Shown here: piece after piece, positions 1-64,000 of the stretch
Numbering within the stretch: the first letter of the stretch is position 1
How the letters are laid out: each line of letters starts with the position of its first letter
Assembly: GCA_905233975.1 (NCBI GenBank)
Contig: CAJOGD010000005.1
Location: 10,362 to 74,361, forward strand
From: an uncultured Alphaproteobacteria bacterium
Lineage (GTDB): Bacteria > Pseudomonadota > Alphaproteobacteria > Rs-D84
Reading direction: 5' to 3'
DNA: 64,000 nucleotides
Program-made: the position numbers and the translations under genes
Notes under the pieces: model-generated
Told to the model about the DNA's origin: nothing
Seen by the model: only the letters and a program-made list of their open reading frames with translations
Databases searched by the model: none

Positions 1-15
1 TTGCCGCCTTCACGA

Positions 16-1078
<1,063 letters not shown>

Positions 1079-1164
1079 AAATTTTTCACCATACCGCCAA
1101 CAACTGGTTATTTTTTGCCATTATAACTTAAAAACTTGCAATTTCCAGTATAAAGATTATAATT

Positions 1165-1480
1165 GGTCCGTCACGAAAGTGATGATGATTCTGAACCCGA
1201 TGCGGAATAGTCGTTTTGGACCCGGGGGCGGTACCCGGCACCTCCACCAATAAAACATATGGGGGTGTCATAGTTTCGACAGACGCAATAAAGGCATATG
1301 GCTGAATCCGACATGGTTGTCGTAAAAGACCAATAAAAATATGAATGCGAACGATAATCCTCGTCCGCTTGCAATGGCCGCCTAATAAAGGATTGGACAC
1401 CGTTGGCGATTGTTGACTGTGTCTGTTTTGGCTTTTTGCGGGGTTCGCCCGGGTACCTGGCACCAGAAACCCGGCATTTA
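1165..1480 (+). ncRNA. ssrA: tmRNA (ssrA), two-piece / circularly permuted gene
   Basis: Tag reading frame GCG AAC GAT AAT CCT CGT CCG CTT GCA ATG GCC GCC TAA (ANDNPRPLAMAA*) at 1347-1385. The acceptor 3' strand CACCTCC-A-CCA at 1239-1249 lies 11 nt UPSTREAM of the 5' acceptor strand GGGGGTG (1261-1267); they pair 7/7 with the conserved G3:U70 wobble. A TTGCAA-N16-TATAAT promoter sits near 1136-1163. The T-loop is non-canonical and the ends are approximate. Confidence 0.6.
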
Positions 1481-1511
1481 GTAAAACAAACAAGAAAAAA
1501 AGGGTAAAAAA

Positions 1512-1745
1512 ATGTTAGGAAAACTGAAAAAAGTGTTCTTTGGTGGTATATTCTGTGCATTGTATGTTTCGTTCTTGGCACAGTTTGTTTATGTGTTGGG
1601 CTGGATTTCCATGGATGAAGGCAAATTGGCATTCTTGGCCGTATTGTCACTTGAATGGTTGGTTTTGATTGCCGCACGCTATTTATCACGTCGCAGCGGC
1701 GTTGCCCAGCAGAAACCGGGATTTGGTGGTGGTCGTCGTCGTTAA
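1512..1745 (+). CDS. small hydrophobic membrane protein (hypothetical)
   Basis: 77-aa ORF with an RBS-like AAAGGGTAAAAAAATG and two predicted TM helices. No family recognised. Confidence 0.3.
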   Translation: MLGKLKKVFFGGIFCALYVSFLAQFVYVLGWISMDEGKLAFLAVLSLEWLVLIAARYLSRRSGVAQQKPGFGGGRRR

Positions 1746-1840
1746 ACGCCTGCATCACACCATATAAAAAGTTCCCGATTTTTCGGGAATTTTTTATTAC
1801 CCTTGCAAACCGATAAAAATATCCTATACTTATAATCACT

Positions 1841-3598
1841 ATGAAAGAATATATTTTACCTTGTCGGGATTTGGTTGTGCACCCTGATATGACGGTGCCG
1901 CTTTATATTGATAACCCAATTTCCATTTCATGTATTGAAACGGCAACTGGCATGACCCAGCGGGTTGTGTTGGTTCCACAACACAGTGGTTCGTATCCCG
2001 CGGCGCCCGATGATATTTATGAATATGGAACCATTGGTGATATTGTTCAGATTTTGCGCATGCCGGACGGGTCTGTCCATTCAATCGTCCGCACCACAAA
2101 TGTTGTAAAGTTAAGTAATATAACGGTTGTTGATGGGGTTTTCTGTGCGGATACGGAAACCATTCCAATGGGCGACGATATTGCGGATGAACGCACAGTC
2201 CTTATGCGGGAAAATATTTTCGAAATTATTCAAAGCCTAACGACCTTTCGTAAGTTAAAGATTGATAAACTGCGTGGTGTGATTCAAAATTACCCAATGC
2301 CGGCGTTTATTGATTCCGTATTGCAAACAATGGATATTGATACGGATTCTGCAATTCGCGTGTTAACAACGCCGGGCTGGTATGACAAGATGGTCATGCT
2401 GTATGAAAAAATAAAACTTATCCAAGAAACGTCCAAAGTCGAAGATTCTATCAATCGACGCATCAGTCTTCAGATGGAACAAGGCCGGCGCGAGGCGATT
2501 TTGCAGGAAAAAATGCGTGCAATACAGAAAGAAATGGGCGAAGAGGACGGCGAAGATGATTCCATATCATTACGCAAAAAAATTGAAAAGTCCGCATTGC
2601 CGCGGGACGTCAAAGAAAAGGCCATGGCCGAATGGAAACGTATGCGCAATATGTCACCGATGTCAAACGAAGGCGGCCTTATTAAGACATATTTGGAAGA
2701 ATTACTTGCCATGCCATGGGATAAATCAGATACGCCGGCAATTGACCTGAACACCGCGCGTATGGTTTTGGACAGCGAACATTCCGGCATGCGCGGGGTC
2801 AAAGAACGTATTTTGGAACACATTGCCGTTATGAAGAAAACGGGTTCCACCAAGGGCAGTATTTTGTGCCTGGTTGGGGCACCCGGCGTGGGTAAAACGT
2901 CGCTTTGCAAATCTATTGCCGCGGCGCTTGGGCGGAAATACCACCGCATTTCACTTGGTGGCGTTTCGGACGAGGCGCATTTTAGGGGCCATCGCAAAAC
3001 CTATATCGGGGCGCAAACGGGGCGCATTATGGACGCGTTGAAACGTGCGCGGGTGAATAATCCGGTCATAGTTTTGGACGAAATCGATAAAATGGGACGC
3101 GATTGGCGCGGCGACCCGGAATCCGCACTTTTGGAAGTGTTGGACCCCGAACAGAACAAGGCCTTTCGCGATCATTACCTAGAGGTGGATTTTGATTTGT
3201 CGAACGTCCTGTTTATTGCGACCGCAAACAGTTTGAATATGTCAAGCGCACTGAAAGACCGCATGGAAATCATTGAAATTCCGGGATACAGCGAAGATGA
3301 CAAGGTGCAAATTGCGCGTGAACATTTAATCGCCCGCGCCGCCGCGGATACCGGTTGGTCGGTGGATAAAATAACAATTTCTGATGATGCAATTCGCCAT
3401 ATTATTCGGACATATACGGCCGAAGCGGGCGTGCGTCAGTTGCAGCGTGAAATTACCGCGCTGTTGCGTCGAACTCTGCTTGAAAACGATGGCGAAGACG
3501 CACCGACGGAGTTCACGACTGAAAAGATTGACGATTTATTGTCGTTGCATAAATCGGCCGGATTTTCAAAGCGTATTGGTTTCGGGGTCAGTATATAA
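1841..3598 (+). CDS. Lon-like AAA+ ATPase (Lon N-terminal domain + AAA+ module, no S16 protease domain)
   Basis: Lon substrate-binding N-domain followed by Walker A GAPGVGKTSL, Walker B VIVLDEIDKM and sensor regions. The ORF ends after the AAA+ alpha-helical subdomain, and tsaB starts 12 bp later, leaving no room for a peptidase domain. Confidence 0.75.
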   Translation: MKEYILPCRDLVVHPDMTVPLYIDNPISISCIETATGMTQRVVLVPQHSGSYPAAPDDIYEYGTIGDIVQILRMPDGSVHSIVRTTNVVKLSNITVVDGVFCADTETIPMGDDIADERTVLMRENIFEIIQSLTTFRKLKIDKLRGVIQNYPMPAFIDSVLQTMDIDTDSAIRVLTTPGWYDKMVMLYEKIKLIQETSKVEDSINRRISLQMEQGRREAILQEKMRAIQKEMGEEDGEDDSISLRKKIEKSALPRDVKEKAMAEWKRMRNMSPMSNEGGLIKTYLEELLAMPWDKSDTPAIDLNTARMVLDSEHSGMRGVKERILEHIAVMKKTGSTKGSILCLVGAPGVGKTSLCKSIAAALGRKYHRISLGGVSDEAHFRGHRKTYIGAQTGRIMDALKRARVNNPVIVLDEIDKMGRDWRGDPESALLEVLDPEQNKAFRDHYLEVDFDLSNVLFIATANSLNMSSALKDRMEIIEIPGYSEDDKVQIAREHLIARAAADTGWSVDKITISDDAIRHIIRTYTAEAGVRQLQREITALLRRTLLENDGEDAPTEFTTEKIDDLLSLHKSAGFSKRIGFGVSI

Positions 3599-3610
3599 GG
3601 GGATTCGCGC

Positions 3611-4150
3611 ATGATATTGATTATAAACACTTCTGGCACCGGGTTGGAATTTGTTTTGGACGAACATTACAAATCTTTGAATTTGGAAAAGCAATCGATT
3701 GCCCTGCCCGCGGAAACGGAAAACTTTTTGTCCGAATGCGGCGCAACGTGGCGCGACATAACCGCAATTGGTGTTGTTGTCGGCCCGGGCAGTTTCACCG
3801 GAATCCGCATGGGAATCGCCTATGCCAAGGGGATTGCGATGGGGTTGAATATCCCCGTTGTTGGAATCAGCGCGTTTGATTTATATTTGGCTGCCACGCC
3901 CGATGCGTTTGTGGCGATTGATTCCGGTCGCGGCGATTTCTTTGTCGCGTCGCCCCAACATGCGCCATGCACCATGTCAATCGAACAGGTGGAATCCGAA
4001 CAAATGAAATGCCCGCGCACCGTTGGTCACAAACCCTTTGATTTAAAGTCGGGCGTTGACATAGTTCGTAAAAAATTGACGGACGGGAATATTGAACCGG
4101 TTGTGCCAATGTACCTGCGCCCAAGTTATGCCGAAGAAAATGCTAAATAA
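3611..4150 (+). CDS. tsaB: tRNA threonylcarbamoyladenosine biosynthesis protein TsaB (YeaZ family)
   Basis: GPGSFTGIRMGIAYAKGIAMGLNIPVVGIS motif of the inactive Kae1/TsaD paralogue. Typical tsaB-rimI arrangement. Confidence 0.75.
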   Translation: MILIINTSGTGLEFVLDEHYKSLNLEKQSIALPAETENFLSECGATWRDITAIGVVVGPGSFTGIRMGIAYAKGIAMGLNIPVVGISAFDLYLAATPDAFVAIDSGRGDFFVASPQHAPCTMSIEQVESEQMKCPRTVGHKPFDLKSGVDIVRKKLTDGNIEPVVPMYLRPSYAEENAK

Positions 4151-4526
4151 ACTTGCCGAACTTCATAAACTTTGCTTTCCGCACAAGCCTTGGACGGCGG
4201 GCGATTTTGCCGACCTGAAAAAATCCGGCTGTGAAATCGTAGCATCTGAAAATGGATTTATCGTTTGGCGCACCGTCGCGGACGAGGCAGAGATTATAAC
4301 CGTCGGCGTTCACCCCGATGCACGCGGCGCGGGAATCGCGATTGCCATGTTGGGGCTTTTGGAATTTGAGGTTAAAAAGGCCGGTGCAAAAAAAATATTC
4401 CTGGAGGTATCGGCGGAAAACGCGCCCGCAATCGCACTTTATAAGAAATGCGGATTTATCCCAAACGGCCGCCGCCCGAAATACTATGACGGCATAGATG
4501 CAATTTTGATGCAAAAAGAAATCTAG
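4140..4526 (+). CDS. rimI: ribosomal-protein-alanine N-acetyltransferase RimI-like (GNAT)
   Basis: GNAT acetyl-CoA binding motif (VHPDARGAGIAIAMLG ... ALYKKCGF). Overlaps the tsaB stop. Start chosen at MLNKLAEL; the ORF-track start at 4092 is also possible. Confidence 0.7.
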   Translation: MLNKLAELHKLCFPHKPWTAGDFADLKKSGCEIVASENGFIVWRTVADEAEIITVGVHPDARGAGIAIAMLGLLEFEVKKAGAKKIFLEVSAENAPAIALYKKCGFIPNGRRPKYYDGIDAILMQKEI

Positions 4527-5800
4527 TCCCCGTTCACAAATTCCAACACACGCGGATCGAATATAACATCGCGGGCCGACAATGGGCGCGCAATATGCAT
4601 ATCGCCGGCCGTCCGCGTGCGCGACAGCGCGACATAGGTCTGGCCATGTTCAAACGCGCCACGCGAAATATCAACAATTACGGCGTCCAGTGTTTTGCCC
4701 TGGGCCTTGTGTATCGTCATGGCATAGCCCAGCATTAGTGGAAACTGTTTGTACGCGCCGGTTTCGTTTTCGACGAGGCGGTCGTTTTCATCGCGCGTGT
4801 ATTCAATCTTTTGCCATTTTTCGGGCCGCACCAGAACGACATCGCGGTTCGGATTCAACAGTTCCACCGTAATATCGCGCGCGCCCAGGGCCCGCACCAC
4901 GCCCATCGACCCATTGTGCCATTTGTCGCCGTTTTTGACAAAGACCACCAACGCCCCGACCTTTAGTTCCAAATTCATCGGCGCCGGCACATCACGTTCG
5001 GCAAAGTTCCCCGACAATTGCCCCGCATATCGCACCAGTGGCGCACCAATCGCATTTAATCTTTCGGCGTTTATCCGTTCGGCAACCGCGCGAAAGGGCG
5101 TAATTATAACGGCATTGTCGCGACGCGCCGTATCATCAATTTTGCAAGTGTTAAAAAACGAAAGCGCGCCAACATCGCCCGCGCGTAACGCATTCAGGTT
5201 CGTTAGCAATCCCGTATCATTTTGCCGATATACCAAATCAAAATTAAACCGCATAAATTTTGCGCGCCGATACACATTGCTATCAAAGAAATACGCGCGT
5301 TCATGTTCGTACGCCTGTTTAAAATACGGGCCCGCGTCACGCGTTATGACCGGCGGCAATTGAAACAGGTCGCCAATCGCCACAACCTGAATCCCGCCGA
5401 ATGGTTCGTTGCTGCGCCGCGCAGATCGCGCCAAAACATCCATCGCGTCCATCACGTCGGGCGAAATCATCGATACTTCATCAAGGACCAAAATATCGGT
5501 TGCGGTTAAAATGTTGCGCACCCGCGCCTTTAGTTTCAAAAATTCCGGGAACACAAAGTCGCGTGGTTGAATTTGAAACAATGAATGTATCGTTTGCCCA
5601 CCGATGTTAAGTGCCGCCACCGCCGTCGGACATGCACAGATAACACGTTTCTTACTTGCGGATTTTAAGTAATTAACAAAAGTGGATTTTCCTGTTCCGG
5701 CACTGCCCAAAATTAACACATTTTGATTTGTGTTTTCAATGGTGTCAAAGGCGATTTTTTGTTCGTCACTTAAAATTTTAACGATTTCCGACATGCGCAC
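4523..5800 (-). CDS. RecD/Pif1-like ATP-dependent DNA helicase (SF1)
   Basis: Walker A GSAGTGKST, Walker B VLDEVSMI and conserved SF1B C-terminal motifs (TIHKAQGKT, VALSRTR). Confidence 0.75.
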   Translation of the reverse strand: MRMSEIVKILSDEQKIAFDTIENTNQNVLILGSAGTGKSTFVNYLKSASKKRVICACPTAVAALNIGGQTIHSLFQIQPRDFVFPEFLKLKARVRNILTATDILVLDEVSMISPDVMDAMDVLARSARRSNEPFGGIQVVAIGDLFQLPPVITRDAGPYFKQAYEHERAYFFDSNVYRRAKFMRFNFDLVYRQNDTGLLTNLNALRAGDVGALSFFNTCKIDDTARRDNAVIITPFRAVAERINAERLNAIGAPLVRYAGQLSGNFAERDVPAPMNLELKVGALVVFVKNGDKWHNGSMGVVRALGARDITVELLNPNRDVVLVRPEKWQKIEYTRDENDRLVENETGAYKQFPLMLGYAMTIHKAQGKTLDAVIVDISRGAFEHGQTYVALSRTRTAGDMHIARPLSARDVIFDPRVLEFVNGD

Positions 5801-5868
5801 ATTTTGGCATAACGAATATCAAAAATAAAGGGAAAAAGACGGATTTATATTGTCTTTTTGGCACAGGT

Positions 5869-7092
5869 GTGATAAAATTCTCATACATGAGAGGGAATTT
5901 TTGCCACCGATTAACAAAGAAAGAATGGATAATAACCGCTTTTGCGGTATTTCATACTGTTTCTAATCTGTTTCTTGGAACATTTGTTGTGTCTTTTTTA
6001 ATGCATAACACAATCAATGAAATTGTGTCTATATCGACATATCGTTTTTTCGAAATCTTGGCGATATGTCTAACATTTGTTATAACGGCAAATTGGTGCA
6101 AAAACGGTAACAGAACGGTACTTTTCGGAATGAACATTGTCGCCCGGATTATTTTGATGGGTCTGATTGCCATACTTGGGTCGAATGCGGCGGGATGGCT
6201 TGTTGTGTTGGGGATTCTTTACGGTATTTTCGAAGGTTTTTATAATTTGCCGATGCACGCCATCACAATTGAAAATGTTTGTGCCAAAAGAATGGTATTC
6301 TTTGTCGGCACCAAAGAAGCGATAGTGCATACATTCAAAATCTTGGTGCCCGTCACATTGGGAACAATGCTGACCACTACATCGTTGCAAGGTGTCGCAT
6401 GGGCCATCATGGTTATGGCTGTTATGGAATTTTTTATGCTATTTTTATTGCCACCGTGCCGAAATCCAAAACACCAGCCAATAGATTTTATCGGTTTTTA
6501 TAATCACCTAAAGGGAACACCGGTGTTGCGTAAGATATTTCTTTCGGAATTGTTACGCGGTTTTGCATGGATATTGGAAACGGTCGTGGTTATGTATATT
6601 GTCGATGCGTTTCATACAGACATGAATCTTGGGATATGGTCAACGATTTTTGCAATCTGTACAATTGTGGCATCATGGGCATTTGGGCGTTTTTGTTCCA
6701 ATCGGGATTTCAGGTGGATTGTGTTATCTTGCTCTGTATTATTGGCGTTTTCGGCGGCCGCGTTGATAATCGGGGTAAACCGTTTTAGCATATTGCTTTA
6801 TTCTTTCGCCTATGCGGTCGGCATTGTCACCACAACTAAAATCTGTGGCACCAACATTTTAAATGTCGGGCAATCACGGTTCGTCACAAAAAATATCCGC
6901 ATAGAATACTTGGTTATGCGTGATGTTGTTTTGTTCTTTGGTCGTTGGGCGGGTTGCCTGTGTTTAATGTATATCGGCGCGTTCAATTTACATGGCGCCT
7001 TGCAGTATCTTATTGCAATATTATTCTTGTCACATATTTTGGCGTGCGTGATATCCGTAAGGCAAACAAGATACCTTAGTGGAAAGCGCTAG
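5869..7092 (+). CDS. polytopic membrane transporter (MFS-like)
   Basis: About 12 predicted TM helices with no soluble domains. The start codon is uncertain. Confidence 0.45.
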   Translation: MIKFSYMRGNFCHRLTKKEWIITAFAVFHTVSNLFLGTFVVSFLMHNTINEIVSISTYRFFEILAICLTFVITANWCKNGNRTVLFGMNIVARIILMGLIAILGSNAAGWLVVLGILYGIFEGFYNLPMHAITIENVCAKRMVFFVGTKEAIVHTFKILVPVTLGTMLTTTSLQGVAWAIMVMAVMEFFMLFLLPPCRNPKHQPIDFIGFYNHLKGTPVLRKIFLSELLRGFAWILETVVVMYIVDAFHTDMNLGIWSTIFAICTIVASWAFGRFCSNRDFRWIVLSCSVLLAFSAAALIIGVNRFSILLYSFAYAVGIVTTTKICGTNILNVGQSRFVTKNIRIEYLVMRDVVLFFGRWAGCLCLMYIGAFNLHGALQYLIAILFLSHILACVISVRQTRYLSGKR

Positions 7093-7178
7093 TCTGTTAC
7101 GACCGCGGCGCGGCATACCGCGACGGGTGGTTAGTAGCATTTGGAATCGGCTTGTAATTGTGAGATTATTCAAAAATT

Positions 7179-7214
7179 CACTAACCACTTACACTAATCA
7201 CTTACACTAATCAC
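7179..7214. repeat. CACTAAC heptamer array
   Basis: cactaaccacttacactaatcacttacactaatcac, in inverted orientation relative to the array at 7450-7481. Confidence 0.8.
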
Positions 7215-7218
7215 TTTT

Positions 7219-7251
7219 TCACTTGTTTTTTATTTTCGTTTTCTGATATAC
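7219..7251 (+). promoter_or_regulatory. sigma70-like promoter candidate (TTGTTT-N18-TATACT)
   Basis: Read directly from the sequence. Points toward the paralogue-1 gene. Confidence 0.3.
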
Positions 7252-7449
7252 TAATTTTGTCGGTGGGTGTTCCGCCGATGGGGATTCAAGACCCGATCAT
7301 AGGTTGTCCAAGGGACATAAAAAAACTCCAACCCGCACAGAGGTTGGAGGGATGCGAATAATGTAGGGCATTCGCCCATGCAAAATAAGCACGCAATCCC
7401 TATGAATTGTCTTGAACCTCCAACCACACGTTTTCGGTGGTGTTTTTTG

Positions 7450-7481
7450 CTAGTGTTAGTGTAAGTGGCTAGTGGTTAGTG
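7450..7481. repeat. TTAGTG heptamer array
   Basis: ctagtgttagtgtaagtggctagtggttagtg directly 5' of the RBS of paralogue 1. Confidence 0.8.
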
Positions 7482-7503
7482 AAAGAAAAAAGGGAGAGTC
7501 AAA

Positions 7504-8643
7504 ATGCAATTAAAAAAGTTTTTGTTATTCGGGTTGATGGCGGCGGTGTTGCCGGCGGTGGCCGAAGAAGCCGCGGACCGGAAAACAGCAACGTCGTTAA
7601 AATACGTCACACACGAATTGGAAACACGACAAAATAAATTTACCGCGGAACAAAACAAAGCCATGGAATACACAAATTCGGCCGGCATGGTGCAAAAACG
7701 CGCCGTCACATCGGATTTGGATAATGGCGGGACCGAATCGCTGCCCATGGTTGGTGGCGTTAATACAAAATTAAATCAAAAACAGGACGACATCGCCGCC
7801 GTCAACGATCACACTGCGGTCACATACACCGGAACGGCCGGGACAATCGGGGAAAAGGGTATTTACCAAACAACCGAATCGTATGCCGCCCAATCGGATA
7901 ACCTGATTGACGCGAAAACATTTAACGCCGCATTAAAGAACGGACTTGATAACGAATTCAAATGCAGGGATTATAAACCAGATACAGACCTTTGTTGGGT
8001 TTATTCGATTCATAATCCAACAACGGATAACACACTTTTGCCGCCCGGATATACCCCATTGGAATGGATTGAATCCGACGGGCATCAATATATTGATACG
8101 GGTTTAACATCTTTCAAAAACACAGATGTATTAAAAATGAAAATCCGGCCAACCAATGTGACCAGCACAACATTCCTTGCTTTTCAAAATCCAACCTCAG
8201 GCTTAGAACAGCAGGGTTTATTTTTGGCTGAATCTATGCTGAATTATCAATATGGGACGGCGCCCAGACTGAGAGCTCCGGTTGCCGTAAATACAGATTA
8301 TACAATAGAGGCAACCAATGGCAGACTGAAAGTCAACGAGACCACACGAACCGGCGAATTATATCCAGAATTCACAATAAATTATAACCTGCTTATTGGT
8401 ACGGCCGCGACCAGTAGCACACCGGAATCACGCATGTATTCTGGACGGATATATTATTTCCGATATGAAGATAAAAATGGCAATATACTGTTCAATGGCA
8501 TTCCCGCCAAGAACAGCGCCGACAAAGTTGGCGTGTACGATATGGTGTCGGGGCAATTCTTCCCGAGTATTCCGGCAAACACGAACTTCGCCGCCGGTCC
8601 AGAGTCAAATGATACTAACATTTATATTCCCCAGAATCAATAA
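7504..8643 (+). CDS. secreted variable-C-terminus protein, paralogue 1 (lectin/fibre-like?)
   Basis: Signal peptide MQLKKFLLFGLMAAVLPAVA. An N-terminal ~200 aa is ~85% identical to the ORFs at 26431 and 43634(-); the C-terminal half is divergent but ends in the invariant YIPQNQ. Contains the motif GYTPLEWIESDGHQYIDTG. Confidence 0.85.
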   Translation: MQLKKFLLFGLMAAVLPAVAEEAADRKTATSLKYVTHELETRQNKFTAEQNKAMEYTNSAGMVQKRAVTSDLDNGGTESLPMVGGVNTKLNQKQDDIAAVNDHTAVTYTGTAGTIGEKGIYQTTESYAAQSDNLIDAKTFNAALKNGLDNEFKCRDYKPDTDLCWVYSIHNPTTDNTLLPPGYTPLEWIESDGHQYIDTGLTSFKNTDVLKMKIRPTNVTSTTFLAFQNPTSGLEQQGLFLAESMLNYQYGTAPRLRAPVAVNTDYTIEATNGRLKVNETTRTGELYPEFTINYNLLIGTAATSSTPESRMYSGRIYYFRYEDKNGNILFNGIPAKNSADKVGVYDMVSGQFFPSIPANTNFAAGPESNDTNIYIPQNQ

Positions 8644-8767
8644 CGTCATACCGCCGCAAGGCGGTATCTTCTTATTACCGCCGCGGGCCGAAACTCCCCT
8701 TTCCATTGGAAAGGGGAGTTTGCTCTCTACAGGCCTGGGGAGATACCGGCTTGCGCCGGTATGACGA
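8644..8767. repeat. composite REP-like palindromic elements
   Basis: gtcataccgccgcaaggcggtatc hairpin, AAACTCCCCTTTCC-att-GGAAAGGGGAGTTT hairpin, and gagataccggcttgcgccggtatgac hairpin. Confidence 0.8.
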
Positions 8768-8796
8768 CACTAATCACCTACACTAACACTAACCAC
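8768..8796. repeat. CACTAAC heptamer array
   Basis: cactaatcacctacactaacactaaccac followed by ttttttacttg, the same 3' context as at 7215. Confidence 0.8.
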
Positions 8797-8842
8797 TTTT
8801 TTACTTGCAACGGGGAAAGAACTATGTAATAATGCGCGCGTT

Positions 8843-8919
8843 GGGTCATTAGCTCAGTTGGTTAGAGCGGAGCGCTCATAACGCTTTGGTCGTGGGTTCG
8901 AGTCCTACATGACCCACCA
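8843..8919 (+). tRNA. tRNA-Met (CAT), elongator-type, or tRNA-Ile2 (lysidine)
   Basis: Cloverleaf GGGTCAT/ATGACCC acceptor with G1:C72, D-arm GCTCAGTTGGTTAGAGC, anticodon loop CT-CAT-AA, T-arm GTGGGTTCGAGTCCTAC, encoded CCA. Confidence 0.85.
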
Positions 8920-8951
8920 TCTTGATTTCTCAATTATAATTGAAAAATCGT

Positions 8952-8981
8952 CCACGCCGTTTTCGAACGGCGTGGTTTTTT
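8952..8981 (+). terminator. rho-independent terminator of the tRNA
   Basis: ccacgccgttttcgaacggcgtgg followed by tttttt. Confidence 0.7.
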
Positions 8982-9003
8982 GGTGCACTGGTAAAGGCCA
9001 ATT

Positions 9004-9045
9004 CTCTACAAGCCCGGGGAGATACCGGATTCCGCGGCATGACGG
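9004..9045. repeat. REP-like element (ctctaca...gagataccgg...catgacgg type)
   Basis: Related to 8719-8762 and to the reverse complement of 34071-34110. Confidence 0.7.
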
Positions 9046-9148
9046 AACTTTTTACAAGAAAATAAAAATTTAAGAAAAATTGCCGTTATTTTCTCTTGCC
9101 TTAAATTTTCGTTTTTTCTAACATGGAATTAAATGAAAGGGAGAAATT

Positions 9149-12100
9149 ATGAAGAAAATCGCTAGATTCCTTGGTTTTCTGGGCTTTTTTGGCGCGGCGC
9201 TTGGTGGTGTATTATTGTCGGACGCACATGCGGCCACCCCTTGTAACGCCGGCTACTACGGTATGGGTCCTGGTACTACCGAAGGTTGCACCGCTTGTCC
9301 AAGTCCCTATACCAACAGTGCATCTGGCTATAACAGGTACGAGGCGATGTGTTATGAGTCATGCGGCACAACGTGCGAAGATGTGTCAAACAAGTATGCC
9401 ACAACAACCGCCTATGGTTTGCCGACGGGATATACGGTTAATACGTCCCTGGGGACCAGCACACAGGTTTTATTTCAATCACTTGATGGCCTTGTTTCAT
9501 GCAGCAACCTCGACGGGATGTGTCCTTTGATTGTCACGTGCGATTCTTCATCCTCTAGTGATGCATGTAAAATAAGTTGGAAAAGCGTCGAATTTCTTGA
9601 TCTTAATGGTGAGATAATCGGGAAACCGCTCTATATTGCCTTTGGCCACTTTTGGAGTTCACAGAAAGTTCAAGGTGGATACGATACAGGAACCGGAACA
9701 AATATTTCATATTCCGCATTTTATCCGGTGTTTGATACGCCAACGGCACCAACCGTTGCGAACCGGCCTTTCTTGGGATATTCCAGGGAATCAAGTTATT
9801 ATGACGGAACGATTCCGGCCGAACCTTTATATAATCATGGTAAGTTGACCTCCGCAAACGCCTTGGCAACCGTTGATGGCGTAAGTGGCGAGCAGCCAGT
9901 GAGACTTTATGCGTTCTATGAATGTGAACCGGGGTATGAATGGAATATTAATGATAGCGAATGCCAACCAAAACACTATAAGACAGTACAGTATGATTGT
10001 AATGATAATGGCCATCATATCATACTAGATTATGATGGTGCGACGTTTGGCGAACGGTATGTTGTCCAAAACAACAATGTTGATATAACCGCTTGTACTC
10101 CGCATGTCCAGGGGACACAGATTGTAAAGTGGCAGATCACAAATAACAATGGCGGAACCGATGAACATCTTCCGGGGGCCCAGATTGAATGGGCTTACAC
10201 CCCCGCAGGGACCCCTACTTTCTATGCGGTATGGGGACAGACAACCTATAACATTACATATCACCCAAACGGTGGCACAGGGGATTCGGGCAATCATCCG
10301 GCAACGTATGATGCTACCGATTTGCCGCTTTCGATTACCTGGGTGCCGGAACGTGCCCACAGTGTTTTTGAAGGCTGGTGCAAGCGTGAGAATTTAACAG
10401 AATGTAGTGCGATACCATACGAAATACCAAGCGGAACGACGGGTGATATTAACCTGTATGCAAAATGGAGTTGCGACCCCGGATATATGCTGAGTGGTAA
10501 TTCATGTGTAGAGAGTAACGAATTGCCCGTAAGATATGAATGTGGCGACGGCGCCACCGGCGGGCCCGCAACCGATACGGCAACATACCATGACAGTTAT
10601 ACGGTCAGGGATGTTGATTATGCACTCTGTTCCAAAACGGGCTATACATTTAGTGGTTGGGCCTTTTCAGGCGGTGGTTTATATTACGGAGGGAATGTCA
10701 TCGATTCATGGATTTATACAACCGAACAAACATTCACCGCAAAATGGACGGCAAATGAATATCGCATAGACTATAAAAATATGGCACATTCCGCGCCGGT
10801 AAGTGGTATGCCGGATTCATACGAATACGGTGTGGGGGCTACAATAAACGGCACGCCAAGTCTTGCCAACGGGAGTTTTGAGGAATGGTGTCGCGACGCG
10901 ACTTTGGCGGACTGTGCCTTGCCACTGACCATCGCAACGGACGAAACCGGCGACAAGGTATTATGGGCAAAATGGAAATGTGCTACGGGATTCACACTTA
11001 GCAACGACAAGGATTCTTGCGAAGCGGACACATACACAGTGACGTATCAGTGCGGCGCACATGGCACCGGCGCCAATGTCACCGATACCGCAACATATCA
11101 TGCGAACTATGTTGTGCAGAATAGTAATGTAAATATCACCTGTACACCAGACAGCGGATACGAATTTACAGGTTGGAAATTTAGTGGTGATAATCGTGAC
11201 TATGTCCAAAATGACGAGATTTATTGGGAATACGCAAATAACAGCGAAACTCTGACGGCACAGTGGGATACAGCGACATATACCATTCAATATGAAAACA
11301 TGACCAATGCGACCGCTGCGCAGACCGGCATGCCGTCGAATTATACATACGGGGTTGGTGCAACAATTGACGGTGTTCCGACACGTGCAAACAGTGAATT
11401 TGCGGGTTGGTGCACAGATGAAACTTTGGAAAACTGTGCGATGACGCAAACCATTGGCACAACGGCAACAGGGGATAAAACATTCTGGGCAAACTGGGAA
11501 TGTTTGCCACCGTATCATTCGAATGCAAATGGCACCGCGTGCGTGGCCTGTGAGGCCGGGTATTATTGGAATGGCACCGATTGTACCACCGCCTGTCCAC
11601 CCGAATATCCATACAGTCGCAGCCCATATAACTGGAGTATCGATCAATGCTATAACTATTGCGACACCGCGACATGCGAAAGCTATAATGTGTCCGGTTT
11701 CCCAAATGGTTATACGGCAGAACCTATTGATTCTTCTTCAAAGCAGATTACATTCTATGGTAATGCCAGGAATGGTATAGATGCGTGCGATGGAACGGTC
11801 AAGTATTGCGCGTATGGGTTTGCTTCAACCCCGGGGGCATTACCATCGACATTGTATAAACCAATGACGGTGCCGGTTGACTTCTATGGTCATATGCCAC
11901 AAGAAAACCTTGGGACGTTGTATATATTTGGTAGTCGTGCCGGCGGTAGCAGCATAGATATTAACACCGGCGATGTATGGAGTCAGATTGTCGGCCCCGG
12001 TCAGCAGACACAGGTAATAAACAACACACAAACCGGCCTTACATATCAATACACGCCTATATTCTATCCCGCGGATATGGCGCCTAATGCCGATGTGACG

Positions 12101-15100
12101 GGATATACGTTCGATGGATACTATTATCCAGAAAACGGCAGCACCCAATATGTAGGCAGCGACTATGTATTGAATGCGACGAACGCCCTGGCTGTTATTA
12201 ATAGTGGCCAAACCGGCGGATACAATATCCCGCGCAAACTGTATGCGACGATGAATCATGGTTATAGCCTTGGCTGTTATAAAGTGAGTTTCAATAACAG
12301 TTGGCATGGTGGAACGCCGACAACCAGTACGTTAAGTTTCTATAAAAAGGGAACCAGTTGGTATGCGGGTACAGATTCAAATTGTACGGGCACACCAATC
12401 GCAAATCCAAGCGTGGCGAATGAATTACCAACCAAAACCAACGCAACGTTTACCGGGTATTATGATGAGTCTGGACCAGATTTGATGATTTTTGATGCAA
12501 ATGGTGCGGCAACCACGTACGCAAATATTTGGACGATTACAAGTGACACAACATTGTATGCGCAATATACATGCGACGCGAATGCACATCAAACATCGAA
12601 TGACGCATGTGTTGTGTGTACCGCGCCGACCGCATGTTGGGATAACAATACCGAACAATGCGTTGCATGTGCAGTAGTTGATCACACAATAACATTGGAC
12701 AAGAATGTTGGTGGTTTGCAAGGTGATGACAGCAGCCCGTCGATATTGTACACTGTGGAAGGTCAAGGTGTTTATACGGACCTTGCAACCGAAAATCCAT
12801 TTACCGCATTAACAGCGGTGCCGACCAAGTATGCAATCGTTACATTTAATCATTGTGACGGCACAAATGGGGCGTGTGATTCGACGGCCAATACCGAAAC
12901 CAAAAATTCTGATTTCCCATTCGTAGGTTTTTATGACACAACCTCCGCCATCAATGTTATATCAAACAATGGTAATTTGACCAATGATGGTTATACCAAT
13001 GCCATTGGGTTGCATGGTGATGCGACGTGGTATGCACGTTGGGGAATACATGGAATGATTGCCCATTGGCCGCAAAACCCAACGCGTTCCGGTTATAACT
13101 TTGTTGCATGGAAAGATGAACCTAACTGTACGGGTAATACGATGACATCGACCAGTTATATAGATACAGATACGACGCTGTATGCATGTTGGACGATGAA
13201 TACATCTTATGAATGCCAGGTGTATTGCGATGCGACGTTAAGTACATGTCCTTATCAAAATGCAAGCTGCGAATATGATGAAACGCAATACCAATCGGGA
13301 CATAACAATGGTGTTTCTGGGGCGCCATGCCTTGACGACGATGGGCATGAAATCGTCGCGGTGGCATGTCCGATTAGTAATGTCAGTTGCACACAGGCCG
13401 GGTATATCTGGGTATCAACAGACGAACAGTGCGAACAGTGCACATGCACACTGGGAACGGGCGTAGATACATGCACACCGTCTTCGGTTGGTAATCAGTG
13501 CACCGCGACGGGTTCGTGCGCCACCGGATACGTGAACTTTACACCGAATTGTTCCGGGACAACATGCGAACCTTACTGTGGTGCGAATACATTTACGGTA
13601 AATTACGAATGCGGAACACATGGTGCCGCGGCATCGGGCTATGACATGTATAACACCGCGACGTATGGTGCCGGGTACAAGGTCGCACATCAGTCATACA
13701 CCAGTTCCAATGTGATTGCACTGTGTAATCCGAACACCGGTTATGTGCTTGCGAATCCGACATGGAAATTAGAAGGCACATCTTACACCGGCAATACGGG
13801 TGATGTGATTGCGTCGTGGCAATATAGCATGAGTGCGCCAAAATTCATCGCACAGTATGATTGCGATACGGCGAATTTCTGGTTCCATAATTCATCAAGT
13901 GACACGTGCGTTCTGTGTAATGGCGCAAATGAATATTGGAATTCCACAACCGAAAGTTGCGGCCAATGCGGCGCGGGAACGTATCCGAATGCCGCACACG
14001 ATGCATGTATCAACGAAGGTCAATATGAAATAACCCTTAACAAGAATGTTAATTCTGGGGCGGTGCATGGGGTTGACGGGCAAACAACACTTTACACAGT
14101 GCACAATACCGGCGTTTATCGCGACGCGGCAAGAACGGCCGAAATGACGACCGCCGGCAATCCTTTGACCGAAGGAAATTTACCAAAGAAATATGCAATT
14201 GTGACATTCAATCACTGTGATGTTGATAACGATATACTCTGCACCAATCCGGCAAACACCGAAGACGTTGTTAATGCCTACTTTGCGTTCAATGGTTTCT
14301 ATCAAGATACGACCACAGGTTCAAAGTACATAAACGAGTATGGGTATATTACCGACGGTGCAAATGGCGGTATGACCGTTGGTGCGGGCTATACAGACAA
14401 CAATCATGTATGGTATGCGCACTGGGCCGCCCAGGGTATATTGAACGGATTCCCGGCCAATCCAACACGTGCGGGATATACTTTTGTTGAATGGCGGACG
14501 TTACCGAACGGAATGGGAACCGTTGTACCAAATAATCAGACATACACTGTGACGGCGGATACAACATTGTATGCAAATTGGGCTGCGAATGCATACGATA
14601 TACATTATGTGTTGAATGGCGGTGAAAACTATCATGGCGCCCCAACAAGTTATTCATATGGCACAGGTGCACAAATCAATGGCACCCCGACCCGCGACAA
14701 CAGTCAATTCATCGGTTGGTGTGATGATGCGGCTTTGACACAAAATTGCGACAAGGTGCGCGTAATAAGCGGAACCGAAACAGGCGACAAGACGTTCTAT
14801 GCGAAATGGACCTGCGATTGTGGTTATTCGGCAACCCAAAATGGCCAGGGTTGTGTTGCGAATACCATTACCGTAAATTATCAAAGCGAATATGGGACGG
14901 TGCCTGCATCGGGGACATGCACGTATAATGATGTTAATGGATTCACATTGGCGTCTGCAATTGACGCCCAGGGCCACGACTTTAGTGGTTGGGCGATGAA
15001 TTATCAACGCTTTAATGCCGGCCAAACCGTTGCGTGTAATTACACGACATTTGGTGTGTGCAATGGTTCTGTGAACGCCAACGCAATTTGGGGCGAAGCA

Positions 15101-17806
15101 AACACGTACAGAATAGATTATATAATGAACGGTGGTGTAAACTATGACGGCGCGCCAACAAGTTATATGTATGGCATTGGTGCACAAATTAATGGGACCC
15201 CAACCCGCGCCAACAGCCAATTTGTGGCATGGTGTGATGATGCCAATTTAAAGGTGAATTGCGCAAGGAACAAAATCATGGACTCAAATGATTCCGGCAA
15301 CAAGGTATTCTATGCCAAATGGTCTTGTGATTGTGGTTATGCGCCGACGTCAAATGCAGAGGCGTGTGATGCGAATACCATTATCCTGAATTATAATAAT
15401 GGTGGTCATGGCAATGCGCAGTTACCGGCGGCATATTGTACTTATGGCAATAATTTCCAATTGTACAACGCAATTTCGGCCACTGGTTATGAATTCAGCG
15501 GTTGGTCGGTAAATAATGATACCATATCGGCGGGCGCAACAGTTGCCTGTGATAATCAAACCCTTGGTGTTTGTGATGGTTCTGTGGTGATTAGTGCCAC
15601 ATGGGGGACAAATACCATAACACTTGATTGGGACGAAAATCATGGGACAGAGATTCCGAATGGTTCTTGCCAATATGGTGATACACTGGCACTGGCGTCT
15701 GAATTACCAAATCGCACAGGTTATACGTTCAGTGGTTGGGAATTGGTTAATAGCATCGTAAAGGCCGCGGGAACAACGGTTAGTTCGGGTTGTACCGAAA
15801 CATACACCGGCGTCACAAGCGGAACAAGCCATGGAATCAGGGCTGTATGGTGCCACAATTGTATCCAACCGGCGGTGCAAAATGTATGTTCGTTGAATAC
15901 AGAAGGTCCGGGCGATTGTGTGTATACCTATACTGAATGTCCCCAAGGATATACGCTGTATATCCCACAGGAAGCGCCTTGGAACCCGAGTTGTGTTCAA
16001 AATCAATACACCATTACGTATTCCGCCAATGGTGGTACAGGTGCGGACCAAACACAAAATGTGTTCTTTGGATCCACGTTCGTGACAAGACCGCGGTCGA
16101 TATTCACTAATTCTGGATATATGTTGACGAAGTGGCGCATTGCAGATGCAACGGCCACGTATGACCCGGATACAAGTTATACTTATGACATCAACGGCAA
16201 CACAACGTTAGAGGCGACATGGGAAAGATGCACCTGTTCGTATGCGGGCAACAGCGGTGTCCAAGCCTGTGATCCTTATTCAACGGCAAATAGTACATGT
16301 GGCGGAACGGCAACATGTTTGGCACACTTTGTAAATCCGACTGTCACATGTGCCAATGACGGACCGGCGTGTACGGCGACATGTACAGAATGTGGTGCGG
16401 GTTATATATCGGTAAATGATAACTGTGACCCATGCGACCCGGGACATTATCAATCGGGCAACGAATGTCCACAATGTTCGGGCAATACAATTGCGCCGAA
16501 TCCGGGTGCGACATCTTGCGTGGAATGTCCGGAATATACATTGGCAAATGCGGAACACACACAATGTTTGTATTGTCCGACGGGTTCTATCTTGGTGAAC
16601 GGTGTTTGTGAACAGTGTACGGCGGGACATTATCAATCCGGTAATGATTGCCCAATATGCCCGGGCAACACGATTGCCGCGAATCCGGGTGCGGCATCTT
16701 GTACGGAATGTCCGGAATATACATTGGCAAATGCGGAACACACACAATGTTTGTATTGCCCGACGGGTTCTATCTTGGTGAACGGTGTTTGTGAACAATG
16801 TGCGGCGGGGCATTATCAATCCGGTAATGATTGCCCAATATGCCCGGGCAACACGATTGCCACGAATCCGGGTGCGACATCTTGTACGGAATGTCCGGAA
16901 TATACATTGGCAAATGCGGAACACACACAATGTTTGTATTGTCCGACGGGTTCTATCTTGGCGAACGGTGTTTGTGAACAATGTACGGCGGGACATTATC
17001 AATCCGGTAATGATTGCCCAATATGCCCGGGCAACACGATTGCCGCGAATCCGGGGGCGGCATCTTGTACGGAATGTCCGGAATATACCGTTGCGAATCA
17101 AGATCATACCGCATGCGCGTCATGTCCGGCGGGTTCTATCTTGGTGAACGGTGTTTGTGAACAGTGTGCGGCCGGTACATATCAATCGGGCAATAGTTGT
17201 GTCCAATGTCCCGCGGGTAAAACATCATATGCTGGCGCAACATCGATAAATGATTGCTTTATTGATCCGGGCACATGTGCCCCAGACGAACACGTCGAAC
17301 AAGGCGAATGTGTTAGCAACACCAAGGAATGCACTGTGCCGCATGCAACGTCCGCAAAACGCGAATGGAATGCATCGATTGGAACATATGGCCCATGCGT
17401 TGTTGAAACCTGTGACGAAGCCAATGGTTATCGTGTGTCGGGCAATGCATGCGTAAAAGATTCCTGTGTTGTGGAACATGGTAGCGCCGAAACAGAATGG
17501 AACGTTGCCGACAATCGGTGGGAATGCATTGTCACGAAATGTGATCCGGGCTATGAAAGAAGCGCCGATGACAAATCTTGTGTTGAATGCTATAACCGTC
17601 GCGTTGATGGCGAAATCGCGGTCAGCAGTTATGTATCCGAATGCGAAATTGCCGCATGTATGTACCAAGGTCAAAAGTACACTTTGGACGGTAATGAATG
17701 TCGCCTTATCTGTGAAGAAAAGACCGATGAAACCGGGTCAATGATTTGGGATAATATAAGGAAGCAATGCGTCCGGACATGCAACAAGGGTTATAAGATG
17801 TGGTAG
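9149..17806 (+). CDS. giant secreted Cys-rich surface protein with Listeria-Bacteroides (Flg_new-type) repeats
   Basis: 2885 aa with signal peptide MKKIARFLGFLGFFGAALGGVLLSDAHA. At least 12 modules match the List_Bact repeat consensus (GYTFSGW ... LYAKW). The C-terminal third is CxxC-rich, including four near-identical 61-aa tandem repeats. Confidence 0.85.
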   Translation: MKKIARFLGFLGFFGAALGGVLLSDAHAATPCNAGYYGMGPGTTEGCTACPSPYTNSASGYNRYEAMCYESCGTTCEDVSNKYATTTAYGLPTGYTVNTSLGTSTQVLFQSLDGLVSCSNLDGMCPLIVTCDSSSSSDACKISWKSVEFLDLNGEIIGKPLYIAFGHFWSSQKVQGGYDTGTGTNISYSAFYPVFDTPTAPTVANRPFLGYSRESSYYDGTIPAEPLYNHGKLTSANALATVDGVSGEQPVRLYAFYECEPGYEWNINDSECQPKHYKTVQYDCNDNGHHIILDYDGATFGERYVVQNNNVDITACTPHVQGTQIVKWQITNNNGGTDEHLPGAQIEWAYTPAGTPTFYAVWGQTTYNITYHPNGGTGDSGNHPATYDATDLPLSITWVPERAHSVFEGWCKRENLTECSAIPYEIPSGTTGDINLYAKWSCDPGYMLSGNSCVESNELPVRYECGDGATGGPATDTATYHDSYTVRDVDYALCSKTGYTFSGWAFSGGGLYYGGNVIDSWIYTTEQTFTAKWTANEYRIDYKNMAHSAPVSGMPDSYEYGVGATINGTPSLANGSFEEWCRDATLADCALPLTIATDETGDKVLWAKWKCATGFTLSNDKDSCEADTYTVTYQCGAHGTGANVTDTATYHANYVVQNSNVNITCTPDSGYEFTGWKFSGDNRDYVQNDEIYWEYANNSETLTAQWDTATYTIQYENMTNATAAQTGMPSNYTYGVGATIDGVPTRANSEFAGWCTDETLENCAMTQTIGTTATGDKTFWANWECLPPYHSNANGTACVACEAGYYWNGTDCTTACPPEYPYSRSPYNWSIDQCYNYCDTATCESYNVSGFPNGYTAEPIDSSSKQITFYGNARNGIDACDGTVKYCAYGFASTPGALPSTLYKPMTVPVDFYGHMPQENLGTLYIFGSRAGGSSIDINTGDVWSQIVGPGQQTQVINNTQTGLTYQYTPIFYPADMAPNADVTGYTFDGYYYPENGSTQYVGSDYVLNATNALAVINSGQTGGYNIPRKLYATMNHGYSLGCYKVSFNNSWHGGTPTTSTLSFYKKGTSWYAGTDSNCTGTPIANPSVANELPTKTNATFTGYYDESGPDLMIFDANGAATTYANIWTITSDTTLYAQYTCDANAHQTSNDACVVCTAPTACWDNNTEQCVACAVVDHTITLDKNVGGLQGDDSSPSILYTVEGQGVYTDLATENPFTALTAVPTKYAIVTFNHCDGTNGACDSTANTETKNSDFPFVGFYDTTSAINVISNNGNLTNDGYTNAIGLHGDATWYARWGIHGMIAHWPQNPTRSGYNFVAWKDEPNCTGNTMTSTSYIDTDTTLYACWTMNTSYECQVYCDATLSTCPYQNASCEYDETQYQSGHNNGVSGAPCLDDDGHEIVAVACPISNVSCTQAGYIWVSTDEQCEQCTCTLGTGVDTCTPSSVGNQCTATGSCATGYVNFTPNCSGTTCEPYCGANTFTVNYECGTHGAAASGYDMYNTATYGAGYKVAHQSYTSSNVIALCNPNTGYVLANPTWKLEGTSYTGNTGDVIASWQYSMSAPKFIAQYDCDTANFWFHNSSSDTCVLCNGANEYWNSTTESCGQCGAGTYPNAAHDACINEGQYEITLNKNVNSGAVHGVDGQTTLYTVHNTGVYRDAARTAEMTTAGNPLTEGNLPKKYAIVTFNHCDVDNDILCTNPANTEDVVNAYFAFNGFYQDTTTGSKYINEYGYITDGANGGMTVGAGYTDNNHVWYAHWAAQGILNGFPANPTRAGYTFVEWRTLPNGMGTVVPNNQTYTVTADTTLYANWAANAYDIHYVLNGGENYHGAPTSYSYGTGAQINGTPTRDNSQFIGWCDDAALTQNCDKVRVISGTETGDKTFYAKWTCDCGYSATQNGQGCVANTITVNYQSEYGTVPASGTCTYNDVNGFTLASAIDAQGHDFSGWAMNYQRFNAGQTVACNYTTFGVCNGSVNANAIWGEANTYRIDYIMNGGVNYDGAPTSYMYGIGAQINGTPTRANSQFVAWCDDANLKVNCARNKIMDSNDSGNKVFYAKWSCDCGYAPTSNAEACDANTIILNYNNGGHGNAQLPAAYCTYGNNFQLYNAISATGYEFSGWSVNNDTISAGATVACDNQTLGVCDGSVVISATWGTNTITLDWDENHGTEIPNGSCQYGDTLALASELPNRTGYTFSGWELVNSIVKAAGTTVSSGCTETYTGVTSGTSHGIRAVWCHNCIQPAVQNVCSLNTEGPGDCVYTYTECPQGYTLYIPQEAPWNPSCVQNQYTITYSANGGTGADQTQNVFFGSTFVTRPRSIFTNSGYMLTKWRIADATATYDPDTSYTYDINGNTTLEATWERCTCSYAGNSGVQACDPYSTANSTCGGTATCLAHFVNPTVTCANDGPACTATCTECGAGYISVNDNCDPCDPGHYQSGNECPQCSGNTIAPNPGATSCVECPEYTLANAEHTQCLYCPTGSILVNGVCEQCTAGHYQSGNDCPICPGNTIAANPGAASCTECPEYTLANAEHTQCLYCPTGSILVNGVCEQCAAGHYQSGNDCPICPGNTIATNPGATSCTECPEYTLANAEHTQCLYCPTGSILANGVCEQCTAGHYQSGNDCPICPGNTIAANPGAASCTECPEYTVANQDHTACASCPAGSILVNGVCEQCAAGTYQSGNSCVQCPAGKTSYAGATSINDCFIDPGTCAPDEHVEQGECVSNTKECTVPHATSAKREWNASIGTYGPCVVETCDEANGYRVSGNACVKDSCVVEHGSAETEWNVADNRWECIVTKCDPGYERSADDKSCVECYNRRVDGEIAVSSYVSECEIAACMYQGQKYTLDGNECRLICEEKTDETGSMIWDNIRKQCVRTCNKGYKMW
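16445..17175. repeat. tandem repeat, period 183 bp, about 4 copies, >95% identical
   Basis: The gggacattatcaatccggtaatgattgcccaatatgcccgggcaac unit recurs at 16445, 16628, 16811 and 16994. It encodes the repeated peptide CEQCTAGHYQSGNDCPICPGNTIAANPGAASCTECPEYTLANAEHTQCLYCPTGSILVNGV. Confidence 0.9.
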
Positions 17807-17818
17807 TGGGGATTTCAT

Positions 17819-18667
17819 ATGCGCAAGGAGAGAGAGAATTTAAAGCAGTCATGTATCGTGTCCAATGACGAAACCGGCGTGTTTGGACATGTTGGTGATT
17901 TTGCCGTTCGCGCATATAGAAACCTCTGTAAAAACTGCACCTTTGTTATAAATGTGTTTCGTGGGATTTATAATACGTGTCGTGGCCGGTCTTGTATGCG
18001 GCGGGTTGATTTATGGGTTGAAATAAATCGTGCCGGTCTGCGTGCGATTCCAATTGTATGTCTAATCAGTTTTATGGTTGGCGTAATTATCGCGTTCGTT
18101 GGCCATATGCAGTTAGAGTTGTTCGGTGCGGAAATATACGTTGCGGCGTTGGTCGCGATTTCTATGGTTCGAATAATCGGTGCGATTATGACGGGGATAA
18201 TTATGGCGGGACGTACGGGCGCGTCGTATGCCGCAGAAATCGGATCTATGCGTGCGAATGATGAAATAGACGCATTAAAAACAATGGGCATTTCGCCGAT
18301 GGAATTTTTGGTTTTGCCGCGCGTGTTTGCGTTGACTATTACTATGCCGATTTTAACGGTTATCGCCGATGTAGTTTCAATATTCGGCGGCATGTGCGTT
18401 GCCATGTTGATAATGAATATTTCTATATCTGAATATTGGCATACAACACTTGATTGGATAACATTTAATAACTTTGCGGTTGGTGTATTTCATGGATGGA
18501 TCTTTGGTTGGGTGATTGCGATAACGGGTTGCATTTGCGGTCTGCGGGCCCAGAAAAATGCGGCCGGGATTGGGCATGCGACCACACGTGCGGTTGTTAT
18601 GGGAATTATTGGTTGCGTTGCGGCAACGGCAATTTTAACAGTTATCTTTAATTGGTTGGACGTGTAA
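17819..18667 (+). CDS. mlaE: phospholipid ABC transporter permease MlaE
   Basis: MlaE/YrbE permease family with five TM helices. Operon with mlaF and mlaD. The N-terminal ~40 aa of the ORF may not be translated. Confidence 0.75.
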   Translation: MRKERENLKQSCIVSNDETGVFGHVGDFAVRAYRNLCKNCTFVINVFRGIYNTCRGRSCMRRVDLWVEINRAGLRAIPIVCLISFMVGVIIAFVGHMQLELFGAEIYVAALVAISMVRIIGAIMTGIIMAGRTGASYAAEIGSMRANDEIDALKTMGISPMEFLVLPRVFALTITMPILTVIADVVSIFGGMCVAMLIMNISISEYWHTTLDWITFNNFAVGVFHGWIFGWVIAITGCICGLRAQKNAAGIGHATTRAVVMGIIGCVAATAILTVIFNWLDV

Positions 18668-19431
18668 TGAGGAAGAACGCTGATTATTTCATCGATATTA
18701 AAAACCTGACGCTGGGGTATGGCGGTAACGTCATTGTGCGGGATTTAAATTTTACAATAAACCGTTCTGACATTTTTGTTATCATGGGGCTTTCGGGGTG
18801 CGGTAAAAGTACGATTATGCGTTCGATTGTTGGACTACATGAACCAATGGGGGGCGGTATCGTTGTCGATGGCAAAGATATTTGGTCTTTGCCCATGGAT
18901 GCGCGCACGAAAATAGTTGAAACGTTTGGTGTGTCGTATCAGAGTGGCGCATTGTTTTCGTCGATGACGCTTGGTGAAAATGTTGCCCTGCCCTTGGAAA
19001 TCAAGACAACTATGTCGCGACGCGAAATAGAAAAAAATGTCCATAAAAAACTTGAACTGGTCGGGCTTGGTGATTGCGCGGACATTTATCCATCGGACGC
19101 AAGTGGTGGCATGGTAAAACGTGCGGCACTTGCGCGGGCATTGGCGTTAAATCCGCGCGCACTGTTTTTTGACGAACCTTCTGCGGGGCTTGATCCGGTT
19201 CGATCAAAACAGTTGGACGATTTGATTGTTAAAATTAATAAAAACCTTGGCACGACAATTGTCATGGTGACGCATGAATTGGCATCGATTATGTCCATTG
19301 CAACAAATTCTGTATATATCGGCAATCAAACGGTCATCGGACGCGGTGCGCCAAAGGAAATTTTACAAACAACGAAAAATCCGGAAATTATTGAATTTTT
19401 AACACGTGGATCCAAAGGGGGCAAAAAATGA
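18652..19431 (+). CDS. mlaF: phospholipid ABC transporter ATP-binding protein MlaF
   Basis: Walker A GLSGCGKST, ABC signature SGGMVKRAALARAL, Walker B LFFDEPSAGLD. Confidence 0.85.
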   Translation: MVGRVMRKNADYFIDIKNLTLGYGGNVIVRDLNFTINRSDIFVIMGLSGCGKSTIMRSIVGLHEPMGGGIVVDGKDIWSLPMDARTKIVETFGVSYQSGALFSSMTLGENVALPLEIKTTMSRREIEKNVHKKLELVGLGDCADIYPSDASGGMVKRAALARALALNPRALFFDEPSAGLDPVRSKQLDDLIVKINKNLGTTIVMVTHELASIMSIATNSVYIGNQTVIGRGAPKEILQTTKNPEIIEFLTRGSKGGKK

Positions 19432-20204
19432 AACAACCATCGCGACGTGCAATTGGCGGTTTTGTAATTTTATTTTTCTTGGTTATTATCGGGACAATCG
19501 CGTTCTTTTTCGGGCGACATTTTGACCGAAACTATGTGACACCGGTGCTGTTTTTCGAAGGTTCGGTAAAGGGACTTACCGTCGGTGCGAATGTGTATTT
19601 TCGTGGTGTTCCGATTGGACGCGTGGATAAAATACAACTTATCCCGAATAACCAAGATAAAATTATTATTCCGGTTTATGTGCGCATCGATCCGCGAATG
19701 ACCGCACGTGGGGAAATGTCGCGTTCGGAAATGGAAACGTGGATAAATGATTTGGTTCACCATGGATTAAAAGGCAAGCTGCAAACGCAAAGTGTTTTAA
19801 CGGGACAAATGACGATTGAACTTGATTTCTATCCACGTTATCCATCGCATTTTATGGCGGAAAAATATGGTATCGAAGATATAGAAATTCCAACTGTGCC
19901 GTCGATGCTCCAAGAAATTTCACAGAATTTGGAGAAAATTCCAATATCTGATATATCCGAAAATGTGAACGCGGTATTGCAACAACTGCACGAAGATATG
20001 CCGGCACTGTTGCGTCAATCAACCGAAGCGGTCGTTAGTATCAACCGGCTTGCGGATTCTATTGCGGGGCCCGGCACAACGACGATGTCGGACTTTAACC
20101 AAATGATACGCGATGTCAGTGATGCGGCGCGCGCGGTATCACAACTTAGCGATTATCTTGAACGCCACCCCGAGGCACTTTTGAAAGGAAAAGGAGGATA
20201 TTAA
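19428..20204 (+). CDS. mlaD: MCE-domain protein MlaD
   Basis: N-terminal TM anchor followed by an MCE domain. Overlaps the mlaF stop. Confidence 0.75.
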   Translation: MKQPSRRAIGGFVILFFLVIIGTIAFFFGRHFDRNYVTPVLFFEGSVKGLTVGANVYFRGVPIGRVDKIQLIPNNQDKIIIPVYVRIDPRMTARGEMSRSEMETWINDLVHHGLKGKLQTQSVLTGQMTIELDFYPRYPSHFMAEKYGIEDIEIPTVPSMLQEISQNLEKIPISDISENVNAVLQQLHEDMPALLRQSTEAVVSINRLADSIAGPGTTTMSDFNQMIRDVSDAARAVSQLSDYLERHPEALLKGKGGY

Positions 20205-20205
20205 A

Positions 20206-20811
20206 ATGAAAAAATATATTTGTTTATTAATCGCAACTTTTTCACTTTGCGCATGCGCGTTTTGGCGCACGACCGAACCATCGCGTTTCTATAGCCTGGG
20301 CACGCCAGAGGTTTCTCAGGTTCGTGGTCCCGCAACGCTTGTGGCGGTGGCGGTTGAAAATGTGACGGTTCCAAAATCCATAGACAAACCGCAAATGGTT
20401 ATAAAGTATAAAAATTCAAATATGATGATGGTGTCTGAATTCGACCGCTGGATTGATGTTCCAACAAATGCGTTGCCGGTTATTATATCGGAAAACATGA
20501 ATCAATACGCGAAAAACATCAGTGCAAAGCCCGCGAAAAATTCCACAGATACGCGTAATTCGAAATACATTTTGTCGGTTGATTTTGTCCGGTTTGAAAC
20601 AGAAATGGACGGCAAGATTACAATATCCGCATGGTGGACAATCACAAATAATCGTGGCGATATAATCGCAAGGAAGAAATTAACCCAAACCGCGGACACA
20701 CCGGCATTGCGGGCAACGTATCCGGACTATGACGCAATAGTTGCGGCACAGAGCAAATTGATTGCAAAAATGTCCTATATCATCGCCGACGTAATAAGTG
20801 ATTTAAAGTGA
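20206..20811 (+). CDS. ABC-transport auxiliary lipoprotein (DUF330/YmbA-like)
   Basis: Lipobox LCAC at the N-terminus. Size and position after mlaD match the auxiliary component of the PqiC/YmbA family. Confidence 0.55.
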   Translation: MKKYICLLIATFSLCACAFWRTTEPSRFYSLGTPEVSQVRGPATLVAVAVENVTVPKSIDKPQMVIKYKNSNMMMVSEFDRWIDVPTNALPVIISENMNQYAKNISAKPAKNSTDTRNSKYILSVDFVRFETEMDGKITISAWWTITNNRGDIIARKKLTQTADTPALRATYPDYDAIVAAQSKLIAKMSYIIADVISDLK

Positions 20812-20879
20812 AAGTTTAATTAAAAGAGGCTTTAGTTTTTTATATTAATATGATATAATTTGCAAAGGAAGGAAATAGA

Positions 20880-22874
20880 ATGAAAATCACGCGATGTTTA
20901 GTATTTGTCTTGATATATGGCTATGTTACGCAAGCCATGGGTGCAAGGGAATTTAAGTGCGAACCTGTTTCAAAGCCCAGAATTATGCTTAATAACAATT
21001 ATTGGTTTGAAACATCTAGTGGTCAAGGTATGTTATGCGGTGAAGATAGGGTTGCCGGCGCATGTGCAAATGGTACTATCGTTTGGCGAAATGAAGAAAA
21101 TAGCCCTTTTGTAAAATGTAATGCACAAGGAAAAGCAACATGGGCAGCAATTATGGCTAATAACGTTCCGAAATGTTCGATAATGAATAAGTCGCAATAC
21201 GATGAATTTATTAAATTAGGCAACAATGTATTTTTTTATAAATATGCAGATAAGCCAAATCGTTATAAAATAGCAGAAGGGGGTTATTGCCAAATCCCGG
21301 CAAAAAATTGGTGTATGGGTGGCAAATGGAATCCCAACGGCCAATGTCATTGTGAAAAAGGTTTTGATTTAAATAAAACTACAGGTAAGTGTATGCCAAC
21401 AATTAGCCAAGAGGACACACCGCAAGAAAGCACCCAACCTGCGACAGACCAACTGCCATCTTATGATGTCCAGATTCCTGCGCCACAACAGACCGTTGAA
21501 GAGGTGGCAGTAGATGATACAACGGCGGACAAGAAATGCAATATAGGCAACCAAAGTTATTTAGTTGGTACGGCAAAAAAATTAAATACTAGGTTTTATG
21601 TCTGTAAGGAAACTGCAGATTGTGATAATATACCCGCTTCAGAAAGACTCCCCAATGCAACGAAACTTCGTTGTTCTGGTGCAAAAGGTACCACATGCGG
21701 CTTGTGCATTGCAGAGACGTGTAATGATAACTTTACGGTAAAACATGTTAATGGGCAAAATTACGGCTTTTGTATTTCCAAGGCGGAACAGGGTTGCATT
21801 GACGCAGTTGGTGATAAGAAATGGAATAATAACACAAAAAAATGTGATTGTGGCGAAAAAGTTTGGAACGCCGCAACCAATACATGCGATGATACCACAA
21901 ATGCAGAGGTTGAACCAGACCCCATAGTCGAAACACCGGTGGCCCGCGTCACATGCGAAGAATCCAAAGGATTAAAACCTTCCGACACCGAACCAAGGAA
22001 ATGTGTATGTATTAACGCCGGGTGGCAAATTGACGACGCCACAGGGACATGTGTAGAGCCAGTGGCGGAATTGACCGAGGTTACACCAGAGGCCGAAATT
22101 GTCACACCTGGTGAACCGGAAGTGGTATCCGCCGATGATGAACTGGCCGCGGCGCAACGGCGAGAGGAAGAAGAACGCCAAAGGGCCGAGGAAGAACGTA
22201 AACGCGCAGAGCAAGAACGTAAAAATGCGGAACAGCAACGCAAAGACACCGAGCAAACATATAAATCCGCCCGCGAAAAAGAACAATCTTGGGCCAATAA
22301 AGCGGTGACCGCGGCGTCCACCGGCGCAACCGGATTGGGGTTGATGCAATTGGCGTCTGGGTATGCGGAACAAAAGGCCGATAAAGAGGCCGAAGAAGAT
22401 ATGGCCGAATATATCACAACCATGAAATGCGAATATGGTGGCGGACACCAGGTAGATCTTGGCAATGCAGAAATAACCCTGCCGGGGTGGGAAGTGTTGT
22501 CCGAAAATCGCGAAAAGTTTAAAACCTTGGCGGATCAGGTCAAGGCGACCAAAACGGCGTTGAACCTGCGCCCCGGAATCGAAAGCGAGGTTTTATATGA
22601 ACGCGCCGATACCGGTCTGTATGAATATGAAAACGTCGGCAAAACGGGCGGTTCAAATGTTTCGGTTGCGCGCGCACTGCGGGACAGCCACAGCGAAGAC
22701 GCGGCCGCTTGGGCCGAACAAAAGCAGGAAGCCAAAGACCAAATGAAAAAAGGTGGAATAACCGCCGCCGTCGGGGTTGGTGTTGGCGCACTGGGGAATG
22801 TGGCGATTAATACAGAAGCGGGCCAGAAAGCCATGCAAAAAATAGGTGAAATTTTCACAAAAGATTCAGAATAA
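20880..22874 (+). CDS. secreted Cys-rich protein with charged coiled-coil segment (hypothetical)
   Basis: Signal peptide, CxC-rich N-terminal 400 aa, then RREEEERQRAEEERKRAEQERKNAEQQRKDTEQ, then a Gly/Ala-rich hydrophobic C-terminal tail. Confidence 0.6.
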   Translation: MKITRCLVFVLIYGYVTQAMGAREFKCEPVSKPRIMLNNNYWFETSSGQGMLCGEDRVAGACANGTIVWRNEENSPFVKCNAQGKATWAAIMANNVPKCSIMNKSQYDEFIKLGNNVFFYKYADKPNRYKIAEGGYCQIPAKNWCMGGKWNPNGQCHCEKGFDLNKTTGKCMPTISQEDTPQESTQPATDQLPSYDVQIPAPQQTVEEVAVDDTTADKKCNIGNQSYLVGTAKKLNTRFYVCKETADCDNIPASERLPNATKLRCSGAKGTTCGLCIAETCNDNFTVKHVNGQNYGFCISKAEQGCIDAVGDKKWNNNTKKCDCGEKVWNAATNTCDDTTNAEVEPDPIVETPVARVTCEESKGLKPSDTEPRKCVCINAGWQIDDATGTCVEPVAELTEVTPEAEIVTPGEPEVVSADDELAAAQRREEEERQRAEEERKRAEQERKNAEQQRKDTEQTYKSAREKEQSWANKAVTAASTGATGLGLMQLASGYAEQKADKEAEEDMAEYITTMKCEYGGGHQVDLGNAEITLPGWEVLSENREKFKTLADQVKATKTALNLRPGIESEVLYERADTGLYEYENVGKTGGSNVSVARALRDSHSEDAAAWAEQKQEAKDQMKKGGITAAVGVGVGALGNVAINTEAGQKAMQKIGEIFTKDSE

Positions 22875-22950
22875 TCCAACATACGGCGGTGTAGATGTCA
22901 CCGAATTCGACGACAAGATTTCCGTAATAATGAGACCATTCTCAAAACCG

Positions 22951-22977
22951 CGTCATCCCGCGTCAAGCGCGGGATGA
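22951..22977. repeat. REP-like hairpin gtcatcccgcg-tcaa-gcgcgggatgac
   Basis: Perfect 11-bp inverted repeat between convergent genes. May also act as a bidirectional terminator. Confidence 0.6.
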
Positions 22978-22998
22978 CATAGCAAAAAGCGAAGGTGA

Positions 22999-24804
22999 TT
23001 AGCCGACCAATTTGCGCCAAAGGCTTGTTTTCTTTTTGGCCTTTTGGTTTTGGCGTTTGCGCGTCCGATGTGGCGCGGTCATTGTTGTCCGCTTTGCCTC
23101 CGCGTGTTGCGCATTTTTCTTTTTTGCGTCCGTTGACGGCGCGTTGGCCATTAACACTTCGTCGGTCTTTACCTGCTCTGGCGCAACGCGTTGAATCGAA
23201 TATTGGTCGATGTTCATCAAACTGTCGTCGCCGACAATCACGATTTCCGTTCCAAATTCGTTTTCCATCGCGTTCAGTTCCGCGCGCTTGTGATTCAGAA
23301 TATAAATCGCAACGTCCGTCGGCACAGTCATAATGATTTTCTGCGCCGCCTTGGCCAGCAATTTTTCCTGTAAATGACGGAACAAGATAATTGACGCCGT
23401 TTGAATACTTGGCACCACGCCGGCCCCCATACAATGCGGGCACGCGACGTACGAAGATTCAATAAAACTGCTGCGCAATCTTTGGCGCGAAAGCATCAAA
23501 ACGCCGAACGCATTTATCTTTGCCACCTGGGTCCGGGCGCGGTCATGCTTCATAATTTCGCGCATTTTTATTTCAAGTTTGCGGTTATTGCGTTCTTCTT
23601 CCATATCGATAAAGTCAATCGCAACAATCCCCGCCAAATCACGCAGGCGCAATTGCAGGGCGATTTCCTCCGCCGCCTCTAAATTAGTATTCAACGCGGT
23701 TTGTTCAATGTCTTTTTCCTTGATCGCGCGCGAAGAATTAACGTCAATCGTCACCATTGCCTCGGTTTGGTTTATAACAATCGAACCACCGGACGGCAAT
23801 TGGACATACGGGCCATGCAGGCCTTCTAGTTGTTTTTCAACACCGGCCTTGACCATCAATGGAACAGCGTCATCTTTGTAAAGAACCAACTGTTTCCGCG
23901 GCGGGTGCCCGTACATTTGTTGAAAATAATTCTTGGCGGCTTCGAATGCCTCTTCGCCCTGGATAGTCAAAACATCGTCTTTGGACGAAAGGAAATCGCG
24001 AACAACACGACGCAACAAAGAATCTTCGGTATGAATCACCACCGGCGCAACCGATTCCAACGTCGTCTTGCGAATTTCGTTCCAAAGGTTCACCAGGTAA
24101 TCATAGTCCGCCGCAATTTCCGCCGGCGTCGCACCCATGGCCGCGGTGCGCAAAACAACCGTCATGCCCTTTGGAATTTTAAGCGTGTGCAAAATTTCAC
24201 GCAGACGCGCCCGTTCCGATTTATCGGAAATTTTCTTGGAAATACCATAACTGTTGCGTTTACGCGAATTCGGCATTAATACGGCAAAACGCCCCGCCAA
24301 CGACAAATATGTCGTCATGGACGCGCCTTTTTGCCCGCGTTCTTCCTTGACCCCTTGGACCAGCAAGATTTGCTTTGGTTTAATTACGTCTTGGATTTTG
24401 AATTCACGCGCGCGTTTGGCGAATTCCTTGTTATCTTCGCCCGCGCTGTGATCGTCATAGTCCACGACATCGTCCCCTTCGTCATCGGGGTCTTCGTCAT
24501 CATCGACGATATTCGCATGCGCAAGTTCGATAAGTTTCTTTTTCTGTTCCGGCGTTATTTGATAATAGTCCGGGTGAATTTCCGAAAACGGCAAAAAACC
24601 ATTTTTCCCCGTTCCGTAATCAACAAATGCGGCCTGAAGCGACGGTTCAACCCGAATAACCTTGGCCAGATAAATGTTCCCTTTTATCTGAGGCTTAGTC
24701 GTGGTTTCAACGTCAAAATCAGAAACGCGATTATTGGTGGAATCAACAACGACAACGCGTGTTTCCTCCGGGTGGACCGCGTCCACATATATCCTTTTTG
24801 ACAT
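22999..24804 (-). CDS. rne: ribonuclease E/G family endoribonuclease
   Basis: N-terminal S1 domain (GNIYLAKVIRVEPSLQAAFVDYG) and RNase E/G catalytic core. The 601-aa length fits the catalytic half plus a basic C-terminal tail. Confidence 0.8.
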   Translation of the reverse strand: MSKRIYVDAVHPEETRVVVVDSTNNRVSDFDVETTTKPQIKGNIYLAKVIRVEPSLQAAFVDYGTGKNGFLPFSEIHPDYYQITPEQKKKLIELAHANIVDDDEDPDDEGDDVVDYDDHSAGEDNKEFAKRAREFKIQDVIKPKQILLVQGVKEERGQKGASMTTYLSLAGRFAVLMPNSRKRNSYGISKKISDKSERARLREILHTLKIPKGMTVVLRTAAMGATPAEIAADYDYLVNLWNEIRKTTLESVAPVVIHTEDSLLRRVVRDFLSSKDDVLTIQGEEAFEAAKNYFQQMYGHPPRKQLVLYKDDAVPLMVKAGVEKQLEGLHGPYVQLPSGGSIVINQTEAMVTIDVNSSRAIKEKDIEQTALNTNLEAAEEIALQLRLRDLAGIVAIDFIDMEEERNNRKLEIKMREIMKHDRARTQVAKINAFGVLMLSRQRLRSSFIESSYVACPHCMGAGVVPSIQTASIILFRHLQEKLLAKAAQKIIMTVPTDVAIYILNHKRAELNAMENEFGTEIVIVGDDSLMNIDQYSIQRVAPEQVKTDEVLMANAPSTDAKKKNAQHAEAKRTTMTAPHRTRKRQNQKAKKKTSLWRKLVG

Positions 24805-25005
24805 TCGATAATCCTTTTATGTTTATTGCGTATAAATGGCCATTAATCCGTCCCCATGGGGCGTCCAAGCCCATGCCAAGGGAATACGCCACGATAAGAC
24901 ACAGCGCCATTCGAATTAAAGGAAATAAAAACAACACTTTTTATAACCCCATATTATACGTTGGATAAAAGTTTATCATGCCACCAATCATTTGGCAAGG
25001 ATATT

Positions 25006-26031
25006 TTATTCGTTTGTATTTTTATTCTTTGAAAAACCGGTAAAATGCGGGATTCGTTGCTTTGCTTCGGCGATCCAGCGTTTCATGCGGGCGCGCAACC
25101 AACGTTCATAGATAAAGAACAACCCGCCAACGCCAATCAATGGCAAAACATAGTAAATTATACGATACGCCAGCAACGCGCCGAAAATATTCGCCTTGTC
25201 AATATCATTCGGCAACGCAATAAGAAAAACACTTTCGAAAACGCCGATACCGCCGGGAACCTGGCTGAATACGCCGGTCGTTTGCGCGACAACGAACAGA
25301 CCGATAAACGTCCCGAACGGAATTTGCACAAACGGCGTCATACAGAAATAAAGCACCAATCCCGCCAGGACACTATCGGTCATACCCAGCAGAGTTTGCA
25401 AAAACGCCATCTTGGTTGACGGGACATCGAACTTCAGTTGCCCGATTTTAACACTTTTGTTGCGGAAAATTATCGTCACAGCAAAATACGCCATCAACGC
25501 CGCCAAGCAGAATATAAACAGTGTATTGAGCCCCACCGACGCGCCGACCGATTCGGCAAAAACGTCCCGCGGAATAAGGAAATAGCCCACAACCGCAATT
25601 GCAGTCGCGCCCAAAAAATACGTAAAGCCGTTTATTGTCACAATCTTTACAATGTCGCCACCACGAATGCGCCACCGCGTATAAAGACGATAGCGGATCG
25701 CACCACCGGATACCACCGCGTGACCGGCATTATTACTTATTGCGAACCCAAGCATTCCGGCAAGCATCCATTTCCACCAAGATACTTTGCCGCCTGCGCC
25801 GACATAATTCAGCGCAAGATAATCATAAAGCGCCAATGCGATATAGCCAGCAAAGCACGCAACCGACGCCGCGACCAAGTTCACGAACGGAATATTCACC
25901 AATGCGCGCATAATGTCGCCAAACGAATAATTCCGTAATTGCCACCAGAGCATTCCCGCGGCCAACAAGAAAAAGACTATGCCGGAATAACCCAATAATT
26001 TTTTAAACAGCTTTTTTGCTTTCAATGACAT
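25006..26031 (-). CDS. polytopic membrane protein (LPG-synthase-TM / UPF0104 flippase-like family)
   Basis: Eight predicted TM helices. Resembles the TM domain of lysylphosphatidylglycerol synthase family proteins. Confidence 0.4.
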   Translation of the reverse strand: MSLKAKKLFKKLLGYSGIVFFLLAAGMLWWQLRNYSFGDIMRALVNIPFVNLVAASVACFAGYIALALYDYLALNYVGAGGKVSWWKWMLAGMLGFAISNNAGHAVVSGGAIRYRLYTRWRIRGGDIVKIVTINGFTYFLGATAIAVVGYFLIPRDVFAESVGASVGLNTLFIFCLAALMAYFAVTIIFRNKSVKIGQLKFDVPSTKMAFLQTLLGMTDSVLAGLVLYFCMTPFVQIPFGTFIGLFVVAQTTGVFSQVPGGIGVFESVFLIALPNDIDKANIFGALLAYRIIYYVLPLIGVGGLFFIYERWLRARMKRWIAEAKQRIPHFTGFSKNKNTNE

Positions 26032-26139
26032 AATTTAACCTTTCCATGGAACAACAGAATAACACCGGCCGATGTAAAAAGCAAATAGTTATTACAACAT
26101 TAACGGGCGCGTAAAAAAGTGCTTGCGTTATAAAAGCAC

Positions 26140-26378
26140 ATTCTGTTAGAATAATGATTGAGCCAAGTGGGAACTTGGTTCGGGGCTGTGAGAAGCCCGT
26201 CGTATCCGGTGCAAAGCATCGCAATCCATTGTGATTTCCCAAGTGTTTTGCACCGTTATAGGTTTGACCCCGATGTTGGGGTGCCGTCGGTTATAATGCC
26301 CCTGGCAAAAGGCCGCGGAATCAACGATACGATGATTTCTCAACACCCCGACCGCGTGGTTTCCATTGCGGCACTTAT
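26140..26378 (+). promoter_or_regulatory. conserved structured 5' leader of paralogue 2
   Basis: About 85% identical to the reverse complement of 44995-45235. Stems covary (GGGCT-gtgaga-AGCCC vs GGGC-tatagcag-GCCC; CCCC-gatgtt-GGGG vs CCCC-aatgtt-GGGG). Contains TATAAT. Confidence 0.6.
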
Positions 26379-26410
26379 TTTAGTGTAAGTGTTAGTGGGT
26401 AGTGTAAGTG
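26379..26410. repeat. TTAGTG heptamer array
   Basis: ttttagtgtaagtgttagtgggtagtgtaagtg directly 5' of the RBS of paralogue 2. Confidence 0.8.
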
Positions 26411-26430
26411 AGAAAAAAAAGGGGAGAAAC

Positions 26431-27597
26431 ATGTTTTTAAAAAAGTTTTTGTTGTTCGGGTTGATGGCGGCGGTATTGCCGGCGTTGGCGGAGGAAGCCG
26501 CGGACCGGAAAACCGCAACGTCGCTTAAATACGTCACACACGAATTGGATACGCGTCAGGATAAATTTAGTGCGGAAGCGAACAAGGCCATGGAATATAC
26601 AAATTCGGCCGGGGACGTGCAAAAACGTGCGGTCACATCGGAGCTGGGGACCAGCACGTCCGACACATCACTGCCCATGGTTGGTGGTGTGAATACTAAA
26701 CTGGCCACAAAACAAGACGACATCGCCCCCGTCAACGATCACACTGCGGTCACATATACTGGGCAAAGCGGCAGTATCGGACAAAAGGGTATTTACCAAA
26801 CAACCGAATCGTATGTTGAACAAAGCGATAATTTAATCGACGCAAAAACATTCAACGCGGCATTAAAGACGGGACTTGATAACGAATTCAAATGTAGGGA
26901 TTATAAACCGGATACAAATCTTTGTTGGGTTTATTCTATACATAATGAAACCGAAGATAATACGCTTGTCCCAGAGGGATACACGCCACTTGAATATATC
27001 CAATCCGACGGATCGCAAATGATTGATACCGGTATCGATGGCTTTGATCCCGGTGATTGGGAAATTTATGTAAAATGGATGATAACCGGCGAACCAACCG
27101 GTGATTATCCATATATATGCGGTATATATGATGGTGAATCATACAATACATATAGAATTATATTAGACCATACCAGCACTGCCCAATATCTTGTTAATGG
27201 GAACAGTAGAGCTGGTGGTGGCAGCGCACGCGTTTCTGCACCGGCAAATGTGATTCATGAAGGAACAATCCATAATGGTTATGTCCTGTTTGATGGTGTG
27301 CGATATAATACGCCGACACAGGGGATGCAGGGTGGCACAACCAGCGTTAATAGAACTATTGGTCTATTTGGTTTTGTAGCTAGTACACCAAAAATTGTTG
27401 GTCGCATGTATGCCGCGTATGCAAAACAAGATGGTGTAATGAAGTATAACTATATACCCGCGCGCCGCGATAGTGATAACAAGGTTGGCATGTGGGATAC
27501 GGTTAGCCGAACATTTAAAACAAATTCCGCCAACGGTAATGACTTTGCCCCGGGGCCGGTTGTGCAGAACAATGTCTATATTCCGCAAAATCAATAG
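26431..27597 (+). CDS. secreted variable-C-terminus protein, paralogue 2
   Basis: Starts at MFLKKFLLFGLMAAVLPALA with RBS aaggggag. Conserved N-terminal half, divergent C-terminal half, ends VYIPQNQ. Confidence 0.85.
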   Translation: MFLKKFLLFGLMAAVLPALAEEAADRKTATSLKYVTHELDTRQDKFSAEANKAMEYTNSAGDVQKRAVTSELGTSTSDTSLPMVGGVNTKLATKQDDIAPVNDHTAVTYTGQSGSIGQKGIYQTTESYVEQSDNLIDAKTFNAALKTGLDNEFKCRDYKPDTNLCWVYSIHNETEDNTLVPEGYTPLEYIQSDGSQMIDTGIDGFDPGDWEIYVKWMITGEPTGDYPYICGIYDGESYNTYRIILDHTSTAQYLVNGNSRAGGGSARVSAPANVIHEGTIHNGYVLFDGVRYNTPTQGMQGGTTSVNRTIGLFGFVASTPKIVGRMYAAYAKQDGVMKYNYIPARRDSDNKVGMWDTVSRTFKTNSANGNDFAPGPVVQNNVYIPQNQ

Positions 27598-27661
27598 GTA
27601 AAAACGTCCGGCCACATGGGTCGGACGCATACAACATAACAAACAAGGAAGGAATTTTTTA

Positions 27662-27985
27662 TTATCCGTTGCAACGACCGCAAGTGTTATTGCGGATAAC
27701 GCGGCGTTCGGAATAAACACCCGCCGGTTCATAGACCGTCACAGGACGATAAACCTGGTAATGGTCAACGACTTCGGTGTGTGTTTTTACGCGGACCGGT
27801 TGTGCGCATGAATTGCAAGTATATGCAACCGCAGCCCTTGCCGGTTCGGCATACGTGACCGTATTCGTGTTATAACGAACACTGTTCGTATATGTTTCGG
27901 TTTCGCTATAGACGCCGCCATCAGACGCGCATGCGCACGTGGCAACCAAGGCACCGAATAAACCACTTAAAATTGTTTTTTTCAT
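27662..27985 (-). CDS. small secreted/lipoprotein (hypothetical)
   Basis: Signal peptide with lipobox-like ATCAC, 107 aa. Confidence 0.45.
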   Translation of the reverse strand: MKKTILSGLFGALVATCACASDGGVYSETETYTNSVRYNTNTVTYAEPARAAVAYTCNSCAQPVRVKTHTEVVDHYQVYRPVTVYEPAGVYSERRVIRNNTCGRCNG

Positions 27986-28336
27986 TTGTGTCCCTTTTGG
28001 TTATACAACGGGATTATAGGACACAATTTTTCATTGTCAAGTATTTTAGTGCTATTAATTTCGATGATGGAAACTGCTCGTTATTTGTGTAAAAACACTT
28101 AAAAAAAGAATTGTCATTGCTGCGTAGGCCCCAATAGGGCTAGGCAGTTGTGACGAAATAGCCCCGCCGCCTCCCCCCCTTCGCACAATCGGCCCCCGCA
28201 AAATTCGAAAAATTTTGTGGGTGATAGCCGAAGGGGAATAGGTTTTTGTTCGTATTGTGTATGGGGTGCGGACGGCGTATAATAAAACCGTCTTGGAACA
28301 AGACATGAAATCAACAACATCTATGGGAGAAAAACT

Positions 28337-28540
28337 ATGAAAGGATTGACTGATTACGTGCTTGCACCGTTAACTTTTATCGGCGCACTCAACTGGGGCT
28401 TGGTCGGCATATTCGGCTTTGATTTGGTCGCATGGCTGTTCGGCCCCGCCACGATGGTAAGCAATATTGTCTATGCCATCATCGGCGTTGCTGCGGTGAT
28501 TTGGCTGATATTGATGTTCGTAGAAAAGCCGATGAAATAA
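28337..28540 (+). CDS. DUF378-family small membrane protein
   Basis: GALNWGLVGIFGFDLVAWLFG motif typical of DUF378. Two TM helices. Confidence 0.6.
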   Translation: MKGLTDYVLAPLTFIGALNWGLVGIFGFDLVAWLFGPATMVSNIVYAIIGVAAVIWLILMFVEKPMK

Positions 28541-28590
28541 AACCTTGTTGCACCGAACCTTTTCCCCGTCGGCACGCCGGCGGGGATTTT

Positions 28591-32380
<3,790 letters not shown>

Positions 32381-32454
32381 TCACAAAAATAACACAATTG
32401 AAAAAGTAAATTATAAACCCCGCGGGTGCGGGGCGTAATTGGTTGTTCATTTTT

Positions 32455-33267
32455 TTACTGATTATCCAGTGCCTTTAACAGCAAATCTTTCAGTTCGTTT
32501 GGCATCATGCCGGTGGTGGAATAACCACAATCAACATGATGCACTTCGCCGGTGACCGCGGATGACAGGTCACTTAATAAATACAACGCGGCGCCCGACA
32601 CATCGTCCAGCGTCATATTCCGGCGCAACGGCGTTTGTTCCGAATTCAGGCGCAACAATGTCTTCATTCCGCCAACCCCACTGGACGCCAGGGTCAAAAT
32701 TGGGCCGGCACTGATTGCATTGATACGAATTTTATCACGCCCCAGGTCCGACGCCAAATAACGCACCGACGAATCCAGTGCAGACTTTGCAACGCCCATC
32801 ACATTGTAATTCGGCACAGACTTTTCACCACCGTAATACGTCAGCGTCACAATAGAACCGCCGTCCGTCATAAGTTTCGATGCGCGCCGCGTCAGATCCA
32901 CCAACGAATACACCGAAATATCCATCGTGTTCTTGAAATTTTCGCGCGTCGTGTCGGCATAGCGCCCCATCAATTCGTTTTTATCCGAAAACGCAATCGC
33001 GTGCAGCATTCCGTCCAAATGCCCCCATTCGCGTTCGATATTCGCGAACAAAGAATCCATTTGTTCATCGTTCTGCACATTGCATTCCTGAACAAATTTT
33101 GCACCGATTGATTCGGCCAATGGCCGCACACGCTTTTCCAACGCCGGCATAGCATACGGCATGGCGATTTCCGCACCATTTTCATGTGCGCGCCGCGCAA
33201 TAGCCCACGCCATAGACCAATCGTTCGCGACACCAGTAATAAGAATTTTTTTACCTTTTAATAACAT
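32455..33267 (-). CDS. fabI: enoyl-[acyl-carrier-protein] reductase (NADH) FabI
   Basis: SDR fold with GVANDWSMAWAI and the catalytic Y-x6-K region. Start placed at MLLKGKKILITG; the ORF extends to 33318. Confidence 0.85.
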   Translation of the reverse strand: MLLKGKKILITGVANDWSMAWAIARRAHENGAEIAMPYAMPALEKRVRPLAESIGAKFVQECNVQNDEQMDSLFANIEREWGHLDGMLHAIAFSDKNELMGRYADTTRENFKNTMDISVYSLVDLTRRASKLMTDGGSIVTLTYYGGEKSVPNYNVMGVAKSALDSSVRYLASDLGRDKIRINAISAGPILTLASSGVGGMKTLLRLNSEQTPLRRNMTLDDVSGAALYLLSDLSSAVTGEVHHVDCGYSTTGMMPNELKDLLLKALDNQ

Positions 33268-33416
33268 ATCTTTTTCCTTTTGTTGTTTGCACGCGGATTG
33301 TAGCACCAAGTCGCACAATTGGCAATAGTTTTTTGTCCGTCATCGCAAATCGGTGACGCGACGCGGACAAAAAGAAAAACCGCCGAGGAGTCGGCGGTTT
33401 TAAATTCAAAACAACA

Positions 33417-33623
33417 TTAGAATCCAAAAACCATGCGTTGTTTTGATTGACGTTTCTTTTCGTTACGAACGGCCTCTTCTTTCAGGCGTTTGCGCTTTGT
33501 CGTCGGCTTTTCATAACGTTGACGTTCTTTCATTTCGCGATACAGTCCTTCTTTTTGCGACTTGCGTTTTGCGACGCGCAGAGCCTGTTCGACGTTGTTA
33601 TCACGAACCAAAACTTTTACCAT
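33417..33623 (-). CDS. rpsU: 30S ribosomal protein S21
   Basis: 68-aa basic protein [21 protein letters not shown]... Confidence 0.85.
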
Positions 33624-33667
33624 AAACTATTCACCCCCTTTGGCGATGTTTGATGTTTGTCCCCGGC

Positions 33668-33742
33668 GTCATACCGCCGAAAGGCGGTATCTCGTCGTCA
33701 CAGCTGAATCCACGAGATCCCGGCCTGCGCCGGGATGACGAC
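33668..33742. repeat. REP-like palindromic elements (gtcataccgccgaaaggcggtatc + cccggcctgcgccgggatgac)
   Basis: Same hairpin families as at 8644 and 44834. Confidence 0.75.
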
Positions 33743-33861
33743 ATTCTGGAATTCCGTCCGCCTTTGCCACTTCGCTAAAGCTTCGTGGCGCAAGCGCTTG
33801 CGCTGCGGCGAGACACTCGATTTTTTTAATCGTGCGCAAAGCGCGCGATAACAAAAATCAG

Positions 33862-33938
33862 TGGTGGAGCTGATGGGACTCAAACCCACGACCTCCTGAA
33901 TGCAAATCAGGCGCTCTAATCAACTGAGCTACAACCCC
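33862..33938 (-). tRNA. tRNA-Ala (TGC)
   Basis: Reverse complement GGGGTTGTAGCTCAGTTGATTAGAGCGCCTGATT-TGC-ATTCAGGAGGTCGTGGGTTTGAGTCCCATCAGCTCCACCA. G3:U70 present. Confidence 0.9.
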
Positions 33939-34070
33939 AGAACTGTGCCCGCACATTCTATGTATATTTCTATCAAATGTCAACAAAAAAATGGGGGAGA
34001 ATAGTGTTAGTGGTGCGTCGGCGCAAAGCACCGTCGCGATGGAATCGCGCCCTGTCGCGCCATAACCTTG

Positions 34071-34110
34071 GCGAAGGCGGATTCCGCGGTATGACGGCTC
34101 TCTACAGCGC
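34071..34110. repeat. REP-like element
   Basis: ggattccgcggtatgacggctctctacagcgc is the reverse complement of the 8719/9004 family. Confidence 0.7.
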
Positions 34111-34136
34111 TAAAGAGACCCCGCGTGAAACCACCC

Positions 34137-34163
34137 ATAAAAAACGCTATGCGTTTTTTATGG
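34137..34163. terminator. bidirectional intrinsic terminator
   Basis: cataaaaaacgc-tat-gcgttttttatg, downstream of the minus-strand gene at 34206-35381. Confidence 0.6.
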
Positions 34164-34205
34164 GGTCCGATATCGCGGGGTAATGAGACCAAAAGGAAAC
34201 TTTGT

Positions 34206-35381
34206 TTAATCCCTAACTTTCCACAGCCAACAATTCGCGTCGGTGTATTCCGCGGGGTTGCTTGTCGAATCCGATCCGGCGCATTCCATTTTATTCTGCT
34301 TTCTGGCCAAACCTTTGGCCAAAGAATCACCGGTGACAATTTTGGTTTGATCGGCCGCCTTCCAGTTATTTGCCGTTCCATTAAACGAGGTGGAATATTG
34401 GTCGGTTGCGGTCTGGGTATTACCGGTCCCACTGGTGGACCATTCCAACGTATTCGATACGGACGCGTTTAACGTGCTATACACATCTTTCAATAATTCC
34501 AATGAAACAAGTGCGTTTTTAACAAGTCCCTGATTTGCAGAAGTATCAGTTCCGAACGTTCCGGCCGTAAATGTGCTAAGTGTTGTGTTGTTCGCGCCCG
34601 TCACATAGTTAATGACCGCGGGTGCATTGGTCGTGGTGGTAAGGGCCTGACTGCCCCCGCCAGTGGTATAAACCTTGTCCGGGGAACCGGCACTGGTCCC
34701 CAATACGAGCGCCTGATTGGCCGCCGGAACAAAATTGGTGCTCGATGTCTTGGCGGGCAATTTATTTTGTTTTAACGCCAAACCATAGGCCAGAGCCTGA
34801 CCAGTGACAAGGCTGGCCGCATGGTCGGACGGCCAGTGGCCGGTCCCAGTGGTAGAAAAGCTTGTTGAATAACTGGTGGTTCCAATTTGATCATTGTTAC
34901 TGCCGCTGGTGGACCAACTCAACGCCGTCCAACTAAGGCTACCAATGCTATTGTTGAGCTCTGAATATACATCGTGCACTAATTGTAATGATGCCAACGC
35001 GCCTTCGACGTCTCTTCGGTCAAGTCCGTTGGAACTACTAATATCTCCGTCGCCCACCACATATTTACCTATCGCCTCCGCGTCCTCTTCCTTGGTCAAC
35101 GGATCCTCTAACCCACCGGCGATGTATAACTTTCCAACCTCGCCCAGGGTTTTGGTCAGGCTAATTGTCTGGCCGGTCACCGGCTCTGGCATGCCATCAT
35201 AAAATTCTGCGTGTTCATCATCGCTACTTAATGGGCCAAGTTTATCCTGTTTTATCTCATCAACATAGTATTTAGATGCAACGGTTTTTTTTGCAATATC
35301 CTCCGCCCTGGGGGCCGCAAAGGCCGATGATGTGGCAACCGTCGCCATTGTTCCCGCAATAAGATAATAACGTGTTTTCAT
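34206..35381 (-). CDS. secreted Thr/Ser-rich protein with internal duplication (hypothetical surface protein)
   Basis: Signal peptide MKTRYYLIAGTMATVATSSAFA. Two ~70-aa internal repeats (LSWSTSGSNNDQIGTTSYSTSF... / LEWSTSGTGNTQTATDQYSTSF...). Confidence 0.6.
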   Translation of the reverse strand: MKTRYYLIAGTMATVATSSAFAAPRAEDIAKKTVASKYYVDEIKQDKLGPLSSDDEHAEFYDGMPEPVTGQTISLTKTLGEVGKLYIAGGLEDPLTKEEDAEAIGKYVVGDGDISSSNGLDRRDVEGALASLQLVHDVYSELNNSIGSLSWTALSWSTSGSNNDQIGTTSYSTSFSTTGTGHWPSDHAASLVTGQALAYGLALKQNKLPAKTSSTNFVPAANQALVLGTSAGSPDKVYTTGGGSQALTTTTNAPAVINYVTGANNTTLSTFTAGTFGTDTSANQGLVKNALVSLELLKDVYSTLNASVSNTLEWSTSGTGNTQTATDQYSTSFNGTANNWKAADQTKIVTGDSLAKGLARKQNKMECAGSDSTSNPAEYTDANCWLWKVRD

Positions 35382-35502
35382 TTTATGTGTCCCTTCCTTT
35401 TATATTTTTGCTGTTGTTCCTTTTACGAATCGGAGTCTAGCAAAGTTTTGAAAATTAAGGCAAGCACTATTTTCAACCGCCCGGAAATCCGCGGCTTTGC
35501 GG

Positions 35503-35572
35503 TCCGATGACGCGATGGTGCGCCGCCGCATTCGCGCCCGTCGCACCATTGGCCTTTGGCGGTATGACGGCG
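35503..35572. repeat. REP-like element (ggtgcgccgccgcattcgcgcccgtcgcacc + ggcggtatgac)
   Basis: Long palindrome plus the family core. Confidence 0.6.
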
Positions 35573-35654
35573 GTTTTCGGGGCGGGCGTATTTTCCTTTG
35601 CTTTTAATGCGTTATTAGTATAAAATTAGAATATCAAAACAAAAGGAGTTTGGC

Positions 35655-36200
35655 ATGTGGACGACGATTGCCATTGTGGCGGTGATTGTTTTATATTTTA
35701 TTGCGGTGTATAACGGACTGGCCGCGCGGCGGAACCAGGTACGCGAGGCATGGGCGACCATAGACACGCAACTTAAACGGCGGTACGATTTGATTCCAAA
35801 TCTGGTTGAAACTGTGCGTGGTGCGGCGGCGCATGAAAAGGATACTTTGGCCGCGGTTATTTCCGCGCGTAATGCGGCGATGTCCGCGCGCGGGGCCGAC
35901 GGCAAATCGGGTGCGGAACCGGGCTTGTCCGGCGCACTTAACAAACTATTCGCCCTGGGCGAGGCGTATCCCGCCCTGCGTGCGAACGAAAACTTTGTGG
36001 AACTGCAACGCGAATTGACCGATACAGAAACAAAAATTCAATCTGCGCGCCAGTTTTATAATACTGTGGTTATGGGCCTTAATACTCAAATCGACCAATT
36101 CCCAAGTAATATCGTTGCGCGCATGTTTGGATTTACGCATGAAAAACTGTTCGAAGTTGATGAATCTGAACGTGCGAATCCACGCGTTAGTTTTAAATAG
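35655..36200 (+). CDS. lemA: LemA family protein
   Basis: N-terminal TM helix and LemA signature (YNGLAARRNQVREAWATIDTQLKRRYDLIPNLVE). Confidence 0.8.
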   Translation: MWTTIAIVAVIVLYFIAVYNGLAARRNQVREAWATIDTQLKRRYDLIPNLVETVRGAAAHEKDTLAAVISARNAAMSARGADGKSGAEPGLSGALNKLFALGEAYPALRANENFVELQRELTDTETKIQSARQFYNTVVMGLNTQIDQFPSNIVARMFGFTHEKLFEVDESERANPRVSFK

Positions 36201-36209
36201 GGCGCGACC

Positions 36210-37241
36210 ATGCGAATGAATCCACCGGACCCGGGAAGAAATAAATTAAAATCCGCCGGTTTTTCGGACGATATGATTCAGTCTGTGTTTATGACATACA
36301 ATCATGGGTTTCCGGAAAACGTTGTCGATTATATGGTGGCACTGCGCGCGCATGGCATGCCCGACGAACAGATTATGATAATCATCAACACTGCAACCGG
36401 CGCGATGGGGATATTCGATGTTCGGCGATTTTTTCGTGAAATTGCCCCGCACTTTCGCCGATTTGGATTTACCAAGAAACGAATAGAGGACGATATTCGG
36501 GCGTTTGATGAAGAAATGCAAGAATATGGTCGGGCATTAATCGGTGTACGTAAAGTGGACGAACTTTGCCTGCATCCGAATATAGTATTTGGTGATCTCA
36601 ATCATCGGATTAATACCCTGTATATGATCGGAATGTGCACCACAGATGACGGTGAATTTTATCGCGCGGGCGTAGAATTTATTGAATGGGCGCGACGCGG
36701 CGAAACCCCAGATGACACGACCCGGACCATATTGCAAAAATGTGTTGGGCCGGACGGCGTTAATATGAAACGCCTATTGCGATTAACCGAAAAAGACGGC
36801 GATTTGCTCTCTTTGGGGCGCAGCATGGTTTCGCACCAAGATAGTAAAGAAATAAAAACCATAATCGCCATGCGAAACGCGCAATACGCACGTGCGGTTT
36901 TTGATTTCTTTGACCAAAACAAAGAGGAAATTCGCAAAATTGCGCGAAACTATACGGATATAAAATTTATGGCCGAACTTTACGAATTGTGCGTGGGGTG
37001 GCCGGGTTGGACATGTGCCATAGCACGAAAAAATGTTGACGTTCCGGGTCATTTTGTGACGCCCCGCGAAGGCGTGGAATACGTTATGAAATCGATTACG
37101 AACGGATTGCCGGACGACGTGCAAGACATGATGGCAAACATCGCAGTTCGCCAATTTGTAAAGATTGTGCCCGCCACAGAATATGAACCATGGTGGGCCC
37201 ACGTGGCGCGCCTGACAGAATACAGTCAGCAGAGGCGATAG
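36210..37241 (+). CDS. hypothetical protein
   Basis: 343-aa ORF with good coding periodicity and no recognised family. Follows lemA, as in many genomes where lemA pairs with a TPM or unknown partner. Confidence 0.5.
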   Translation: MRMNPPDPGRNKLKSAGFSDDMIQSVFMTYNHGFPENVVDYMVALRAHGMPDEQIMIIINTATGAMGIFDVRRFFREIAPHFRRFGFTKKRIEDDIRAFDEEMQEYGRALIGVRKVDELCLHPNIVFGDLNHRINTLYMIGMCTTDDGEFYRAGVEFIEWARRGETPDDTTRTILQKCVGPDGVNMKRLLRLTEKDGDLLSLGRSMVSHQDSKEIKTIIAMRNAQYARAVFDFFDQNKEEIRKIARNYTDIKFMAELYELCVGWPGWTCAIARKNVDVPGHFVTPREGVEYVMKSITNGLPDDVQDMMANIAVRQFVKIVPATEYEPWWAHVARLTEYSQQRR

Positions 37242-37309
37242 TTTAAAAAGCTTGTTTTTTCATATGTTTTTTGGTATAATCCATGCGTGAATAAAAAAAA
37301 GGAAATACA

Positions 37310-38893
37310 ATGGTTTCACCCAGAGCAAAAAAATTTATACTTGGTTCTGCGGTATTTGGTATGTTGTTTGGAACACCGTCTTGCGCAGACAACCAGAACA
37401 ATGGCAAAGACAAAAAATCGCCAAAAACCGAAGTCCCCGCGAAAAAGAAAAAACAAAAACCTGGTTTTAGCAAAAAATATAAAATCAAGACGCGCGCCGA
37501 TTTTGACCAGTTATATGCCGACGCGGAACCGTTTATTTTTGCGGCCATGATTCCCACCGAAAATTGGCGCACTGATTTCCACAACGATCGCCAAAAATCG
37601 AACGCCGTTCCGAATTCTGTCGGTGTTGGGCTTTTCTATGTTGGTGTAAAAAATGGCGCATTAGACTTTAATTCCCAGACATGGAAAAAGACAAAAAGTT
37701 ATGTGATAAGTTATCGAAGGTCGCACAACGGTAAAAATCCACCAAGTTTGAAACCGTATCAATTATACGAAGGAACGCGTGGTTGGTTCAAAAACATGGA
37801 TAGCGGCCGTCATTTAAATGAATTGTTTAGCCACCTAAAGGGCGCCGAACTTACGATAAATGAATTTGCGGCCATCGCCAGTATATATTATAACGACGAG
37901 GCCATTGGTAAACAGGTTTGCAATTATGTTAAAACCAATTACAAAAATCCGAAAAAATGTGCGCAGTACATTCTTAGCACAAGGATAAAACTCCCCGGAA
38001 TAAAGCCGCGACGTGTGCATGAAGTGCTGATGTATTTAAACCACAACAATTATTGTGTTAATGTCTTTGGTCTAGAGGTTGATGGGCACCTTGGGACATC
38101 GGTCAGTGGATTGGGCGGGCACTTTGACGCGCTAAAGAAAGGTATTACCAATGCCAAATTGGACGCGGCCGCCAATACAATCTATACGCGCGCGGTGAAA
38201 AACGGGCGCTCGATAAAATATTATGTGCAACTGATGAACAATCATCAAGATGCGGTACTTGCGTTCGCCGGCCAAACCGCCCAGACCATAGAAATGGACG
38301 AGCGTGGCGAATTGTATGCCAGGGCCATGACATTGTATAATGCCGCGGATTATGCGGGCGCACTTAAACTGTTCAAACAGATTGTCGCAGAAAACGGTAA
38401 TAGTGCCGATTTGCATAACGATATGGCAATAACTTATTACCATTTGGGCGAATATAAACAGTGTATAGAACAATGCCAAAAGGCGCTTAATACCGGTGAA
38501 CGTGAAAAGTATATGTATGCAACATACAATGCCGGATTGGCGTATTGGGCATTAAAAGACTATGACGGCGCCATCAGGAATTTCAAATCGGCCATTAAGT
38601 ATGCCACTGAATTTGGGGAAGACGATAATCGAAGTGTCTATGAAGGAAAGTTGGCGGCGTGCGAAAAAGCAAAAAAGGACAATGGCGCCACAAAAACCAT
38701 CAAACCGGCGAAAAAGAAAACACCGGCAAGTGGTACCAAGAAACCGGCCCAAAAGAAAGGCACTAAAAGCACTAATAAAAAGAAAGCAACAAAGAATATG
38801 AAGAACGGGACGCGAAAAGTTCGTGCTATGATTGAATTGGACAAACTGCGCCGCCAAGGCCTGGTCCCGAACAACGGCAGAGAATATGCATAA
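37310..38893 (+). CDS. secreted TPR-repeat protein with Lys-rich C-terminal tail
   Basis: Signal peptide, TPR-like repeats at 330-430 aa (ALKLFKQIVAENG..., AITYYHLGEYKQCIEQCQKAL, GLAYWALKDYDGAIRNFKSAI), then a KKKTPASGTKKPAQKKGTKSTNKKKATK tail. Confidence 0.6.
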   Translation: MVSPRAKKFILGSAVFGMLFGTPSCADNQNNGKDKKSPKTEVPAKKKKQKPGFSKKYKIKTRADFDQLYADAEPFIFAAMIPTENWRTDFHNDRQKSNAVPNSVGVGLFYVGVKNGALDFNSQTWKKTKSYVISYRRSHNGKNPPSLKPYQLYEGTRGWFKNMDSGRHLNELFSHLKGAELTINEFAAIASIYYNDEAIGKQVCNYVKTNYKNPKKCAQYILSTRIKLPGIKPRRVHEVLMYLNHNNYCVNVFGLEVDGHLGTSVSGLGGHFDALKKGITNAKLDAAANTIYTRAVKNGRSIKYYVQLMNNHQDAVLAFAGQTAQTIEMDERGELYARAMTLYNAADYAGALKLFKQIVAENGNSADLHNDMAITYYHLGEYKQCIEQCQKALNTGEREKYMYATYNAGLAYWALKDYDGAIRNFKSAIKYATEFGEDDNRSVYEGKLAACEKAKKDNGATKTIKPAKKKTPASGTKKPAQKKGTKSTNKKKATKNMKNGTRKVRAMIELDKLRRQGLVPNNGREYA

Positions 38894-39036
38894 AGGTTAT
38901 TAAATAGACAGGGCGTAAATCGCAGATAGAATATTTTTTGACAAAAGACTTGACATTATACTTTTTTGTATTATATTGTCCTGTGTAAGAGGGACGTGGT
39001 ATTGTTCCCAAGAACAATCAAAAAAGGAGACAAATT

Positions 39037-39339
39037 ATGGTAAAACAAGAATTAGATTCAACACAATTACGTTATGACGGTTTCATAAATGGCGCAGATG
39101 AACACGATGTATTGGCTGGCCGTACGGTTCCGCTTCTTCCGCTTTTGATACCGATGGCGGCCATCGTCACTTTCGGTCTTGCATACAACGGTTATCAATC
39201 GGTTCACGCATGGTTGGCGAATAAAAAGGCCGCAAAGGCCACGACGTCTTATAATATATCCGACGCCATGAAATCGTTTGACGCGGCAAAGACGGCAAAT
39301 TTCCATACGGCCGCGAATCAAATGGGTAAACGTTTATAA
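39037..39339 (+). CDS. small membrane protein (hypothetical)
   Basis: 100-aa ORF with RBS aaaaaggaga and one TM segment. Confidence 0.4.
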   Translation: MVKQELDSTQLRYDGFINGADEHDVLAGRTVPLLPLLIPMAAIVTFGLAYNGYQSVHAWLANKKAAKATTSYNISDAMKSFDAAKTANFHTAANQMGKRL

Positions 39340-39389
39340 GTAAAAAGGAACCGCCGGATTCGGCGGTTTGTTTTTTTTCGTAATTTTAC

Positions 39390-39812
39390 TTAATCGTCAT
39401 CGCGTTCTTCACGTTCTTCGTGATGTTCGCGCATTTCGTTGTGCATAGATTTTTTTGCCGCACGAAATTCCGCACGTGTGATGCAACCGTCCATGTCAAC
39501 ATCGGCCATGGCCAAGTTTTCCACCATCTTTGGGCACTTTATCGAATCCATGACCAAACAGCCGTTTTCAAATTTCGGCTGCATCTTTGGCATATGACGA
39601 TGACCGCCACAGCATGTGATCTTGGCGACCGCAAAGCCCAATGCGAACACGATTAGTAAAACGATAAACTTTTTAAATTTACCGCAATGGCAACCACAGC
39701 CACATGATGCGCCGCATTTGCATTCGTGCATTTCCGGCATTGGTTTTTCAACCGCGACAGTGCGTTTTGGTGCGCGCTTTGCAACTTTTTTAACAGATGA
39801 TTTTTTTTGCAT
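39390..39812 (-). CDS. Cys-cluster / EF-hand-like small membrane protein (hypothetical metal-binding)
   Basis: ECKCGASCGCGCHCGKF cluster, one TM helix, and C-terminal DVDMDGCITRAEF resembling an EF-hand loop. Confidence 0.45.
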   Translation of the reverse strand: MQKKSSVKKVAKRAPKRTVAVEKPMPEMHECKCGASCGCGCHCGKFKKFIVLLIVFALGFAVAKITCCGGHRHMPKMQPKFENGCLVMDSIKCPKMVENLAMADVDMDGCITRAEFRAAKKSMHNEMREHHEEREERDDD

Positions 39813-39935
39813 TTTCCTTCCTTTTGTTTTGCATGCACATTGTATAGAAATAAAAAACCAAAGTCCAGAATTTTTTGCAACCGCCGTTATGCCATGGGCG
39901 GTGGCAAGAAAAAATCCCGCAGGCGCGGGATCTTT

Positions 39936-40268
39936 TTATTTTTTCCAGAAAGCAAAGCCGGAACGTTTTTCTTCCTTTTTGCTTTCTTCGCGGGCGCGTC
40001 GCCGTTCGGCGCGACGTTCCTGAAACCTTTGTGCGGCCTCTTCATCACGTTGAATCAGCTTTAAAGTCGTCACAGATAATTTACCATTACGAACTTCTTC
40101 GTCAAATTCAACAATATCACCTTCGTTCAGATATCGCAAATCCGCATTTTTTAATGAACTTGAATGAACAAACACGTCATCCGTATTACCATCGGCATTT
40201 GCAGTGTCGGGCGCAATAAAGCCATAACACTTTTTACCGTTGTACCATTTTACTTTACCTTGGCGCAT
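39936..40268 (-). CDS. cspA: cold-shock domain protein with basic C-terminal extension
   Basis: KVKWYNGKKCYGFIAPD...VFVHSS RNP motifs of a CSD, plus a Glu/Arg/Lys-rich tail. Confidence 0.8.
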   Translation of the reverse strand: MRQGKVKWYNGKKCYGFIAPDTANADGNTDDVFVHSSSLKNADLRYLNEGDIVEFDEEVRNGKLSVTTLKLIQRDEEAAQRFQERRAERRRAREESKKEEKRSGFAFWKK

Positions 40269-40392
40269 CTTTTTTTCCTTTGATACCTTTGTTATGATTC
40301 AATCGATCGATCAAATCTATTTCGATTTTGTCATAACGAAAAAGTAAAATCAAGAAAATAACGCATGTGCCAAAAAGGACATTTGTCCCGGA

Positions 40393-41796
40393 TTATTTGT
40401 CGCGTTCGCTTTTATAGTATCGCAAAATTTCATTCATGACAAAGTTGAACAACCGCGTCGCCAATGTGTCGCCCGCAACCCGGCCGCCCGTTCGCGCATA
40501 CGGCATTGCTGTCCCCAATATAAAGCGCGCCATATATCGGAAAATCGCAATCTTTTGCGCCATATCCAACTTTAACGAAGAATTCGTTATGTAAAAGATT
40601 TCATTTTTCACCGCGGTGTCCAATTTATCCATAATGTTATCAATGACACCACTCGGGTAATAAAGTTTGTATTCGCGCGGGAAGCCTTCGAACAATGATA
40701 CATCATTACTGCGGCTATATAAAATATTCCACCCGACGCGTTCAAGCAAATCGTCCAAGCACCGACATATCATTTTATTGTACTGTGCAATACCGTTTTT
40801 ATGGGTTATTTCGGCAGCATCTGTTTCGATTTTTGCATTGGTTGCACATGGGTCTGCGCGCAATGTGGCATAGTAATCATGTGTTCGGCGTTCAAATTCA
40901 AAGAACGTCCGAACCTGGCATATAATTTCCATTGGGATAACATTATCCGGCGTGCCGATATTTATAATCACCTTGGAATCGCGATAGTTACGCGGATTTG
41001 TAAAGTCATAGAATTGGTCGCGCACCGAAATAACACGTTCCGGCATCATGTCGCGCAACCGTTCGATAAAGATTCGCGCCTGGGGTACCAAATCGAACAA
41101 ACATTTTACGCGCCACACGTCATTCAGGTGCAGATATGGTTTTTTAATCTTGTCCAACGCGCGCACCAAATCCGCCACAAGTTTATTGTCGGCATTTTTT
41201 ACTATGCTCAAAACTTCTTCGGCGGCGTTCGTGACATAGCGCGCATTAAAACATTTGCGAATTTGTGCAAGTATTTTGTCGGAATCTTTACGCACATCTG
41301 TGATAATACCCGAAACGGTTTCCACGACGTCATCAATAAAAGATTCGTAATATTTTCCGGTAATTTTATCCAGGGCGCGTTCGACATTTTTCTGGGCACC
41401 GACAATGACCGTCACAATCGAAGATACGGACAAATCAACCTTGTGCGATGCGCCGATTGTAAAAAACTGATTCCGCATCGGGTCCGCATCGAAACTGTGA
41501 TTAACAATGTATGAACAAAGCGGGTGTATATCGACGATTTTTATCGGCTTGTTCACCGATAAATCGGTCGCCTGGTCGTATTCAGTGACGGCCGTTTTTG
41601 GCGCGCCAAAGCATTTGCCCAACACATGAAAGACATCGCGATAGCACGCCATACCGTCGGCATAAAGTCGCCGCAAATATTCGGCGGTTTCGTCGTTTAT
41701 GCGGCCCGATGCGCACGCCTTGTCGATGAATTCGATATTGTGCCGATCGTGGTCGGCGGTCAGAATATCAACAATAGGCACACTCGCGTTTGGCAT
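40393..41796 (-). CDS. hypothetical protein (467 aa)
   Basis: Long ORF with coding periodicity and no recognised motifs. Confidence 0.5.
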   Translation of the reverse strand: MPNASVPIVDILTADHDRHNIEFIDKACASGRINDETAEYLRRLYADGMACYRDVFHVLGKCFGAPKTAVTEYDQATDLSVNKPIKIVDIHPLCSYIVNHSFDADPMRNQFFTIGASHKVDLSVSSIVTVIVGAQKNVERALDKITGKYYESFIDDVVETVSGIITDVRKDSDKILAQIRKCFNARYVTNAAEEVLSIVKNADNKLVADLVRALDKIKKPYLHLNDVWRVKCLFDLVPQARIFIERLRDMMPERVISVRDQFYDFTNPRNYRDSKVIINIGTPDNVIPMEIICQVRTFFEFERRTHDYYATLRADPCATNAKIETDAAEITHKNGIAQYNKMICRCLDDLLERVGWNILYSRSNDVSLFEGFPREYKLYYPSGVIDNIMDKLDTAVKNEIFYITNSSLKLDMAQKIAIFRYMARFILGTAMPYARTGGRVAGDTLATRLFNFVMNEILRYYKSERDK

Positions 41797-41805
41797 AAAA
41801 ATCCA

Positions 41806-43269
41806 TTACTTCATAATCGGGAACAGAATGACATCGCGGGCGGTCGGTTGGTCAAATACAATCATGGCCAATCTATCGATACCCATACCCACACCGGAAA
41901 TCGGCGGGAAACCATGTTCCATCGCACGCACAAAGTCGTTATCGGGATTGAACGCTTCTTCTTCGCCACCTTCGATACTTTTTGCCTGGTCTTCGAATGC
42001 CTTGGCCTGTTGGATTGGATTCACCAATTCGGAATAACCCTTGCACAGTTCGCCGCCCGTAACCAACAATTGATACATATCCAACCGCCGGTCATCGTCG
42101 TTATTATGCCGCGCAAGTGGCACCATATACGTCGGATAGTTATAAAGGAATGTCGGCTGGACAATTTGGTTGCGGATTTTCCGCTTGTACACATAGTCCA
42201 CCAATGTCGCAAGTGATTTCAAATCTTCCAATTCGTGCATTGGGAACATACCTTCGTCCACCAATTTTTGGCGCAACACATCGACGTCTTCAAAGTCCAA
42301 AATATTGCACCCGAACAGTTCGTTCATCTTGGCGGTATAGTCCATCATTTCATACTTGCTGAAATCAAGTTTTACCCCCTGGAATTCAATTTGCGACGTG
42401 CCACGCGCGCGCATTATCAGTTCTTGGACCATTTGCCATGTAAAGTCAATATTACGTTTATAGTCCCAATATGCAGCATACCATTCAATCATGGTAAATT
42501 CCTGAAGGTGCATTGCGTCCATACCTTCGTTGCGAAAATCCTTGGCCACTTCATAGACGCGGTCAAACCCGGCACCAATCGCCATCTTTAAAAACAACTC
42601 TGGCGAAATGCGCAATTGAAAGTCCGCGTTCAGTGCATTGTGATGTGTGACGAATGGTCGCGCCGCCGCACCCGACGCAATATTTTGCATAATCGGTGTT
42701 TCGATTTCCAAGAACCCATGGCTGTTCATAAATTCGCGCAAATGCTGGGTCATTTTGAACCGCCCAAGCAACGCATTACGCGATTCCGGATTCGAAACAA
42801 TATCCAAATAACGCTGGCGATAACGCGTTTCCATATCGGTAAGTCCATGGAACTTTTCCGGCAAGGGCCGCAAAGCCTTGGCCAAAATTTCGTAATTCGC
42901 CACACGCACAGTTAATTCGCCCGCGGTCGTGTGATAAAGTTTCCCGGAGATTCCGATAAAGTCGCCCAAATCGACATTGGACTTCATAAATTTATAGTTT
43001 TCTTCGCCCAATTCTTCGCGCGACATAGAAAACTGAATTTCGCCGTTTATGTCATAAATGCGCCCGAACATCAACTTTCCCATCCAACGCAGCGCCGTCA
43101 CGCGACCGCAAAGCCGAACGTCGGTGTCATCGGGCAATTCGCGCGCATCGGCAATCGTATGGGTGCGATCGAATTTATCTTTCCACACAACGCCATCGCG
43201 TGCGCGAATATTTTCGGCCTTTTGCAGGCGTGCGGTTAATTCGTTCGTAGACATATTATTTTCTGACAT
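41806..43269 (-). CDS. lysS: lysine--tRNA ligase, class II
   Basis: OB anticodon-binding domain and class II motifs (motif 2 FRNEGMDAMHLQEFTMIEWY, motif 3 GGVGMGIDRLAM). Confidence 0.9.
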   Translation of the reverse strand: MSENNMSTNELTARLQKAENIRARDGVVWKDKFDRTHTIADARELPDDTDVRLCGRVTALRWMGKLMFGRIYDINGEIQFSMSREELGEENYKFMKSNVDLGDFIGISGKLYHTTAGELTVRVANYEILAKALRPLPEKFHGLTDMETRYRQRYLDIVSNPESRNALLGRFKMTQHLREFMNSHGFLEIETPIMQNIASGAAARPFVTHHNALNADFQLRISPELFLKMAIGAGFDRVYEVAKDFRNEGMDAMHLQEFTMIEWYAAYWDYKRNIDFTWQMVQELIMRARGTSQIEFQGVKLDFSKYEMMDYTAKMNELFGCNILDFEDVDVLRQKLVDEGMFPMHELEDLKSLATLVDYVYKRKIRNQIVQPTFLYNYPTYMVPLARHNNDDDRRLDMYQLLVTGGELCKGYSELVNPIQQAKAFEDQAKSIEGGEEEAFNPDNDFVRAMEHGFPPISGVGMGIDRLAMIVFDQPTARDVILFPIMK

Positions 43270-43466
43270 AAGGTTTCCTTTTTTGTTAAAAGAACGGGGC
43301 ACCACAAAGGTGCGCCCGTAAATTACTTTATGGTCGCACCATTATAACAAAAATTTTTTGCAAATCGTACGCATTTCGGTCGTTATTATGCACGCTATTT
43401 TTCCAAATGTAAAGTATTTTTTATCCACCTTCGCCAGAGGCTTCGGTGGACGGGTCCACCGCAACA

Positions 43467-43626
43467 CGTCATACCGCGGTAACGCGGTATCCCCCTGGGC
43501 TTTACCGAGAATTAAATCTCTGCCGGCCCGACGGGATTCTGGTTTCGCTCGGCTTACTGCCTGCGCGCAAATTTGTAGTTGTTTGAACTTCGCTTACGCT
43601 CGTTCTCACATACAAATTTTCGCCGG
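43467..43626. repeat. ~160-bp composite repeat, copy A (direct repeat of 44834-44990)
   Basis: gtcataccgcggtaacgcggtatc ... ccgacgggattctggtttcgctcggcttactgcctgcgcgcaaatttgtagttgtttgaacttcgcttacgctcgttctcacatacaaattttcgcc. Identical to copy B over the last ~95 bp. Confidence 0.9.
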
Positions 43627-43633
43627 TATAACG

Positions 43634-44809
43634 TTATTGATTCTGTGGGATATAGACATTGATGGTTACCTCTGGTCCCGCCTCAAAGTTTGTCCCATCA
43701 ACCGCACTTTTAAGGAATGTCTGCGATACGGTATCATACATACCAACATCATTGCCATGTTTTGCCGGAATAAGGTTGAATTTTAATACGCCGTCTTCTT
43801 TGGCCCATGCACTTGATATTTTCGCTTTTGCCTTCATTGTGACACTTGAAGAAGTTCGCGCAAACAGCCCCAAATTATAATTTGCCGTCCATACTGTGGT
43901 GTTCGGGGTCGAAGATGTCGCGACCAATGTTCCGTTTAAGTGCATTTTGTTTTGGTCATAGAATGCCTCGTACCATGTATTCAATGACTTAAAGTCCGAT
44001 ATATCGATGATAGATCCGGTGGTTGTATTTCCCCAACCAACGCGATTAAAACTACTTGTTCCATCTACTAATCGCAACACGCCATTATTGGCTGTATTAA
44101 CAGATGGTGTATCAGTCACACCAAACACCGCAGACGCCGTTTCGTTACCATTTTGCCATACGTTGTATTTGACATATAACTGGGTTTTGTTATTTACACG
44201 ATATGGGATCCGCATATATTGTGTCCCGTCGGATTTAATATATTCCAATTCTGTATATCCGTCCGGCAGGGTGTTTCCGACCGTTCCATTATGTATTGTA
44301 TATAGCCAACAAAGGTTGGACACCGGATCGCGGTTGTCTTCCCTACATACGAATTCGCTATCAAGACCATTCTTTAACGCCGCATTAAATGTTTTTGCGT
44401 CAATCAGGTTATCGGATTGTGCAGCATACGATTCGGTTGTTTGATAAATTCCTTTCCGCCCTATTCCACCCGGTTGCCCGGTGTATGTGACGGCGGTGTG
44501 GTCGTTGACCGCGGCGATGTCGTCCTGTTTTTGGTTTAGTTTTGTATTTACACCGCCGACCATTGGTAATGATGTGTCGGACGTGCTGGTGCCCAAATCA
44601 GATTTGACCCCGCGTTTTTGCACGTCCCCGGCCGAATCGGTATATTCCATGACTTTGTTTTGTTCCGCGGTAAATTTATCCTGACGCGTATCAAGTTCGT
44701 GCGTGACGTATTTCAATGACGTTGCGGTTTTCCGATCCGCCGCTTCTTCCGCCACCGCCGGCAATACCGCCGCAATCAACCCGAACACAAACAATTTTTT
44801 CAAATGCAT
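43634..44809 (-). CDS. secreted variable-C-terminus protein, paralogue 3
   Basis: MHLKKLFVFGLIAAVLPAVA signal peptide, conserved N-terminal half, divergent C-terminal half ending NVYIPQNQ. Confidence 0.85.
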   Translation of the reverse strand: MHLKKLFVFGLIAAVLPAVAEEAADRKTATSLKYVTHELDTRQDKFTAEQNKVMEYTDSAGDVQKRGVKSDLGTSTSDTSLPMVGGVNTKLNQKQDDIAAVNDHTAVTYTGQPGGIGRKGIYQTTESYAAQSDNLIDAKTFNAALKNGLDSEFVCREDNRDPVSNLCWLYTIHNGTVGNTLPDGYTELEYIKSDGTQYMRIPYRVNNKTQLYVKYNVWQNGNETASAVFGVTDTPSVNTANNGVLRLVDGTSSFNRVGWGNTTTGSIIDISDFKSLNTWYEAFYDQNKMHLNGTLVATSSTPNTTVWTANYNLGLFARTSSSVTMKAKAKISSAWAKEDGVLKFNLIPAKHGNDVGMYDTVSQTFLKSAVDGTNFEAGPEVTINVYIPQNQ

Positions 44810-44833
44810 ATCGCTCTCCTTTTCTTTTTTGTC

Positions 44834-44990
44834 GTCATACCGCCGAAAGGCGGTATCTCCTCAGGCTTTCCTGAGAATTAGTCCGCGACGGTTCCGACGG
44901 GATTCCGGTTTCGCTCGGCTTATTGCCTGCGCGCAAATTTGTAGTTGTTTGAACTTCGCTTACGCTCGTTCTCGCATACAAATTTTCGCC
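44834..44990. repeat. ~160-bp composite repeat, copy B
   Basis: Same orientation as copy A. Together the two copies bracket paralogue 3. Confidence 0.9.
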
Positions 44991-44994
44991 GAAT

Positions 44995-45235
44995 CGCCGC
45001 AATGGAAACCACGCGGTCGGGGTGTTAGCAAATCATTTGTGTCAAAGATTCCGGTGGCCTTTTGCCAAGGCATTATAACCACAGGCACCCCAACATTGGG
45101 GTAAATCCATAAAACGGTGCAAAACACATGGGAAACCATATGGATACGATGCTTTGCACCGGACACAAATGGGCCTGCTATAGCCCCGAACCAGATTCCC
45201 ATCTGATTCAATGTGTATTCTAACAAAAATTGCAA
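44995..45235 (-). promoter_or_regulatory. conserved structured 5' leader of paralogue 3
   Basis: Its reverse complement aligns to 26140-26378 with covarying stems. Confidence 0.6.
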
Positions 45236-45312
45236 AAACGGGTCAAGGGATTTTTTTATGCGGCGATAAAAAACGGGGCAGACGCCCCGTATAATAACAT
45301 ATTTCAATTATA

Positions 45313-47133
45313 CTATTTTTGCACAAAGTGCACACTGTATTGCGGTTTTTTATCCGCCCCCAATGCGCTGCGTACAACCCGGTTGGCGGCCGTTTGAACC
45401 GCACGAACCAAATTATCGTGAACTTTGCGTTCGGCCTTGGACATGTCATCTATGGCCTTGGTTATTTCAATTTGAATTTGGCGTTTCATAAAACCGGTCG
45501 CGTCGGATTCAAAGATACCCGCACTTGAAACCTCTGGCGTGCCTTTTAGAAATCCGCGTTTATCAATCGGCAACGTAACAAAGATTGCGCCGTTCGATGC
45601 GATTTTTTTCCGATTCTTGTACACCTGGTCATTGGCACTGCGTTCGGTTTCACCCTCCATAACAACAAAGCCCGTTTCAATGGTTTCGCATACGTATGGT
45701 TCGATGCCATCGCCCAGTGCAATCATTTCACCGTTCCGTACCAACATCATGTGCTTTGCACCGCCGCGTTCCATCGCCATTTTCCCGTTCAGCATTTCAT
45801 TTATATAATCACCATGCATCGGGATTGAAACCTGGGGGTGGACCATATCATAGAAACGTTCCATTTCCGGACGGCCGGCGTGGCCACTGGCGTGCACATG
45901 GTCGGTATCGTAAATCGTATGCGTGTGGATTCCCATTTTCGCAAGTTTGTTATACAGGAATGAAACGTCCTGTTCGCGGCCGGGAATAATAATCGCACTG
46001 AACACCACCGTATCGGTCGGCATAAGTTTCATTTCTTTTACCTGGCCACGACATAGACGCGTCAACATTGCGAACTTTTCGCCCTGGGATCCCGTCAGGA
46101 ATATTGCCTGTTTTTCCGCCGGCAAATCCTTGATTTCCGAATACTGATAGACATCGTTTTCTTTCAGGTATTTGAAATCGATTCCCATTTCGCGAAATTC
46201 TGGCAACCCAACATACGGCACCGGATTTGGATTACTGCGTTCCTTGATCGCGGCCATGCGGCCCGTTGCACGTGCGGCCTCTGCAAACATCTTCAGTCGC
46301 GCGATACTGCGTGAATAGCCCGTCACAATAACGCGCCCCGGCGCATCACGCATGATTTGCGTCAATGTGTCGCGAACCTGAGCCTCGGTCGTTTGGGGAT
46401 TTTGACGCGACACCGATGTCGAATCGCATGCGCACGCGATAAGCCGCGGATCCGAACCAATTTCACGCAGGCGTGCGTAATCGGTGCCCGGTTCTATTGG
46501 ATTATCATCATTAAATGTCCAATCGCCGGTGTGCAAAATTTTCCCCGCACCGGTTTTTATGATTAACATCTGCGCTTCGGGGACCGAATGACTTACGTGG
46601 AAAGTTTCAACTTCAAACGGGTCAAGTTTTAATGTCGCGCCCGCCGCATCAAATTCAATAATGTCGCGCTTTGGGTTGAAATCCAGTTCAATACCGCGAA
46701 ACGTTTGACGCAAGATTTCAGCCGGAAACCGCGTGCAATAAATAGGTTTGCGGAACTTTGGCCAAATGTATTTAAGCGCGCCAATGTGGTCTTCGTGTCC
46801 ATGCGTGATTACAAACGCGACAACATCTTTCTTGCGTTTTTCAAGCCACCGCGTGTCACAATATTGCACATCGCCGGCACCGATTTCTTCCTCTAGAAAT
46901 CCCATGCCGCAATCGACAACAATGAATTTTCCCTTGTATTTGTACAAGTACATATTCTGACCGACATGTTCCAATCCGCCAAGCGCCATGAAATAAACCC
47001 TTTCGTCGTTCGCGTCCGATTCCGGCGCAACCTTTTTCTTTTTGGCATTCTGTTCATTGGAAACGTGCACAGATAAATCTTCGTCCGTATCCACATCAAG
47101 ATCCGGTTCAATATATTCGTGTAATTTAACCAT
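45313..47133 (-). CDS. rnj: ribonuclease J (beta-CASP metallo-beta-lactamase)
   Basis: MBL motif VITHGHEDHIGAL, beta-CASP region and C-terminal domain. About 50-aa acidic N-terminal extension. Confidence 0.85.
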   Translation of the reverse strand: MVKLHEYIEPDLDVDTDEDLSVHVSNEQNAKKKKVAPESDANDERVYFMALGGLEHVGQNMYLYKYKGKFIVVDCGMGFLEEEIGAGDVQYCDTRWLEKRKKDVVAFVITHGHEDHIGALKYIWPKFRKPIYCTRFPAEILRQTFRGIELDFNPKRDIIEFDAAGATLKLDPFEVETFHVSHSVPEAQMLIIKTGAGKILHTGDWTFNDDNPIEPGTDYARLREIGSDPRLIACACDSTSVSRQNPQTTEAQVRDTLTQIMRDAPGRVIVTGYSRSIARLKMFAEAARATGRMAAIKERSNPNPVPYVGLPEFREMGIDFKYLKENDVYQYSEIKDLPAEKQAIFLTGSQGEKFAMLTRLCRGQVKEMKLMPTDTVVFSAIIIPGREQDVSFLYNKLAKMGIHTHTIYDTDHVHASGHAGRPEMERFYDMVHPQVSIPMHGDYINEMLNGKMAMERGGAKHMMLVRNGEMIALGDGIEPYVCETIETGFVVMEGETERSANDQVYKNRKKIASNGAIFVTLPIDKRGFLKGTPEVSSAGIFESDATGFMKRQIQIEITKAIDDMSKAERKVHDNLVRAVQTAANRVVRSALGADKKPQYSVHFVQK

Positions 47134-47209
47134 ATATAAAATCCTTTATTAAAATTTCAGCAGGGATATTACAGTTTTTTTGTTATAAACACAAGAAAAA
47201 TAGTAGCGA

Positions 47210-47240
47210 TAAAAAACACCCCGCTATTGCGGGGTGTGCG
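47210..47240 (-). terminator. intrinsic terminator downstream of hup
   Basis: caccccgc-aata-gcggggtg followed by a T-run on the minus strand. Confidence 0.6.
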
Positions 47241-47257
47241 ATAAATCAAACAAATGT

Positions 47258-47530
47258 TTAATTCAAAGCATCTTTCAAAGCCTTGCCAGGTTTAAATTTC
47301 GGCTGAGTAGAGGCCGGAATTTTAATAGCAGCACCCGTTTGCGGGTTGCGGCCAGTTGTGGCTTTGCGCTTTGCGGTTGTGAATGTACCAAAACCGACCA
47401 AACGAACGTCACCCTTCTTTTTCAGAACTTTCGTGACAGTGTTGATAAACGCGTCAAGACACGCCGCAGCGGTTGCTTTGGTGATATCAACTTCGTTTGC
47501 GATTGCTTCGATTAATTGCATTTTGTTCAT
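47258..47530 (-). CDS. hup: DNA-binding protein HU
   Basis: MNKMQLIEAIANEVDITKATA...RNPQTG...KIPASTQPKFKPGKALKDAL, the HU/IHF fold signature. Confidence 0.9.
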   Translation of the reverse strand: MNKMQLIEAIANEVDITKATAAACLDAFINTVTKVLKKKGDVRLVGFGTFTTAKRKATTGRNPQTGAAIKIPASTQPKFKPGKALKDALN

Positions 47531-47742
47531 TTGTTTTCTCCTTTCATAAATTTATTTAAGGTGTCCAACGTTCCGTTGGCAATGCCCATGAAAATCGTTG
47601 CATTTACGCCAATTATCAAATTCACCCAAACGCAACCAAGCAATTTTCAAGGGCATTGCCCGAAACGCCTAAACGAATCGTAGAGAATTCCGGGTTTCAA
47701 GTCAAGATGTATTTGCAAATTCGTGAATTTTTTTATTTTCGG

Positions 47743-48246
47743 CTATTTCGCATGAACAAGATTGGTATTAACCGCAACCGCATCGGCCGATGAATTTTCG
47801 CACAAAACCCAATCACCTGGCTTGTTCGTGACGCTTACTTCGCGATATTTATTCGGCGTGTTAAAAACCAGTATCATTATAACACCCGCCCAGAAAAGCA
47901 ACTTGGTAAAGGCCCATGGGGTTGAAAAATCTTCACGTTTAAAAGAATCTTTTAATAAATTCTGGTACAAGGCCCAGCCCCAAACAAAGGCCAATATTAT
48001 TGCCGCAAAGAAAAATCCAATTGTTATATATTTGTAAAACTGACCAAAACCGGTGGCAAGTGATGTCCACAAACTACTTTCGGCCGGACATATAAATAAC
48101 GCCCGCCCCTGCATGTCCGCCGGGATATTTATCACCGTATCGGGCCCCAATGAAAAATCAAACGCCGCCATCAAAACAATGATGGTTAGAAACGTTATCA
48201 CCGAAACCATTGACTTTTTCATTTGCGGATTTTTCCTTTGGGTCAT
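47743..48246 (-). CDS. membrane protein (hypothetical)
   Basis: 167 aa with four predicted TM helices. Confidence 0.5.
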   Translation of the reverse strand: MTQRKNPQMKKSMVSVITFLTIIVLMAAFDFSLGPDTVINIPADMQGRALFICPAESSLWTSLATGFGQFYKYITIGFFFAAIILAFVWGWALYQNLLKDSFKREDFSTPWAFTKLLFWAGVIMILVFNTPNKYREVSVTNKPGDWVLCENSSADAVAVNTNLVHAK

Positions 48247-48308
48247 GTTATTATATCATAAAAAACTAACTAATTGCAATTTTAGAAAGTTTTATTTAGA
48301 ATAATTTT

Positions 48309-49118
48309 ATGTTTAGCAAAAAACAAAATCTTGTTATTGCAATTACCACATATGATATTGATGCATTACGGATATCTGTCCCGCCCATGCGACGCTGTGC
48401 GCGTGACGCGACATTGGTTATATATAATGATAATCCGGACGCGGAACTTTCGCGCGCGATGGTTCGAAAACTTGGGTGGCGAGGGGCGTTGTATATAAAA
48501 AATTGTGAACGGAATCTTGGCGAATTCGAATCAAGAATTGCAACTTTGGAATATATCGGGCATGAAAAAATTCCATGTGATTGGGTTTTATTCGTTGATG
48601 ATGATGACGCACTGATTGATGCGGAAATTCCACGTGTTTCTGAATTAACGTTTGCGATTATTCAAAATGCAACGACCGTTTCGGAAAAACTGACCGATAT
48701 TTTCAAGATAACACCAAGATGGGTTGATGGGACCGAATATGGAAAAACGGGACCACATTTTGACATTACCGGAACACTGGTACGATATAATGCGGCGGTG
48801 GAATTTGCGGGATTTATGCGTTCTGTGTTGCCCGACATGGTAAAAATGGCACATGGGTTCAGGTATCGTGTCCCGGTCGGTGCAATAATGTGGGCGGGGC
48901 TTAATACGTTTATGCGGGCGCACCACCCGGAAATGTCCGCGATTTATATGAACCGCACCAATTATGTTTCTATCAAACTTGGGCATGCACAGAAAAAGTA
49001 TGGTATGCGGACTGTGCCGGCAACGTCCGCCCGCGTTTTTAATGCGAATGTTATTAAAAAATTTACCGAAATGTTTGAATCCGCCGCGGTGCAAAATATG
49101 GTTGCGGACGCACAATAA
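48309..49118 (+). CDS. hypothetical protein (possible glycosyltransferase-like)
   Basis: 269-aa ORF with no clear motif. A DDDD stretch (LFVDDDDALID) could be a DxD-like site. Confidence 0.4.
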   Translation: MFSKKQNLVIAITTYDIDALRISVPPMRRCARDATLVIYNDNPDAELSRAMVRKLGWRGALYIKNCERNLGEFESRIATLEYIGHEKIPCDWVLFVDDDDALIDAEIPRVSELTFAIIQNATTVSEKLTDIFKITPRWVDGTEYGKTGPHFDITGTLVRYNAAVEFAGFMRSVLPDMVKMAHGFRYRVPVGAIMWAGLNTFMRAHHPEMSAIYMNRTNYVSIKLGHAQKKYGMRTVPATSARVFNANVIKKFTEMFESAAVQNMVADAQ

Positions 49119-49158
49119 TGTTCCTATAATCTTGCCATAATAAAAAAGGAAAATCGCC

Positions 49159-51234
49159 ATGACATACAATGAAATTAGAAAAGTTTTTTTGGATTATTTT
49201 GAATCACATGGACACAAGATTGTTCCATCTGCGTCGCTTATACCAAACGATCCGACGTTGCTTTTTACCGTTGCGGGCATGGTTCCATGGAAGGGAATAT
49301 TGCAAGGGCTTGAGCCCGCGCCGGCACCGCGCGTGGCCGATGTGCAAAAGTGCATTCGCGCGGGCGGCAAACATAATGATTTGGAAGATGTTGGCTTTGA
49401 CGGTCGGCATCATACGTTCTTTGAAATGATGGGGAATTGGTCGTTTGGCGATTATTTTAAAGAGGGCGCAATCGAAATGTCATGGGATTTATTGACGCGC
49501 GTTATTGGAATCGATCCAAATCGTCTTGTCGTGACAACGCATATTTCGGATGACGAGGCGACCGCGATTTGGCGGCGTGTCGCAAACAAAGAAGCAATCC
49601 GTTTGGACAAAGACAACTGGTGGTCGGCGGGCGATACCGGTCCATGTGGCCCCTGCAGTGAGATTTACTATGACTTTGGCGCGGATATTCCGGGGGGGCT
49701 TCCCGGGACACCGGACGAAGAAGGCGGGCGTTTCGTTGAAATCTGGAACGATGTTTTCATGCAATATGACCGCGATGCGAATGGGAATTTAACAAACCTG
49801 CCAAAGCAAAATGTTGATACGGGCGCGGGGTTGGAACGCTGGGCCGCGATGCTGCAGGGAAAATTTGATAACTATGACACCGATTTGTTTGTGAACCTTA
49901 AACGCGCGGTAAGTGACGTGACCGGCGTGCGTGAGACAGATGAAAATAAAACCAGTTTCAAAGTAATCACTGACCATTTGCGTTCTGTGGGCTTTGCGAT
50001 TGCCGATGGTGTTATCCCGTCGAACACTGACCGCGGTTATGTGATTCGCCGTATTTTGCGTCGTGCGATGCGCCATGGGCAAATGCTTGGGCATTCGGGT
50101 GCGTTGCTATCGAAACTTTACCCGGCGTTGGTGGATCAGATGGGCGAAAACTATCCAGAACTTGCCAAAAACCAGGCACACGTTGTTGAAATTATAACGA
50201 ATGAAGAAAACGCCTTTGCCGATATGTTAAACAACGGCATGAAGTTATTGGACAATGAATTGCCAAAACTTTCTGGCAAAACATTGCCGGGCGCGGTGGC
50301 ATTCAAACTGTTTGACACGTATGGTTTTCCGCTTGATTTGACCCAGATGATTTTGCGGGAACGCGGCATTGATGTTGACGTTGCGGGATTCGAATCTGAA
50401 ATGGCGGCACAAAAAGAACGCAGTCGGGCCGACACGCGCGGAACAAAAACACTTTGGGAATCGCGCACCGATGTTGCGGCGACGGATGATTCGGCAAAGT
50501 ATGCACCAATTGCGGATATGCAATCGCGCGTCTTGGCGATACTGCGCGGCGAAGAATTTGTGGACACCGCGACCGACGGCGATGTGGTAGAGGTTGCATT
50601 GGATAAAACAAATTTCTATGGCACCCAGGGCGGCCAGGTTGGCGACAGTGGTAAATTGAAAATCGGCGACAATATCGTTTTGGATGTGACGGACACCGCA
50701 CGTGCGAATAATATTGTTCTGCATCGCGGAACCGTCGTCGGGAAGATTTCCGTTGGGGATACAGTAACCCCGGTTATAAACCCGGACGTTCGGGCGCAAA
50801 CGGCGCGCGCACATACCGCGACCCATTTACTCCAGGCGGCGTTGCGTCGTGTTTTGAATACCGATGTGGAACAGCGCGGATCCAAGGTTGCGCCGGATTC
50901 TGTGCGTTTTGACTTTTCGTTCGGTCGCGCAATGACGACGGAAGAAAAAACGGCGGTTGAAGATTTGGTGAACGAATGGATTGCCGCGGATATGCCAGTC
51001 ACGCACGAAGAAATGCCAATCGACGCGGCAAAAAAACGCGGGGCGATGGCACTGTTTGGTGAAAAATACGGCGATGTTGTTCGCGTAATAACGGCGGGCG
51101 ATGTATCGTGCGAACTGTGCGGTGGAACACACATAAATCATACCGGCGAAATTATTCGTGCAAAAATAAACAAGGAAAAATCCATCAGCAGCGGTATCCG
51201 CCGGATAACCATGTCCGTCGGCGCCTTGGCCTAG
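49159..51234 (+). CDS. alaS: alanine--tRNA ligase (short form lacking C-Ala domain)
   Basis: Class II catalytic core (FTVAGMVPW, FFEMMGNWSFGDYFK), tRNA-recognition domain and editing domain with HTATHLLQAALRRVL, CGGTH. 691 aa against ~870 typical. Confidence 0.85.
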   Translation: MTYNEIRKVFLDYFESHGHKIVPSASLIPNDPTLLFTVAGMVPWKGILQGLEPAPAPRVADVQKCIRAGGKHNDLEDVGFDGRHHTFFEMMGNWSFGDYFKEGAIEMSWDLLTRVIGIDPNRLVVTTHISDDEATAIWRRVANKEAIRLDKDNWWSAGDTGPCGPCSEIYYDFGADIPGGLPGTPDEEGGRFVEIWNDVFMQYDRDANGNLTNLPKQNVDTGAGLERWAAMLQGKFDNYDTDLFVNLKRAVSDVTGVRETDENKTSFKVITDHLRSVGFAIADGVIPSNTDRGYVIRRILRRAMRHGQMLGHSGALLSKLYPALVDQMGENYPELAKNQAHVVEIITNEENAFADMLNNGMKLLDNELPKLSGKTLPGAVAFKLFDTYGFPLDLTQMILRERGIDVDVAGFESEMAAQKERSRADTRGTKTLWESRTDVAATDDSAKYAPIADMQSRVLAILRGEEFVDTATDGDVVEVALDKTNFYGTQGGQVGDSGKLKIGDNIVLDVTDTARANNIVLHRGTVVGKISVGDTVTPVINPDVRAQTARAHTATHLLQAALRRVLNTDVEQRGSKVAPDSVRFDFSFGRAMTTEEKTAVEDLVNEWIAADMPVTHEEMPIDAAKKRGAMALFGEKYGDVVRVITAGDVSCELCGGTHINHTGEIIRAKINKEKSISSGIRRITMSVGALA

Positions 51235-51238
51235 GCGT

Positions 51239-51264
51239 TCAGTGTTAGTGTAAGTGGTTAGTGG
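51239..51264. repeat. TTAGTG heptamer array
   Basis: ttcagtgttagtgtaagtggttagtgg immediately after the alaS stop. Confidence 0.8.
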
Positions 51265-51330
51265 TCAGCCGGTTGTTTTGGCCCCCAAATACAACTTGAC
51301 AATCTGTATTTTTGTGTTATTCATATTAGT

Positions 51331-52401
51331 ATGAATAAAACCGAACTATCTATTATTATCCCTGTCTATAACGGCCAAAGTTATATTAGGCGCTGCGTGA
51401 AAAGCATTATGCAACAGCAGGATGCAGACAAATACGAAATGATTATCGTTGATGATTGTTCAACCGATAATACCCTAAAAATTGCAAATTCCATCGCACA
51501 AAAATACAAAAACATTCGTGTTATACCTCATAAGAAAAACACCGGCGTTTCTGGGGCGCGCAATACTGGAATCGCGGCGGCGACCGGAAAATATGTGACC
51601 TTTGTTGATGCCGACGATTGGGTAGGGGCAGATTTATCCACAATTAGTGAATGTTTTGATGAAGGCCAAAGTTTTCCGATTGGGAAATTAAACAATTTTT
51701 TTCTGATAACCCCGGAACCCATAGAACTATCCGTATCACATTTTGACGACAAATATTTTGTGAACATGTTGCGCATTGCATACGATACAGATGCCGATGT
51801 TGTCCTTGGTGGCCGGATCGCCGTAAGTGACAAACATATCATAAGACGATACTTTTATGATTCTGTAATTGTTCGCGGCACCGATACAGATGACAAATGC
51901 GAACTATTGGTAGAGGCAGACCAACGAGAATTCGCGAACTCTGCACTATATAGTCATGATATGCTAAATGCGCACGATTTGCGTTTCATGGTAAATATGG
52001 ATTTAGACGAAGATATTTTATTCTGTATGCTTGCACTGTTGTATGCGAAAAAGGTTGCGACCGCACCAGACGTCACTTATTTTTACGACAATCATTCGGG
52101 AACATTATCCAATATACGCGATGACCGCATTTGTGCCGCCAAAACCAGACTTGCACAAGTTAAAAAATATGCCGTCTTGTTAAATACAATTGCGGAAGAA
52201 ATGTCGCAATATATGAATCCAAAAGTTTTTGGATATCAGATCCCACTTTACACTCGTCACGCAAGAACCAAAAACTTCGATTGTCTTGGCTACGCTTGCG
52301 TACAAAATGACTGCACCAACTGTCCTGTGGCAAGTGATATTTTGGCACACTGTAGAGGAAACATTCAAAGATATGGTCTTAATCGTTCCGGACGAATGTA
52401 A
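51331..52401 (+). CDS. glycosyltransferase family 2
   Basis: LSIIIPVYNGQSYIRRCVKSIMQQQ...VDDCSTDNT...FVDADD, the GT-A DxD signature. Confidence 0.8.
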   Translation: MNKTELSIIIPVYNGQSYIRRCVKSIMQQQDADKYEMIIVDDCSTDNTLKIANSIAQKYKNIRVIPHKKNTGVSGARNTGIAAATGKYVTFVDADDWVGADLSTISECFDEGQSFPIGKLNNFFLITPEPIELSVSHFDDKYFVNMLRIAYDTDADVVLGGRIAVSDKHIIRRYFYDSVIVRGTDTDDKCELLVEADQREFANSALYSHDMLNAHDLRFMVNMDLDEDILFCMLALLYAKKVATAPDVTYFYDNHSGTLSNIRDDRICAAKTRLAQVKKYAVLLNTIAEEMSQYMNPKVFGYQIPLYTRHARTKNFDCLGYACVQNDCTNCPVASDILAHCRGNIQRYGLNRSGRM

Positions 52402-53005
52402 ATACAGGATATTCGGCGTTTGATTTTTCAAGCAATTTATTCGCGACATCCGGCAATTTGATTAAAACCTTGCTAAACGACGGAATCGTGATTTCGGTAT
52501 TAAATACAGGGCTTTCATTAACAAACGCCAAGCCGGGCCGTATCACAAAATCCGTCATGCCATCATTTGTCAGCGAAAATTCAATTGATGAAATTTCTAT
52601 GCGTTCATCAAAAACCGAATCCGAAACCAACATCGACGCAAAACTATCCGATGTCCGCAGCGACAAAGTATCGTCCGCCACATAGAAATATATTCCGTTT
52701 TCGACCGGAATTGGTTTAGATAAATCATGGACTATCGCGATTGGCAAAGAAAAATTCGCATAGTCGTTAAAGCCATCTGTGGAACCACACTTATTAAAAT
52801 GCGCGGCAATTTTGCGCTTTTCAAATGCGGTCTGAATTTCCGCAATCGAATCTTCATCGCAAGACATAACATACACACGCACATCAACCATCAGGGCCTT
52901 GTTCGCATCCGACAAAATATCTGACACATTCAATATCGCACTTAATTTAACCGTACACGCAACCAGCGCAAAGATGGCAATAAAAACACCAATGATTTTT
53001 TTCAT
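52379..53005 (-). CDS. lipoprotein (hypothetical)
   Basis: MKKIIGVFIAIFALVACT lipobox. 208 aa. Confidence 0.5.
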   Translation of the reverse strand: MKKIIGVFIAIFALVACTVKLSAILNVSDILSDANKALMVDVRVYVMSCDEDSIAEIQTAFEKRKIAAHFNKCGSTDGFNDYANFSLPIAIVHDLSKPIPVENGIYFYVADDTLSLRTSDSFASMLVSDSVFDERIEISSIEFSLTNDGMTDFVIRPGLAFVNESPVFNTEITIPSFSKVLIKLPDVANKLLEKSNAEYPVFTFVRND

Positions 53006-53060
53006 ATATTCTCCTTTCCTTGCCCATCAGTGTATTAAAAAACGAAATATAAAATCAATA

Positions 53061-53090
53061 GAAAAAACCACCAAACGGTGGTTTTTAAAA
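53061..53090 (-). terminator. displaced native terminator of tRNA-Gly
   Basis: On the minus strand, aaaaaccaccgtttggtggtttttt lies directly 3' of the 17-bp partial tRNA copy at the island's left end. Confidence 0.6.
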
Positions 53091-53693
53091 TTTGTGGTGC
53101 GAGCAAAGGGGAACATACCATATTTCCGTCCTGCCCCAGAAAACTAACATTTTTGCTAATTTTCAGCACCTAAATTCGTCAAAATGTCATACACTTTGTA
53201 TCACACTTTCTTGTTAATCTGATTATAATCCATTTTTTTAATAATGTAAACGGGTTTTTATGGTCGGGTAACCATTTTTACGTCTTTGTGGTCAAAAAAC
53301 ACATCCAATTTATAATTTTTTATCAACAAAGGTCTAAAAATTACGATTCTGGTATCATAATACCATAAAAATCAAAAAAAATGCAAAAAAATGACATTTA
53401 CAAAGTCGAAGAAGCCGAAAAAAAATAAAAAAAATAGTTCTATATAATATAGGGTGATTATTTTTACCTTATAAACGTAACCTATTTTTTATAGCCCCAA
53501 AAGCCACCATTTTTGGTCAAAACCAAATAATATCGAAAAATAAACCATACACGGATTTCAACCAGAAAATGTCAGTGTGATTATTTTTGTCGGTTTTTAA
53601 CATTTGGACCCTTTATGACGGCTTTTGGATTCCAATTAACATTTTCGGTCAGAAAACAACAAAACGACCGAATTTAAGTCAAAGGTATTAAAC

Positions 53694-54185
53694 ATGAGTA
53701 ATTATTTTGATGCAATTATATTTGCAAGTCAAAATCCCTGTTTCCCTGGGGATGAAAACGATACGTTAACACCTCAATTATTTAGAACTGCAAAATATTG
53801 TTTTGATAAGGATCTGGTAATTATAAAAACATTTTTAGAATGCAATCCATTGGATGATGATAAAACATTCTATCACATGATAAATTATATAAACAGTTTA
53901 CATCAATCCGTTGCAGTTGTATTTGATAGTGCTGAACAGTTGCCAACACATGATTTTGGTAAAATAGTTATATTGGATTTTATGCTGGATACGACCACAA
54001 TTGAAATACATTTGGTCAAAGAAAACGTGGCTTTGATAGACACACACAAACAATGTGAATTGAATCTGTGGTCAAAATATACCCACACAAACCCCAAACG
54101 AATGAAAAGTATTCGTGATGGCATAGACCTTTATAAAGAACTAAGATTAAATACGGATTATGGTTTACGTACCAATCTTGTCTAA
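53694..54185 (+). CDS. hypothetical protein (island cargo)
   Basis: 163-aa AT-rich ORF with no recognised motifs. Confidence 0.4.
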   Translation: MSNYFDAIIFASQNPCFPGDENDTLTPQLFRTAKYCFDKDLVIIKTFLECNPLDDDKTFYHMINYINSLHQSVAVVFDSAEQLPTHDFGKIVILDFMLDTTTIEIHLVKENVALIDTHKQCELNLWSKYTHTNPKRMKSIRDGIDLYKELRLNTDYGLRTNLV

Positions 54186-54631
54186 TTTATAACAGGTTGG
54201 GGTCTTGTAATGGTCGATTTATAATTTACAGCCCCCAAACAGATACTATTTTACCCAATTTTATTAAAAGACACAGTTTTAACCGTTTGTGTCTTATCAA
54301 CCAACGGAGTGATTATTTTGGGGTATCTGACCCCGGGTATGGTGAAAAAACGCCTTTACGTTACGGTGCGTATAAATATCACACCTGATAAGTATTTGAT
54401 GGTGTGTGTAAACGACATTATTGGACATTATGGACTTAATGAATAGACGTCTTGAAAAATAATGTCGGGCATTATCGGTATAATTTATAAATGGGCACGA
54501 CACCCAAGTAAACAATTACACCTATAATTAAAATAAAAATATAATAAAAACAATACATTATAACAATACACATTCCCCATAATTTAATAACACACATTAC
54601 TTTATGGGGCACAACATACAGGAATAATAAA

Positions 54632-55153
54632 ATGAAAAAATTCATAACAGACACTTTTTATACAAAACAACAATATCTTAAAATACTTCCACAACTTATT
54701 GACTTCTTAAACGAAAATAACCCCACACATTATTTGTGTATTCGTTTACCACTTTTTTCTGAAACATCTGATATGTATAAAGCACTTGATATATTGCACC
54801 CCATTTTATTGGACCTTGAACGTATATTAGGTGGGCTACATTGGAACAGACACCACTTACGTTTTCGTGGTGTAATCGAACTGGGTAAAAAACACGTGTG
54901 TCATTTTCATATTCATTTAACAGCACCCAATCACACATTGGAACAAATACAACGTGCTTGTGAAATTATTATGCACTTACATAAAATGCCGTCCAGGGCA
55001 ATAGACGTGCAAAACATAAACCGAACACCTGAAAATCTTGCTGGGTATAACAGTAAAGAAATTTTAACAGATAACCACCAACATTTTGACTCACTTAGGT
55101 TATTTACATCTGAACAATTATTGAATATTCCGTATAAAAGCCCAAAACAATAA
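54632..55153 (+). CDS. HUH-endonuclease-like protein (rolling-circle Rep / relaxase-like)
   Basis: HVCHFHIHL (His-hydrophobic-His) followed ~40 aa later by AGYNSKEI (Y-x-x-K), the motif II/III spacing of HUH Rep proteins. Confidence 0.4.
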   Translation: MKKFITDTFYTKQQYLKILPQLIDFLNENNPTHYLCIRLPLFSETSDMYKALDILHPILLDLERILGGLHWNRHHLRFRGVIELGKKHVCHFHIHLTAPNHTLEQIQRACEIIMHLHKMPSRAIDVQNINRTPENLAGYNSKEILTDNHQHFDSLRLFTSEQLLNIPYKSPKQ

Positions 55154-55160
55154 TAAATTG

Positions 55161-55355
55161 TTATTTTTGAACGTCATGCACCCATTTACCATTTGAATCA
55201 TATACGTGGTTATGGGTGCTGAAAGTTCCACCACTGGTAATAACAAAATCGGATGTATATGATACCAATTTACCATTTACACGACAATATTCACGATTGG
55301 AACTATCGTAAAGTCCAACTTGATTTCCAACCTGACGAACATACATAATTTTCAT
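55161..55355 (-). CDS. small hypothetical protein
   Basis: About 64 aa from MKIMYVRQVGN, with an internal YDSSNREY / YDSNGKWV repeat. Confidence 0.3.
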   Translation of the reverse strand: MKIMYVRQVGNQVGLYDSSNREYCRVNGKLVSYTSDFVITSGGTFSTHNHVYDSNGKWVHDVQK

Positions 55356-55486
55356 ATAAAATCCTTTTGTTTGAACGATTATATAATATGAAAATGGTGG
55401 TCGCAAACGGGTAATTTAATAAAATTTGTTGATTTACACAAGGCACTATATCATACTTCTATACGTATAATAAAGAAGGGTCAAAT

Positions 55487-56251
55487 ATGGTAAAAATAAA
55501 AGTTACGAATGCCTGTGCACATTTTTTTGAGAACACAAATCATCTGGCTGAATTTTTTTATTACATAATTTGTACCACACAACAAGTTGATGAAATGAGA
55601 ATTTGTGCCGTCAAAGCATTAGCTAAGATACACGAACAAGAACCAGCAAAAGAAGAATTAAAACATGCGGCAACAGATAAATTGAAAAAATATTTCGGAC
55701 TAATATTGGAACTGTGGCTGTGTCGTTTGGTAGAATGTTATGAAAATTATTTGTCGTCTATCCTTAAAGATGTTTTTTTATGTTGCCCACAAATTTTAAA
55801 ATCATCAGAAGTGGTAAAACTAGATGAGGTTTTGAAATATAAAACAATGGATGATTTTGTTACAGAATTAACAGAAAAAAAAGTAAACGAATTATCGTAT
55901 TCGTCTTTTGACGATTTGTTTGATTTTTTTGATAAAAGATTAGGAGTAAAAATTATTGACGAAAGCAATAAAAGCATCGTAAGGGAAGCAATTGAAATCA
56001 GAAATATATCTGTTCATAATGATTGTGTTATTAACAGAAGATATATTAATAAATTACAATTAAACGAAAATCTTCTTGGGAACAGAAAAGATATAGAACC
56101 TGAATATTTAAATAATGTTATTGATGTTTTGTATAATAATGTCATGGAACTTGATGATAAGTTGATAAAGAAGTTCGAAATCAAGAATTGCAAGGTTGTG
56201 GGAGATGAATTTGTTAAACGTATAATGGAACAAAAAACTGATAAAAAGTAA
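55487..56251 (+). CDS. hypothetical protein with HEPN-like Rx4H motif
   Basis: IEIRNISVHND contains R-x4-H in a predicted all-helical protein. Confidence 0.35.
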   Translation: MVKIKVTNACAHFFENTNHLAEFFYYIICTTQQVDEMRICAVKALAKIHEQEPAKEELKHAATDKLKKYFGLILELWLCRLVECYENYLSSILKDVFLCCPQILKSSEVVKLDEVLKYKTMDDFVTELTEKKVNELSYSSFDDLFDFFDKRLGVKIIDESNKSIVREAIEIRNISVHNDCVINRRYINKLQLNENLLGNRKDIEPEYLNNVIDVLYNNVMELDDKLIKKFEIKNCKVVGDEFVKRIMEQKTDKK

Positions 56252-56374
56252 GTCCTTTACCAATATTTTTTAATAAAAAGAGACGACTGAAAATTTACAC
56301 ATCGTCCCATTTTTGTTACTATTATAATACAAAAATACCCTGTCGCATACTAAAAAATGAAACTTATTACAATT

Positions 56375-56947
56375 TTATTTATCTGTTTTAATGGCTTTAC
56401 TTATCAACTGTGCTATCAGGGTAAAAATTAAAGAAAAAATTATTCCCGCTAAAATTTTTCCCGTTATGTTATCGACTTTGTTTTTTATGTTTTCAGGTGT
56501 TGTATTTTTTGTGTTATTATCTTGATAAACAGGTCTATCTTTAAATCTTTCACTACATTCATCTTTTACTTCTGTATGGAAAGTCGCCAGATAAGAATCA
56601 ATTTCGTTTCCTGTCATATTTTTTAATTTTTTCCAGTCAACTTTGTCCATCATAGTCAAAGTATAACAATCACACACTTTTTCAAGCATATAAAGTGTTT
56701 CGTTATCAAGTGGTTGTTTTTGTTTAATTCTTTGTTTGCCATTATCAATACAGGTTTTATACAGTGTATTATAAAAAGAAACTTTGACTTGTTTTTGTTC
56801 CTTTTGTTCTTGGGTAAACTCTGTGTCGTTATTATGTAAATCTAAATTTTTCAATTTACTGATATTTTGTGAAAAAGTAAATCCGTCCTGAGCATTTGCA
56901 CACAGGGTATTAAAGACCAAAAAGACCATAAATACAATTTTTGACAT
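56375..56947 (-). CDS. secreted protein with C-terminal TM anchor (hypothetical)
   Basis: Signal peptide MSKIVFMVFLVFNTLCANA and C-terminal helix ILAGIIFSLIFTLIAQLI. Confidence 0.45.
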   Translation of the reverse strand: MSKIVFMVFLVFNTLCANAQDGFTFSQNISKLKNLDLHNNDTEFTQEQKEQKQVKVSFYNTLYKTCIDNGKQRIKQKQPLDNETLYMLEKVCDCYTLTMMDKVDWKKLKNMTGNEIDSYLATFHTEVKDECSERFKDRPVYQDNNTKNTTPENIKNKVDNITGKILAGIIFSLIFTLIAQLISKAIKTDK

Positions 56948-57089
56948 AATAATACCTTATATTTGTACAGTTTTTGCACCGATTATAAATACTTTTAGGA
57001 ATCAAATCAACAAACTTTAATAACTTTTTGATTTTTTTCCTTTTATACATTATACTTCTGATGTGATTAGTATTTAAAAAGGTTTACCT

Positions 57090-57873
57090 ATGAAAAAACA
57101 TTTATTACTTGTATTAAAAATTATTTGTGGTGTATTGGTCTTATTGTGGTTGGTAGATAATTTTATAACTAATTCAAACAGAAAAAAAACAACAATCTGT
57201 TTCTCAACAGTATTTGCTTGAACAAACTTGTGTTAATGATTGTGTTAATGGTTTTAAAGATAAAAAATATAACGATATAACAAAAAAATTTAATTTTAAT
57301 CAGGAAGACATTGAAAATTATTGTAAATGTGCATGTCAAGAAAGTATTAAAAATGGCAAAAATCCAGACGATTCATCAGAAACATGTGTTAATAAATATT
57401 TACATCCTGGTCGTGTTACAGATGAATTTGATAAATGTGTTCGATTAGGAACTAGTAAATATAACGAAGATATTTTTTGGGAATCTTTTGCAAAACAGCA
57501 AAATATGACAGTAGAACAAGTTAAACAAGCGTTATATCCCATGGACTTTAAATTATATGTTTCTTGTATTTGCGAACACAAATCGGCAGATGTATGTGGA
57601 AAATTGGTCGGTGCACAAGCACTGTTAGATGCAACTTTTGAACAATGTATCAAAGTAAATAAAGAACAATTAACAATTTCTTTTGAGCAAATAAAATCAC
57701 GTAACCCACAAAAAGAAACTGATTTATTGCAATCAAAAGAACAAGACATTAAAAATTATTGTAAATGTTTTATAAATAAGCAACAAAATATCAAAAAAGA
57801 GACTCTTTCTGTAATAGAAAAAGCAGATAAATTAAAAGTTGCAGAAAAAGGGTGTGTTGATTTATACTTCTGA
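57090..57873 (+). CDS. Cys-rich secreted protein interrupted by an A8 homopolymer (frameshifted / phase-variable candidate)
   Basis: The signal-peptide ORF 57090-57222 (MKKHLLLVLKIICGVLVLLWLV...) and the Cys-rich ORF 57214-57873 are in frames 0 and +1. A8 at 57182-57189 lies in the overlap, and deleting one A fuses them into a ~262-aa protein. Confidence 0.5.
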
Positions 57874-57889
57874 ATACAAAGGATTAACA

Positions 57890-58393
57890 ATGAATAGATT
57901 TATAAAAGTTGGTTTATGTTTTGCTGTTTTTTGTGTGATTATTGGGTTTGGATATCATTTTTATAGTCAACACAAAAAAATGGTAGAATATAAAAAATTA
58001 TTTGATGATTGTGATATAACTTGTAAAAATATGTCTGCGGGAGAAATACAAAACATTCGTCTTGGTATTAAGTCAGATGTAAAAAACTTAAAGGAAAATA
58101 TTGGTAGACCCATTAGTGACGAACAGTTAGGTAGTATAAAAAAGGCAAAAGAATATGATATATATATGCCAGATGGTTATTGGAGAGAACTTTGTACATG
58201 CAATTGTGATGTAGAAGCAAAAAACCAAACAGGTTTTTTTGACCCAAAGACAGAATCAGAAATAGATATTGTTGCAGCACAAGCGGATAAATCCGAATAC
58301 TATTTTAACTGTATACAAAACGTTAAAAATAAATATTTCAAAACCGCTTCAGAAAAAAAGAAAGAAGCGGATAGAGAGCGTGATGGTATATAG
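57890..58393 (+). CDS. membrane-anchored hypothetical protein
   Basis: MNRFIKVGLCFAVFCVIIGFGY signal-anchor. Stop overlaps the next start. Confidence 0.45.
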   Translation: MNRFIKVGLCFAVFCVIIGFGYHFYSQHKKMVEYKKLFDDCDITCKNMSAGEIQNIRLGIKSDVKNLKENIGRPISDEQLGSIKKAKEYDIYMPDGYWRELCTCNCDVEAKNQTGFFDPKTESEIDIVAAQADKSEYYFNCIQNVKNKYFKTASEKKKEADRERDGI

Positions 58394-58991
58394 ATTGTCT
58401 ACTGGGTATTTTAATAAACTGGCACAATTAAAAATTCAACAGATATTTCCTGAATGGAAATTAGAATTGGTTGACAAACCTGATTTACAGGATGAAACAA
58501 ATAATATCGGAATTGAAGTTACTATTGCAAAAGATAAAGTAGATGGAATTTTTGATAGTGTATGGAATGAGTGGGCAGGGAAAGGAATTACATCAAACGA
58601 ATTTCGGGACAAATTTACAAATACTTATTTTAAAGAAAAAATTATTCCTGATATGGAACATCCTGTATGTGTCAAAGTGAACGGTAACTTAGATTCCGTA
58701 ATCATGAAAATTTTGGGTGCAATTAAAACAAAATCAAAAAAATTTAATGGTTACAAAAAATTTAATAAAAATGGATTATTCATTTATTGTCCTGAACCTT
58801 TATGGGAAGAACAATTTTCTGTGTTAAAACAACGTATATATGAAGGAATTTACCCATTTGATTTTTTTATAATAAGTATGACAAATAAACTGCTTTTGAT
58901 TGAAAATAATGAACTTAAAATATACGACATTGATTTTGATAAAATTGAACAATTAACACAAGAATCTTTAGATTTTTCACAAAATCATTAA
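58386..58991 (+). CDS. hypothetical protein
   Basis: Starts MVYRLSTGYF, overlapping the previous stop (ATGGTATATAG). Confidence 0.4.
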   Translation, partial: VYRLSTGYFNKLAQLKIQQIFPEWKLELVDKPDLQDETNNIGIEVTIAKDKVDGIFDSVWNEWAGKGITSNEFRDKFTNTYFKEKIIPDMEHPVCVKVNGNLDSVIMKILGAIKTKSKKFNGYKKFNKNGLFIYCPEPLWEEQFSVLKQRIYEGIYPFDFFIISMTNKLLLIENNELKIYDIDFDKIEQLTQESLDFSQNH

Positions 58992-59105
58992 ATTCTCCGT
59001 TTCGGACCCATATAGAACCATACAGAAACCATTAAAATTTGACACAGGATACCCTGAAACACGTTTTTATGGGGATTTATTATTGTTTGATTAAATGGTG
59101 TTTCT
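58991..59105. repeat. direct repeat, left copy (flanks ATPase-nuclease module)
   Basis: aattctccgtttcggacccatatagaaccatacagaaaccattaaaatttgacacaggata is 57/61 identical to 61157-61217. A further tttattattg.ttgatta..tggt segment is also shared. Confidence 0.85.
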
Positions 59106-59125
59106 GTTAAGGTTTCTGATATAAA

Positions 59126-59659
59126 CTATAACATAGACAAGATCTCATTTTCATTTAATTTTTTACATTTAATAACTTTAAATTTGTTGCGAATATGTTT
59201 CAGTTCTGGTTTCCTGCTATACATCATGCCTTTATTTATATTAATCCCAACACTTTTAAACATATCTTTACAAATCAACAACAATTGATACGGTGATTTA
59301 TTTGAATTTAATTTGGAAGAAACTTGTAAAATAAAAGCACCTAAAGACATATCATCAATATGTGAATATACCGATTTTATTTTTTTTAACAACTCTTCAG
59401 GGTTTATGTTTTTTATTGGTTGCGCCTTTATTTCTATAGCCAATAAGTTTTTGCCTTTATATTTATATATACAATCAACGTCTGGTCCCTTTTTGCCACA
59501 CAAATCTTTACCTTGAATAAAAATTTTTTGTTTCAACAACGGTTCGGTTTCAAAATCGTTACATTCCCAATTAGATTCCTTATTTTCTGCACAACAACGT
59601 TCACACAATGAACAATGTGTACATTTTTTTCTTGGCAATGATTCAGATTTTTCTAACAT
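59126..59659 (-). CDS. small Zn-ribbon + PD-(D/E)xK-like nuclease candidate (effector of two-gene module)
   Basis: N-terminal CTHCSLCERCC Cys cluster. GPDVD ... (17 aa) ... AIEIK matches the PD-(D/E)xK arrangement. Start ATG overlaps the ATPase stop (TAATG). Confidence 0.45.
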   Translation of the reverse strand: MLEKSESLPRKKCTHCSLCERCCAENKESNWECNDFETEPLLKQKIFIQGKDLCGKKGPDVDCIYKYKGKNLLAIEIKAQPIKNINPEELLKKIKSVYSHIDDMSLGAFILQVSSKLNSNKSPYQLLLICKDMFKSVGININKGMMYSRKPELKHIRNKFKVIKCKKLNENEILSML

Positions 59660-60957
59660 TAATCTATATCCGGTAATAAACTTTCCGCATCATAAAAAGA
59701 TTTGAATATCACATCTTCTTTTTCAGCAAAATTTTCCACGTTATCTATTATGCCCTTTTTTAAGTCTGCAAAGTAGAAATTGACCTTTGACTCCAATTTT
59801 TTAACATGAGCAAAATCTTGCAAAGCATTTATAAGTATTGAACTATGCGTTGTTAAGAGAACAGAGACATCATTTTCAAGCAAAGTTATCAATAATTCTG
59901 CTAACCTGACTTGCCATTCTGGGTGTAGATGATTTTCTGGTTCATCAAAAATAAACATGTGGTCAGATGACAACATGCCATATCTTGCCATTTTTTGTAA
60001 AATACCAAACATTTTTTCGCCAGATGCCATATTGCCAACATATAAATTATTATCTGTATTAGCTGGCACAAAGAAAAAATCCTGTTTGTCGGGTATATAA
60101 ACCAATTCGCCTTTTAATAAATCAGATAAATCTTTATATACTGATTTACACAAAGGATTCTGTGTTTTTTGGAAATTTACCTTCAATTTATCCAAAAGGT
60201 CTTTCCAATAATACGGTATATTAATGGCATTTGCCACCTGTAATAATAAAGGTGTTTCTATAAAAGTAACTTCTGGTAAAATACGTTGTTTCAGAGTTTC
60301 GTTAATTTTTATCGACAAACGTTCAGAAAATGGTAACACATTTGCATTATTAGAAATTTTATATTCCAACAATTTATCGCCATTATTATCAAGTACCACT
60401 TCTGACGTAGCGTGAGTTCCTAAATTATTAACTTGAAATCTGAACATTTGGTTATACATAAATTCCAAAGAATTTTTGATTTCTTCCTGTTCTGATATGT
60501 CTGTAAAAACACCCATTAAGTCATTTAATGATTTTTTTGCAGATAACTTGCTTTTTTCATCCAAAGTTAAAAATGTATCAATTAAATTGATTTGAGCAAT
60601 AATTATCCTATGTGCTTCGGAATAGTTATCTTCTTTTAACAATCTTACCAAAGTTTCTGCAAAACTAGCATTAAAACGTTCTAATAAAATACTTACATCG
60701 TGATTTCTTGATTTAGCATCAGATTTTTGCAAATTATTTTGAATACTATAAAACAATGTTCTGCACATACTTTCTACAAGCATTCTGCGGTTTTCAAAAA
60801 CAATTCTTTTGCTATTGCTAACGGACTTAATTATGGTATAAACAGTTTTGCCAACCGTGCTTTTACCTGTCCCATTAGGTCCCGCTATAACATTTAACCC
60901 ATTCAGAGTTATATCTGCTTTTTTGATATAGCCAACATTTTTCAGGGTTATTTTCAT
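59659..60957 (-). CDS. ABC-type ATPase (AAA_21/AAA_15 family, SMC/RecF-like), defence-island type
   Basis: Walker A GPNGTGKST, signature ASGEKMFGIL, Walker B MFIFDEPENHLHP, H-loop LLTTHSS, with a ~250-aa helical insertion between the Walker A and signature motifs. Confidence 0.7.
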   Translation of the reverse strand: MKITLKNVGYIKKADITLNGLNVIAGPNGTGKSTVGKTVYTIIKSVSNSKRIVFENRRMLVESMCRTLFYSIQNNLQKSDAKSRNHDVSILLERFNASFAETLVRLLKEDNYSEAHRIIIAQINLIDTFLTLDEKSKLSAKKSLNDLMGVFTDISEQEEIKNSLEFMYNQMFRFQVNNLGTHATSEVVLDNNGDKLLEYKISNNANVLPFSERLSIKINETLKQRILPEVTFIETPLLLQVANAINIPYYWKDLLDKLKVNFQKTQNPLCKSVYKDLSDLLKGELVYIPDKQDFFFVPANTDNNLYVGNMASGEKMFGILQKMARYGMLSSDHMFIFDEPENHLHPEWQVRLAELLITLLENDVSVLLTTHSSILINALQDFAHVKKLESKVNFYFADLKKGIIDNVENFAEKEDVIFKSFYDAESLLPDID

Positions 60958-61156
60958 CGTAAAAATCCTATTGTTCCATTGTATGATAATGTATTTTTTT
61001 TACTTGACAAGCCTATTATATCATTTTTTGTAAAAAAAAACAGGGGTTAATTAAAATTTAATTAAATTCCCCTTTGTTGCCAGTAATTATATCACATTTT
61101 AACAAAAAAGTCAAATTTTTATTGTTTCTGCGCTGGTTTGTTAGAAAAAAATCGTA

Positions 61157-61265
61157 AATTCTTCGTTTCGGACCAATATATAACCATACAGAAACCATTA
61201 AAATTTGACACAGGATAAGTTAAACCACCATTGGATTGGTGGTTTATTATTGATTATGGTTTTAC
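61157..61265. repeat. direct repeat, right copy
   Basis: aattcttcgtttcggaccaatatataaccatacagaaaccattaaaatttgacacaggata plus the hairpin aaaccaccattggattggtggttt, a probable int terminator. Confidence 0.85.
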
Positions 61266-61302
61266 AAATCTGGAATTAAATCTAAATTGTTTGTTTCTAC
61301 AA

Positions 61303-62814
61303 TTACAATTTTTTCATTGTTTTCGTCCATTTATCAAAATATGGTTGTAAAAAGTCATAATTCAACTTATCAATTTGTTCTTTTATCTGGGGTAAAGTGT
61401 GATTTGAATACGATTGTTCCATCGTGTTTTTGCCTTCCCAACCGATAATATCGTTAATAAAAGATTGGATTATTCCTGCATTTTGTAATCTTAAACTCGC
61501 GTTTTTGCGGAACGAATGAAAATCTAACTGGTCACCATTTTTTGATTTAACCCCGATTTCTTTCAAAAATACCGCCAAACCACGTGACCAATATTTATTT
61601 TCAAAATTGCCTGTTTTTGTCTTACATTTTGGAAAAATGAAGTCATCATCTGTGGTATTTAATTTTTCTTTTCTGGCTTTAACCCAATCAACAAAACCCA
61701 TATTCAACAACTGCGATGGTATCGGAACAATACGTTCAGATGCTTCGGTTTTAAGGTGTTTTACAGGGTGATTTTGTCTAAAATAAATACAATCAAGCCC
61801 ATCCTGGTTAATAATGTCACCATATTGCAAGGTTGTTGCTGCATTTATTCTGGCACCGGTAAACAAACCAATCAAAGCCGTCCAAAATTCGTCCGGGTTA
61901 GTTTTAAAGTGGTCGTATTTCGGGTCAAACATTTCCAATAATTGACTTTCGGAATACGGTAAATGTGGTTTTTGTTGGTGTTTTGGTGTTTTTGGTAAAT
62001 CAGGCAACAAATTTATAAAATTTTCTTGGTATGAATCTGGGGCTAAAATATGTGCTTGTTTTATCAAATCACGAATATATCTGACGTATTTTCGTTTGGC
62101 ATCACCCTTAATTTGATACCCTTTGATATTTTCTGCTATATTTTGGATTATTTCCGGATTATTAAAATCATCATAATCACAATCTGGGTTCAAACCCACT
62201 TCAGATAACATTTTTATAATACTGTTGTTTTTTCTGTCGGTTTCTGCTTTTTGGTTATTGGACTTTTTTAACATTGATTTCAAAACTTCACCAATTTTAT
62301 ATTTTTTGGTTTGTTTTGGTTGTTGAATTTGAGCACTTGCCAATAATTGTTCCACATTATCCACTTTGGCCAATAAAGCATTTATTTGTGGAATAACAGA
62401 TTTTAATTGTCCCAACATAATTTTGTCCCCGGGGTCAAGTTGGTTTTGTTGTATCAAATCTAACTTTTCGGACATGTTTTTTAATTGTTTTAAAACCATA
62501 GGGTTTGTTTTATCCGATATCCTGCGGGCTGCAAACCCGGTAAAATTACCACCAGTGCCACTATAATCAAATATTACCTGATTCCATAACGTATTGAAAT
62601 CATTCATAAATTGTATCGTGTCAAAATGTTCAACGTTTTCCGCCATAATTTTTGCTTTTTCCCTTGCTTCGTAATAATTGTAGGTATGTAACGATTTACA
62701 AAAGAACCGTCTTTTACCGTTTTGTCTTGGTAATTCCATTGTAAAATAAAAAATATTGTTTCGCAACCGGATGTATTTATCGGTATTACAATATGTCATA
62801 CACTTTTTTATCAT
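61303..62814 (-). CDS. int: tyrosine site-specific integrase (phage integrase family)
   Basis: C-terminal catalytic domain with LIGLFTGARINAATTL (Arg I), HSFRKNASLRL (H-x-x-R) and a terminal Tyr region (GWEGKNTMEQSY). Adjacent to the tRNA attachment site. Confidence 0.85.
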   Translation of the reverse strand: MIKKCMTYCNTDKYIRLRNNIFYFTMELPRQNGKRRFFCKSLHTYNYYEAREKAKIMAENVEHFDTIQFMNDFNTLWNQVIFDYSGTGGNFTGFAARRISDKTNPMVLKQLKNMSEKLDLIQQNQLDPGDKIMLGQLKSVIPQINALLAKVDNVEQLLASAQIQQPKQTKKYKIGEVLKSMLKKSNNQKAETDRKNNSIIKMLSEVGLNPDCDYDDFNNPEIIQNIAENIKGYQIKGDAKRKYVRYIRDLIKQAHILAPDSYQENFINLLPDLPKTPKHQQKPHLPYSESQLLEMFDPKYDHFKTNPDEFWTALIGLFTGARINAATTLQYGDIINQDGLDCIYFRQNHPVKHLKTEASERIVPIPSQLLNMGFVDWVKARKEKLNTTDDDFIFPKCKTKTGNFENKYWSRGLAVFLKEIGVKSKNGDQLDFHSFRKNASLRLQNAGIIQSFINDIIGWEGKNTMEQSYSNHTLPQIKEQIDKLNYDFLQPYFDKWTKTMKKL

Positions 62815-62947
62815 TTTTCACCCCTTTGTTTTTTGAAGAAAGTGAAAATTAAAAGTGTTGGATTTCTAGGGTTTTCTGTAATTTGGTGTGTTCCAAACCC
62901 AAAAATAAAAATCCAACAAAAGTGTTGGATTTCTAACATTTTAACTT

Positions 62948-63024
62948 TGGTGCGAGCAAAGGGGCTCGAACCCTCGACCTCAACCTTGGCAAGGTTGCGC
63001 TCTAGCCAACTGAGCTACGCTCGC
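62948..63024 (-). tRNA. tRNA-Gly (GCC)
   Basis: Reverse complement GCGAGCGTAGCTCAGTTGGCTAGAGCGCAACCTT-GCC-AAGGTTGAGGTCGAGGGTTCGAGCCCCTTTGCTCGCACCA. The 3' 17 nt are duplicated at 53095. Confidence 0.9.
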
Positions 63025-63074
63025 AGTTCGTGGGGTATTTTGACATACAAAAATTCATTTTGCAAGAAAAAAAT

Positions 63075-63100
63075 ATTCATATAAAAACCGCCCCATCCGG
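63075..63100 (-). terminator. intrinsic terminator
   Basis: aaaccgccccggatggggcggttt hairpin plus T-run on the minus strand, downstream of the ORF at 63158-63637. Confidence 0.5.
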
Positions 63101-63157
63101 GGCGGTATGGCTTTTCATTCTAGAACCATTTCCATGGTTGCAGCAGTTTCAAGAAAC

Positions 63158-63637
63158 TCATCGCTGTGCGTTTATCGGCAAACGCATGGCCGCAACGTGG
63201 ACAAACGATGAATGGTGCGATTGTCGCCTTGTACTGTTTATAAATAATAAAAAATCCATATCATTTTGACGTTCTTGTTCTGTTAAAGAACGACCATATT
63301 TTATAAGTAATTTTTCTGCGAGAACACGCTGTTCTGAAGTCAATGTTTTAATAGATAAGCCTAACAATTTCATTATATCTCTATCAGTATACCGGTGCAA
63401 TTTTTGTACTGTATAAGACGCGTTTTTTCCAACAAACCGCTGATCAGCACCTACTTCTGAGTCATAAAAGGCTCTCAAATCTCCGACATTTGATAACGGA
63501 TAACCCACTATCTGCACTCCATTCATTTCTGCTATGATAGGCTCGTTAAGCTCTTTGGCACAATGCAAGAGATGCGATAATGCACCATTAACGGTCCAAA
63601 CTTGCATATTGTATTCCCAAGAATTTTGTTGTTCCAC
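63158..63637 (-). CDS. hypothetical protein
   Basis: 159-aa ORF outside the island. No family recognised. Confidence 0.4.
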   Translation of the reverse strand: MEQQNSWEYNMQVWTVNGALSHLLHCAKELNEPIIAEMNGVQIVGYPLSNVGDLRAFYDSEVGADQRFVGKNASYTVQKLHRYTDRDIMKLLGLSIKTLTSEQRVLAEKLLIKYGRSLTEQERQNDMDFLLFINSTRRQSHHSSFVHVAAMRLPINAQR

Positions 63638-64000
63638 TTTACACTCCTTTTTACAACAGTATCGTATTACATTTTTTTAATTTGTCAATACGGTTGCAAA
63701 AAAATTCTATCGAAAAATTACCGTAATATATTCTCGGAACAATTAACATACAATAACAATCGCCTCTTCTTGATCGTGCTTTAACAGAAAAAACAAAAAG
63801 CCGCCAAAACTGACGGCTTGGTTTGGCACTATTAAACAACTACCGTCCTTGACTTAAATTCCCGTACCTCTTATTGGCCACATCCAGTGTGATAGTACCC
63901 ATATATGCTTGCTTAATCTTATCCAGATCTTCTTTACTGAGACCTTTCAACGTACCAGTTATTGCATTAACTACATCCGCAATCCATTCTTCGTCATCCA

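Follow-up and report, generated by a model that had tools for sequence, protein, structure and literature searches.

A candidate family of modular, secreted and probably surface-located lectin-type binding proteins with a conserved structured leader RNA in the alphaproteobacterial order Rs-D84

Background

Among the closest described counterparts of the proteins analysed here, in organisation, are the mosaic adhesive trimer (MAT) fibres of Bdellovibrio bacteriovorus, of which a single genome encodes 21 members (Caulton et al. 2024, PMC10769870). In MAT proteins the signal peptide is directly followed by a conserved domain of ~130 residues without a homologue in the PDB, and the variable C-terminal binding tips, which include phage-like modules, are thought to have been swapped during evolution (PMC10769870). 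They form trimeric β-helix/prism fibres of ~1000 residues in which the tip is terminal, and 13 of the 21 have an S74 chaperone-protease at their end (PMC10769870). Compared by description, the present family is alike in organisation only, with a signal peptide, a conserved N-terminal domain (the N-module), variable modules and many paralogues. Its members, however, are only 185-590 residues long and have neither a β-helix shaft nor a Pfam-detectable S74 domain; their variable module does not form a terminal tip but lies nested, with an invariant tail of 8 residues behind it, and a structured RNA leader precedes each gene.

Other known systems share individual features. Phage receptor-binding and tail-fibre proteins have two classes of the variable modules (classes a and b) in common with the family, and the best structural matches are proteins of uncultured gut Siphoviridae, but here the modules sit on a carrier of N-module and tail that is absent from viral data, the products bear a Sec export signal and the genes are single chromosomal genes outside phage regions. 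A hypervariable centre with conserved ends on either side, tracts of gene conversion among paralogues and many copies in a small genome are likewise features of Anaplasma Msp2/P44, Neisseria pilE/pilS and Borrelia vlsE; in contrast to these, the family has no single expression site and no silent cassettes, and its loci and types of cassette do not change from strain to strain. The fold predicted for residues ~180-370 is the β-sandwich of LamG/LNS and pentraxin domains and of the ConA-like superfamily, although the domain matches no curated model of the LamG/LNS and ConA-like families and reaches only 8-19% identity. Riboswitches and attenuating leaders resemble the leader in being sense-strand 5' UTRs with several helices, a pseudoknot, strong covariation and a hairpin before the ribosome-binding site, but the leader has no Rfam match and precedes genes for putative secreted binding proteins, not metabolic or transport genes.

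Genomes of Rs-D84 measure 0.67-1.6 Mb, lack biosynthetic pathways as well as the standard sugar and amino-acid transporters, and are inferred to belong to partner-dependent organisms (PMC12306168), which recalls the host of the MAT fibres, an organism that lives off other cells (PMC10769870). Members of the order (Enterousia) are widespread in gut and rumen, none has been cultured, and their attachment to partners is still unexplained (PMC12306168). In the PMC open-access subset and bioRxiv we found no match to the domain signature TGTQYIDTG and, among the papers listed, nothing relevant on surface proteins of Rs-D84.

Results

Three family genes in the window

The window, i.e. the whole 64-kb stretch of DNA that was analysed, contains three complete family ORFs, designated A, B and C (Table 1), in agreement with a preliminary description which had placed a three-member family at 7504, 26431 and 43634. 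No further family copy was found in the window by tblastn combined with a scan for the tail motif. For gene B the start was set at the ATG at 26431, the mechanical ORF start being a GTG at 26389; a protein identical to its product (P0014) is present in public data.

Table 1. Coordinates of the family genes, their parts, leader RNAs, promoters and associated insertions in the window
Feature	Position	Strand	Remarks
Family gene A	7504-8643	+	379 aa; complete ORF
Gene A, signal peptide	7504-7563		
Gene A, N-module	7564-8028		
Gene A, nested LamG-like class-a domain	~8038-8604		
Gene A, tail	8617-8640		NIYIPQNQ
Type-2 leader RNA of gene A	7255-7445	+	nhmmer E=1.4e-58
Putative promoter, gene A and leader	7223-7252	+	TTGTTT, 18-nt spacer, extended -10 TGA-TATACT; by inspection
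Family gene B	26431-27597	+	388 aa from ATG; GGGGAG ribosome-binding site upstream
Gene B, signal peptide	26431-26490		
Gene B, N-module	26491-26958		
Gene B, class-a domain	~26968-27561		
Gene B, tail	27571-27594		NVYIPQNQ
Type-1 leader RNA of gene B	26158-26378	+	nhmmer E=2e-54; covariation
Putative promoter, gene B and leader	26123-26152	+	TTGCGT, 18-nt spacer, extended -10 TGT-TAGAAT; by inspection
Family gene C	43634-44809	-	391 aa; complete ORF
Gene C, signal peptide	44750-44809		
Gene C, N-module	44276-44749		
Gene C, class-a domain	~43670-44269		
Gene C, tail	43637-43660		NVYIPQNQ
Type-1 leader RNA of gene C	44992-45211	-	nhmmer E=3.7e-58
Putative promoter, gene C	45246-45241 and 45222-45217	-	TTGACC, 18-nt spacer, TAGAAT; directly upstream of leader; by inspection
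REP/MITE-like insertion	44833-44991	-	159 nt; between gene C leader terminator and ribosome-binding site
Second direct copy of the insertion	43467-43625		159 nt; just after gene C stop codon

Conservation along the three proteins is strikingly uneven, as seen from per-region alignment statistics. Signal peptides are 70-90% identical, the N-module (residues 21-175, ~155 aa) 81-84% in protein and 78-81% in DNA, and the junction LP.GYT.LEYI.SDG.Q 68-76%; identity then falls to 19-27% over the middle ~125 residues and recovers to 45-58% over the last ~54, where the final YIPQNQ is invariant. Taken whole, the C-terminal domains (~190 aa) share 19-33%, and the middle of gene A searched alone gave no significant BLASTP match to the middles of B or C. 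The near-complete divergence of the C-terminal halves noted earlier is therefore borne out by these middles, whereas the ~200 N-terminal residues called nearly identical prove to be a shared module that is highly similar rather than near-identical. Similarly, the YIPQNQ end holds throughout but the exact motif strings quoted do not: C reads QYMRIPY and not QYIDTG, A reads VGVYDMVS, and B has VGMWDTVS and GPV. Between the N-modules dS is 0.7-1.05 and dN/dS 0.12-0.17, a ratio that indicates purifying selection on this part, and the variable half is saturated. The pattern lies far beyond chance, since a search of public data retrieved 284 homologues.

All three genes stand singly, scattered among housekeeping genes; their neighbours include an MFS transporter, tRNA-Met, Mla, RNase E/G, LPG synthase, PBP1, LysRS and RNase J. 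Their surroundings gave no sign of a prophage or tailocin, and the sole mobile element of the window, an integrase island at 52-63 kb, bears no relation to them. The window itself probably comes from an Enterousia-like member of Rs-D84 with a reduced genome, an assignment based on the shared gene family and the alpha-tmRNA. With housekeeping neighbours and the same synteny in a second strain, the prophage or tailocin origin first suggested for the genes is not borne out. The idea of silent C-terminal cassettes fares no better, as neither silent, truncated nor promoterless cassettes were found in the window, and every examined copy is full-length and individually equipped with promoter, leader, ribosome-binding site and signal peptide.

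The variable domain and its phage relatives

The AF2 model of the gene A class-a domain (residues 180-370, pLDDT ~90) is a β-sandwich which Foldseek matches to agrin G3, neurexin LNS and PTX3 (probability 1.0, E~3e-5, TM 0.5-0.58), with CBM40 and a Bacteroides carbohydrate-binding protein also amongst the PDB fold matches. Sequence identity to the LamG/LNS and pentraxin structures is 8-19%, and searches of the three proteins and of 12 class-a domains returned no Pfam or NCBIfam match to the curated Laminin_G, LamG-like or ConA-like models. A weak 14-bit match to DUF5536 was not reproduced on the 12 class-a domains and was set aside. The variable part is one predicted fold in A, B and C, a LamG/ConA-like β-sandwich, and the jelly-roll, lectin-type character anticipated for it is upheld at the level of predicted structure.

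Within the class-a domain the conserved parts are the first strand (LPxGYTxLEYI) and the last strands (IPAxxxxxVGMYDTVSxxF...GP), the remainder being highly diverged. LG domains have adjacent N- and C-termini and, on the opposite side, a variable rim that binds ligand. Such a geometry would suit nesting of the domain within another protein, and would explain why conserved first and last strands surround a variable middle.

Class-a domains are encoded on at least 176 IMG/VR viral contigs. The alignment with one viral-contig ORF, which adjoins an endolysin gene, reaches an hhalign probability of 99.9% (E 2.8e-32), and in BFVD the fold is matched down to E 3.5e-14, with TM 0.76 to a 200-residue gut siphovirus protein. 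Class b was found at 17 viral-contig loci (hhalign 98.7%, E 4e-16), and the contigs bearing either class have the modules near endolysin and tail-fibre-assembly genes. The viral link covers classes a and b, the class-c alignment being too diverse for the viral-contig scan. It is visible only by profile and fold comparison; tblastn of gene A and P0005 against 50,697 phage genomes gave no match (E <= 0.01). The kinship with phage fibres proposed for these proteins consequently stands for the distal domain, through the 176 viral contigs and BFVD, but not for the constant half as a fibre shaft, which has no viral, PHROG or PDB match. A LamG-like domain family common to bacteria and gut phages and without a Pfam model is as yet uncatalogued.

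The constant frame

The N-module is modelled (pLDDT 76) as three helix-plus-β-hairpin repeats with a disulfide loop at the end, and AF2 confidence for the gene A N-module is low (pLDDT <50). Foldseek found no PDB fold match for the model, and the N-module has no match in Pfam, PHROGs, PDB or IMG/VR; the three proteins and the family profiles together gave nothing significant in Pfam, NCBIfam, PHROGs or PDB sequences. The second constant element is the 8-residue C-terminal tail (consensus [VIL]Y[LIVM]P[QST][GN][NQ]). Minimal relatives of 185-215 residues consist of the N-module, about 8 residues and then YVPQNQ, with no variable part, so that the terminus, noted earlier as invariant, belongs to the N-module frame and not to the variable domain. 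In the AF2 model of a minimal protein the tail is not placed on the N-module. The tail is conserved as protein even across genera in which the N-modules are only ~40% identical, and this, together with its presence in the minimal proteins, argues that it is not merely a DNA handle. N-module and tail motif make up a newly described, uncatalogued pair.

That the proteins are secreted, as proposed earlier, agrees with the predicted Sec signal peptide and Cys-Cys loop. For export beyond the periplasm, no lipobox, β-barrel, sortase-type signal or nearby secretion genes were found.

A structured leader RNA precedes the family genes

Each of the three genes is preceded by a leader of one of two subtypes. 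The type-1 leader of gene B folds into P1, P2, a pseudoknot, a long-range P3, P4, P6 and an invariant GUUGGGGUG/CACCCCGA helix, and has at its 3' end the terminator-like hairpin CCGCGUGG...CCAUUGCGG; that of gene C is 80.5% identical to it, with compensatory changes. The type-2 leader of gene A shares the P1-P2-pseudoknot design and also has a GGUUGGAGG/CCUCCAACC pair and, at ~7420-7450, a terminator hairpin with T-run. Type-2 homologues precede family genes in L014, L021 and L255, and their pseudoknot covaries (TTCAAGA/TCTTGAA, GTAACGA/TCGTTAA, CTCGAAA/TTTCGAG).

In a covariation set of 21 sequences from several genera, 88.6% of cells in the helices are paired versus 35-49% when the partners are slid, and the covariation score is 0.441 versus ~0.1 in controls. 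The pseudoknot is 100% paired over the 21 sequences, four of its five pairs being compensatory; 35 of the 56 pairs are changed on both sides, and none of 500 shuffles reaches the observed values. Frequent G-U pairs fix the sense strand, and the single-stranded blocks are invariant. The leader is found in front of family genes irrespective of their class. Before the ribosome-binding site all copies show a hairpin and T-run, with stem sequences that vary between genera; in the MAFFT alignment this terminator-like hairpin is only 59.5% paired, and no alternative pairing or anti-terminator was resolved. On this comparative evidence, a conserved, pseudoknotted structured RNA of ~200-220 nt in two subtypes is well supported. 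None of the 4227 families of Rfam 15 matched it at gathering threshold or at E-value <= 10, which makes it an uncatalogued RNA.

A pattern scan of metagenomes for the leader was too unspecific: of its 120 loci most were chance matches and about 8 proved real after nhmmer filtering, and partial nhmmer matches at 18-30 bits were put down to the scan pattern itself. The putative promoters and terminators rest on conservation and inspection, and were not called by a consensus scanner. In the gene B promoter the TTTGTTAGnAT block is conserved across genera, and the gene A promoter is conserved in L014 and L021.

Two possible modes of action were considered and set aside. A leader peptide starting at the conserved ATGATTT is contradicted by copy C, where the frame stops after three codons, and the bases that follow covary as RNA pairs. 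Sequestration of the SD sequence by a C-rich block is unlikely to be essential, as REP-like elements are inserted before the ribosome-binding site in several copies. Such insertions between leader and ribosome-binding site occur in gene C, L254 and L255, and argue against any mechanism that needs a fixed distance from leader to SD. The two copies of the 159-nt element that flank gene C are 86.8% identical by self-BLAST.

Family size and module classes

Amongst the matches listed, 117 of 120 homologues have the N-module, and their C-terminal parts fall into at least four classes. Regardless of class, nearly all of these 117 have a YIPQNQ-type tail ([YF][IVL]PQ[NGDE][QN]) as their terminus, and in the six matches without the N-module the tail is absent too. 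On the same N-module we observed modules a, b and c and the tandems c+a and a+a, the tandems being borne by the longer members; five classes were verified on a single 214-kb contig. Better-sampled genomes contain 5-11 family loci each and a fifth genome one, and many loci lie at contig ends. The exchange of modules proposed at the outset is therefore seen at the level of the family, but not amongst A, B and C, where no swap of fold has taken place since all three carry the same one. For the same reason, the divergence of A, B and C could be old rather than a product of recent swapping.

Recombination tracts in a strain comparison

A comparison between strains, as the preliminary description had proposed, found recombination tracts in the family genes. 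In the alignment with syntenic orthologues of the near-identical strain TONG22-1, identity is 99-100% for flanking genes and leaders but drops to 73-83% in 150-nt windows of the family genes, where pS reaches 0.4-0.7 beside stretches with pS 0. In nucleotides 181-240 of the N-module, paralogues within the genome are 87-88% identical as against 68-75% between orthologues. In this comparison the mosaic tracts and the gene conversion between paralogues are confined to family genes, and orthologues in the two strains carry the same cassette at the same locus.

Discussion

On balance, we consider it somewhat probable that these genes encode secreted lectin-type binding proteins of modular build, probably located at the surface and under riboswitch-like control, and that the family is large, undescribed and specific to reduced-genome Alphaproteobacteria of gut and rumen (Candidatus Enterousia and relatives, order Rs-D84). 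Its frame comprises the signal peptide, the ~155-residue N-module and the 8-residue tail, with one or two interchangeable β-sandwich modules nested between the last hairpin and the tail. The N-module and tail may anchor the protein at the cell surface or form a stalk there, in a bacterium presumed to rely on other cells, and the ligands of the modules may be glycans of partner cells, of host mucus or of feed particles. Diversification is seen in module shuffling between frames and in recombination and gene-conversion tracts limited to family genes. The leader, in turn, may control read-through into the gene in the manner of a riboswitch or attenuator.

An unlikely alternative is that the proteins are periplasmic or released and bind glycans for nutrient capture or scavenging rather than adhesion, their module diversity matching the glycans available. 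It is consistent with export signals limited to the Sec signal peptide, with no outer-membrane anchor or secretion partner recognised, and with a LamG/ConA-like fold common in carbohydrate-binding modules (CBM40 and the Bacteroides carbohydrate-binding protein being amongst the matches); likewise, Rs-D84 lacks the standard sugar and amino-acid transporters (PMC12306168). The family genes, however, show no linkage with genes for transporters or glycoside hydrolases, and the N-module, built of repeats, looks together with its invariant tail like a means of attachment or assembly. Phage tail-region proteins contain homologous modules, and mosaic recombination at the level of strains is a typical mark of exposed surfaces under selection.

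Considerably less probable is a history of ordinary old paralogues, in which the C-terminal domains simply drifted while the N-terminal half was constrained, with no mechanism of exchange. One fold in A, B and C, purifying selection on the N-module (dN/dS 0.12-0.17) and saturation of the C-terminal half are what such drift would leave behind, but drift does not account for different and tandem module classes on the same frame, nor for the gene C domain, which is 60-61% identical to domains of P0111 and P0105, proteins of unrelated architecture without the N-module, and only 31-33% to those of A and B. The tract-like mosaicism between strains, with pS jumping from 0 to 0.7, and the tract in which paralogues are more alike than orthologues also speak against it.

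Programmed antigenic variation of the Msp2/P44, pilE/pilS or vlsE type, where silent cassettes rewrite one expressed copy and conserved ends act as recombination handles, is largely refuted and very improbable. The conserved 5' half and 3' end around a hypervariable centre, the gene-conversion tracts between paralogues (N-module nt 181-240) and the many copies per small genome are reminiscent of such systems, but all examined copies are complete and individually equipped for expression, with no cassettes in the window, the tail is conserved as protein across genera and is present even in minimal proteins, and two strains have the same cassette at the same locus. Additionally, a dS of 0.7-1.0 between the N-modules of the paralogues implies that homogenisation is not rapid. 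Least probable of all, and hardly credible, is a derivation from domesticated prophage or tailocin tail fibres, for although class-a and class-b modules are homologous to viral-contig domains near endolysin and tail-fibre-assembly genes, the family genes stand alone among housekeeping genes and away from the window's only mobile element, encode signal peptides, and have an N-module without a match in IMG/VR, PHROGs or the 50,697 phage genomes.

Conclusions

Under the favoured reading of a modular family of lectin-type binding proteins, a bolder and rather doubtful extension is that the family forms the partner-recognition apparatus of a gut alphaproteobacterium obligately dependent on partners, in which a lineage-specific stalk displays binding modules drawn from the phage-tail pool and a new riboswitch-like leader governs the whole repertoire. 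If true, the cell would attach itself to other microbes or to glycans of the host in nearly the way of a phage, and the leader class would sense a signal that is possibly partner-derived. The family fills a visible share of a genome of ~1 Mb or smaller, and this share, together with its phage-type binding modules, its recombination and a dedicated RNA control element, makes it an obvious candidate for the interface between these bacteria and their partners.

Architecture of the genes and of their family

Typical Sec signal peptides (M.LKKFLLFGLMAAVLPAVA followed by EEAADRK) begin the products of all three family genes (A, B and C), in agreement with the preliminary description of these products as secreted. 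Behind the signal peptide, the N-module (residues 21-175) is 81-84% identical among the three proteins (78-81% in DNA); amino acid identity is 68-76% in the junction region, 19-27% over the central ~125 residues and 45-58% over the last ~54 residues, with the final YIPQNQ the same in all. These region-wise values confirm the pattern noted at the outset, a conserved N-terminal half, a diverged C-terminal half and a constant end. BLASTP of the central part of A against B or C gave no significant similarity, and the 64-kb window holds no additional family copy or fragment. The N-module has diverged among the copies to dS 0.7-1.05 (dN/dS 0.12-0.17) and the variable half to saturation, so that the two halves have different histories.

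Features of the window
Feature	Position	Strand	Remark
Two-piece (permuted) alphaproteobacterial tmRNA	1132-1478	+	Rfam RF01849, 172.6 bits
Leader of A	7255-7445	+	second subtype, common to L014, L021 and L255
Gene A	7504-8643	+	complete ORF, 379 aa
Palindromic REP/MITE-like pair	8644-8769		after A stop codon
Other REP/MITE-like sites	9019-9044; 33667-33696
Giant secreted ORF	9149-17806	+	2885 aa; tandem repeats at 16398-17223
Leader of B	26158-26378	+	type 1, conserved ~200-220-nt pseudoknotted RNA
Gene B	26431-27597	+	complete ORF, 388 aa
107-aa ORF	27662-27985	-	immediately downstream of B, convergent
159-nt direct repeat around C	43467-43625; 44833-44991		one copy between C leader and ribosome-binding site
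Gene C	43634-44809	-	complete ORF, 391 aa
Leader of C	44992-45211	-	type 1, conserved ~200-220-nt pseudoknotted RNA
17-nt repeat AGTGTAAGTGRTTAGTG	1055, 7179, 7192, 7458, 8768, 26388, 51247	both
Low-GC island	~52000-63100		27-35% GC (44-51% elsewhere)
AAA_15/AAA_21 ATPase	59659-60957		low-GC island
Phage-type integrase	61303-62814		low-GC island
tRNA-Gly	62948-63024		adjoins low-GC island

A search with C returned 284 homologues, none of them named, mostly from ENA metagenome assemblies and a few labelled 'MAG: Alphaproteobacteria bacterium'. Among the 120 matches listed, 117 carry the N-module, and at least four unrelated classes can be told apart in their C-terminal parts: class a (LPxGYTxLEYI ... 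VGMYDTVS..F...GP), which includes A, B and C, class b (...QDGTPTPTNPIYP...VTVYYPLATPVEEDW), class c (NLFD...NTTYT.S...Q.E.GSTATPY.PY) and singletons. Longer members contain tandem modules (c+a or a+a). A tail of the (V/I)Y(I/V)PQNQ type ends almost all N-module proteins among these matches, independent of the module, and is absent from six matches with a class-a domain and no N-module. When the N-module was used in an exhaustive profile search, 307 cluster representatives emerged. Among them are minimal relatives (185-215 aa) in which ~8 residues separate the N-module, itself behind a signal peptide, from a terminal YVPQNQ, and a sister subfamily (~310 aa) whose N-module has two repeats and is combined with these three module classes and with tails like NLYLPSGN. 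Since the minimal proteins keep the tail and class-a proteins lacking the N-module are without it, the tail is part of the N-module frame, with variable domains inserted behind the last hairpin (C...CW.Y.IHN) and ahead of the tail; such nesting explains the invariant terminus. In distant relatives (P0280, P0350, P0363 and others) the N-module is joined to several Cys-rich domains of the type 'WG..F.YG...G.S.CS ... CWCK' and the end is different (...FR..MF....); this is a further architecture of the superfamily, likewise undescribed.

Predicted folds and relation to phage proteins

The AF2 model of A, built on a 47-sequence alignment, has a beta-sandwich at residues ~180-370 (pLDDT ~90) and pLDDT <50 in the N-module. 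Its Foldseek matches in the PDB are LamG/LNS (agrin G3, neurexin), pentraxin and other ConA-like lectin folds (E ~3e-5, TM 0.5-0.58), which upholds the lectin-like jelly-roll domain proposed for the C-terminus. In LG domains both termini lie together, with the ligand-binding rim on the opposite side; if this geometry holds, the nested domain would rest on its conserved first and last strands and expose its diverged middle. For the N-module, the model of the minimal protein P0273 (pLDDT 76) shows three repeats of a 13-residue helix and a beta-hairpin, in agreement with three sequence repeats (TATSLKYVTHELDTRQDKF, SLPMVGGVNTKLNQKQDDI, NLIDAKTFNAALKNGLDNEF); it has no fold match in the PDB. Searches of Pfam, NCBIfam, PHROG and PDB sequences matched no part of the proteins.

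The suggested likeness to phage or lectin-type receptor-binding proteins holds for the modules but not for their carrier. Profiles of classes a and b matched 176 and 17 viral contigs, respectively (class b hhalign 98.7%, E 4e-16), whereas searches of IMG/VR with the N-module, and of 50,697 deposited phage genomes with whole family proteins, found no relative. Against BFVD, the A model matched uncultured gut Siphoviridae proteins (E 3.5e-14 to 1e-10), with a TM of 0.76 to a 200-aa protein. Class a aligns (hhalign probability 99.9%, E 2.8e-32) with a 549-aa ORF directly upstream of an endolysin gene at locus L157, and at L165 it lies within a 2276-aa ORF near a tail-fibre-assembly gene. These similarities show that the modules are homologous to domains of phage tail-region proteins.

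Recombination and diversification

The near-identical strain TONG22-1 has syntenic orthologues of A, B and C. Flanking genes and leaders are 99-100% identical, whereas 150-nt windows within the family genes drop to 73-83%; recombination is limited to the latter. From one 25-codon block to the next, synonymous differences leap from 0 to 0.4-0.7, a pattern characteristic of imported tracts, not of point mutation. At N-module nt 181-240, B and C of one genome are 87-88% identical and orthologues 68-75%, which demonstrates gene conversion between paralogues. The C module is 60-61% identical to modules of P0105 and P0111, which lack the N-module, against 31-33% to those of A and B, a relationship that demonstrates module transfer between frames. 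Modular exchange is supported at the level of the family; silent cassettes were absent from the window, and the cassette type at each locus is constant across both strains.

The giant secreted ORF, with GYTFSGW-type (Flg_new-like) repeats, has a TONG22-1 orthologue of 3416 aa; DNA identity falls to 70-85% from about nt 9700 (flanks ~99%), and it is a second hypervariable surface-protein locus. The REP/MITE-like elements end in GGAGATACCG-n6-CGGTATGACG, and inserts of similar kind occur at L254 and L255 of another strain. The dispersed intergenic 17-nt repeat (7 occurrences in the window, 0.2 expected) is found beside promoters or ribosome-binding sites, among them those of tmRNA, tRNA-Met, A and B.

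A structured leader RNA

A ~220-nt block upstream of B and C is 80% identical. Immediately ahead of family genes of other genera it recurs at 68-77% identity, and it is also found in rumen metagenomes. The type-1 fold, supported by 21 sequences, has P1 and P2 as hairpins, the loop of P2 forming a pseudoknot with a segment on the 3' side; P3 is a long-range helix around P4 and P6, and the helix GUUGGGGUG/CACCCCGA is invariant. Pairing reaches 88.6% of cells (35-49% with slid partners), and covariation scores 0.441 versus ~0.1, a level attained by 0/500 shuffles; pairing of the pseudoknot is complete (100%), and 4/5 of its pairs are compensatory. G-U pairs establish that the RNA is read in the sense of the gene. 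On the 5' side of the leader is a conserved putative promoter with an extended -10 (TGnTAGAAT), and on its 3' side, 20-50 nt upstream of the ribosome-binding site, a terminator-like hairpin with a T-run that varies in sequence among genera with pairing kept. The A subtype follows the same P1-P2-pseudoknot plan, and its pseudoknot covaries as well. One subtype or the other precedes every family gene examined, independent of module class, and the RNA is likewise present ahead of the minimal proteins of the N-module family and of a small number of other secreted proteins. The RNA has no match in Rfam 15, and we read it as a putative cis-acting riboswitch-like or attenuator element.

Genomic setting

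A, B and C each stand singly among housekeeping genes (Obg, Lon, MFS transporter, MlaEFD, RNase E/G, LPG synthase, PBP1, LigA, FabI, LysRS, RNase J, AlaRS). The two-piece tmRNA speaks for the window being of alphaproteobacterial origin. Beside B, the 107-aa ORF (signal peptide, several Cys, no family match) is kept at the equivalent site in TONG22-1. The low-GC island, which also has several ORFs without a family, probably represents an integrated island of mobile or defence type and has no relation to the family genes.

The genomes with the N-module are rumen and gut Alphaproteobacteria MAGs and Candidatus Enterousia sp.; among species-representative genomes, four better-sampled MAGs have 5-11 loci each and a fifth has one. 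The loci are frequently at contig ends, as expected of repeated genes; one 214-kb contig carries five verified members (classes a, a, a, c+a, b), and nine cluster representatives come from a contig of this length.

Functional implications

The observation in the preliminary description stands, and its interpretation in part. The proteins combine a Sec-type signal peptide with a constant frame in which exchangeable LamG-like and other modules are nested, behind a structured leader. The family is undescribed, yet of a known kind, that of paralogous modular binding-protein families with exchangeable tips; new are the N-module, the nested topology with its tail motif and the dedicated structured RNA. 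The MAT fibre family of Bdellovibrio is its nearest analogue in organisation, with differences in size, shaft, terminal tips and S74 domain (PMC10769870).

The family members are probably binding proteins. The repeat-built N-module, closed by the tail, would form a stalk or anchor on the cell surface, and the leader may gate read-through into the family gene. Enterousia and the order Rs-D84, to which the window probably belongs, have 0.67-1.6-Mb genomes with most biosynthesis missing and are inferred to depend on other cells for living (PMC12306168). The modules may bind glycans of partner cells, host or feed, and selection on the exposed face would maintain their diversity.

Follow-up and report, generated by a model that had tools for sequence, protein, structure and literature searches.

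The two look-alike segments that precede paralogues 2 and 3 in the window (the whole stretch of 64,000 nucleotides of alphaproteobacterial DNA analysed here) belong to a family of about 170 homologous leader RNAs found in many species, with massive covariation in their helices. Each copy probably acts in cis as a 5' leader, about 215 nt long, attenuating transcription of the secreted-protein gene located behind it in the way of a riboswitch. This supports the core of the original prediction, a cis-regulatory 5' leader with maintained helices. The leader is not specific to the paralogue family that it had been proposed to govern, as it also lies before many unrelated secreted-protein genes.

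Two copies of the leader in the window

The similarity between the two segments was detected with BLASTN, which aligned positions 26141-26372 of the forward strand (copy A) with positions 45228-44996 of the reverse strand (copy B) at an E-value of about 1e-51. The alignment of some 230 nt announced by the original prediction was thus recovered, the identity being slightly lower than the 85% first proposed (80.5% over 236 columns). A MAFFT alignment of both copies agrees with this picture and, at their widest limits, the look-alike stretches comprise 26128-26372 on the forward strand and the reverse complement of 44996-45245. None of 100 shuffles contained the 29-mer CACCCCGACCGCGTGGTTTCCATTGCGGC, of which the window has exactly two occurrences, one in each copy. 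Using nhmmer, these two copies of the leader RNA were the only ones detected in the window, copy B matching the family profile with E = 9.7e-48.

As had been anticipated, the DNA upstream of the two copies is unrelated, the neighbours being an LPG-synthase-like gene in one case and RNase J in the other. The conserved block includes the promoter, with a TG-extended TAGAAT at 26147-26152 and 45222-45217, and its 3' limit is ...CATTGCGGC (26372 and 44996, respectively). Directly after this block, copy A is followed by short TAGTG-type repeats and then by the ribosome-binding site (RBS), while copy B exhibits an additional 159-nt repeat element, called Z, between the block and the RBS. The coding regions behind the two copies are also alike (81% over 501 nt). 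Paralogue 1 was confirmed to have a different leader.

Both copies fold far better than shuffled sequences (z = -6.5 and -4.5), folding being poorer for the opposite strand. Between copies A and B, 10 pairs predicted by RNAalifold are changed on both sides with pairing kept, as expected from the compensatory differences noticed at the outset. We also compared copy A with its counterpart in a related strain, where the flanking genes are 97-99% identical. There the leader is 100% identical and the protein behind it only 86-87% identical. An unchanged leader next to a protein diverged by about 13% points to purifying selection on the leader and to a diversifying gene.

The elements of both copies are positioned as follows.

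26123-26152, forward strand: copy A promoter read from the sequence, with -35-like TTGCGT (26123-26128), 18-nt spacer and TG-extended -10 box TAGAAT (26147-26152)
26160-26181, forward strand: copy A hairpin H0, GAGCCAAGU-GGGA-ACUUGGUUC, with GNRA tetraloop GGGA at 26169-26172
26183-26198, forward strand: copy A hairpin H1, GGGCU-GUGAGA-AGCCC, whose loop bases 26189-26193 (UGAGA) are the pseudoknot 5' strand
26199-26205 (GUCGUAU) with 26327-26333 (AUACGAU), forward strand: copy A helix H2, closing the multi-helix core
26207-26255, forward strand: copy A P2, with outer stem CGGUGCAA/UUGCACCG, inner hairpin with conserved CAUCGyAAUCC, and pyrimidine-rich bulge UUUCCC
26267-26282, forward strand: copy A hairpin P3, ACCCCG-AUGU-UGGGGU
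26275-26283, forward strand: copy A ALT 5' strand, GUUGGGGUG, the P3 3' arm plus the next base
26284-26318, forward strand: copy A P4, with stem CCGUCGG/CCGCGG and distal motif UUAUAAUGC..GCAAAAGG, containing TATAAT
26334-26352, forward strand: copy A 3' switch strand, with GAU linker (26334-26336), pseudoknot 3' strand UCUCA (26338-26342) and tail CACCCCGAC (26344-26352), which is the ALT 3' strand
26351-26382, forward strand: copy A hairpin T region from RNAalifold, ACCGCGUGG-UUU-CCAU(U)GCGGC (26351-26372), then CACUUAUUUU
26383-26433, forward strand: copy A spacer, with TAGTG-type short repeats, an A8 run, RBS GGGGAG (26421-26426) and the paralogue 2 ATG (26431)
45217-45246, reverse strand: copy B promoter from the promoter scan (10/12 matches plus TG extension), TTGACC, 18-nt spacer, TG-extended TAGAAT
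44996-45209, reverse strand: copy B RNA, same elements as copy A
45209-45188, 45186-45171, and 45170-45164 with 45041-45035, reverse strand: copy B H0, H1 and H2, respectively
45161-45115, 45102-45087 and 45085-45051, reverse strand: copy B P2, P3 and P4, respectively
45030-45026, 45024-45016 and 45017-44996, reverse strand: copy B pseudoknot 3' strand, tail and hairpin T, respectively
44833-44991, reverse strand: Z element, a 159-nt dispersed repeat inserted in copy B exactly at the usual site of the terminator U-tract
43467-43625: second copy of the Z element, just 3' of the copy B gene

The two Z elements are 87% identical, and 13 nhmmer matches to them were found in the window and related loci.

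Family size, hosts and genomic distribution

The protein behind the leader has 193 homologues, two of which are named by a source as 'MAG: Alphaproteobacteria bacterium', and the contigs of some of them contained three more diverged copies of the RNA. Five RNA sequences were used to derive the search pattern TGATTTNNNAACACCCCGRCC, and a first scan of species-representative genomes with this pattern returned at least 101 loci. Among the matches listed, about 85 copies were confirmed by an nhmmer profile. About 10 matches, to genomes of other phyla, are due to chance. A second scan was run on metagenomes with the 5' pattern GGTTCGGGGCTGTNNNARGCC and yielded 120 loci, comprising 84 full-length copies. 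The search for further copies, as initially suggested, thus enlarged the family considerably. In both scans the nhmmer profiles were applied to the DNA returned by the patterns. The 3' tail is fixed by the search pattern in the first set; the second scan relying on a 5' pattern, the 3' end and the tail were not pre-selected in the second set.

The confirmed copies come from metagenome-assembled genomes (MAGs) labelled Ca. Enterousia, Alphaproteobacteria or proteobacterium, of rumen, gut and faecal origin. Wherever a host could be identified, it was an uncultured alphaproteobacterium of gut or rumen (Ca. Enterousia, order Rs-D84). Ca. Enterousia is a member of the order Rs-D84, whose genomes are mostly smaller than 1 Mb and encode few regulators (PMC12306168). 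The number of copies per genome, given as a lower bound, is at least 3 to 5. The leader is about 215 nt long, with a range of about 215 to 400 nt across the family, some members exhibiting insertions of 100-150 nt in or after P2.

Covariation supports a pseudoknotted core

We tested for covariation a structure that we had specified ourselves, on a structure-blind MAFFT alignment of 73 copies (alignment A4). Standard pairs were formed in 93.0% of the cells, to be compared with 77.1 +/- 0.4% after shuffling and 36-47% after sliding the partner by 1 to 3 columns. The cells changed on both sides numbered 691, versus 207 in shuffled and 65-144 in slid controls, and the covariation score reached 0.521 versus 0.210 and 0.080-0.105, respectively. 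None of 500 shuffles attained the observed values. Altogether, 40 of the 53 pairs change on both sides, so that the leader contains a conserved structured domain supported by covariation, as riboswitches do. G-U pairs are frequent (for instance 22, 27 and 28 cells at three of the pairs), which indicates that the strand considered here is the transcribed RNA.

The 5' hairpin H0 is capped by a GNRA tetraloop, mostly GGGA with variants GUGA, GGAA, GAGA and GAAA, and its upper-stem pairs show two-sided variation in 20 to 25 of the 73 sequences. It is followed by H1, whose family form is GGGCU-GUNNNA-AGCCC. The original prediction had singled out this GGGCU/AGCCC helix from the two window copies. 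The helix is real, with covariation at pairs 40-51 (GC:66, AU:5) and 41-50 (CG:65, UA:6) in the 73 homologues, but its loop is not free: the three N of the loop pair with the three N of the 3' segment GAUUU-NNN-AAC. The corresponding pairs 45-283, 46-282 and 47-281 are canonical in 73/73 sequences and use 2 to 4 pair types each (CG:30/GC:20/AU:20/UA:3; GC:47/AU:26; CG:25/AU:24/GC:12/UA:12). Since H1 is itself supported, the pseudoknot is of the H-type, with H1 and its two covarying pairs as stem 1 and the fully paired (100%) loop helix as stem 2.

Directly 3' of H1 starts the long-range helix H2. Both sides vary at 6 of its 7 pairs, and all four Watson-Crick combinations are seen at most positions. 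At the equivalent place of the copy A helix, copy B reads AUUUGUG/CACAAAU. H2 encloses a junction of P2, P3 and P4 rich in invariant unpaired bases. The outer stem of P2 covaries (UA:50/CG:15 and GC:48/AU:14); its inner structure was derived from RNAalifold on the two window copies and from reading of the sequences. Each of the 8 P4 pairs has two-sided changes in at least some family members, the distal part of this element adopting three alternative forms. The conserved unpaired motifs are CAUCGUAAUCC, GGGGUGCC, GUAUAUAUAAAG (or variants with an inserted hairpin), GGAAUCA, UGAUUU and AACA.

Several other pairings were considered and rejected. A fully nested fold, in which a 5' GGGG and a 3' CCCC close the RNA, was proposed by RNAalifold on two sequences, but G40 covaries with C51 in H1 while the 3' CCCC is fixed. 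Pairing of the 5' UCGGGG with the 5' arm of P3 was discarded because variants at alignment column 37 have no matching change. For a contact between the H0 loop and the pyrimidine bulge of P2, the change in the H0 loop of member L084 is compensated in the terminator and not in P2. Finally, an AAUCA/UGAUU hairpin suggested by RNAalifold is supported by nothing but A/G variation opposite U, and it clashes with the strongly supported H2.

Two exclusive partners for one strand

The strand GUCGGGGNG has two possible partners. It can pair with the upstream CCCCGA(C), forming hairpin P3, or with the 3' tail CN'CCCCGAC(C), forming a helix that we call ALT. P3 is the CCCC..GGGG helix recognised earlier from the two copies, which does exist. 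Across 148 members it comprises 5-9 bp in minimum free energy (MFE) folds, with extensions of variable length, and its fifth pair is GC in 110, GU in 23 and AU in 13 sequences, never A-C; these counts are biased towards pairing, since the folds behind them are predictions.

ALT is paired at 98.2% in 147 sequences, versus 36-55% when slid. Its single variable pair is distributed as UA:92, AU:37, GU:15, CG:1, UG:1 and other:1 in these 147 sequences. In the set that was unselected on the tail, the N/N' combinations were U-A in 21 sequences, A-U in 38, G-U in 18, C-G in 1 and U-G in 1, with one mismatch. The pair types are largely lineage-specific, and the independent changes may therefore number only 2 or 3. 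Intermediates are suggested by C-G, U-G and C-A, each seen once. One covarying pair carries the support for ALT.

ALT and the terminator stem have A293, C294 and C295 of alignment A4 in common. The expression platform thus contains mutually exclusive structures, as is the case in riboswitches, P3 and ALT sharing the GUCGGGG strand and ALT overlapping the terminator. This overlap amounts to 2-3 nt, the first of the terminator stem and those nearest to the U-tract; many characterised riboswitches have a larger overlap between antiterminator and terminator. ALT also crosses H2 and is hence a pseudoknot relative to it, so that nearest-neighbour energies cannot rank the two states; a comparison of their energies by constrained folding was accordingly discarded as invalid evidence. 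The tail is separated from the 3' strand of the pseudoknot by a single base, and ALT could therefore zip onward from the pseudoknot, displacing the 5' arm of P3.

These arrangements can be read as an attenuation mechanism in which P3 would act as anti-antiterminator, ALT as antiterminator and hairpin T as terminator. When P3 is held, the tail would be left free, the terminator would form and transcription would stop. If the tail instead extends its pairing from the pseudoknot and ousts the P3 5' arm, the terminator would be crippled and the RNA polymerase would read into the gene. The balance between these two states would be set by a signal bound by the conserved core, be it a small molecule, an ion, a protein or an RNA, which might favour either of them.

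Promoter, terminator and linkage to the downstream gene

A TAnAAT box was found 6-7 nt 5' of H0 in 42 of 74 copies, TG-extended in 38 of the 74, and the -35 element of the family promoters is usually CTTGAC-like. From this geometry, the transcript most likely begins at H0. For copy A, whose promoter was not called by the simple promoter scan, a start at about 26158-26160 is predicted. The TATAAT box pointed out in the original prediction is present at 26293-26298 and turned out to be a P4 loop motif rather than a promoter: 22 nt separate it from the closest -35-like hexamer, and the promoter scan made no call there.

A hairpin with dG <= -6 kcal/mol and at least 5 U in the next 9 nt was detected in 122 of 147 copies (83%), the hairpins having a mean energy of -10.1 kcal/mol and about 8 bp. 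The hallmarks of an intrinsic terminator, a G+C-rich hairpin followed directly by a U-tract, are therefore present in the family. In copy A, hairpin T is a bulged 8-bp hairpin followed by the U-rich end listed above and is, as judged from its sequence, a weak intrinsic terminator. A simple terminator scan of the window called neither copy A nor copy B. Copy B lacks the U-tract because the Z element is inserted at its place and, this tract being lost, copy B may read through constitutively.

The RBS and the start codon lie at a median of 41 nt 3' of the model end and the orientation of the leader relative to the gene is always the same. This gap and the promoter geometry argue for a position in the 5' UTR of the gene, on a common transcript. 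We also considered a leader peptide. The only recurrent NUG lies in H2 and opens a frame of 18 codons in copy A versus 3 in copy B, which is not conserved, and this candidate was rejected.

Complementarity between H0 and the terminator

Within a copy, the top of H0 and that of the terminator hairpin can pair when G-U wobbles are allowed (consensus UGGGAAU versus AUUUCCA). With both partners taken from one copy, the duplexes have a mean energy of -7.44 kcal/mol, versus -5.98 +/- 0.23 with mismatched partners; 0 of 10,000 permutations reach the mean of -7.44 kcal/mol, in a test that is inflated by the relatedness among the sequences. For the 25 copies without the consensus loop, 130 of 10,000 permutations reach the observed mean. 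Compensated cases include L084 (GUGA with UUGC, giving a 12-bp duplex), L104, L075, L094 and L103; in L058, L039 and L110 no complementarity was found. Such a second contact would affect the folding of the terminator, either by hindering its nucleation or by closing the ends of the terminated RNA. The consensus of both tops being common to the copies, terminated leaders might also pair in trans with the nascent leaders of other copies.

Downstream proteins

Signal-peptide-like N-termini were recognised by a crude test in 108 of the 137 distinct downstream ORFs, and several of the remaining ORFs correspond to mis-called starts. Many downstream proteins have the N-terminal motif ..TSKxYVDTxxAxKQDKI.. 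in common. Sequence searches in Pfam, PHROGs, NCBIfam and the PDB returned nothing significant for these proteins. The AlphaFold model of paralogue 2 has a mean pLDDT of 62, with a confident C-terminal half that forms a beta-sandwich resembling laminin-G domains, ConA-like lectin domains and CBM40 (Foldseek, E of about 1e-4). This resemblance gives a weak hint that the downstream proteins may bind glycans. The regulated genes exhibit no metabolic theme pointing to a ligand, their common feature being a secreted or surface localisation. A second, unrelated class of leaders with the same platform logic was found before other genes of the same family.

Alternative explanations

The main competitor of a small-molecule sensor is a variant of the same mechanism, a cis attenuator whose core senses an antiterminator protein or another RNA, comparable to protein-dependent antitermination or to the T-box. 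We regard it as possible, if somewhat doubtful. A common localisation of the regulated gene products rather than a common metabolism would fit such a sensor, as would the second leader class, and proteins could bind at the invariant single-stranded motifs. Against this, known antiterminator proteins bind short hairpins, and the size, the pseudoknot and the multi-helix junction of the leader are closer to metabolite-binding aptamers; no partner gene was seen beside the element, and the host genomes, smaller than 1 Mb, encode few regulators (PMC12306168). A stand-alone small RNA gene appears improbable. The terminated product of about 215 nt would then act in trans or bind a protein, gene expression being due to incidental read-through; its own promoter and terminator, the occurrence of several copies per genome and the closing of the 5' and 3' ends of a released RNA through the H0/terminator complementarity would all be in keeping with it. 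But the orientation is fixed, and a second promoter could not be fitted into the short interval that separates the element from the RBS and start codon. Moreover, the exclusive P3 and ALT pairings with their covariation, one of them overlapping the terminator, would be needless for a stable product, and the helix sequences vary among the copies of a genome, which argues against a common target.

The remaining explanations fit the data far less well than transcription attenuation by the leader. It is very unlikely that the element is a ribozyme or an RNase substrate, cutting itself or being processed so as to mature or destabilise the mRNA in the manner of glmS: a complex pseudoknotted fold with many invariant bases is typical of ribozymes too, but no Rfam ribozyme model matches even at E <= 10, and the conserved terminator with the P3/ALT competition is explained by attenuation and not by cleavage. 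Known RNA thermometers are short and have little conserved sequence, so that the thermosensor listed among the candidate roles in the original prediction is hard to reconcile with an RNA of such complexity, unlike the cis-regulatory leader listed with it. An RNA thermometer might suit the regulation of surface proteins in a host-associated organism, and the C-rich strands of a simple RBS-masking element could in principle pair with the G-rich RBS. We nevertheless give these two readings hardly any credit, as the element ends in a terminator, with the RBS following 20-60 nt further on, beyond the conserved block, and as the temperature of rumen and gut is stable. Finally, the two window copies could simply be a recent duplicate carried along with the paralogous genes, devoid of RNA function, a case that had been put forward at the start as the one that would undo the proposal. 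The likeness of the coding regions behind them would agree with it, yet the homologues are found across species and before unrelated genes, their covariation is far above the shuffle and slide controls, and the differences between copies A and B are concentrated in compensatory pairs. A duplication without covariation is thereby excluded, and the probability that we leave to a functionless duplicate is negligible.

Relation to known RNAs

Searching Rfam 15 (4227 models) at the gathering score with the window and 11 loci containing typical members gave only tRNA and tmRNA matches. At E <= 10, both window copies returned only chance-level matches (best E = 1.8). In the literature on riboswitches or structured RNA of Enterousia, Rs-D84 or RF32, no earlier description was found. 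The family is apparently undescribed so far and constitutes an orphan riboswitch-like class.

The ZTP (pfl) riboswitch has a 3' tail that engages in a pseudoknot with a sub-domain lying upstream, in competition with the terminator. Among transcription-terminating riboswitches, it is probably the closest to the leader in platform logic. Like them, and like ZTP in particular, the leader has a conserved covarying core, a pseudoknot bridging distant segments, and the RBS and gene directly behind; as in ZTP, a 3' strand is common to an aptamer-side helix and the terminator. Unlike ZTP, the leader is much larger (about 215-400 nt), with other helices and conserved bases and without an Rfam match, its competing strand has a local decoy partner (the P3 5' arm), and an extra complementarity links the 5' hairpin to the terminator.

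The c-di-GMP-I and -II (GEMM) riboswitches occur in several copies per genome, before genes for adhesins, pili and other surface or secreted proteins, and class II is pseudoknotted. The leader resembles them by its multiple copies upstream of surface and secreted-protein genes and, for class II, by its pseudoknot, but it differs in size and architecture, and neither RF01051 nor RF01786 matched the window copies even at E <= 10. With the T-box, 200-300 nt long, it has in common the length, a 5' stem loop engaged in a long-range pairing and a 3' choice between terminator and antiterminator. It differs in that the downstream genes are not aminoacyl-tRNA synthetase or amino-acid genes and encode secreted proteins without Pfam domains, in the absence of the T-box sequence (RF00230 did not match either window copy at E <= 10), and in the partner of the 5' hairpin, which is the RNA's own terminator and not a tRNA. 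The orphan riboswitch candidates and large structured RNAs of Weinberg et al. 2017 (PMC5737381) were likewise found by conservation and covariation, in uncultured rumen-derived sequence, and have complex folds; the leader is however not among the Rfam 15 families derived from these surveys. It also clearly accompanies a gene in cis, which ROOL and GOLLD do not.

Significance for the hosts and for the family

The leader is a well defined new orphan riboswitch candidate: its core is pseudoknotted, its expression platform is readable and about 170 sequences are available. As to its biological role, we put forward tentatively, and as a joint possibility that we would not yet favour, that it is a new ligand-binding riboswitch class placing the fast-evolving, lectin-like surface proteins of genome-reduced gut symbionts under one chemical signal, with cross-talk between leaders in addition. 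The presence before sister genes of a second, unrelated leader class hints at several signals acting on one gene family. If the pairing in trans is true, it would provide RNA-level cross-talk or mutual exclusion among surface-protein genes. Keeping at least 3-5 copies of a leader of about 215 nt is costly for a genome smaller than 1 Mb. The leader points to the main control point in the surface presentation of these organisms, probably that of glycan-binding adhesins.

A second leader class before paralogue 1

Upstream of paralogue 1, a surface-protein gene, we detected a second conserved leader, class X, which is unrelated to the pseudoknotted leader and precedes other genes of the same surface-protein family:

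7222-7455, plus strand: class X leader, upstream of paralogue 1 (7504-8643)
L003 4141-4368 and 14503-14729; L004 7261-7470; L008 9588-9814; L157 6515-6741: further copies in related loci from other genomes

The class X leader has its own promoter and found no match in Rfam (best E = 0.06). It contains a hairpin, CUCCAACC-loop-GGUUGGAGG, and a second CCUCCAACC that immediately adjoins an intrinsic terminator (ACCAC..GGUGGU, then U's). This arrangement shares the anti-antiterminator, antiterminator and terminator logic proposed for the pseudoknotted leader.

Repeats around the leaders

Two kinds of repeat were found:

44833-44991 and 43467-43625, minus strand: Z element, with a partial copy at 8644-8752
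L004 7514-7596; L008 9890-9969; also L003, L012 and L096: Z element in other loci
26383-26412, 7450-7485 and 1047-1067: TAGTG / TAAGTG tandem repeats, inverted at 7177-7215
L008 18945-18965; L079: TAGTG / TAAGTG repeats in other loci

The Z element (13 matches with nhmmer) is a hairpin-rich dispersed repeat of ~80-160 nt containing ..GTCATTCCGGCGAAAGCCGGAATCCCGTCGG..CTCAGGAAAGCCTGAGGAGATACCGCCTTTCGGCGGTATGAC, often positioned between leader and RBS; paralogue 3 has it on both flanks. The short TAGTG / TAAGTG repeats follow the leader terminator and precede the RBS. Paralogue 1 has an additional, inverted copy upstream, which places its class X leader between inverted repeats. These repeats might bind a protein or mark the two ends of an invertible segment.

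Other features of the window

1132-1478, plus strand: permuted two-piece alphaproteobacterial tmRNA (Rfam RF01849, 172.6 bits)
9149-17806, plus strand: giant ORF, 2885 aa
58989-59073 and 61155-61239: 85-nt direct repeat, 85% identity, 2.2 kb apart

The tmRNA type fits the taxonomic placement. The giant ORF holds tandem repeats of 183 nt (16398-17246) and 513 nt (14585-15394), and its counterpart in L001, a closely related strain, gave weak Flg_new matches; its product is probably a large surface protein. Each copy of the direct repeat precedes a minus-strand gene end.

Strain comparison and extent of leader control

Regions 26128-26380, 26431-27597 and 34112-35533 were compared with L001. Housekeeping flanks are 97-99% identical between the two strains and the leader (26128-26380) is 100% identical; the paralogue 2 protein shows 86-87% identity, and the DNA of another surface-protein gene region only 81.5%:

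34206-35381, minus strand: signal-peptide protein gene with a ..KTVASKYYVD..KQDK.. motif

From strain to strain, the surface-protein genes are hypervariable. Upstream of the gene at 34206-35381 there is a plain promoter (TTGCCT..TAGACT) followed by a short 5' UTR; a structured leader is absent. Leader control does not extend to the whole superfamily.

Follow-up and report, generated by a model that had tools for sequence, protein, structure and literature searches.

Genes and features at the tRNA-Gly locus

We analyzed a window of 64,000 nucleotides (the whole stretch of DNA under study) from a genome of Candidatus Enterousia, a gut alphaproteobacterium that has not been cultured and whose genomes are below 1 Mb (PMC12306168). 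The window contains an intact tRNA-Gly(GCC) gene, and a copy of its last 17 nt lies 9,836 bp away (Table 1). This 17-mer, TGGTGCGAGCAAAGGGG, occurs exactly twice, even when up to two mismatches are allowed; 100 shuffles gave no match, and none is expected by chance. The preliminary description of this DNA had read the two copies as att repeats of an AT-rich integrative island and had named gene duplication as another possible source. Because identity to the tRNA stops at the 17-mer on both sides, the distal copy is no second tRNA but a fragment of the 3' end, and ARAGORN detected no second tRNA-Gly in the 64-kb window. The composition is likewise not uniform across the distal boundary. GC content between the repeats is 29.8% versus 46.4% in the left flank (positions 1-53094), a drop of 16.6 points, and the highest 1-kb window of the island (0.334) lies below the lowest of the left flank (0.379). 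The step is sharp at the distal end only, since the right flank has 38.8% GC.

Table 1. Coordinates of features at the tRNA-Gly(GCC) locus.
Feature	Position	Strand	Remarks
Host native tRNA-Gly terminator hairpin, outside the island	53063-53086	-	AAAAACCACCGTTTGGTGGTTTTT; terminator scan
Distal att repeat, 17-bp copy of tRNA-Gly 3' end	53095-53111		Exact match; no tRNA call
Conserved non-coding end	53112-53693		87% mean column identity over 4 elements (integrases ~57% identical)
Backbone protein, 163 aa	53694-54185	+	Shares 56-62% identity with its counterparts in L086, L104 and the L094 group
Small conserved reading frame (about 45-81 aa)	54228-54443	+	Start codon uncertain; between 163-aa and Rep genes
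HUH (Rep-like) endonuclease-domain protein, 173 aa	54632-55153	+	Backbone
Backbone protein, 64 aa	55161-55355	-	Most conserved protein of the family
Weak HEPN candidate, 254 aa	55487-56251	+	Single Rx4H (RNISVH, residue 172)
190-aa protein	56375-56947	-	Signal-peptide-like N-terminus; C-terminal hydrophobic segment
Cys-rich protein, 219 aa	57214-57873	+	14 Cys (6.4%); internal duplication
167-aa protein	57890-58393	+	N-terminal membrane anchor (hydrophobic residues 1-19); 8 Cys; L003 gene call
202-aa protein	58383-58991	+	L003 gene call; no Pfam match
D1a, second copy of ~110-nt post-integrase segment	58981-59089		Direct repeat with 61148-61255
ATPase partner, putative PD-(D/E)xK nuclease, 177 aa	59126-59659	-	
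ABC-type (AAA_15/AAA_21) ATPase, 432 aa	59659-60957	-	Anti-phage nuclease-NTPase class
D1b, conserved segment after integrase gene	61148-61255		Usual backbone position
Tyrosine integrase, 503 aa	61303-62814	-	PF00589 2.7e-11; phrog_1 integrase 3e-21
P-arm	62851-62942	-	Two direct copies of AGAAATCCAACAC (62855-62867, 62922-62934)
Island-borne terminator hairpin adjoining tRNA end	62906-62935	-	Terminator scan
Proximal att repeat, last 17 nt of tRNA-Gly	62948-62964	-	
Intact tRNA-Gly(GCC)	62948-63024	-	ARAGORN call; Rfam in agreement

Two terminator-like hairpins accompany the repeats. The host hairpin, just beyond the distal repeat, folds at -13.0 kcal/mol (z -3.95); the island-borne hairpin, formed by the second P-arm motif copy, folds at -15.3 kcal/mol (z -3.84) and is conserved in family members L085, L086, L088, and L094. 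A related species (L005; AlaS 95% identical) carries another insert, decayed and 2.9 kb long, between the same two 17-mers; this insert retains a truncated integrase start and the island hairpin with compensatory changes, and the same host hairpin lies just outside its distal repeat. In four more distant relatives (L019, L021, L024, and L031) the terminator directly follows the tRNA, as a CCACC..GGTGG hairpin in L019 and L021, and in L031 the flanking glycosyltransferase has a homologue at a distance of 110 bp. These observations bear out the earlier proposals that the native terminator has been displaced past the distal repeat and that the island supplies its replacement. A comparison with empty sites in close relatives was also suggested then; within the species, the flanking genes recur unchanged on four other metagenome contigs, and the site was occupied in four of four. 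An empty tRNA-Gly site of the same species was not found, the empty-junction pattern had no match in JGI metagenomes, and the circular (attP) junction was not found in IMG/VR.

A shared backbone at several tRNA genes

Related elements occupy tRNA-Gly(GCC), tRNA-Gly(CCC), tRNA-Pro(TGG), and tRNA-Lys(TTT). Their backbone comprises an integrase of ~500 aa, the ~110-nt segment D1, the 64-aa protein, the HUH Rep-like protein, a 163-aa or DUF927 protein, and a 580-nt non-coding end; arm motifs and the hairpin are also common to members, and the cargo varies. The tRNA-Pro elements measure 7.0 kb with 19-bp repeats (L086, L087) or 8.3 kb with 17-18-bp repeats (L094, L095, L097), and the tRNA-Lys elements (L088-L090) measure 7.1 kb with 24-bp repeats. 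Both sets have a host terminator immediately beyond the distal repeat and the same island hairpin behind the tRNA, and their arm motifs stand at equal offsets. At tRNA-Gly(CCC) the integrase is 98% identical and the island end identical, and in L096 the same element is found at a non-tRNA junction. The layout of the sister elements at tRNA-Pro and tRNA-Lys, like the L005 insert and the terminator-adjacent tRNA of the distant relatives, lends independent support to the integrative-island reading.

The integrase gene starts 133 nt from the tRNA, where the preliminary description had placed it, and is transcribed inward from the tRNA-proximal end. It has 334 homologues; residues R322, K352, H433, R436, W459, and Y469 are invariant, and the catalytic set is intact. 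The protein belongs to a distinct ~500-aa lineage, with a conserved N-terminal domain that weakly resembles DUF6538. No excisionase was recognized in the island.

At the opposite end, the non-coding segment holds the inverted arm motif CCCAGAAAACTAAC (53135-53148), in a position conserved among elements, together with the palindrome TGGTATCATAATACCA, and may act as an origin or in regulation. The 163-aa protein has no match in Pfam, PHROGs, NCBIfam, PADLOC, or PDB, and in the tRNA-Lys members a 612-aa DUF927 protein takes its place (as the DUF927 neighbor in L088). The small reading frame matches, by tblastn, an 81-aa product of L095 with 92% identity and L086 and L104 with 58%. Between elements that share 57% integrase identity, the 64-aa protein retains 87-90%; its sole match is a weak SH3-like one (E 0.009).

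The 173-aa protein (Rep173) is 71-97% identical in sister elements. Its own match to PF23343 (REP_ORF2-G2P; E 3e-4) scores 21.4 bits, below the gathering score of 27.8, and its AF2 model was too poor for a fold test. At the family level, the HUH Rep-like label given earlier is supported: the protein has 110 representative homologues, H91 and H93 (HxH), Y139 (YxxK), E83, and W71 are invariant, and 35 of 38 homologues match PF23343.

D1b contains the integrase terminator hairpin (61221-61246) and an invariant ~60-nt block. D1 is single-copy in 12 of 12 other elements examined, and the additional copy here, D1a, is most similar to the L094-type segment (94%). We read D1a as a recombination scar, and because the duplicated D1 flanks the ATPase pair, the island is probably a mosaic derived from recombination of two family members.

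Cargo genes

The preliminary description had listed a HEPN-motif protein, secreted Cys-rich proteins, and an ATPase-nuclease pair as cargo. Of the pair, the ATPase half is firm. The 432-aa protein matches AAA_21 (4.7e-17) and AAA_15 (2.1e-15) in Pfam, HEC-02A (7.6e-26) and PD-T4-4_A (5.8e-25) over its full length in PADLOC, and phrog_14430 (1e-42); its PDB relatives are RLI, OLD, and AriA, and Walker A, Walker B, signature, and H-loop motifs are all present. We firmly assign it as a predicted ABC-type defense ATPase. The 177-aa partner always adjoins the ATPase and carries an N-terminal CxxCxxCxxC cluster and a D60xD62...E76-I-K78 motif, invariant in four homologues (60-80% identity). No profile or PDB match was obtained for it (Pfam, PADLOC, and PHROGs among the searches), its AF2 model was unusable (pLDDT 42), and the nuclease half accordingly depends on the D..ExK motif. 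The pair recurs in family member L091 and beside a P4-type integrase in L093, and the cargo of other members includes an N6-methylase, a PD-T4-5/Abi-like protein, and a superinfection-immunity protein.

The 254-aa protein could be a HEPN protein: one Rx4H motif and a PADLOC match to RTasHEPN (E 4.2e-4, residues 121-213) point this way, but the match is weak, with no Pfam or PDB match and no homologue in the other fetched elements. The secreted, Cys-rich character held in part. The 190-aa protein, with five Cys and no family match in Pfam, PADLOC, or PHROGs, has the one signal-peptide-like N-terminus (hydrophobic 19-mers at residues 1-19 and 160-178), whereas the 167-aa protein has a membrane anchor and the most Cys-rich, the 219-aa protein, has neither, with no signal peptide evident. 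The gene for the latter holds an internal 26-nt repeat at 57305 and 57743.

Integration, mobility, and relation to known systems

Our analysis confirms the integrative island. The stretch 53095-62947 (one att copy plus the 9,836 bp, 9.85 kb in all) is very probably a site-specific integrative element of the Candidatus Enterousia genome, and it belongs to a family of small mobile islands, conventional in kind but not described before, that carry a replication gene and probable anti-phage genes. From its anatomy and the family comparison, we infer that the integrase recombined the tRNA-Gly(GCC) gene, at its 3' end, with an attP in which arm motifs flank a 17-bp copy of that end. The tRNA-Gly remains intact because the element brings its own copy of that end, and the transcript would keep a terminator because a hairpin and T-run sit right behind this copy. 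The host's own terminator has been left 9.85 kb from the tRNA. The backbone looks made for excision as a circle, probably followed by Rep-initiated (rolling-circle-type) replication or mobilization. Exchangeable cargo occupies the space between D1 and the 64-aa gene.

How such an element might travel admits several readings. A phage satellite would be induced by a helper, replicate through its own Rep, and be packaged in helper capsids, its defense-like cargo interfering with phages. PICI- and P4-like satellites indeed share with the island an integrase, a replication gene, a defense cargo hotspot, and small size. The tRNA site, the placement of integrase and replication genes at opposite ends, the DUF927 proteins adjoining the Rep gene in tRNA-Lys members, the kinship of the cargo to anti-phage systems, and a layout common to PICI-like tycheposons (10.1101/2020.12.28.424599) also fit. 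We nevertheless consider a satellite unlikely: PHROGs and Pfam searches gave no capsid, terminase, packaging-redirection (capsid-remodeling), or repressor gene, no family member appeared in IMG/VR by protein or by conserved hairpin, and Rep173 had no match in the phage collection. Similarly doubtful is an integrative mobilizable element (IME), in which the HUH protein would be a relaxase nicking an oriT in the non-coding end and the element would ride on a conjugative system. The combination of an integrase, a single small HUH protein, and long conserved non-coding DNA is typical of IMEs, and Rep-like relaxases serve in some of them (available text of PMC5704250 and PMC6499999); the available text of PMC2440964 describes pSAM2-type AICEs that join tRNA integration with a rolling-circle Rep. 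A profile search of the island, however, yielded no coupling protein, FtsK-like translocase, or type IV secretion gene, and the small Enterousia genomes (<1 Mb; PMC12306168) also speak against it. Among transfer functions overall, no relaxase accessory, coupling protein, capsid, or packaging gene was found in the element.

Occupancy in all five contigs of the species, the lack of attB in JGI metagenomes and of attP in IMG/VR, and the decay in place seen in L005 would suit an immobile remnant, that is, a single ancestral integration now fixed, with backbone genes as relics. This reading is a little less probable again, given that the integrase catalytic residues and all backbone reading frames are intact, the att repeats are perfect, and independent samples yield proteins of 99-100% identity. 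Near-identical integrases and Reps also occur at tRNA-Gly(CCC), at tRNA-Pro, and at the non-tRNA junction, which argues for recent movement within the family. An integrated ssDNA (inovirus- or plectrovirus-like) prophage seems highly improbable. The resemblance of the Rep to PF23343, which covers ORF2/G2P of filamentous phages, and the small hydrophobic and Cys-rich proteins recall such phages, but Pfam and PHROGs gave no Zot-like morphogenesis ATPase or coat-protein match, and phage collections gave no match. The membrane and Cys-rich genes are missing from sister elements and are therefore cargo rather than core; the conserved core consists of the integrase, 64-aa, Rep, and 163-aa genes only.

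Among known systems, classical tRNA islands and prophages (lambda/P4-type) likewise use the tRNA 3' end as att core, reconstitute the tRNA, and have arm-type repeats, a tRNA-adjacent integrase, and anomalous GC; the island differs in its distinct ~500-aa integrase lineage and its conserved replacement tRNA terminator. According to the available text of PMC2440964, pSAM2-type actinomycete ICEs share the ~10-kb size, tRNA target, tyrosine integrase, and rolling-circle Rep, whereas the island has no FtsK/SpoIIIE-like Tra and no recognized Xis, and its Rep family and host phylum are unrelated. The ATPase pair resembles the HEC-02 and PD-T4-4 systems of the nuclease-NTPase class (10.1101/2024.01.29.577857, 10.1101/2025.07.10.664194) as a two-gene operon on a mobile island, with its ABC-type ATPase (PADLOC E about 1e-25) preceding a small D..ExK-motif protein. 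The partner differs in that it has no match to HEC-02B/NERD or to any model in PADLOC or Pfam and bears the extra N-terminal Cys cluster, and the defense role, deduced from sequence, is putative.

In design the element appears closest to the tycheposons of Prochlorococcus and other streamlined marine bacteria (10.1101/2020.12.28.424599), a likeness judged on layout, cargo, and host. Tycheposons carry a primase or helicase where the island has a domain-only HUH Rep (DUF927 occurs in some members only); the island also differs in its gut alphaproteobacterial host, in showing no excisionase, and in a family size of 7-10 kb, at the small end of the range. Both insert beside a tRNA, of which a partial repeat is left, and both place an inward-facing tyrosine recombinase and a small replication module at opposite ends, with exchangeable adaptive or anti-phage cargo in the middle. 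In both, a single tRNA can have copies that are tandem or decayed, and the hosts of both have streamlined genomes.

The island and its tRNA-Gly(GCC) site

We confirmed every detail of the island's anatomy as given in the preliminary description. The att repeat is an exact 17-mer, the reverse complement of the last 17 nt of tRNA-Gly(GCC) with the encoded CCA included. It occurs exactly twice in the window, still twice when two mismatches are allowed, and in none of 100 shuffled sequences (chance expectation 0). Similarity ends at once on either side of both copies, so the distal 17-mer is a tRNA 3' fragment and not a second tRNA. A second full tRNA-Gly-like sequence, which would trace the repeat to gene duplication, was looked for and rejected: the shared part is just 17 nt, and no tRNA is called at 53095. 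The expected low-GC insert with a composition step is evident in the 1-kb profile. The 9,836 bp between the repeats have a GC content of 29.8%, compared with 46.4% for positions 1-53094, and the island maximum (0.334) lies below the lowest value in the left flank (0.379). To the right of the tRNA, the adjoining kilobase has a GC content of just 38.8%.

A terminator scan recovered both proposed hairpins, the displaced native terminator immediately outside the distal repeat and an island-supplied hairpin adjoining the tRNA. Both fold well beyond shuffles, with energies of -13.0 kcal/mol (z -3.95) for the host hairpin and -15.3 kcal/mol (z -3.84) for the island hairpin, which probably acts as a terminator. 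This design lets the targeted, probably single-copy tRNA gene retain its 3' end and have a terminator.

A 14-mer is also found near both island ends in the same orientation. Its proximal copy corresponds to integrase codons KKCMTY on the opposite strand, and its distal copy lies within an invariant block of the non-coding end; the pair may reflect chance or a common protein-binding site.

Features of the island and its surroundings (window positions; slashes separate the parts of a junction)
Feature	Position or sequence	Strand	Remarks
2,885-aa ORF	9149-17806	+	
Glycosyltransferase gene	51331-52401		GC ~0.40-0.42; between alaS and DUF7424 gene
Host terminator hairpin	53086-53063	-	AAAAACCACCGTTTGGTGGTTTTT
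Distal att repeat	53095-53111		TGGTGCGAGCAAAGGGG
14-mer, distal copy	53184-53197		ATGTCATACACTTT
Conserved extra small frame	about 54228-54443		
D1a	58981-59089		
ABC-type ATPase	59659-60957	-	Walker A, Walker B, signature and H-loop motifs
D1b	61148-61255		
Tyrosine recombinase, 503 aa	61303-62814	-	PF00589 2.7e-11; phrog_1 3e-21
14-mer, proximal copy	62793-62806		ATGTCATACACTTT
Island hairpin	62935-62906	-	TAGAAATCCAACACTTTTGTTGGATTTTTA, then TTTTT
Proximal att repeat	62948-62964		TGGTGCGAGCAAAGGGG
tRNA-Gly(GCC)	62948-63024	-	ARAGORN; Rfam concurs
127-nt duplicate	63121-63247	-	
159-aa ORF	63158-63637		
Predicted attB junction	...GGTGGTTTTTAAAATTTG/TGGTGCGAGCAAAGGGG/CTCGAACC...		Synthetic sequence
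Predicted attP junction	...ATATGGTATGTT/CCCCTTTGCTCGCACCA/AAGTTAAAATG...		Synthetic sequence

Integrase, tRNA targets and family backbone

The tyrosine integrase described as abutting the tRNA is indeed encoded at that end of the island, and its catalytic R-K-H-R-H/W-Y set is intact; 14 diverse homologues share R322, K352, H433, R436, W459 and Y469 without exception. We found 334 integrase homologues of about 500 aa each, and the few with a source name are labeled as from Alphaproteobacteria MAGs. Their contexts follow one architecture, with the same att layout throughout the family. Each element starts at a tRNA. Behind it come a conserved hairpin whose sequence includes AGAAATCCAACAC (the motif recurs 67 nt beyond), an inward-facing integrase gene, a conserved segment of ~110 nt (D1) and variable cargo. 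Then come backbone genes for a 64-aa protein, a 168-173-aa Rep-like protein and a 161-163-aa protein (or a 612-aa DUF927 protein), and a long conserved non-coding stretch with an inverted arm motif, the tRNA 3'-end repeat and the host terminator. The arm motif CCYAGAAAWCYAAC stands at equal offsets in all members.

Conservation exceeds that of the integrase in the 64-aa protein (87-90% identical among members), the Rep (71-97%), D1 (88-94%) and the 580-nt non-coding end (87% column identity), and an extra small frame is conserved as well. Profile searches gave no informative match for the 64-aa and 163-aa proteins, nor did PDB for the latter. Pfam and PHROGs revealed no genes in the island for an excisionase, a relaxase accessory, a translocase, capsids or packaging, and searches of IMG/VR by integrase, Rep and conserved hairpin returned no family members at the sensitivities used.

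tRNA targets of family members
tRNA	Repeat	Element	Members and remarks
Gly(GCC)	17 bp	9.85 kb	Window
Gly(CCC)			L085; integrase 98% identical, island end identical; contig stops before distal end
Pro(TGG)	17-19 bp	7.0 and 8.3 kb	L086/L087; L094, L095, L097
Lys(TTT)	24 bp	7.1 kb	L088-L090

Between Gly, Pro and Lys members, integrase identity is 74-98% in the first 50 residues and 28-46% over residues 100-250, a pattern that would fit unchanging arm sites with shifting core specificity. The family offers a natural series on how a tyrosine integrase switches its tRNA target, from Gly(GCC) and Gly(CCC) to Pro and Lys, with the arm sites and N-terminal domain nearly constant. The tRNA-Gly(CCC) of the L085 contig (9794-9867) adjoins the integrase there, and its 3' end, TCCCTTCGCCCGCACCA, agrees with the GCC att core at all but 3 of the 17 positions. 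Because the two glycine tRNAs share the terminal CGCACCA, comparison of their ends suggests that crossover may be located within these last ~7 nt. On another contig, L096 (around 16600-16760), non-tRNA DNA abuts the 8.3-kb element known from L094 (...CCGACCGACCAGA/GATAAAATG; junction TTTACCGACCGACCAGA/GATAAAATG), with KAP-NTPase and AAA_21 genes alongside, an insertion of the secondary-site or tandem-island type.

Rep-like protein, cargo and the D1 segment

An exhaustive profile search with the 173-aa Rep-like protein (Rep173) gave 110 representative homologues. In an alignment of 38, W71, F78, E83, H91, H93 and Y139 are invariant and map to 'THFLT', HxH(U) and YxxK motifs. Together, a THFLT-type motif, HxH(U) and YxxK form the signature by which single-tyrosine HUH Rep proteins are recognized. 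The HUH Rep-like label holds on this alignment, in which PF23343 (REP_ORF2-G2P) is matched by 35 of the 38 sequences (best E 1e-8); Rep173 alone scores 21.4 bits, under the Pfam cut-off of 27.8. Longer members of the Rep family have no additional Pfam domains. Rep173 had no usable match among PDB sequences and no tblastn match in plasmid and phage collections; its AF2 model (pLDDT 52) was too poor for fold comparison, and the Rep alignment too divergent for a profile scan of IMG/VR. We infer Rep-dependent replication or mobilization from the conserved non-coding end.

The best PADLOC matches of the island ATPase are HEC-02A (7.6e-26) and PD-T4-4_A (5.8e-25, residues 1-383). The anti-phage systems HEC-02 and PD-T4-4 both couple such an ATPase with a PD-(D/E)xK nuclease (10.1101/2024.01.29.577857; 10.1101/2025.07.10.664194). 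The island ATPase likewise matches the A component, whereas its 177-aa partner matches no B component (NERD/PD-(D/E)xK nuclease). The partner gene overlaps the ATPase gene and has four homologues only, with an ATPase adjoining in all three neighborhoods examined. Its product has an invariant CxxCxxCxxC cluster and D60xD62...E76-I-K78, no match in PADLOC, Pfam, NCBIfam, PHROGs or PDB, and an AF2 model (pLDDT 42) too poor for fold comparison. Of the proposed ATPase-nuclease pair, the ABC ATPase is therefore upheld by its motifs and PADLOC matches (~1e-25), and the nuclease half is without profile, PDB or fold support, just the residues D60xD62...E76xK78 pointing to it. The same pair occurs behind the integrase of a family member at tRNA-Pro (L091/L092), where the ATPase is 97% identical, and, in L093, beside an HTH_17 protein and a P4-type integrase, so it constitutes a portable module. 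Its role is probably phage defense.

Other cargo assignments in the preliminary description stood in part. The proposed HEPN protein (254 aa) has one Rx4H motif (RNISVH), a weak PADLOC match to RTasHEPN (E 4.2e-4, 18.5 bits) and nothing usable among PDB sequences. Of the proteins called "secreted" and Cys-rich, a signal-like N-terminus together with a hydrophobic C-terminal segment marks one and an N-terminal anchor another; the one richest in Cys (14 residues) shows neither feature. We found no homologue of the 254-aa or the Cys-rich/membrane proteins in sister elements by which to gauge conservation of the HEPN motif. Cargo in other members includes N6-methylase/Eco57I-like, PD-T4-5/Abi_2-like and superinfection-immunity proteins, and the elements appear to import anti-phage genes. 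Candidates for testing are the ABC-ATPase pair with its unclassified partner, the domain-only HUH Rep and the 64-aa protein.

D1, which holds an invariant ~60-nt block (TATCCTGTGTCAAATTTTAATGGTTTCTGTATGGTT...GTCCGAAACGAAGAATTTA), is present once in each of 12 of 12 other elements and twice here, where the copies flank exactly the ATPase and 177-aa pair. D1b is 89% identical to L091, as is, at 86%, a 3-kb block from the 3' part of the integrase gene through the ATPase pair; D1a resembles the L094 and L086 types (94% and 92%). Judging from these identities, the simplest reading is that the duplication would have come from recombination between two family members. Two copies could have been left, for example, by a deletion within a tandem array or by a circle bearing D1 that inserted in Campbell fashion. 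Comparison with L091 gave no support to a mosaic breakpoint within the integrase gene, as protein identity in the C-terminal half is just 54-80%. D1 was also considered as a structured RNA and rejected, with no Rfam match and fold z-scores near 0.

Host, site occupancy and relation to known systems

The closest relatives of the flanking AlaS are in MAGs labeled Candidatus Enterousia or "uncultured Alphaproteobacteria" from human, rumen and horse gut. Genomes of Enterousia (order Rs-D84) are mostly <1 Mb (PMC12306168); the window of this small-genome lineage includes a 2,885-aa ORF. Exact-protein look-ups of both genes flanking the island yielded four further metagenome contigs of the same species, all carrying the same island (proteins 99-100% identical), two of them breaking at or near att sites, and no empty site. 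The exact empty-junction pattern had no match in JGI metagenomes, and an exact-junction scan of IMG/VR gave no circular attP junction. Present-day excision of the island is probable, and recent movement has occurred within the element family.

Occupancy of the tRNA-Gly site varies between species. The nearest other species, represented by L005 (AlaS 95% identical), has both 17-mers (12843-12859, 15735-15751) and shares with the window its DUF7424 neighbor and the host terminator just beyond the distal copy. Its insert is a different one, 2.9 kb with a RhuM/Fic protein and two unknown proteins. Because this insert retains a degenerate arm motif, a tRNA-adjoining hairpin (ATCCGGCGCAAACGTCCGGAT) homologous to that of the window with compensatory changes, and a truncated integrase start (MFKKCKANCQAN*), we regard it as a decayed relative at the same site. 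Four more distant loci (L019, L021, L024 and L031) have a single 17-mer with a terminator hairpin within about 12 nt after the tRNA, and the flanking glycosyltransferase of the window has a homologue in L031 at a distance of 110 bp from the tRNA. The comparison with empty sites thus succeeded among related genomes, where the tRNA directly precedes its terminator, but not within the same species.

Several other differences surround the tRNA. In L021 and L019, about 110-170 nt 3' of tRNA-Gly, the 3' end of the tRNA or its downstream flank recurs in short second copies (e.g., CTTTGCTCGCACCAAAGTTT in L021), which may be scars of past integration and excision. The glycosyltransferase gene of the window is missing from L005, where the DUF7424 gene directly follows alaS; the homologue beside tRNA-Gly in L031 is 38% identical. 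Just 5' of tRNA-Gly, the final ~35 codons of a gene for a 324-aa membrane protein (...PFIVCPRCGHAFADKRTAMSFLKLLQPWKWF*) recur as a 127-nt duplicate, 88% identical to its partner copy outside the window (8861-8987 in L004), and the two bracket a 1.5-kb low-GC insert of two genes (238 aa and the 159-aa ORF). A different 478-aa gene occupies this spot in L005, so the upstream side of the tRNA is also variable, with flanking repeats of ~110-130 nt.

The island apparently represents an undescribed family of a well-known kind of element, and in the papers surveyed that mention Enterousia we found no account of its mobile elements. We consider it unlikely, if worth stating, that these elements form a lineage not yet described, replicative and tycheposon-like and specific to gut Alphaproteobacteria with reduced genomes (Rs-D84/Enterousia), with a conserved cis/trans backbone, a diversified integrase core-binding region and cargo exchange at D1. 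The backbone would comprise D1, the 64-aa protein, the domain-only HUH Rep and the 580-nt end; diversification of the integrase middle (core-binding) region would give different tRNA targets; and cargo would be swapped at D1, perhaps when small circles insert in a Rep-mediated (rolling-circle-type) or Campbell-type manner. Such exchange would account for the direct repeats of ~110 nt on either side of the ATPase pair.

Unlike PICIs and other phage satellites, the island has no capsid-hijacking genes (terS, size redirection, packaging) and no helper-responsive repressor, PHROGs and Pfam matching the integrase and ATPase only. Unlike pSAM2-like AICEs, it has no FtsK/SpoIIIE-type Tra in a Pfam scan confined to its ten principal ORFs, all longer than the 64-aa gene. 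Closest in design are tycheposons (10.1101/2020.12.28.424599), which likewise have an inward-facing integrase beside a tRNA at one end and a partial tRNA at the other. In their published description, tycheposons encode primases, helicases or polymerases (10.1101/2020.12.28.424599), whereas the replication gene at the opposite end of the island is HUH Rep-like, and DUF927 occurs in tRNA-Lys members only. Enterousia and its relatives are uncultured gut bacteria whose reduced genomes still keep an active-looking family of tRNA-targeting elements, each amounting to ~1% of the host genome. Current ideas are not overturned, since what the family adds to the tycheposon/genomic-island theme is a new group of hosts.

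Follow-up and report, generated by a model that had tools for sequence, protein, structure and literature searches.

An OLD-like ABC ATPase paired with a small predicted PD-(D/E)xK nuclease on a tRNA-Gly island: a candidate anti-phage module

The window (the whole 64,000-nucleotide stretch of DNA that was analysed) carries a compact two-gene unit of 1,832 bp (~1.8 kb) within an integrated island. The genes and the features that define the island are:

59659..60957, reverse strand: ABC ATPase, 432 aa, of the OLD-like AAA_15/AAA_21 clade; presumed sensor or regulator subunit
59126..59659, reverse strand: small nuclease-fold protein, 177 aa, predicted PD-(D/E)xK with a conserved Cys3+1 cluster; presumed effector
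61303..62814, reverse strand: tyrosine integrase, 503 aa (Pfam Phage_integrase 2.7e-11; phrog_1 integrase 3.2e-21)
62948..63024, reverse strand: tRNA-Gly(gcc), the integration target (ARAGORN; Rfam tRNA 65.9 bits)
62948-62964: proximal att repeat, the 3' 17 nt of the tRNA-Gly, TGGTGCGAGCAAAGGGG
53095..53111, no strand assigned: distal att repeat, TGGTGCGAGCAAAGGGG, matching the 3' end of the tRNA-Gly at 17/17 positions; far island border

The upstream ORF, encoding the ATPase, is joined to the downstream 177-aa ORF by a TAATG stop/start overlap read in the sequence, an arrangement in which the downstream gene is predicted to be translationally coupled to the ATPase gene. The ORF coordinates, lengths and overlap, as well as the four ATPase motifs detailed below, are as a preliminary description of this DNA had given them. 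Its claim of low-GC integrated DNA next to an integrase, in a tRNA-Gly island, was likewise borne out: a repeat search recovered the two 17-bp direct repeats, which delimit an island of ~9.87 kb, and the GC content is 0.26-0.33 between ~53 and 63 kb as against 0.42-0.53 elsewhere in the window, with the distal repeat coinciding with the GC drop at ~53 kb. With an integrase adjoining the tRNA, a repeat of the tRNA 3'-end at the far border and atypical composition, the pair is cargo of a tRNA-Gly-integrated island. Two promoter-like sites lie between the integrase and the ATPase gene:

60983..61010, reverse strand: promoter-like site near the ATPase start, TTGTCA-16-TATCAT (consensus scan only, 10/12)
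61086..61114, reverse strand: strong sigma-70-type promoter-like site, TTGACT-17-TATAAT with TG (scan 11/12)

The region of the former is 92-97% identical in the related loci L001, L002 and L007, and 3' of the latter is a hairpin with a T9 tract (61032-61075), whose stability is not exceptional (-10.3 kcal/mol, z -1.09).

Its motifs and domain matches show that the upstream gene encodes a complete ABC ATPase. These comprise a Walker A motif (GPNGTGKST, aa 26-34), a signature motif (ASGEK, aa 311-315), a Walker B motif (FIFDEPENHLHP, aa 335-346) and an H-loop (TTHS, aa 369-372), together with Pfam scores above the gathering thresholds for both AAA_21 (63.5 bits, cut-off 27, E 4.7e-17) and AAA_15 (57.7 bits, cut-off 32.1, E 2.1e-15; model aligned full length, residues 2-376), which place the protein in the OLD-like AAA_15/AAA_21 clade, the family originally proposed for it. 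The top PADLOC matches are HEC-02A (7.6e-26) and PD-T4-4_A (5.8e-25), followed by PDC-M47A, NsnB, AriA (1e-17), PtuA (1e-14), GajA (1e-13) and Old (1e-11). The protein is also matched by phrog_14430 (1.3e-42), and its PDB sequence matches include AriA and an OLD-family nuclease.

The 177-aa protein contains the stretches CTHCSLCERCC (aa 13-23), GPDVDCIY (aa 58-65) and AIEIK (aa 74-78), the last two of which had been read as the hallmark of a PD-(D/E)xK nuclease. The modelling agrees with this call: an AlphaFold2 model computed with 22 relatives (pLDDT 92, superseding a run from 4 close homologues alone with pLDDT 42) has a restriction-endonuclease-like fold with a predicted β-β-β-α-β core (strands 47-49, 63-67 and 71-78, helix 87-100 and strand 105-113), and D62, Y65, E76 and K78 are invariant in 22/22 relatives at identities down to 17%. 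In the model D62 lies just before strand 63-67 and E76 and K78 inside strand 71-78, the canonical motif places of this superfamily, whose second strand begins with an acidic residue and whose third strand holds the (D/E)xK. The protein is thus predicted to be of the restriction-endonuclease fold and is a candidate nuclease with a D62...E76-x-K78 site. The finer points of the original claim fared less well: both motifs are present, but the gap between GPDVD and AIEIK is 11 and not 17 residues (13 between D62 and E76), and P59 and D60 are not conserved. The cysteine-rich stretch is also present, but only C19 and C22 of it are kept across the family, along with C33, also in the N-terminal region, and C165, C-terminally located after the last strand. 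Because C13, C16 and C23 are not conserved, the reading of CTHCSLCERCC as a Zn-ribbon was discarded as stated; we infer that C19, C22, C33 and C165 bind a metal (Zn or Fe-S), stapling the N-terminal extension to the nuclease core.

HMM searches, as advocated in the preliminary description, matched the ATPase with Pfam and PADLOC models and the small protein with none; the latter had no match in Pfam, PADLOC 2.0, NCBIfam or PHROGs, none by tblastn in phage and plasmid collections, and nothing meaningful in a profile search of PDB sequences. Foldseek searches with the nuclease model returned no significant solved or viral structure (best E 0.035 and 0.0097), the nearest solved fold being McrC, with type IIS and nicking restriction enzymes coming next. 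Weak matches of the relatives include the CARF_PDDEXK nuclease domain (2.2e-5) and Cas4, the family HMM gives 20 bits to a phage-encoded partner, and hhalign against single phage and Bacillus partner sequences yields low probabilities. Of 1.84 billion cluster representatives, 13 belong to the nuclease family, which is thus very rare; it is patchily distributed over phyla and occurs in Alphaproteobacteria of the gut and rumen as well as in further uncultured lineages.

In every relative examined, down to 38% ATPase identity, the ATPase and its partner are encoded by adjacent, co-oriented genes, which either overlap or are separated by a few bases (at most 20 nt, in L016 and L017). Their settings include three integrase types and tRNA-Gly or tRNA-Pro islands; the neighbours are GmrSD, AAA_14/DUF4143 and NUDIX genes in L010, and an Eco57I-type methyltransferase, ResIII/T5orf172 and a resolvase in L016 and L017, while no recognisable defence neighbours were found in the contexts of L012-L015. 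The pair is therefore inherited as one unit across very different genomic contexts, and both genes are under purifying selection (dN/dS 0.03-0.09 for the ATPase against L002 and L007, and 0.19-0.26 for the nuclease).

The ATPases of PARIS, Septu, Gabija and P2 Old share the OLD-like AAA_15/AAA_21 ABC clade with that of the window, and the pair would follow the same logic of an ATPase sensor and a nuclease effector. The effectors themselves are different: in place of the PD-(D/E)xK domain, PARIS, Old and Gabija have Toprim/DUF4435 (AriB, Old, GajA), with a UvrD helicase as a further partner in Gabija (GajB), and Septu has HNH (PtuB). Pfam and PADLOC scans found no HNH, Toprim/DUF4435 or UvrD-like domain in either window protein, consistent with the earlier statement that the effector is neither HNH nor Toprim/DUF4435, and membership in Septu, PARIS and OLD was discarded on effector type. 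Two further statements, on an effector far below the size of its known counterparts and on an uncatalogued architecture, are not supported: the known partners span 145-210 aa, and the combination of an ABC ATPase with a PD-(D/E)xK nuclease is already validated in PD-T4-4, HEC-02 and WonAB.

HEC-02 of Dickeya dianthicola, discovered embedded in Hma systems, consists of HEC-02A (342 aa) and HEC-02B (169 aa), both genes being required for defence (Payne et al., bioRxiv 10.1101/2024.01.29.577857). It resembles the window pair in having two co-oriented genes for an ABC ATPase and a PD-(D/E)xK protein of ~170 aa (NERD-like in HEC-02B), and the nuclease motif block D-x-x-Y...[LIV]-I-E-[IV]-K-[AD] is common to both. 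In PADLOC the window ATPase scores highest against HEC-02A, albeit no better than against PD-T4-4_A; the match falls into two stretches, mainly in the C-terminal half (best 252-393 to profile 159-299 of 338), the window ATPase is ~90 aa longer, and its BLASTP identity to the Dickeya HEC-02A is 21% (E 3e-10). The nucleases are more distant: the Dickeya HEC-02B sequence obtains 15 bits from the family HMM over the motif block only, weak HEC-02B matches appear in 2/22 relatives with one model each (0.004-0.011), the HEC-02B PADLOC models do not match the window nuclease at E<=0.1, and hhalign against HEC-02B as a single sequence gives 15.5%. HEC-02B is also without the N-terminal Cys-rich extension, and the window pair sits on a tRNA island, whereas HEC-02 is Hma-embedded.

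PD-T4-4 is a validated defence system whose ATPase and nuclease genes together occupy 1,973 bp (Vassallo et al. 2022, PMC9519451), close to the size of the window pair. It too has an AAA_15 ABC ATPase directly followed by a PD-(D/E)xK nuclease (~190-210 aa), forms higher-order complexes, and is mobile-element cargo, on an ICE-like element and on small plasmids. Residues 1-383 of the window ATPase align to positions 1-377 of the 460 in the PD-T4-4_A profile, at the above-stated 5.8e-25 as against 4.5e-233 for the true member on the Klebsiella plasmid pKPN6 (474 + 210 aa). The motif of PD-T4-4_B is D...D-Q-K, and the protein lacks a Cys cluster. Similarity of the window nuclease to it is not detectable: the PD-T4-4_B PADLOC model matches neither the window nuclease nor any of the 22 relatives, and the values from the family HMM (4.3 bits) and from hhalign against a single PD-T4-4_B sequence (6%) are both off-motif.

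WonAB, taken together with the 'OLD-ABC ATPase + novel REase' operon, provides the sole mechanistic data for this ATPase and nuclease class. Both genes, the ATPase motifs and the nuclease residue K71 are needed, and the system acts by abortive infection via translation arrest, with genomic DNA not degraded (Adams et al.). The Lon-labile WonB is toxic in excess and non-toxic without WonA, which is thus no antitoxin (Adams et al.). As in the window, an OLD-like ABC ATPase is combined with a small (~145-170 aa) variant PD-(D/E)xK nuclease, WonB having ~145 aa, as prophage or mobile-element cargo; the WonB catalytic block C-D...[FI]-[IV]-E-L-K aligns with D62...E76-x-K78, and many WonB proteins also have N-terminal CxxC/CxxxC motifs. 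The ATPase motifs differ, however (GPQAxGKS, SSGQQE and EEPEAHL in WonA; GPNGTGKST, ASGEK and DEPENHLHP in the window), BLASTP with E. coli WonA covers 113 C-terminal residues only (E 2e-7), and gene order varies among WonAB matches (nuclease first in Geobacillus). A 10-sequence WonB profile gives 14.9% in hhalign against the nuclease family, with the catalytic residues aligned, and in view of this value and the divergent ATPase motifs the pair was not assigned to WonAB. More generally, since the profile-profile probabilities are low, we claim no membership in the HEC-02B, PD-T4-4_B or WonB families. The pair is probably a new variant of the known PD-T4-4/HEC-02/WonAB architecture, with a nuclease only remotely similar to HEC-02B and WonB.

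On present sequence evidence, the pair is best read as serving defence or abortive infection, with contextual support from its being island and integrase cargo and from RM or GmrSD neighbours in some relatives. The preliminary description had named a non-nuclease fold and confinement to transposition or conjugation modules as speaking against such a role; the model of the small protein shows a nuclease fold, its D...ExK residues are invariant, and the pair is not confined to such modules. We consider it probable that the pair is a self-contained abortive-infection-type anti-phage module of the OLD-like ABC ATPase and small PD-(D/E)xK nuclease class. WonAB, PD-T4-4 and PARIS suggest a mechanism by analogy: the ATPase would dimerise or oligomerise via its nucleotide sites and keep the nuclease in an inactive complex, at a stoichiometry that might be fixed because translation of the two is coupled, while its variable insert regions would sense an infection cue. 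ATP-dependent activation or release would then let the nuclease cut nucleic acid, and its target, as with WonB and AriB, may be a translation-apparatus RNA and not bulk DNA, with the result that phage development is halted and the infected cell sacrificed.

The cutting could alternatively be restriction-like, with the ATPase loading or translocating on foreign DNA in an NTP-dependent manner and the nuclease cutting phage DNA while the host is spared, as in McrBC or OLD/Gabija. This is unlikely. In its favour, the nearest solved fold is McrC, the partner of the McrB NTPase, several systems of PD-(D/E)xK nucleases and NTPases degrade DNA in vitro, and the relatives in L010 and L016 adjoin restriction genes. 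McrB is an AAA+ GTPase and not an ABC ATPase, and McrC is twice the size of the window nuclease, with 8% identity and a fold-level resemblance only. The closest characterised systems argue against a restriction-like action: PD-T4-4 complexes are inactive on all DNA substrates assayed, WonAB arrests translation while leaving genomic DNA undegraded, and in the pair Pfam and PADLOC detect neither a DNA-recognition or modification-reading domain nor a methyltransferase partner. The pair might instead serve the island, as an addiction or stabilisation module with an ATPase-held nuclease toxin or as a weapon against competing mobile elements, and owe its retention to maintaining the island in the population. 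In four related loci the pair directly follows the integrase of the island, with a strongly conserved promoter region in front of it, which fits this reading, as do the toxicity of excess WonB and the presence of bona fide PD-T4-4 on small Klebsiella plasmids of ColE1 type, pKPN6 among them, that have no other cargo; however, L010 and L012-L016 have no integrase nearby, and WonA is no antitoxin to a nuclease that is harmless without it. We regard such a role as improbable, and since a module can provide both addiction and phage defence, it would be an added role more than a replacement.

A housekeeping pair for DNA repair or recombination, formed by an SMC/RecF/SbcC-like ABC ATPase and a structure-specific nuclease, is scarcely credible for horizontally acquired low-GC DNA and so rare and patchily distributed a nuclease family; the SMC_N score of the ATPase is below threshold, its best matches are all defence families, and SMC/RecF-type repair was discarded on context and rarity. 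Beyond the preferred reading of an abortive-infection-type module, a bolder proposal, speculative and rather unlikely to hold as a whole, is that the effector may define an undescribed PD-(D/E)xK family with a nuclease-gating Cys3+Cys1 metal or Fe-S staple, a mirror of Cas4/AddB, and that the module may form a discrete cassette of 2.2 kb flanked by a conserved ~60-nt element, a possible site-specific or hotspot recombination site for swapping (defence) cargo among tRNA-targeting islands.

The novelty of the pair is narrower than first claimed and lies in its nuclease sequence family, which is undetected by PADLOC 2.0, Pfam, NCBIfam and PHROGs, so that a PADLOC-type scan would miss the system. 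A family invisible to current annotation tools is thereby added to the fast-growing class of ABC ATPase and PD-(D/E)xK defence systems, in which the same ATPase scaffold occurs with at least four mutually unrecognisable PD-(D/E)xK partners, and effector-based defence-finder models hence under-count such systems. The compact, well-modelled pair with its clear point mutants also offers a test case for how such ATPases control nucleases, the conserved Cys cluster being one more feature through which they might be regulated. In practical terms the benefit is modest, as the family is a candidate from which a further PADLOC or DefenseFinder model could be built but introduces no new principle.

The preliminary description had further placed the pair between direct repeats, which are as follows:

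61155..61239, no strand assigned: upstream repeat copy, core ~60 nt, containing CAAATTTTAATGGTTTCTGTATGGTT
58989..59073, no strand assigned: downstream repeat copy, core 60/63 identical to the upstream copy

These repeats are real (72/85 identical, with none expected by chance), but the upstream copy alone is conserved in related islands, being kept in L001, L002 and L007. The downstream copy is specific to the island version in the window and is absent 3' of the pair in L002, L007, L008, L009, L010 and L012; with the repeats absent around the pair in L002, L007-L010 and L012, they were discarded as a conserved feature of the pair or a target-site duplication. The ~60-nt core is also present in 13 further metagenomic loci, where it adjoins tRNA genes or integrases and accompanies different cargo; for the cargo genes next to it Pfam gave no informative matches. 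An Rfam scan of the flanking repeat for structured or known RNA families returned no matches besides tRNAs, and the 5' flank of the downstream copy is similar to the sequence flanking the integrase on its 3' side in L022, L025 and L031.

The ATPase and nuclease genes are two minus-strand ORFs sharing a TAATG stop/start overlap, within a tRNA-Gly island of ~9.87 kb bordered by two perfect 17-bp repeats of the tRNA-Gly 3' end (53095-53111 and 62948-62964), where GC content drops to 0.26-0.33 (53-63 kb) from about 0.45-0.5. The overlapping ORFs, the low-GC tRNA-Gly setting with an adjoining integrase and the direct repeats bracketing the pair, all part of the preliminary description, prove to be real:

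58989-59073 and 61155-61239, flanking direct repeat, 85 nt, 72/85 identical, core 60/63
59126..59659, minus strand, small nuclease ORF, 177 aa
59659..60957, minus strand, ATPase ORF, 432 aa
60983-61114, minus strand, near-consensus promoter-like site and second promoter-like site upstream of the ATPase (consensus match)
61303..62814, tyrosine integrase, 503 aa
62948-63024, tRNA-Gly(gcc)

The pair combines a complete ABC ATPase with an obligately coupled partner of PD-(D/E)xK fold that retains its catalytic triad, and it is both mobile and under purifying selection. All four ABC motifs previously claimed for the 432-aa protein were located: Walker A GPNGTGKST (aa 26-34), the ABC signature ASGEK (aa 311-315), Walker B FIFDEPENHLHP (aa 335-346) and the H-loop TTHS (aa 369-372). 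It exceeds the Pfam gathering scores of AAA_21 (63.5 bits) and of AAA_15 (57.7 bits, with the whole domain aligned) and has hundreds of homologues; in PADLOC it ranks highest against HEC-02A (7.6e-26) and, over the full length, PD-T4-4_A (5.8e-25), followed by PDC-M47A, NsnB, AriA, PtuA, GajA and Old. The upstream promoter-like site (TTGACT-17-TATAAT with TG) precedes a hairpin with T9 (61032-61075; -10.3 kcal/mol, z -1.1) and then the second promoter-like site; this region, 92-97% conserved in related islands, may represent a short leader, a small RNA or an insulator.

For the 177-aa protein, searches of Pfam, PADLOC 2.0, NCBIfam and PHROGs gave no match, and its family is rare: four clusters were found in a 5.8-billion word-indexed database, 13 representatives at E<=1e-3 when 1.84 billion representatives were searched exhaustively with an HMM, and 16 clusters with a broader profile. 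An alignment of 22 sequences, reaching down to 17% identity, shows D62, Y65, E76 and K78 to be invariant and C19, C22 and C33 nearly so, with a further Cys within the last 25 residues of every member (C165 here). The residues on which the first description leaned, namely C13, C16 and C23 of its Cys cluster and P59 and D60, are not conserved; its call of a nuclease fold is nonetheless supported, as D62, E76 and K78 are invariant and a confident AlphaFold2 model built from this alignment (pLDDT 92, pTM 0.89) has the canonical PD-(D/E)xK core. In the model D62 directly precedes strand 63-67, and E76 and K78 lie within strand 71-78, which is followed by helix 87-100 and strand 105-113. Foldseek searches of PDB and BFVD returned nothing significant, the weak matches again being nucleases; agreement is at the level of the fold only. 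The fold assignment is well supported; solved structures are all distant from this protein. The conserved three-plus-one Cys set probably binds a metal, tying the N-terminal extension to the nuclease core.

A partner of 166-186 aa lies directly 3' of the ATPase, on the same strand, in every context examined, i.e. the 100% and 80% variants (L001-L007), the 60% variants (L008, L009), and loci at 70% (L010), 53% (L012-14), 41% (L015) and 38% (L016/17) ATPase identity. The two genes either overlap or are separated by a few bases, with the widest gap, 20 nt, in L016/L017, and the partners show the same D...ExK and Cys pattern as the window nuclease. The neighbors vary, with three kinds of integrase and tRNA-Gly or tRNA-Pro islands; GmrSD, AAA_14/DUF4143 and NUDIX genes adjoin the pair in L010, an Eco57I-type methyltransferase, a ResIII/T5orf172 helicase and a resolvase in L016/17, and ordinary chromosomal genes in L012-15. 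Comparison with the 80% variant shows purifying selection on both genes, with dN/dS values of 0.03-0.09 (ATPase) and 0.19-0.26 (nuclease).

The preliminary description regarded this architecture as uncatalogued and the effector as much smaller than known partners. Neither is new, because three validated systems have both: HEC-02, an ABC ATPase with a ~170-aa NERD-like PD-(D/E)xK nuclease in which defence needs both genes (bioRxiv 10.1101/2024.01.29.577857); PD-T4-4, with ATPase and nuclease within 1,973 bp (PMC9519451), a bona fide copy of which on the Klebsiella plasmid pKPN6 encodes 474 and 210 aa; and WonAB of the Vibrio cholerae WASA-1 prophage, an OLD-like ABC ATPase with a ~145-aa variant PD-(D/E)xK nuclease (Adams et al.). 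The latter authors group WonAB with PD-T4-4 and with an 'OLD-ABC ATPase + novel REase' operon as parts of a larger uncharacterised family (Adams et al.).

Membership in any of the three is not supported. In PADLOC, the B-component models of HEC-02 and PD-T4-4 do not recognise the window nuclease, and only isolated relatives weakly match HEC-02B (0.004-0.011), CARF_PDDEXK (2.2e-5) or Cas4. Scored one-to-one against single partner proteins, the family HMM gives 20 bits for a phage-encoded partner, 15 for Dickeya HEC-02B (motif block only), 9.6 for a Bacillus plasmid partner and 4 for PD-T4-4_B (off-motif). The hhalign probabilities are 15.5% for HEC-02B, 14.9% for a 10-sequence WonB profile, in which D/E/K line up correctly, and 6% for PD-T4-4_B; similarity of the ATPase to HEC-02A and WonA, at 21-28% identity, is confined to its C-terminal part. 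Given the failed models and this weak remaining similarity, the pair is therefore classed as a variant within this group and is not assigned to any of the three systems. In PADLOC-DB 2.0.0 the validated Dickeya nuclease HEC-02B matches PDLC04145 (named HEC-02A) at 1.2e-85 and ATPases match PDLC04146 (named HEC-02B); the component labels look swapped, and PADLOC output for HEC-02 should be read with care. More distant ATPase homologues, at 25% identity, lie on an unannotated gut phage contig (L021, MT835532.1, 2950-4876) and a Bacillus cereus plasmid (L019, NZ_CP128105.1, 4001-6048). The protein encoded next to each, 192-222 aa long, has the same D...[FI]-[VI]-E-[FI]-K block and matches nothing in the databases; the two loci may represent additional branches of the class that have gone unrecognised.

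In WonAB neither gene is dispensable, nor are the ATPase motifs or K71 of the nuclease; infection is aborted with arrest of translation while genomic DNA stays undegraded, and WonB is Lon-labile and toxic only when WonA is present (Adams et al.). The PD-T4-4 complex forms higher-order assemblies and is inactive on all DNA substrates tested. By analogy with these systems and PARIS, an ATPase dimer or oligomer would bind the nuclease and hold it inactive until the ATPase senses an infection cue and sets off an ATP-dependent activation, whereupon the nuclease would cut nucleic acid, plausibly translation-related RNA, and abort the infection. The main rival is a restriction-like mode in which the nuclease cuts DNA; a lesser one makes the pair an island-addiction module. 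The original defence-system call is thus supported in part: the pair is a probable defence module, though one of known architecture.

The upstream repeat copy begins a block, comprising the promoter region and ATPase, that is 97-100% identical in nucleotide sequence to the related loci L002 and L007, whereas their integrases are 54-60% identical to that of the window at the amino-acid level and the nuclease gene is only 78-85% identical at the nucleotide level (dS 0.48-0.67, versus 0.13-0.17 for the ATPase). Homology to these loci stops directly after the nuclease gene, the DNA further downstream being unrelated. Because identity differs so sharply between these segments, the locus (59100-61300) is a recombination mosaic, and the history of the nuclease gene differs from that of the ATPase gene beside it. 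The downstream repeat copy is unique to the window version, and the sequence on its 5' side is similar to that found 3' of the integrase in other islands. The repeat is a conserved ~60-nt element, with a core CAAATTTTAATGGTTTCTKTATGGTT, eight variable nt and then GTCCGAAACGAAGAA, containing two ATGGTT half-sites 11 nt apart. Its 26-nt core recurs in 13 metagenome loci (L022-L034), none with the ATPase-nuclease pair and each with different downstream genes; it follows a related integrase in four, lies 120-400 nt past a tRNA-Pro gene in five, and has a tRNA-Lys or tRNA-Asn gene nearby in two more. The element may therefore be a conserved boundary or regulatory site where islands of one family swap cargo. 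In one of these loci (L025) the adjoining cargo gene is weakly Abi_2-like (0.009).

Several further features of the island were observed. A third, degenerate copy of the att 17-mer (13/17; 55395-55411) could be chance or a relic of tandem island accretion, and two ~25-nt direct repeats (AAAAGTGTTGGATTTCTA...; 62851-62875 and 62918-62942) between the tRNA-Gly gene and the integrase start are candidate arm-type binding sites of the integrase. A 254-aa ORF (55487-56251, plus strand) that contains an R-x4-H motif (EIRNISVHN) and weakly matches RTasHEPN in PADLOC (4.2e-4) may be a second, HEPN/Abi-like defence gene. A 173-aa ORF (54632-55153, plus strand) containing HFHIHL, with a weak, below-cut-off match to the replication-associated REP_ORF2-G2P family (3e-4), may indicate that the island encodes a replication function.
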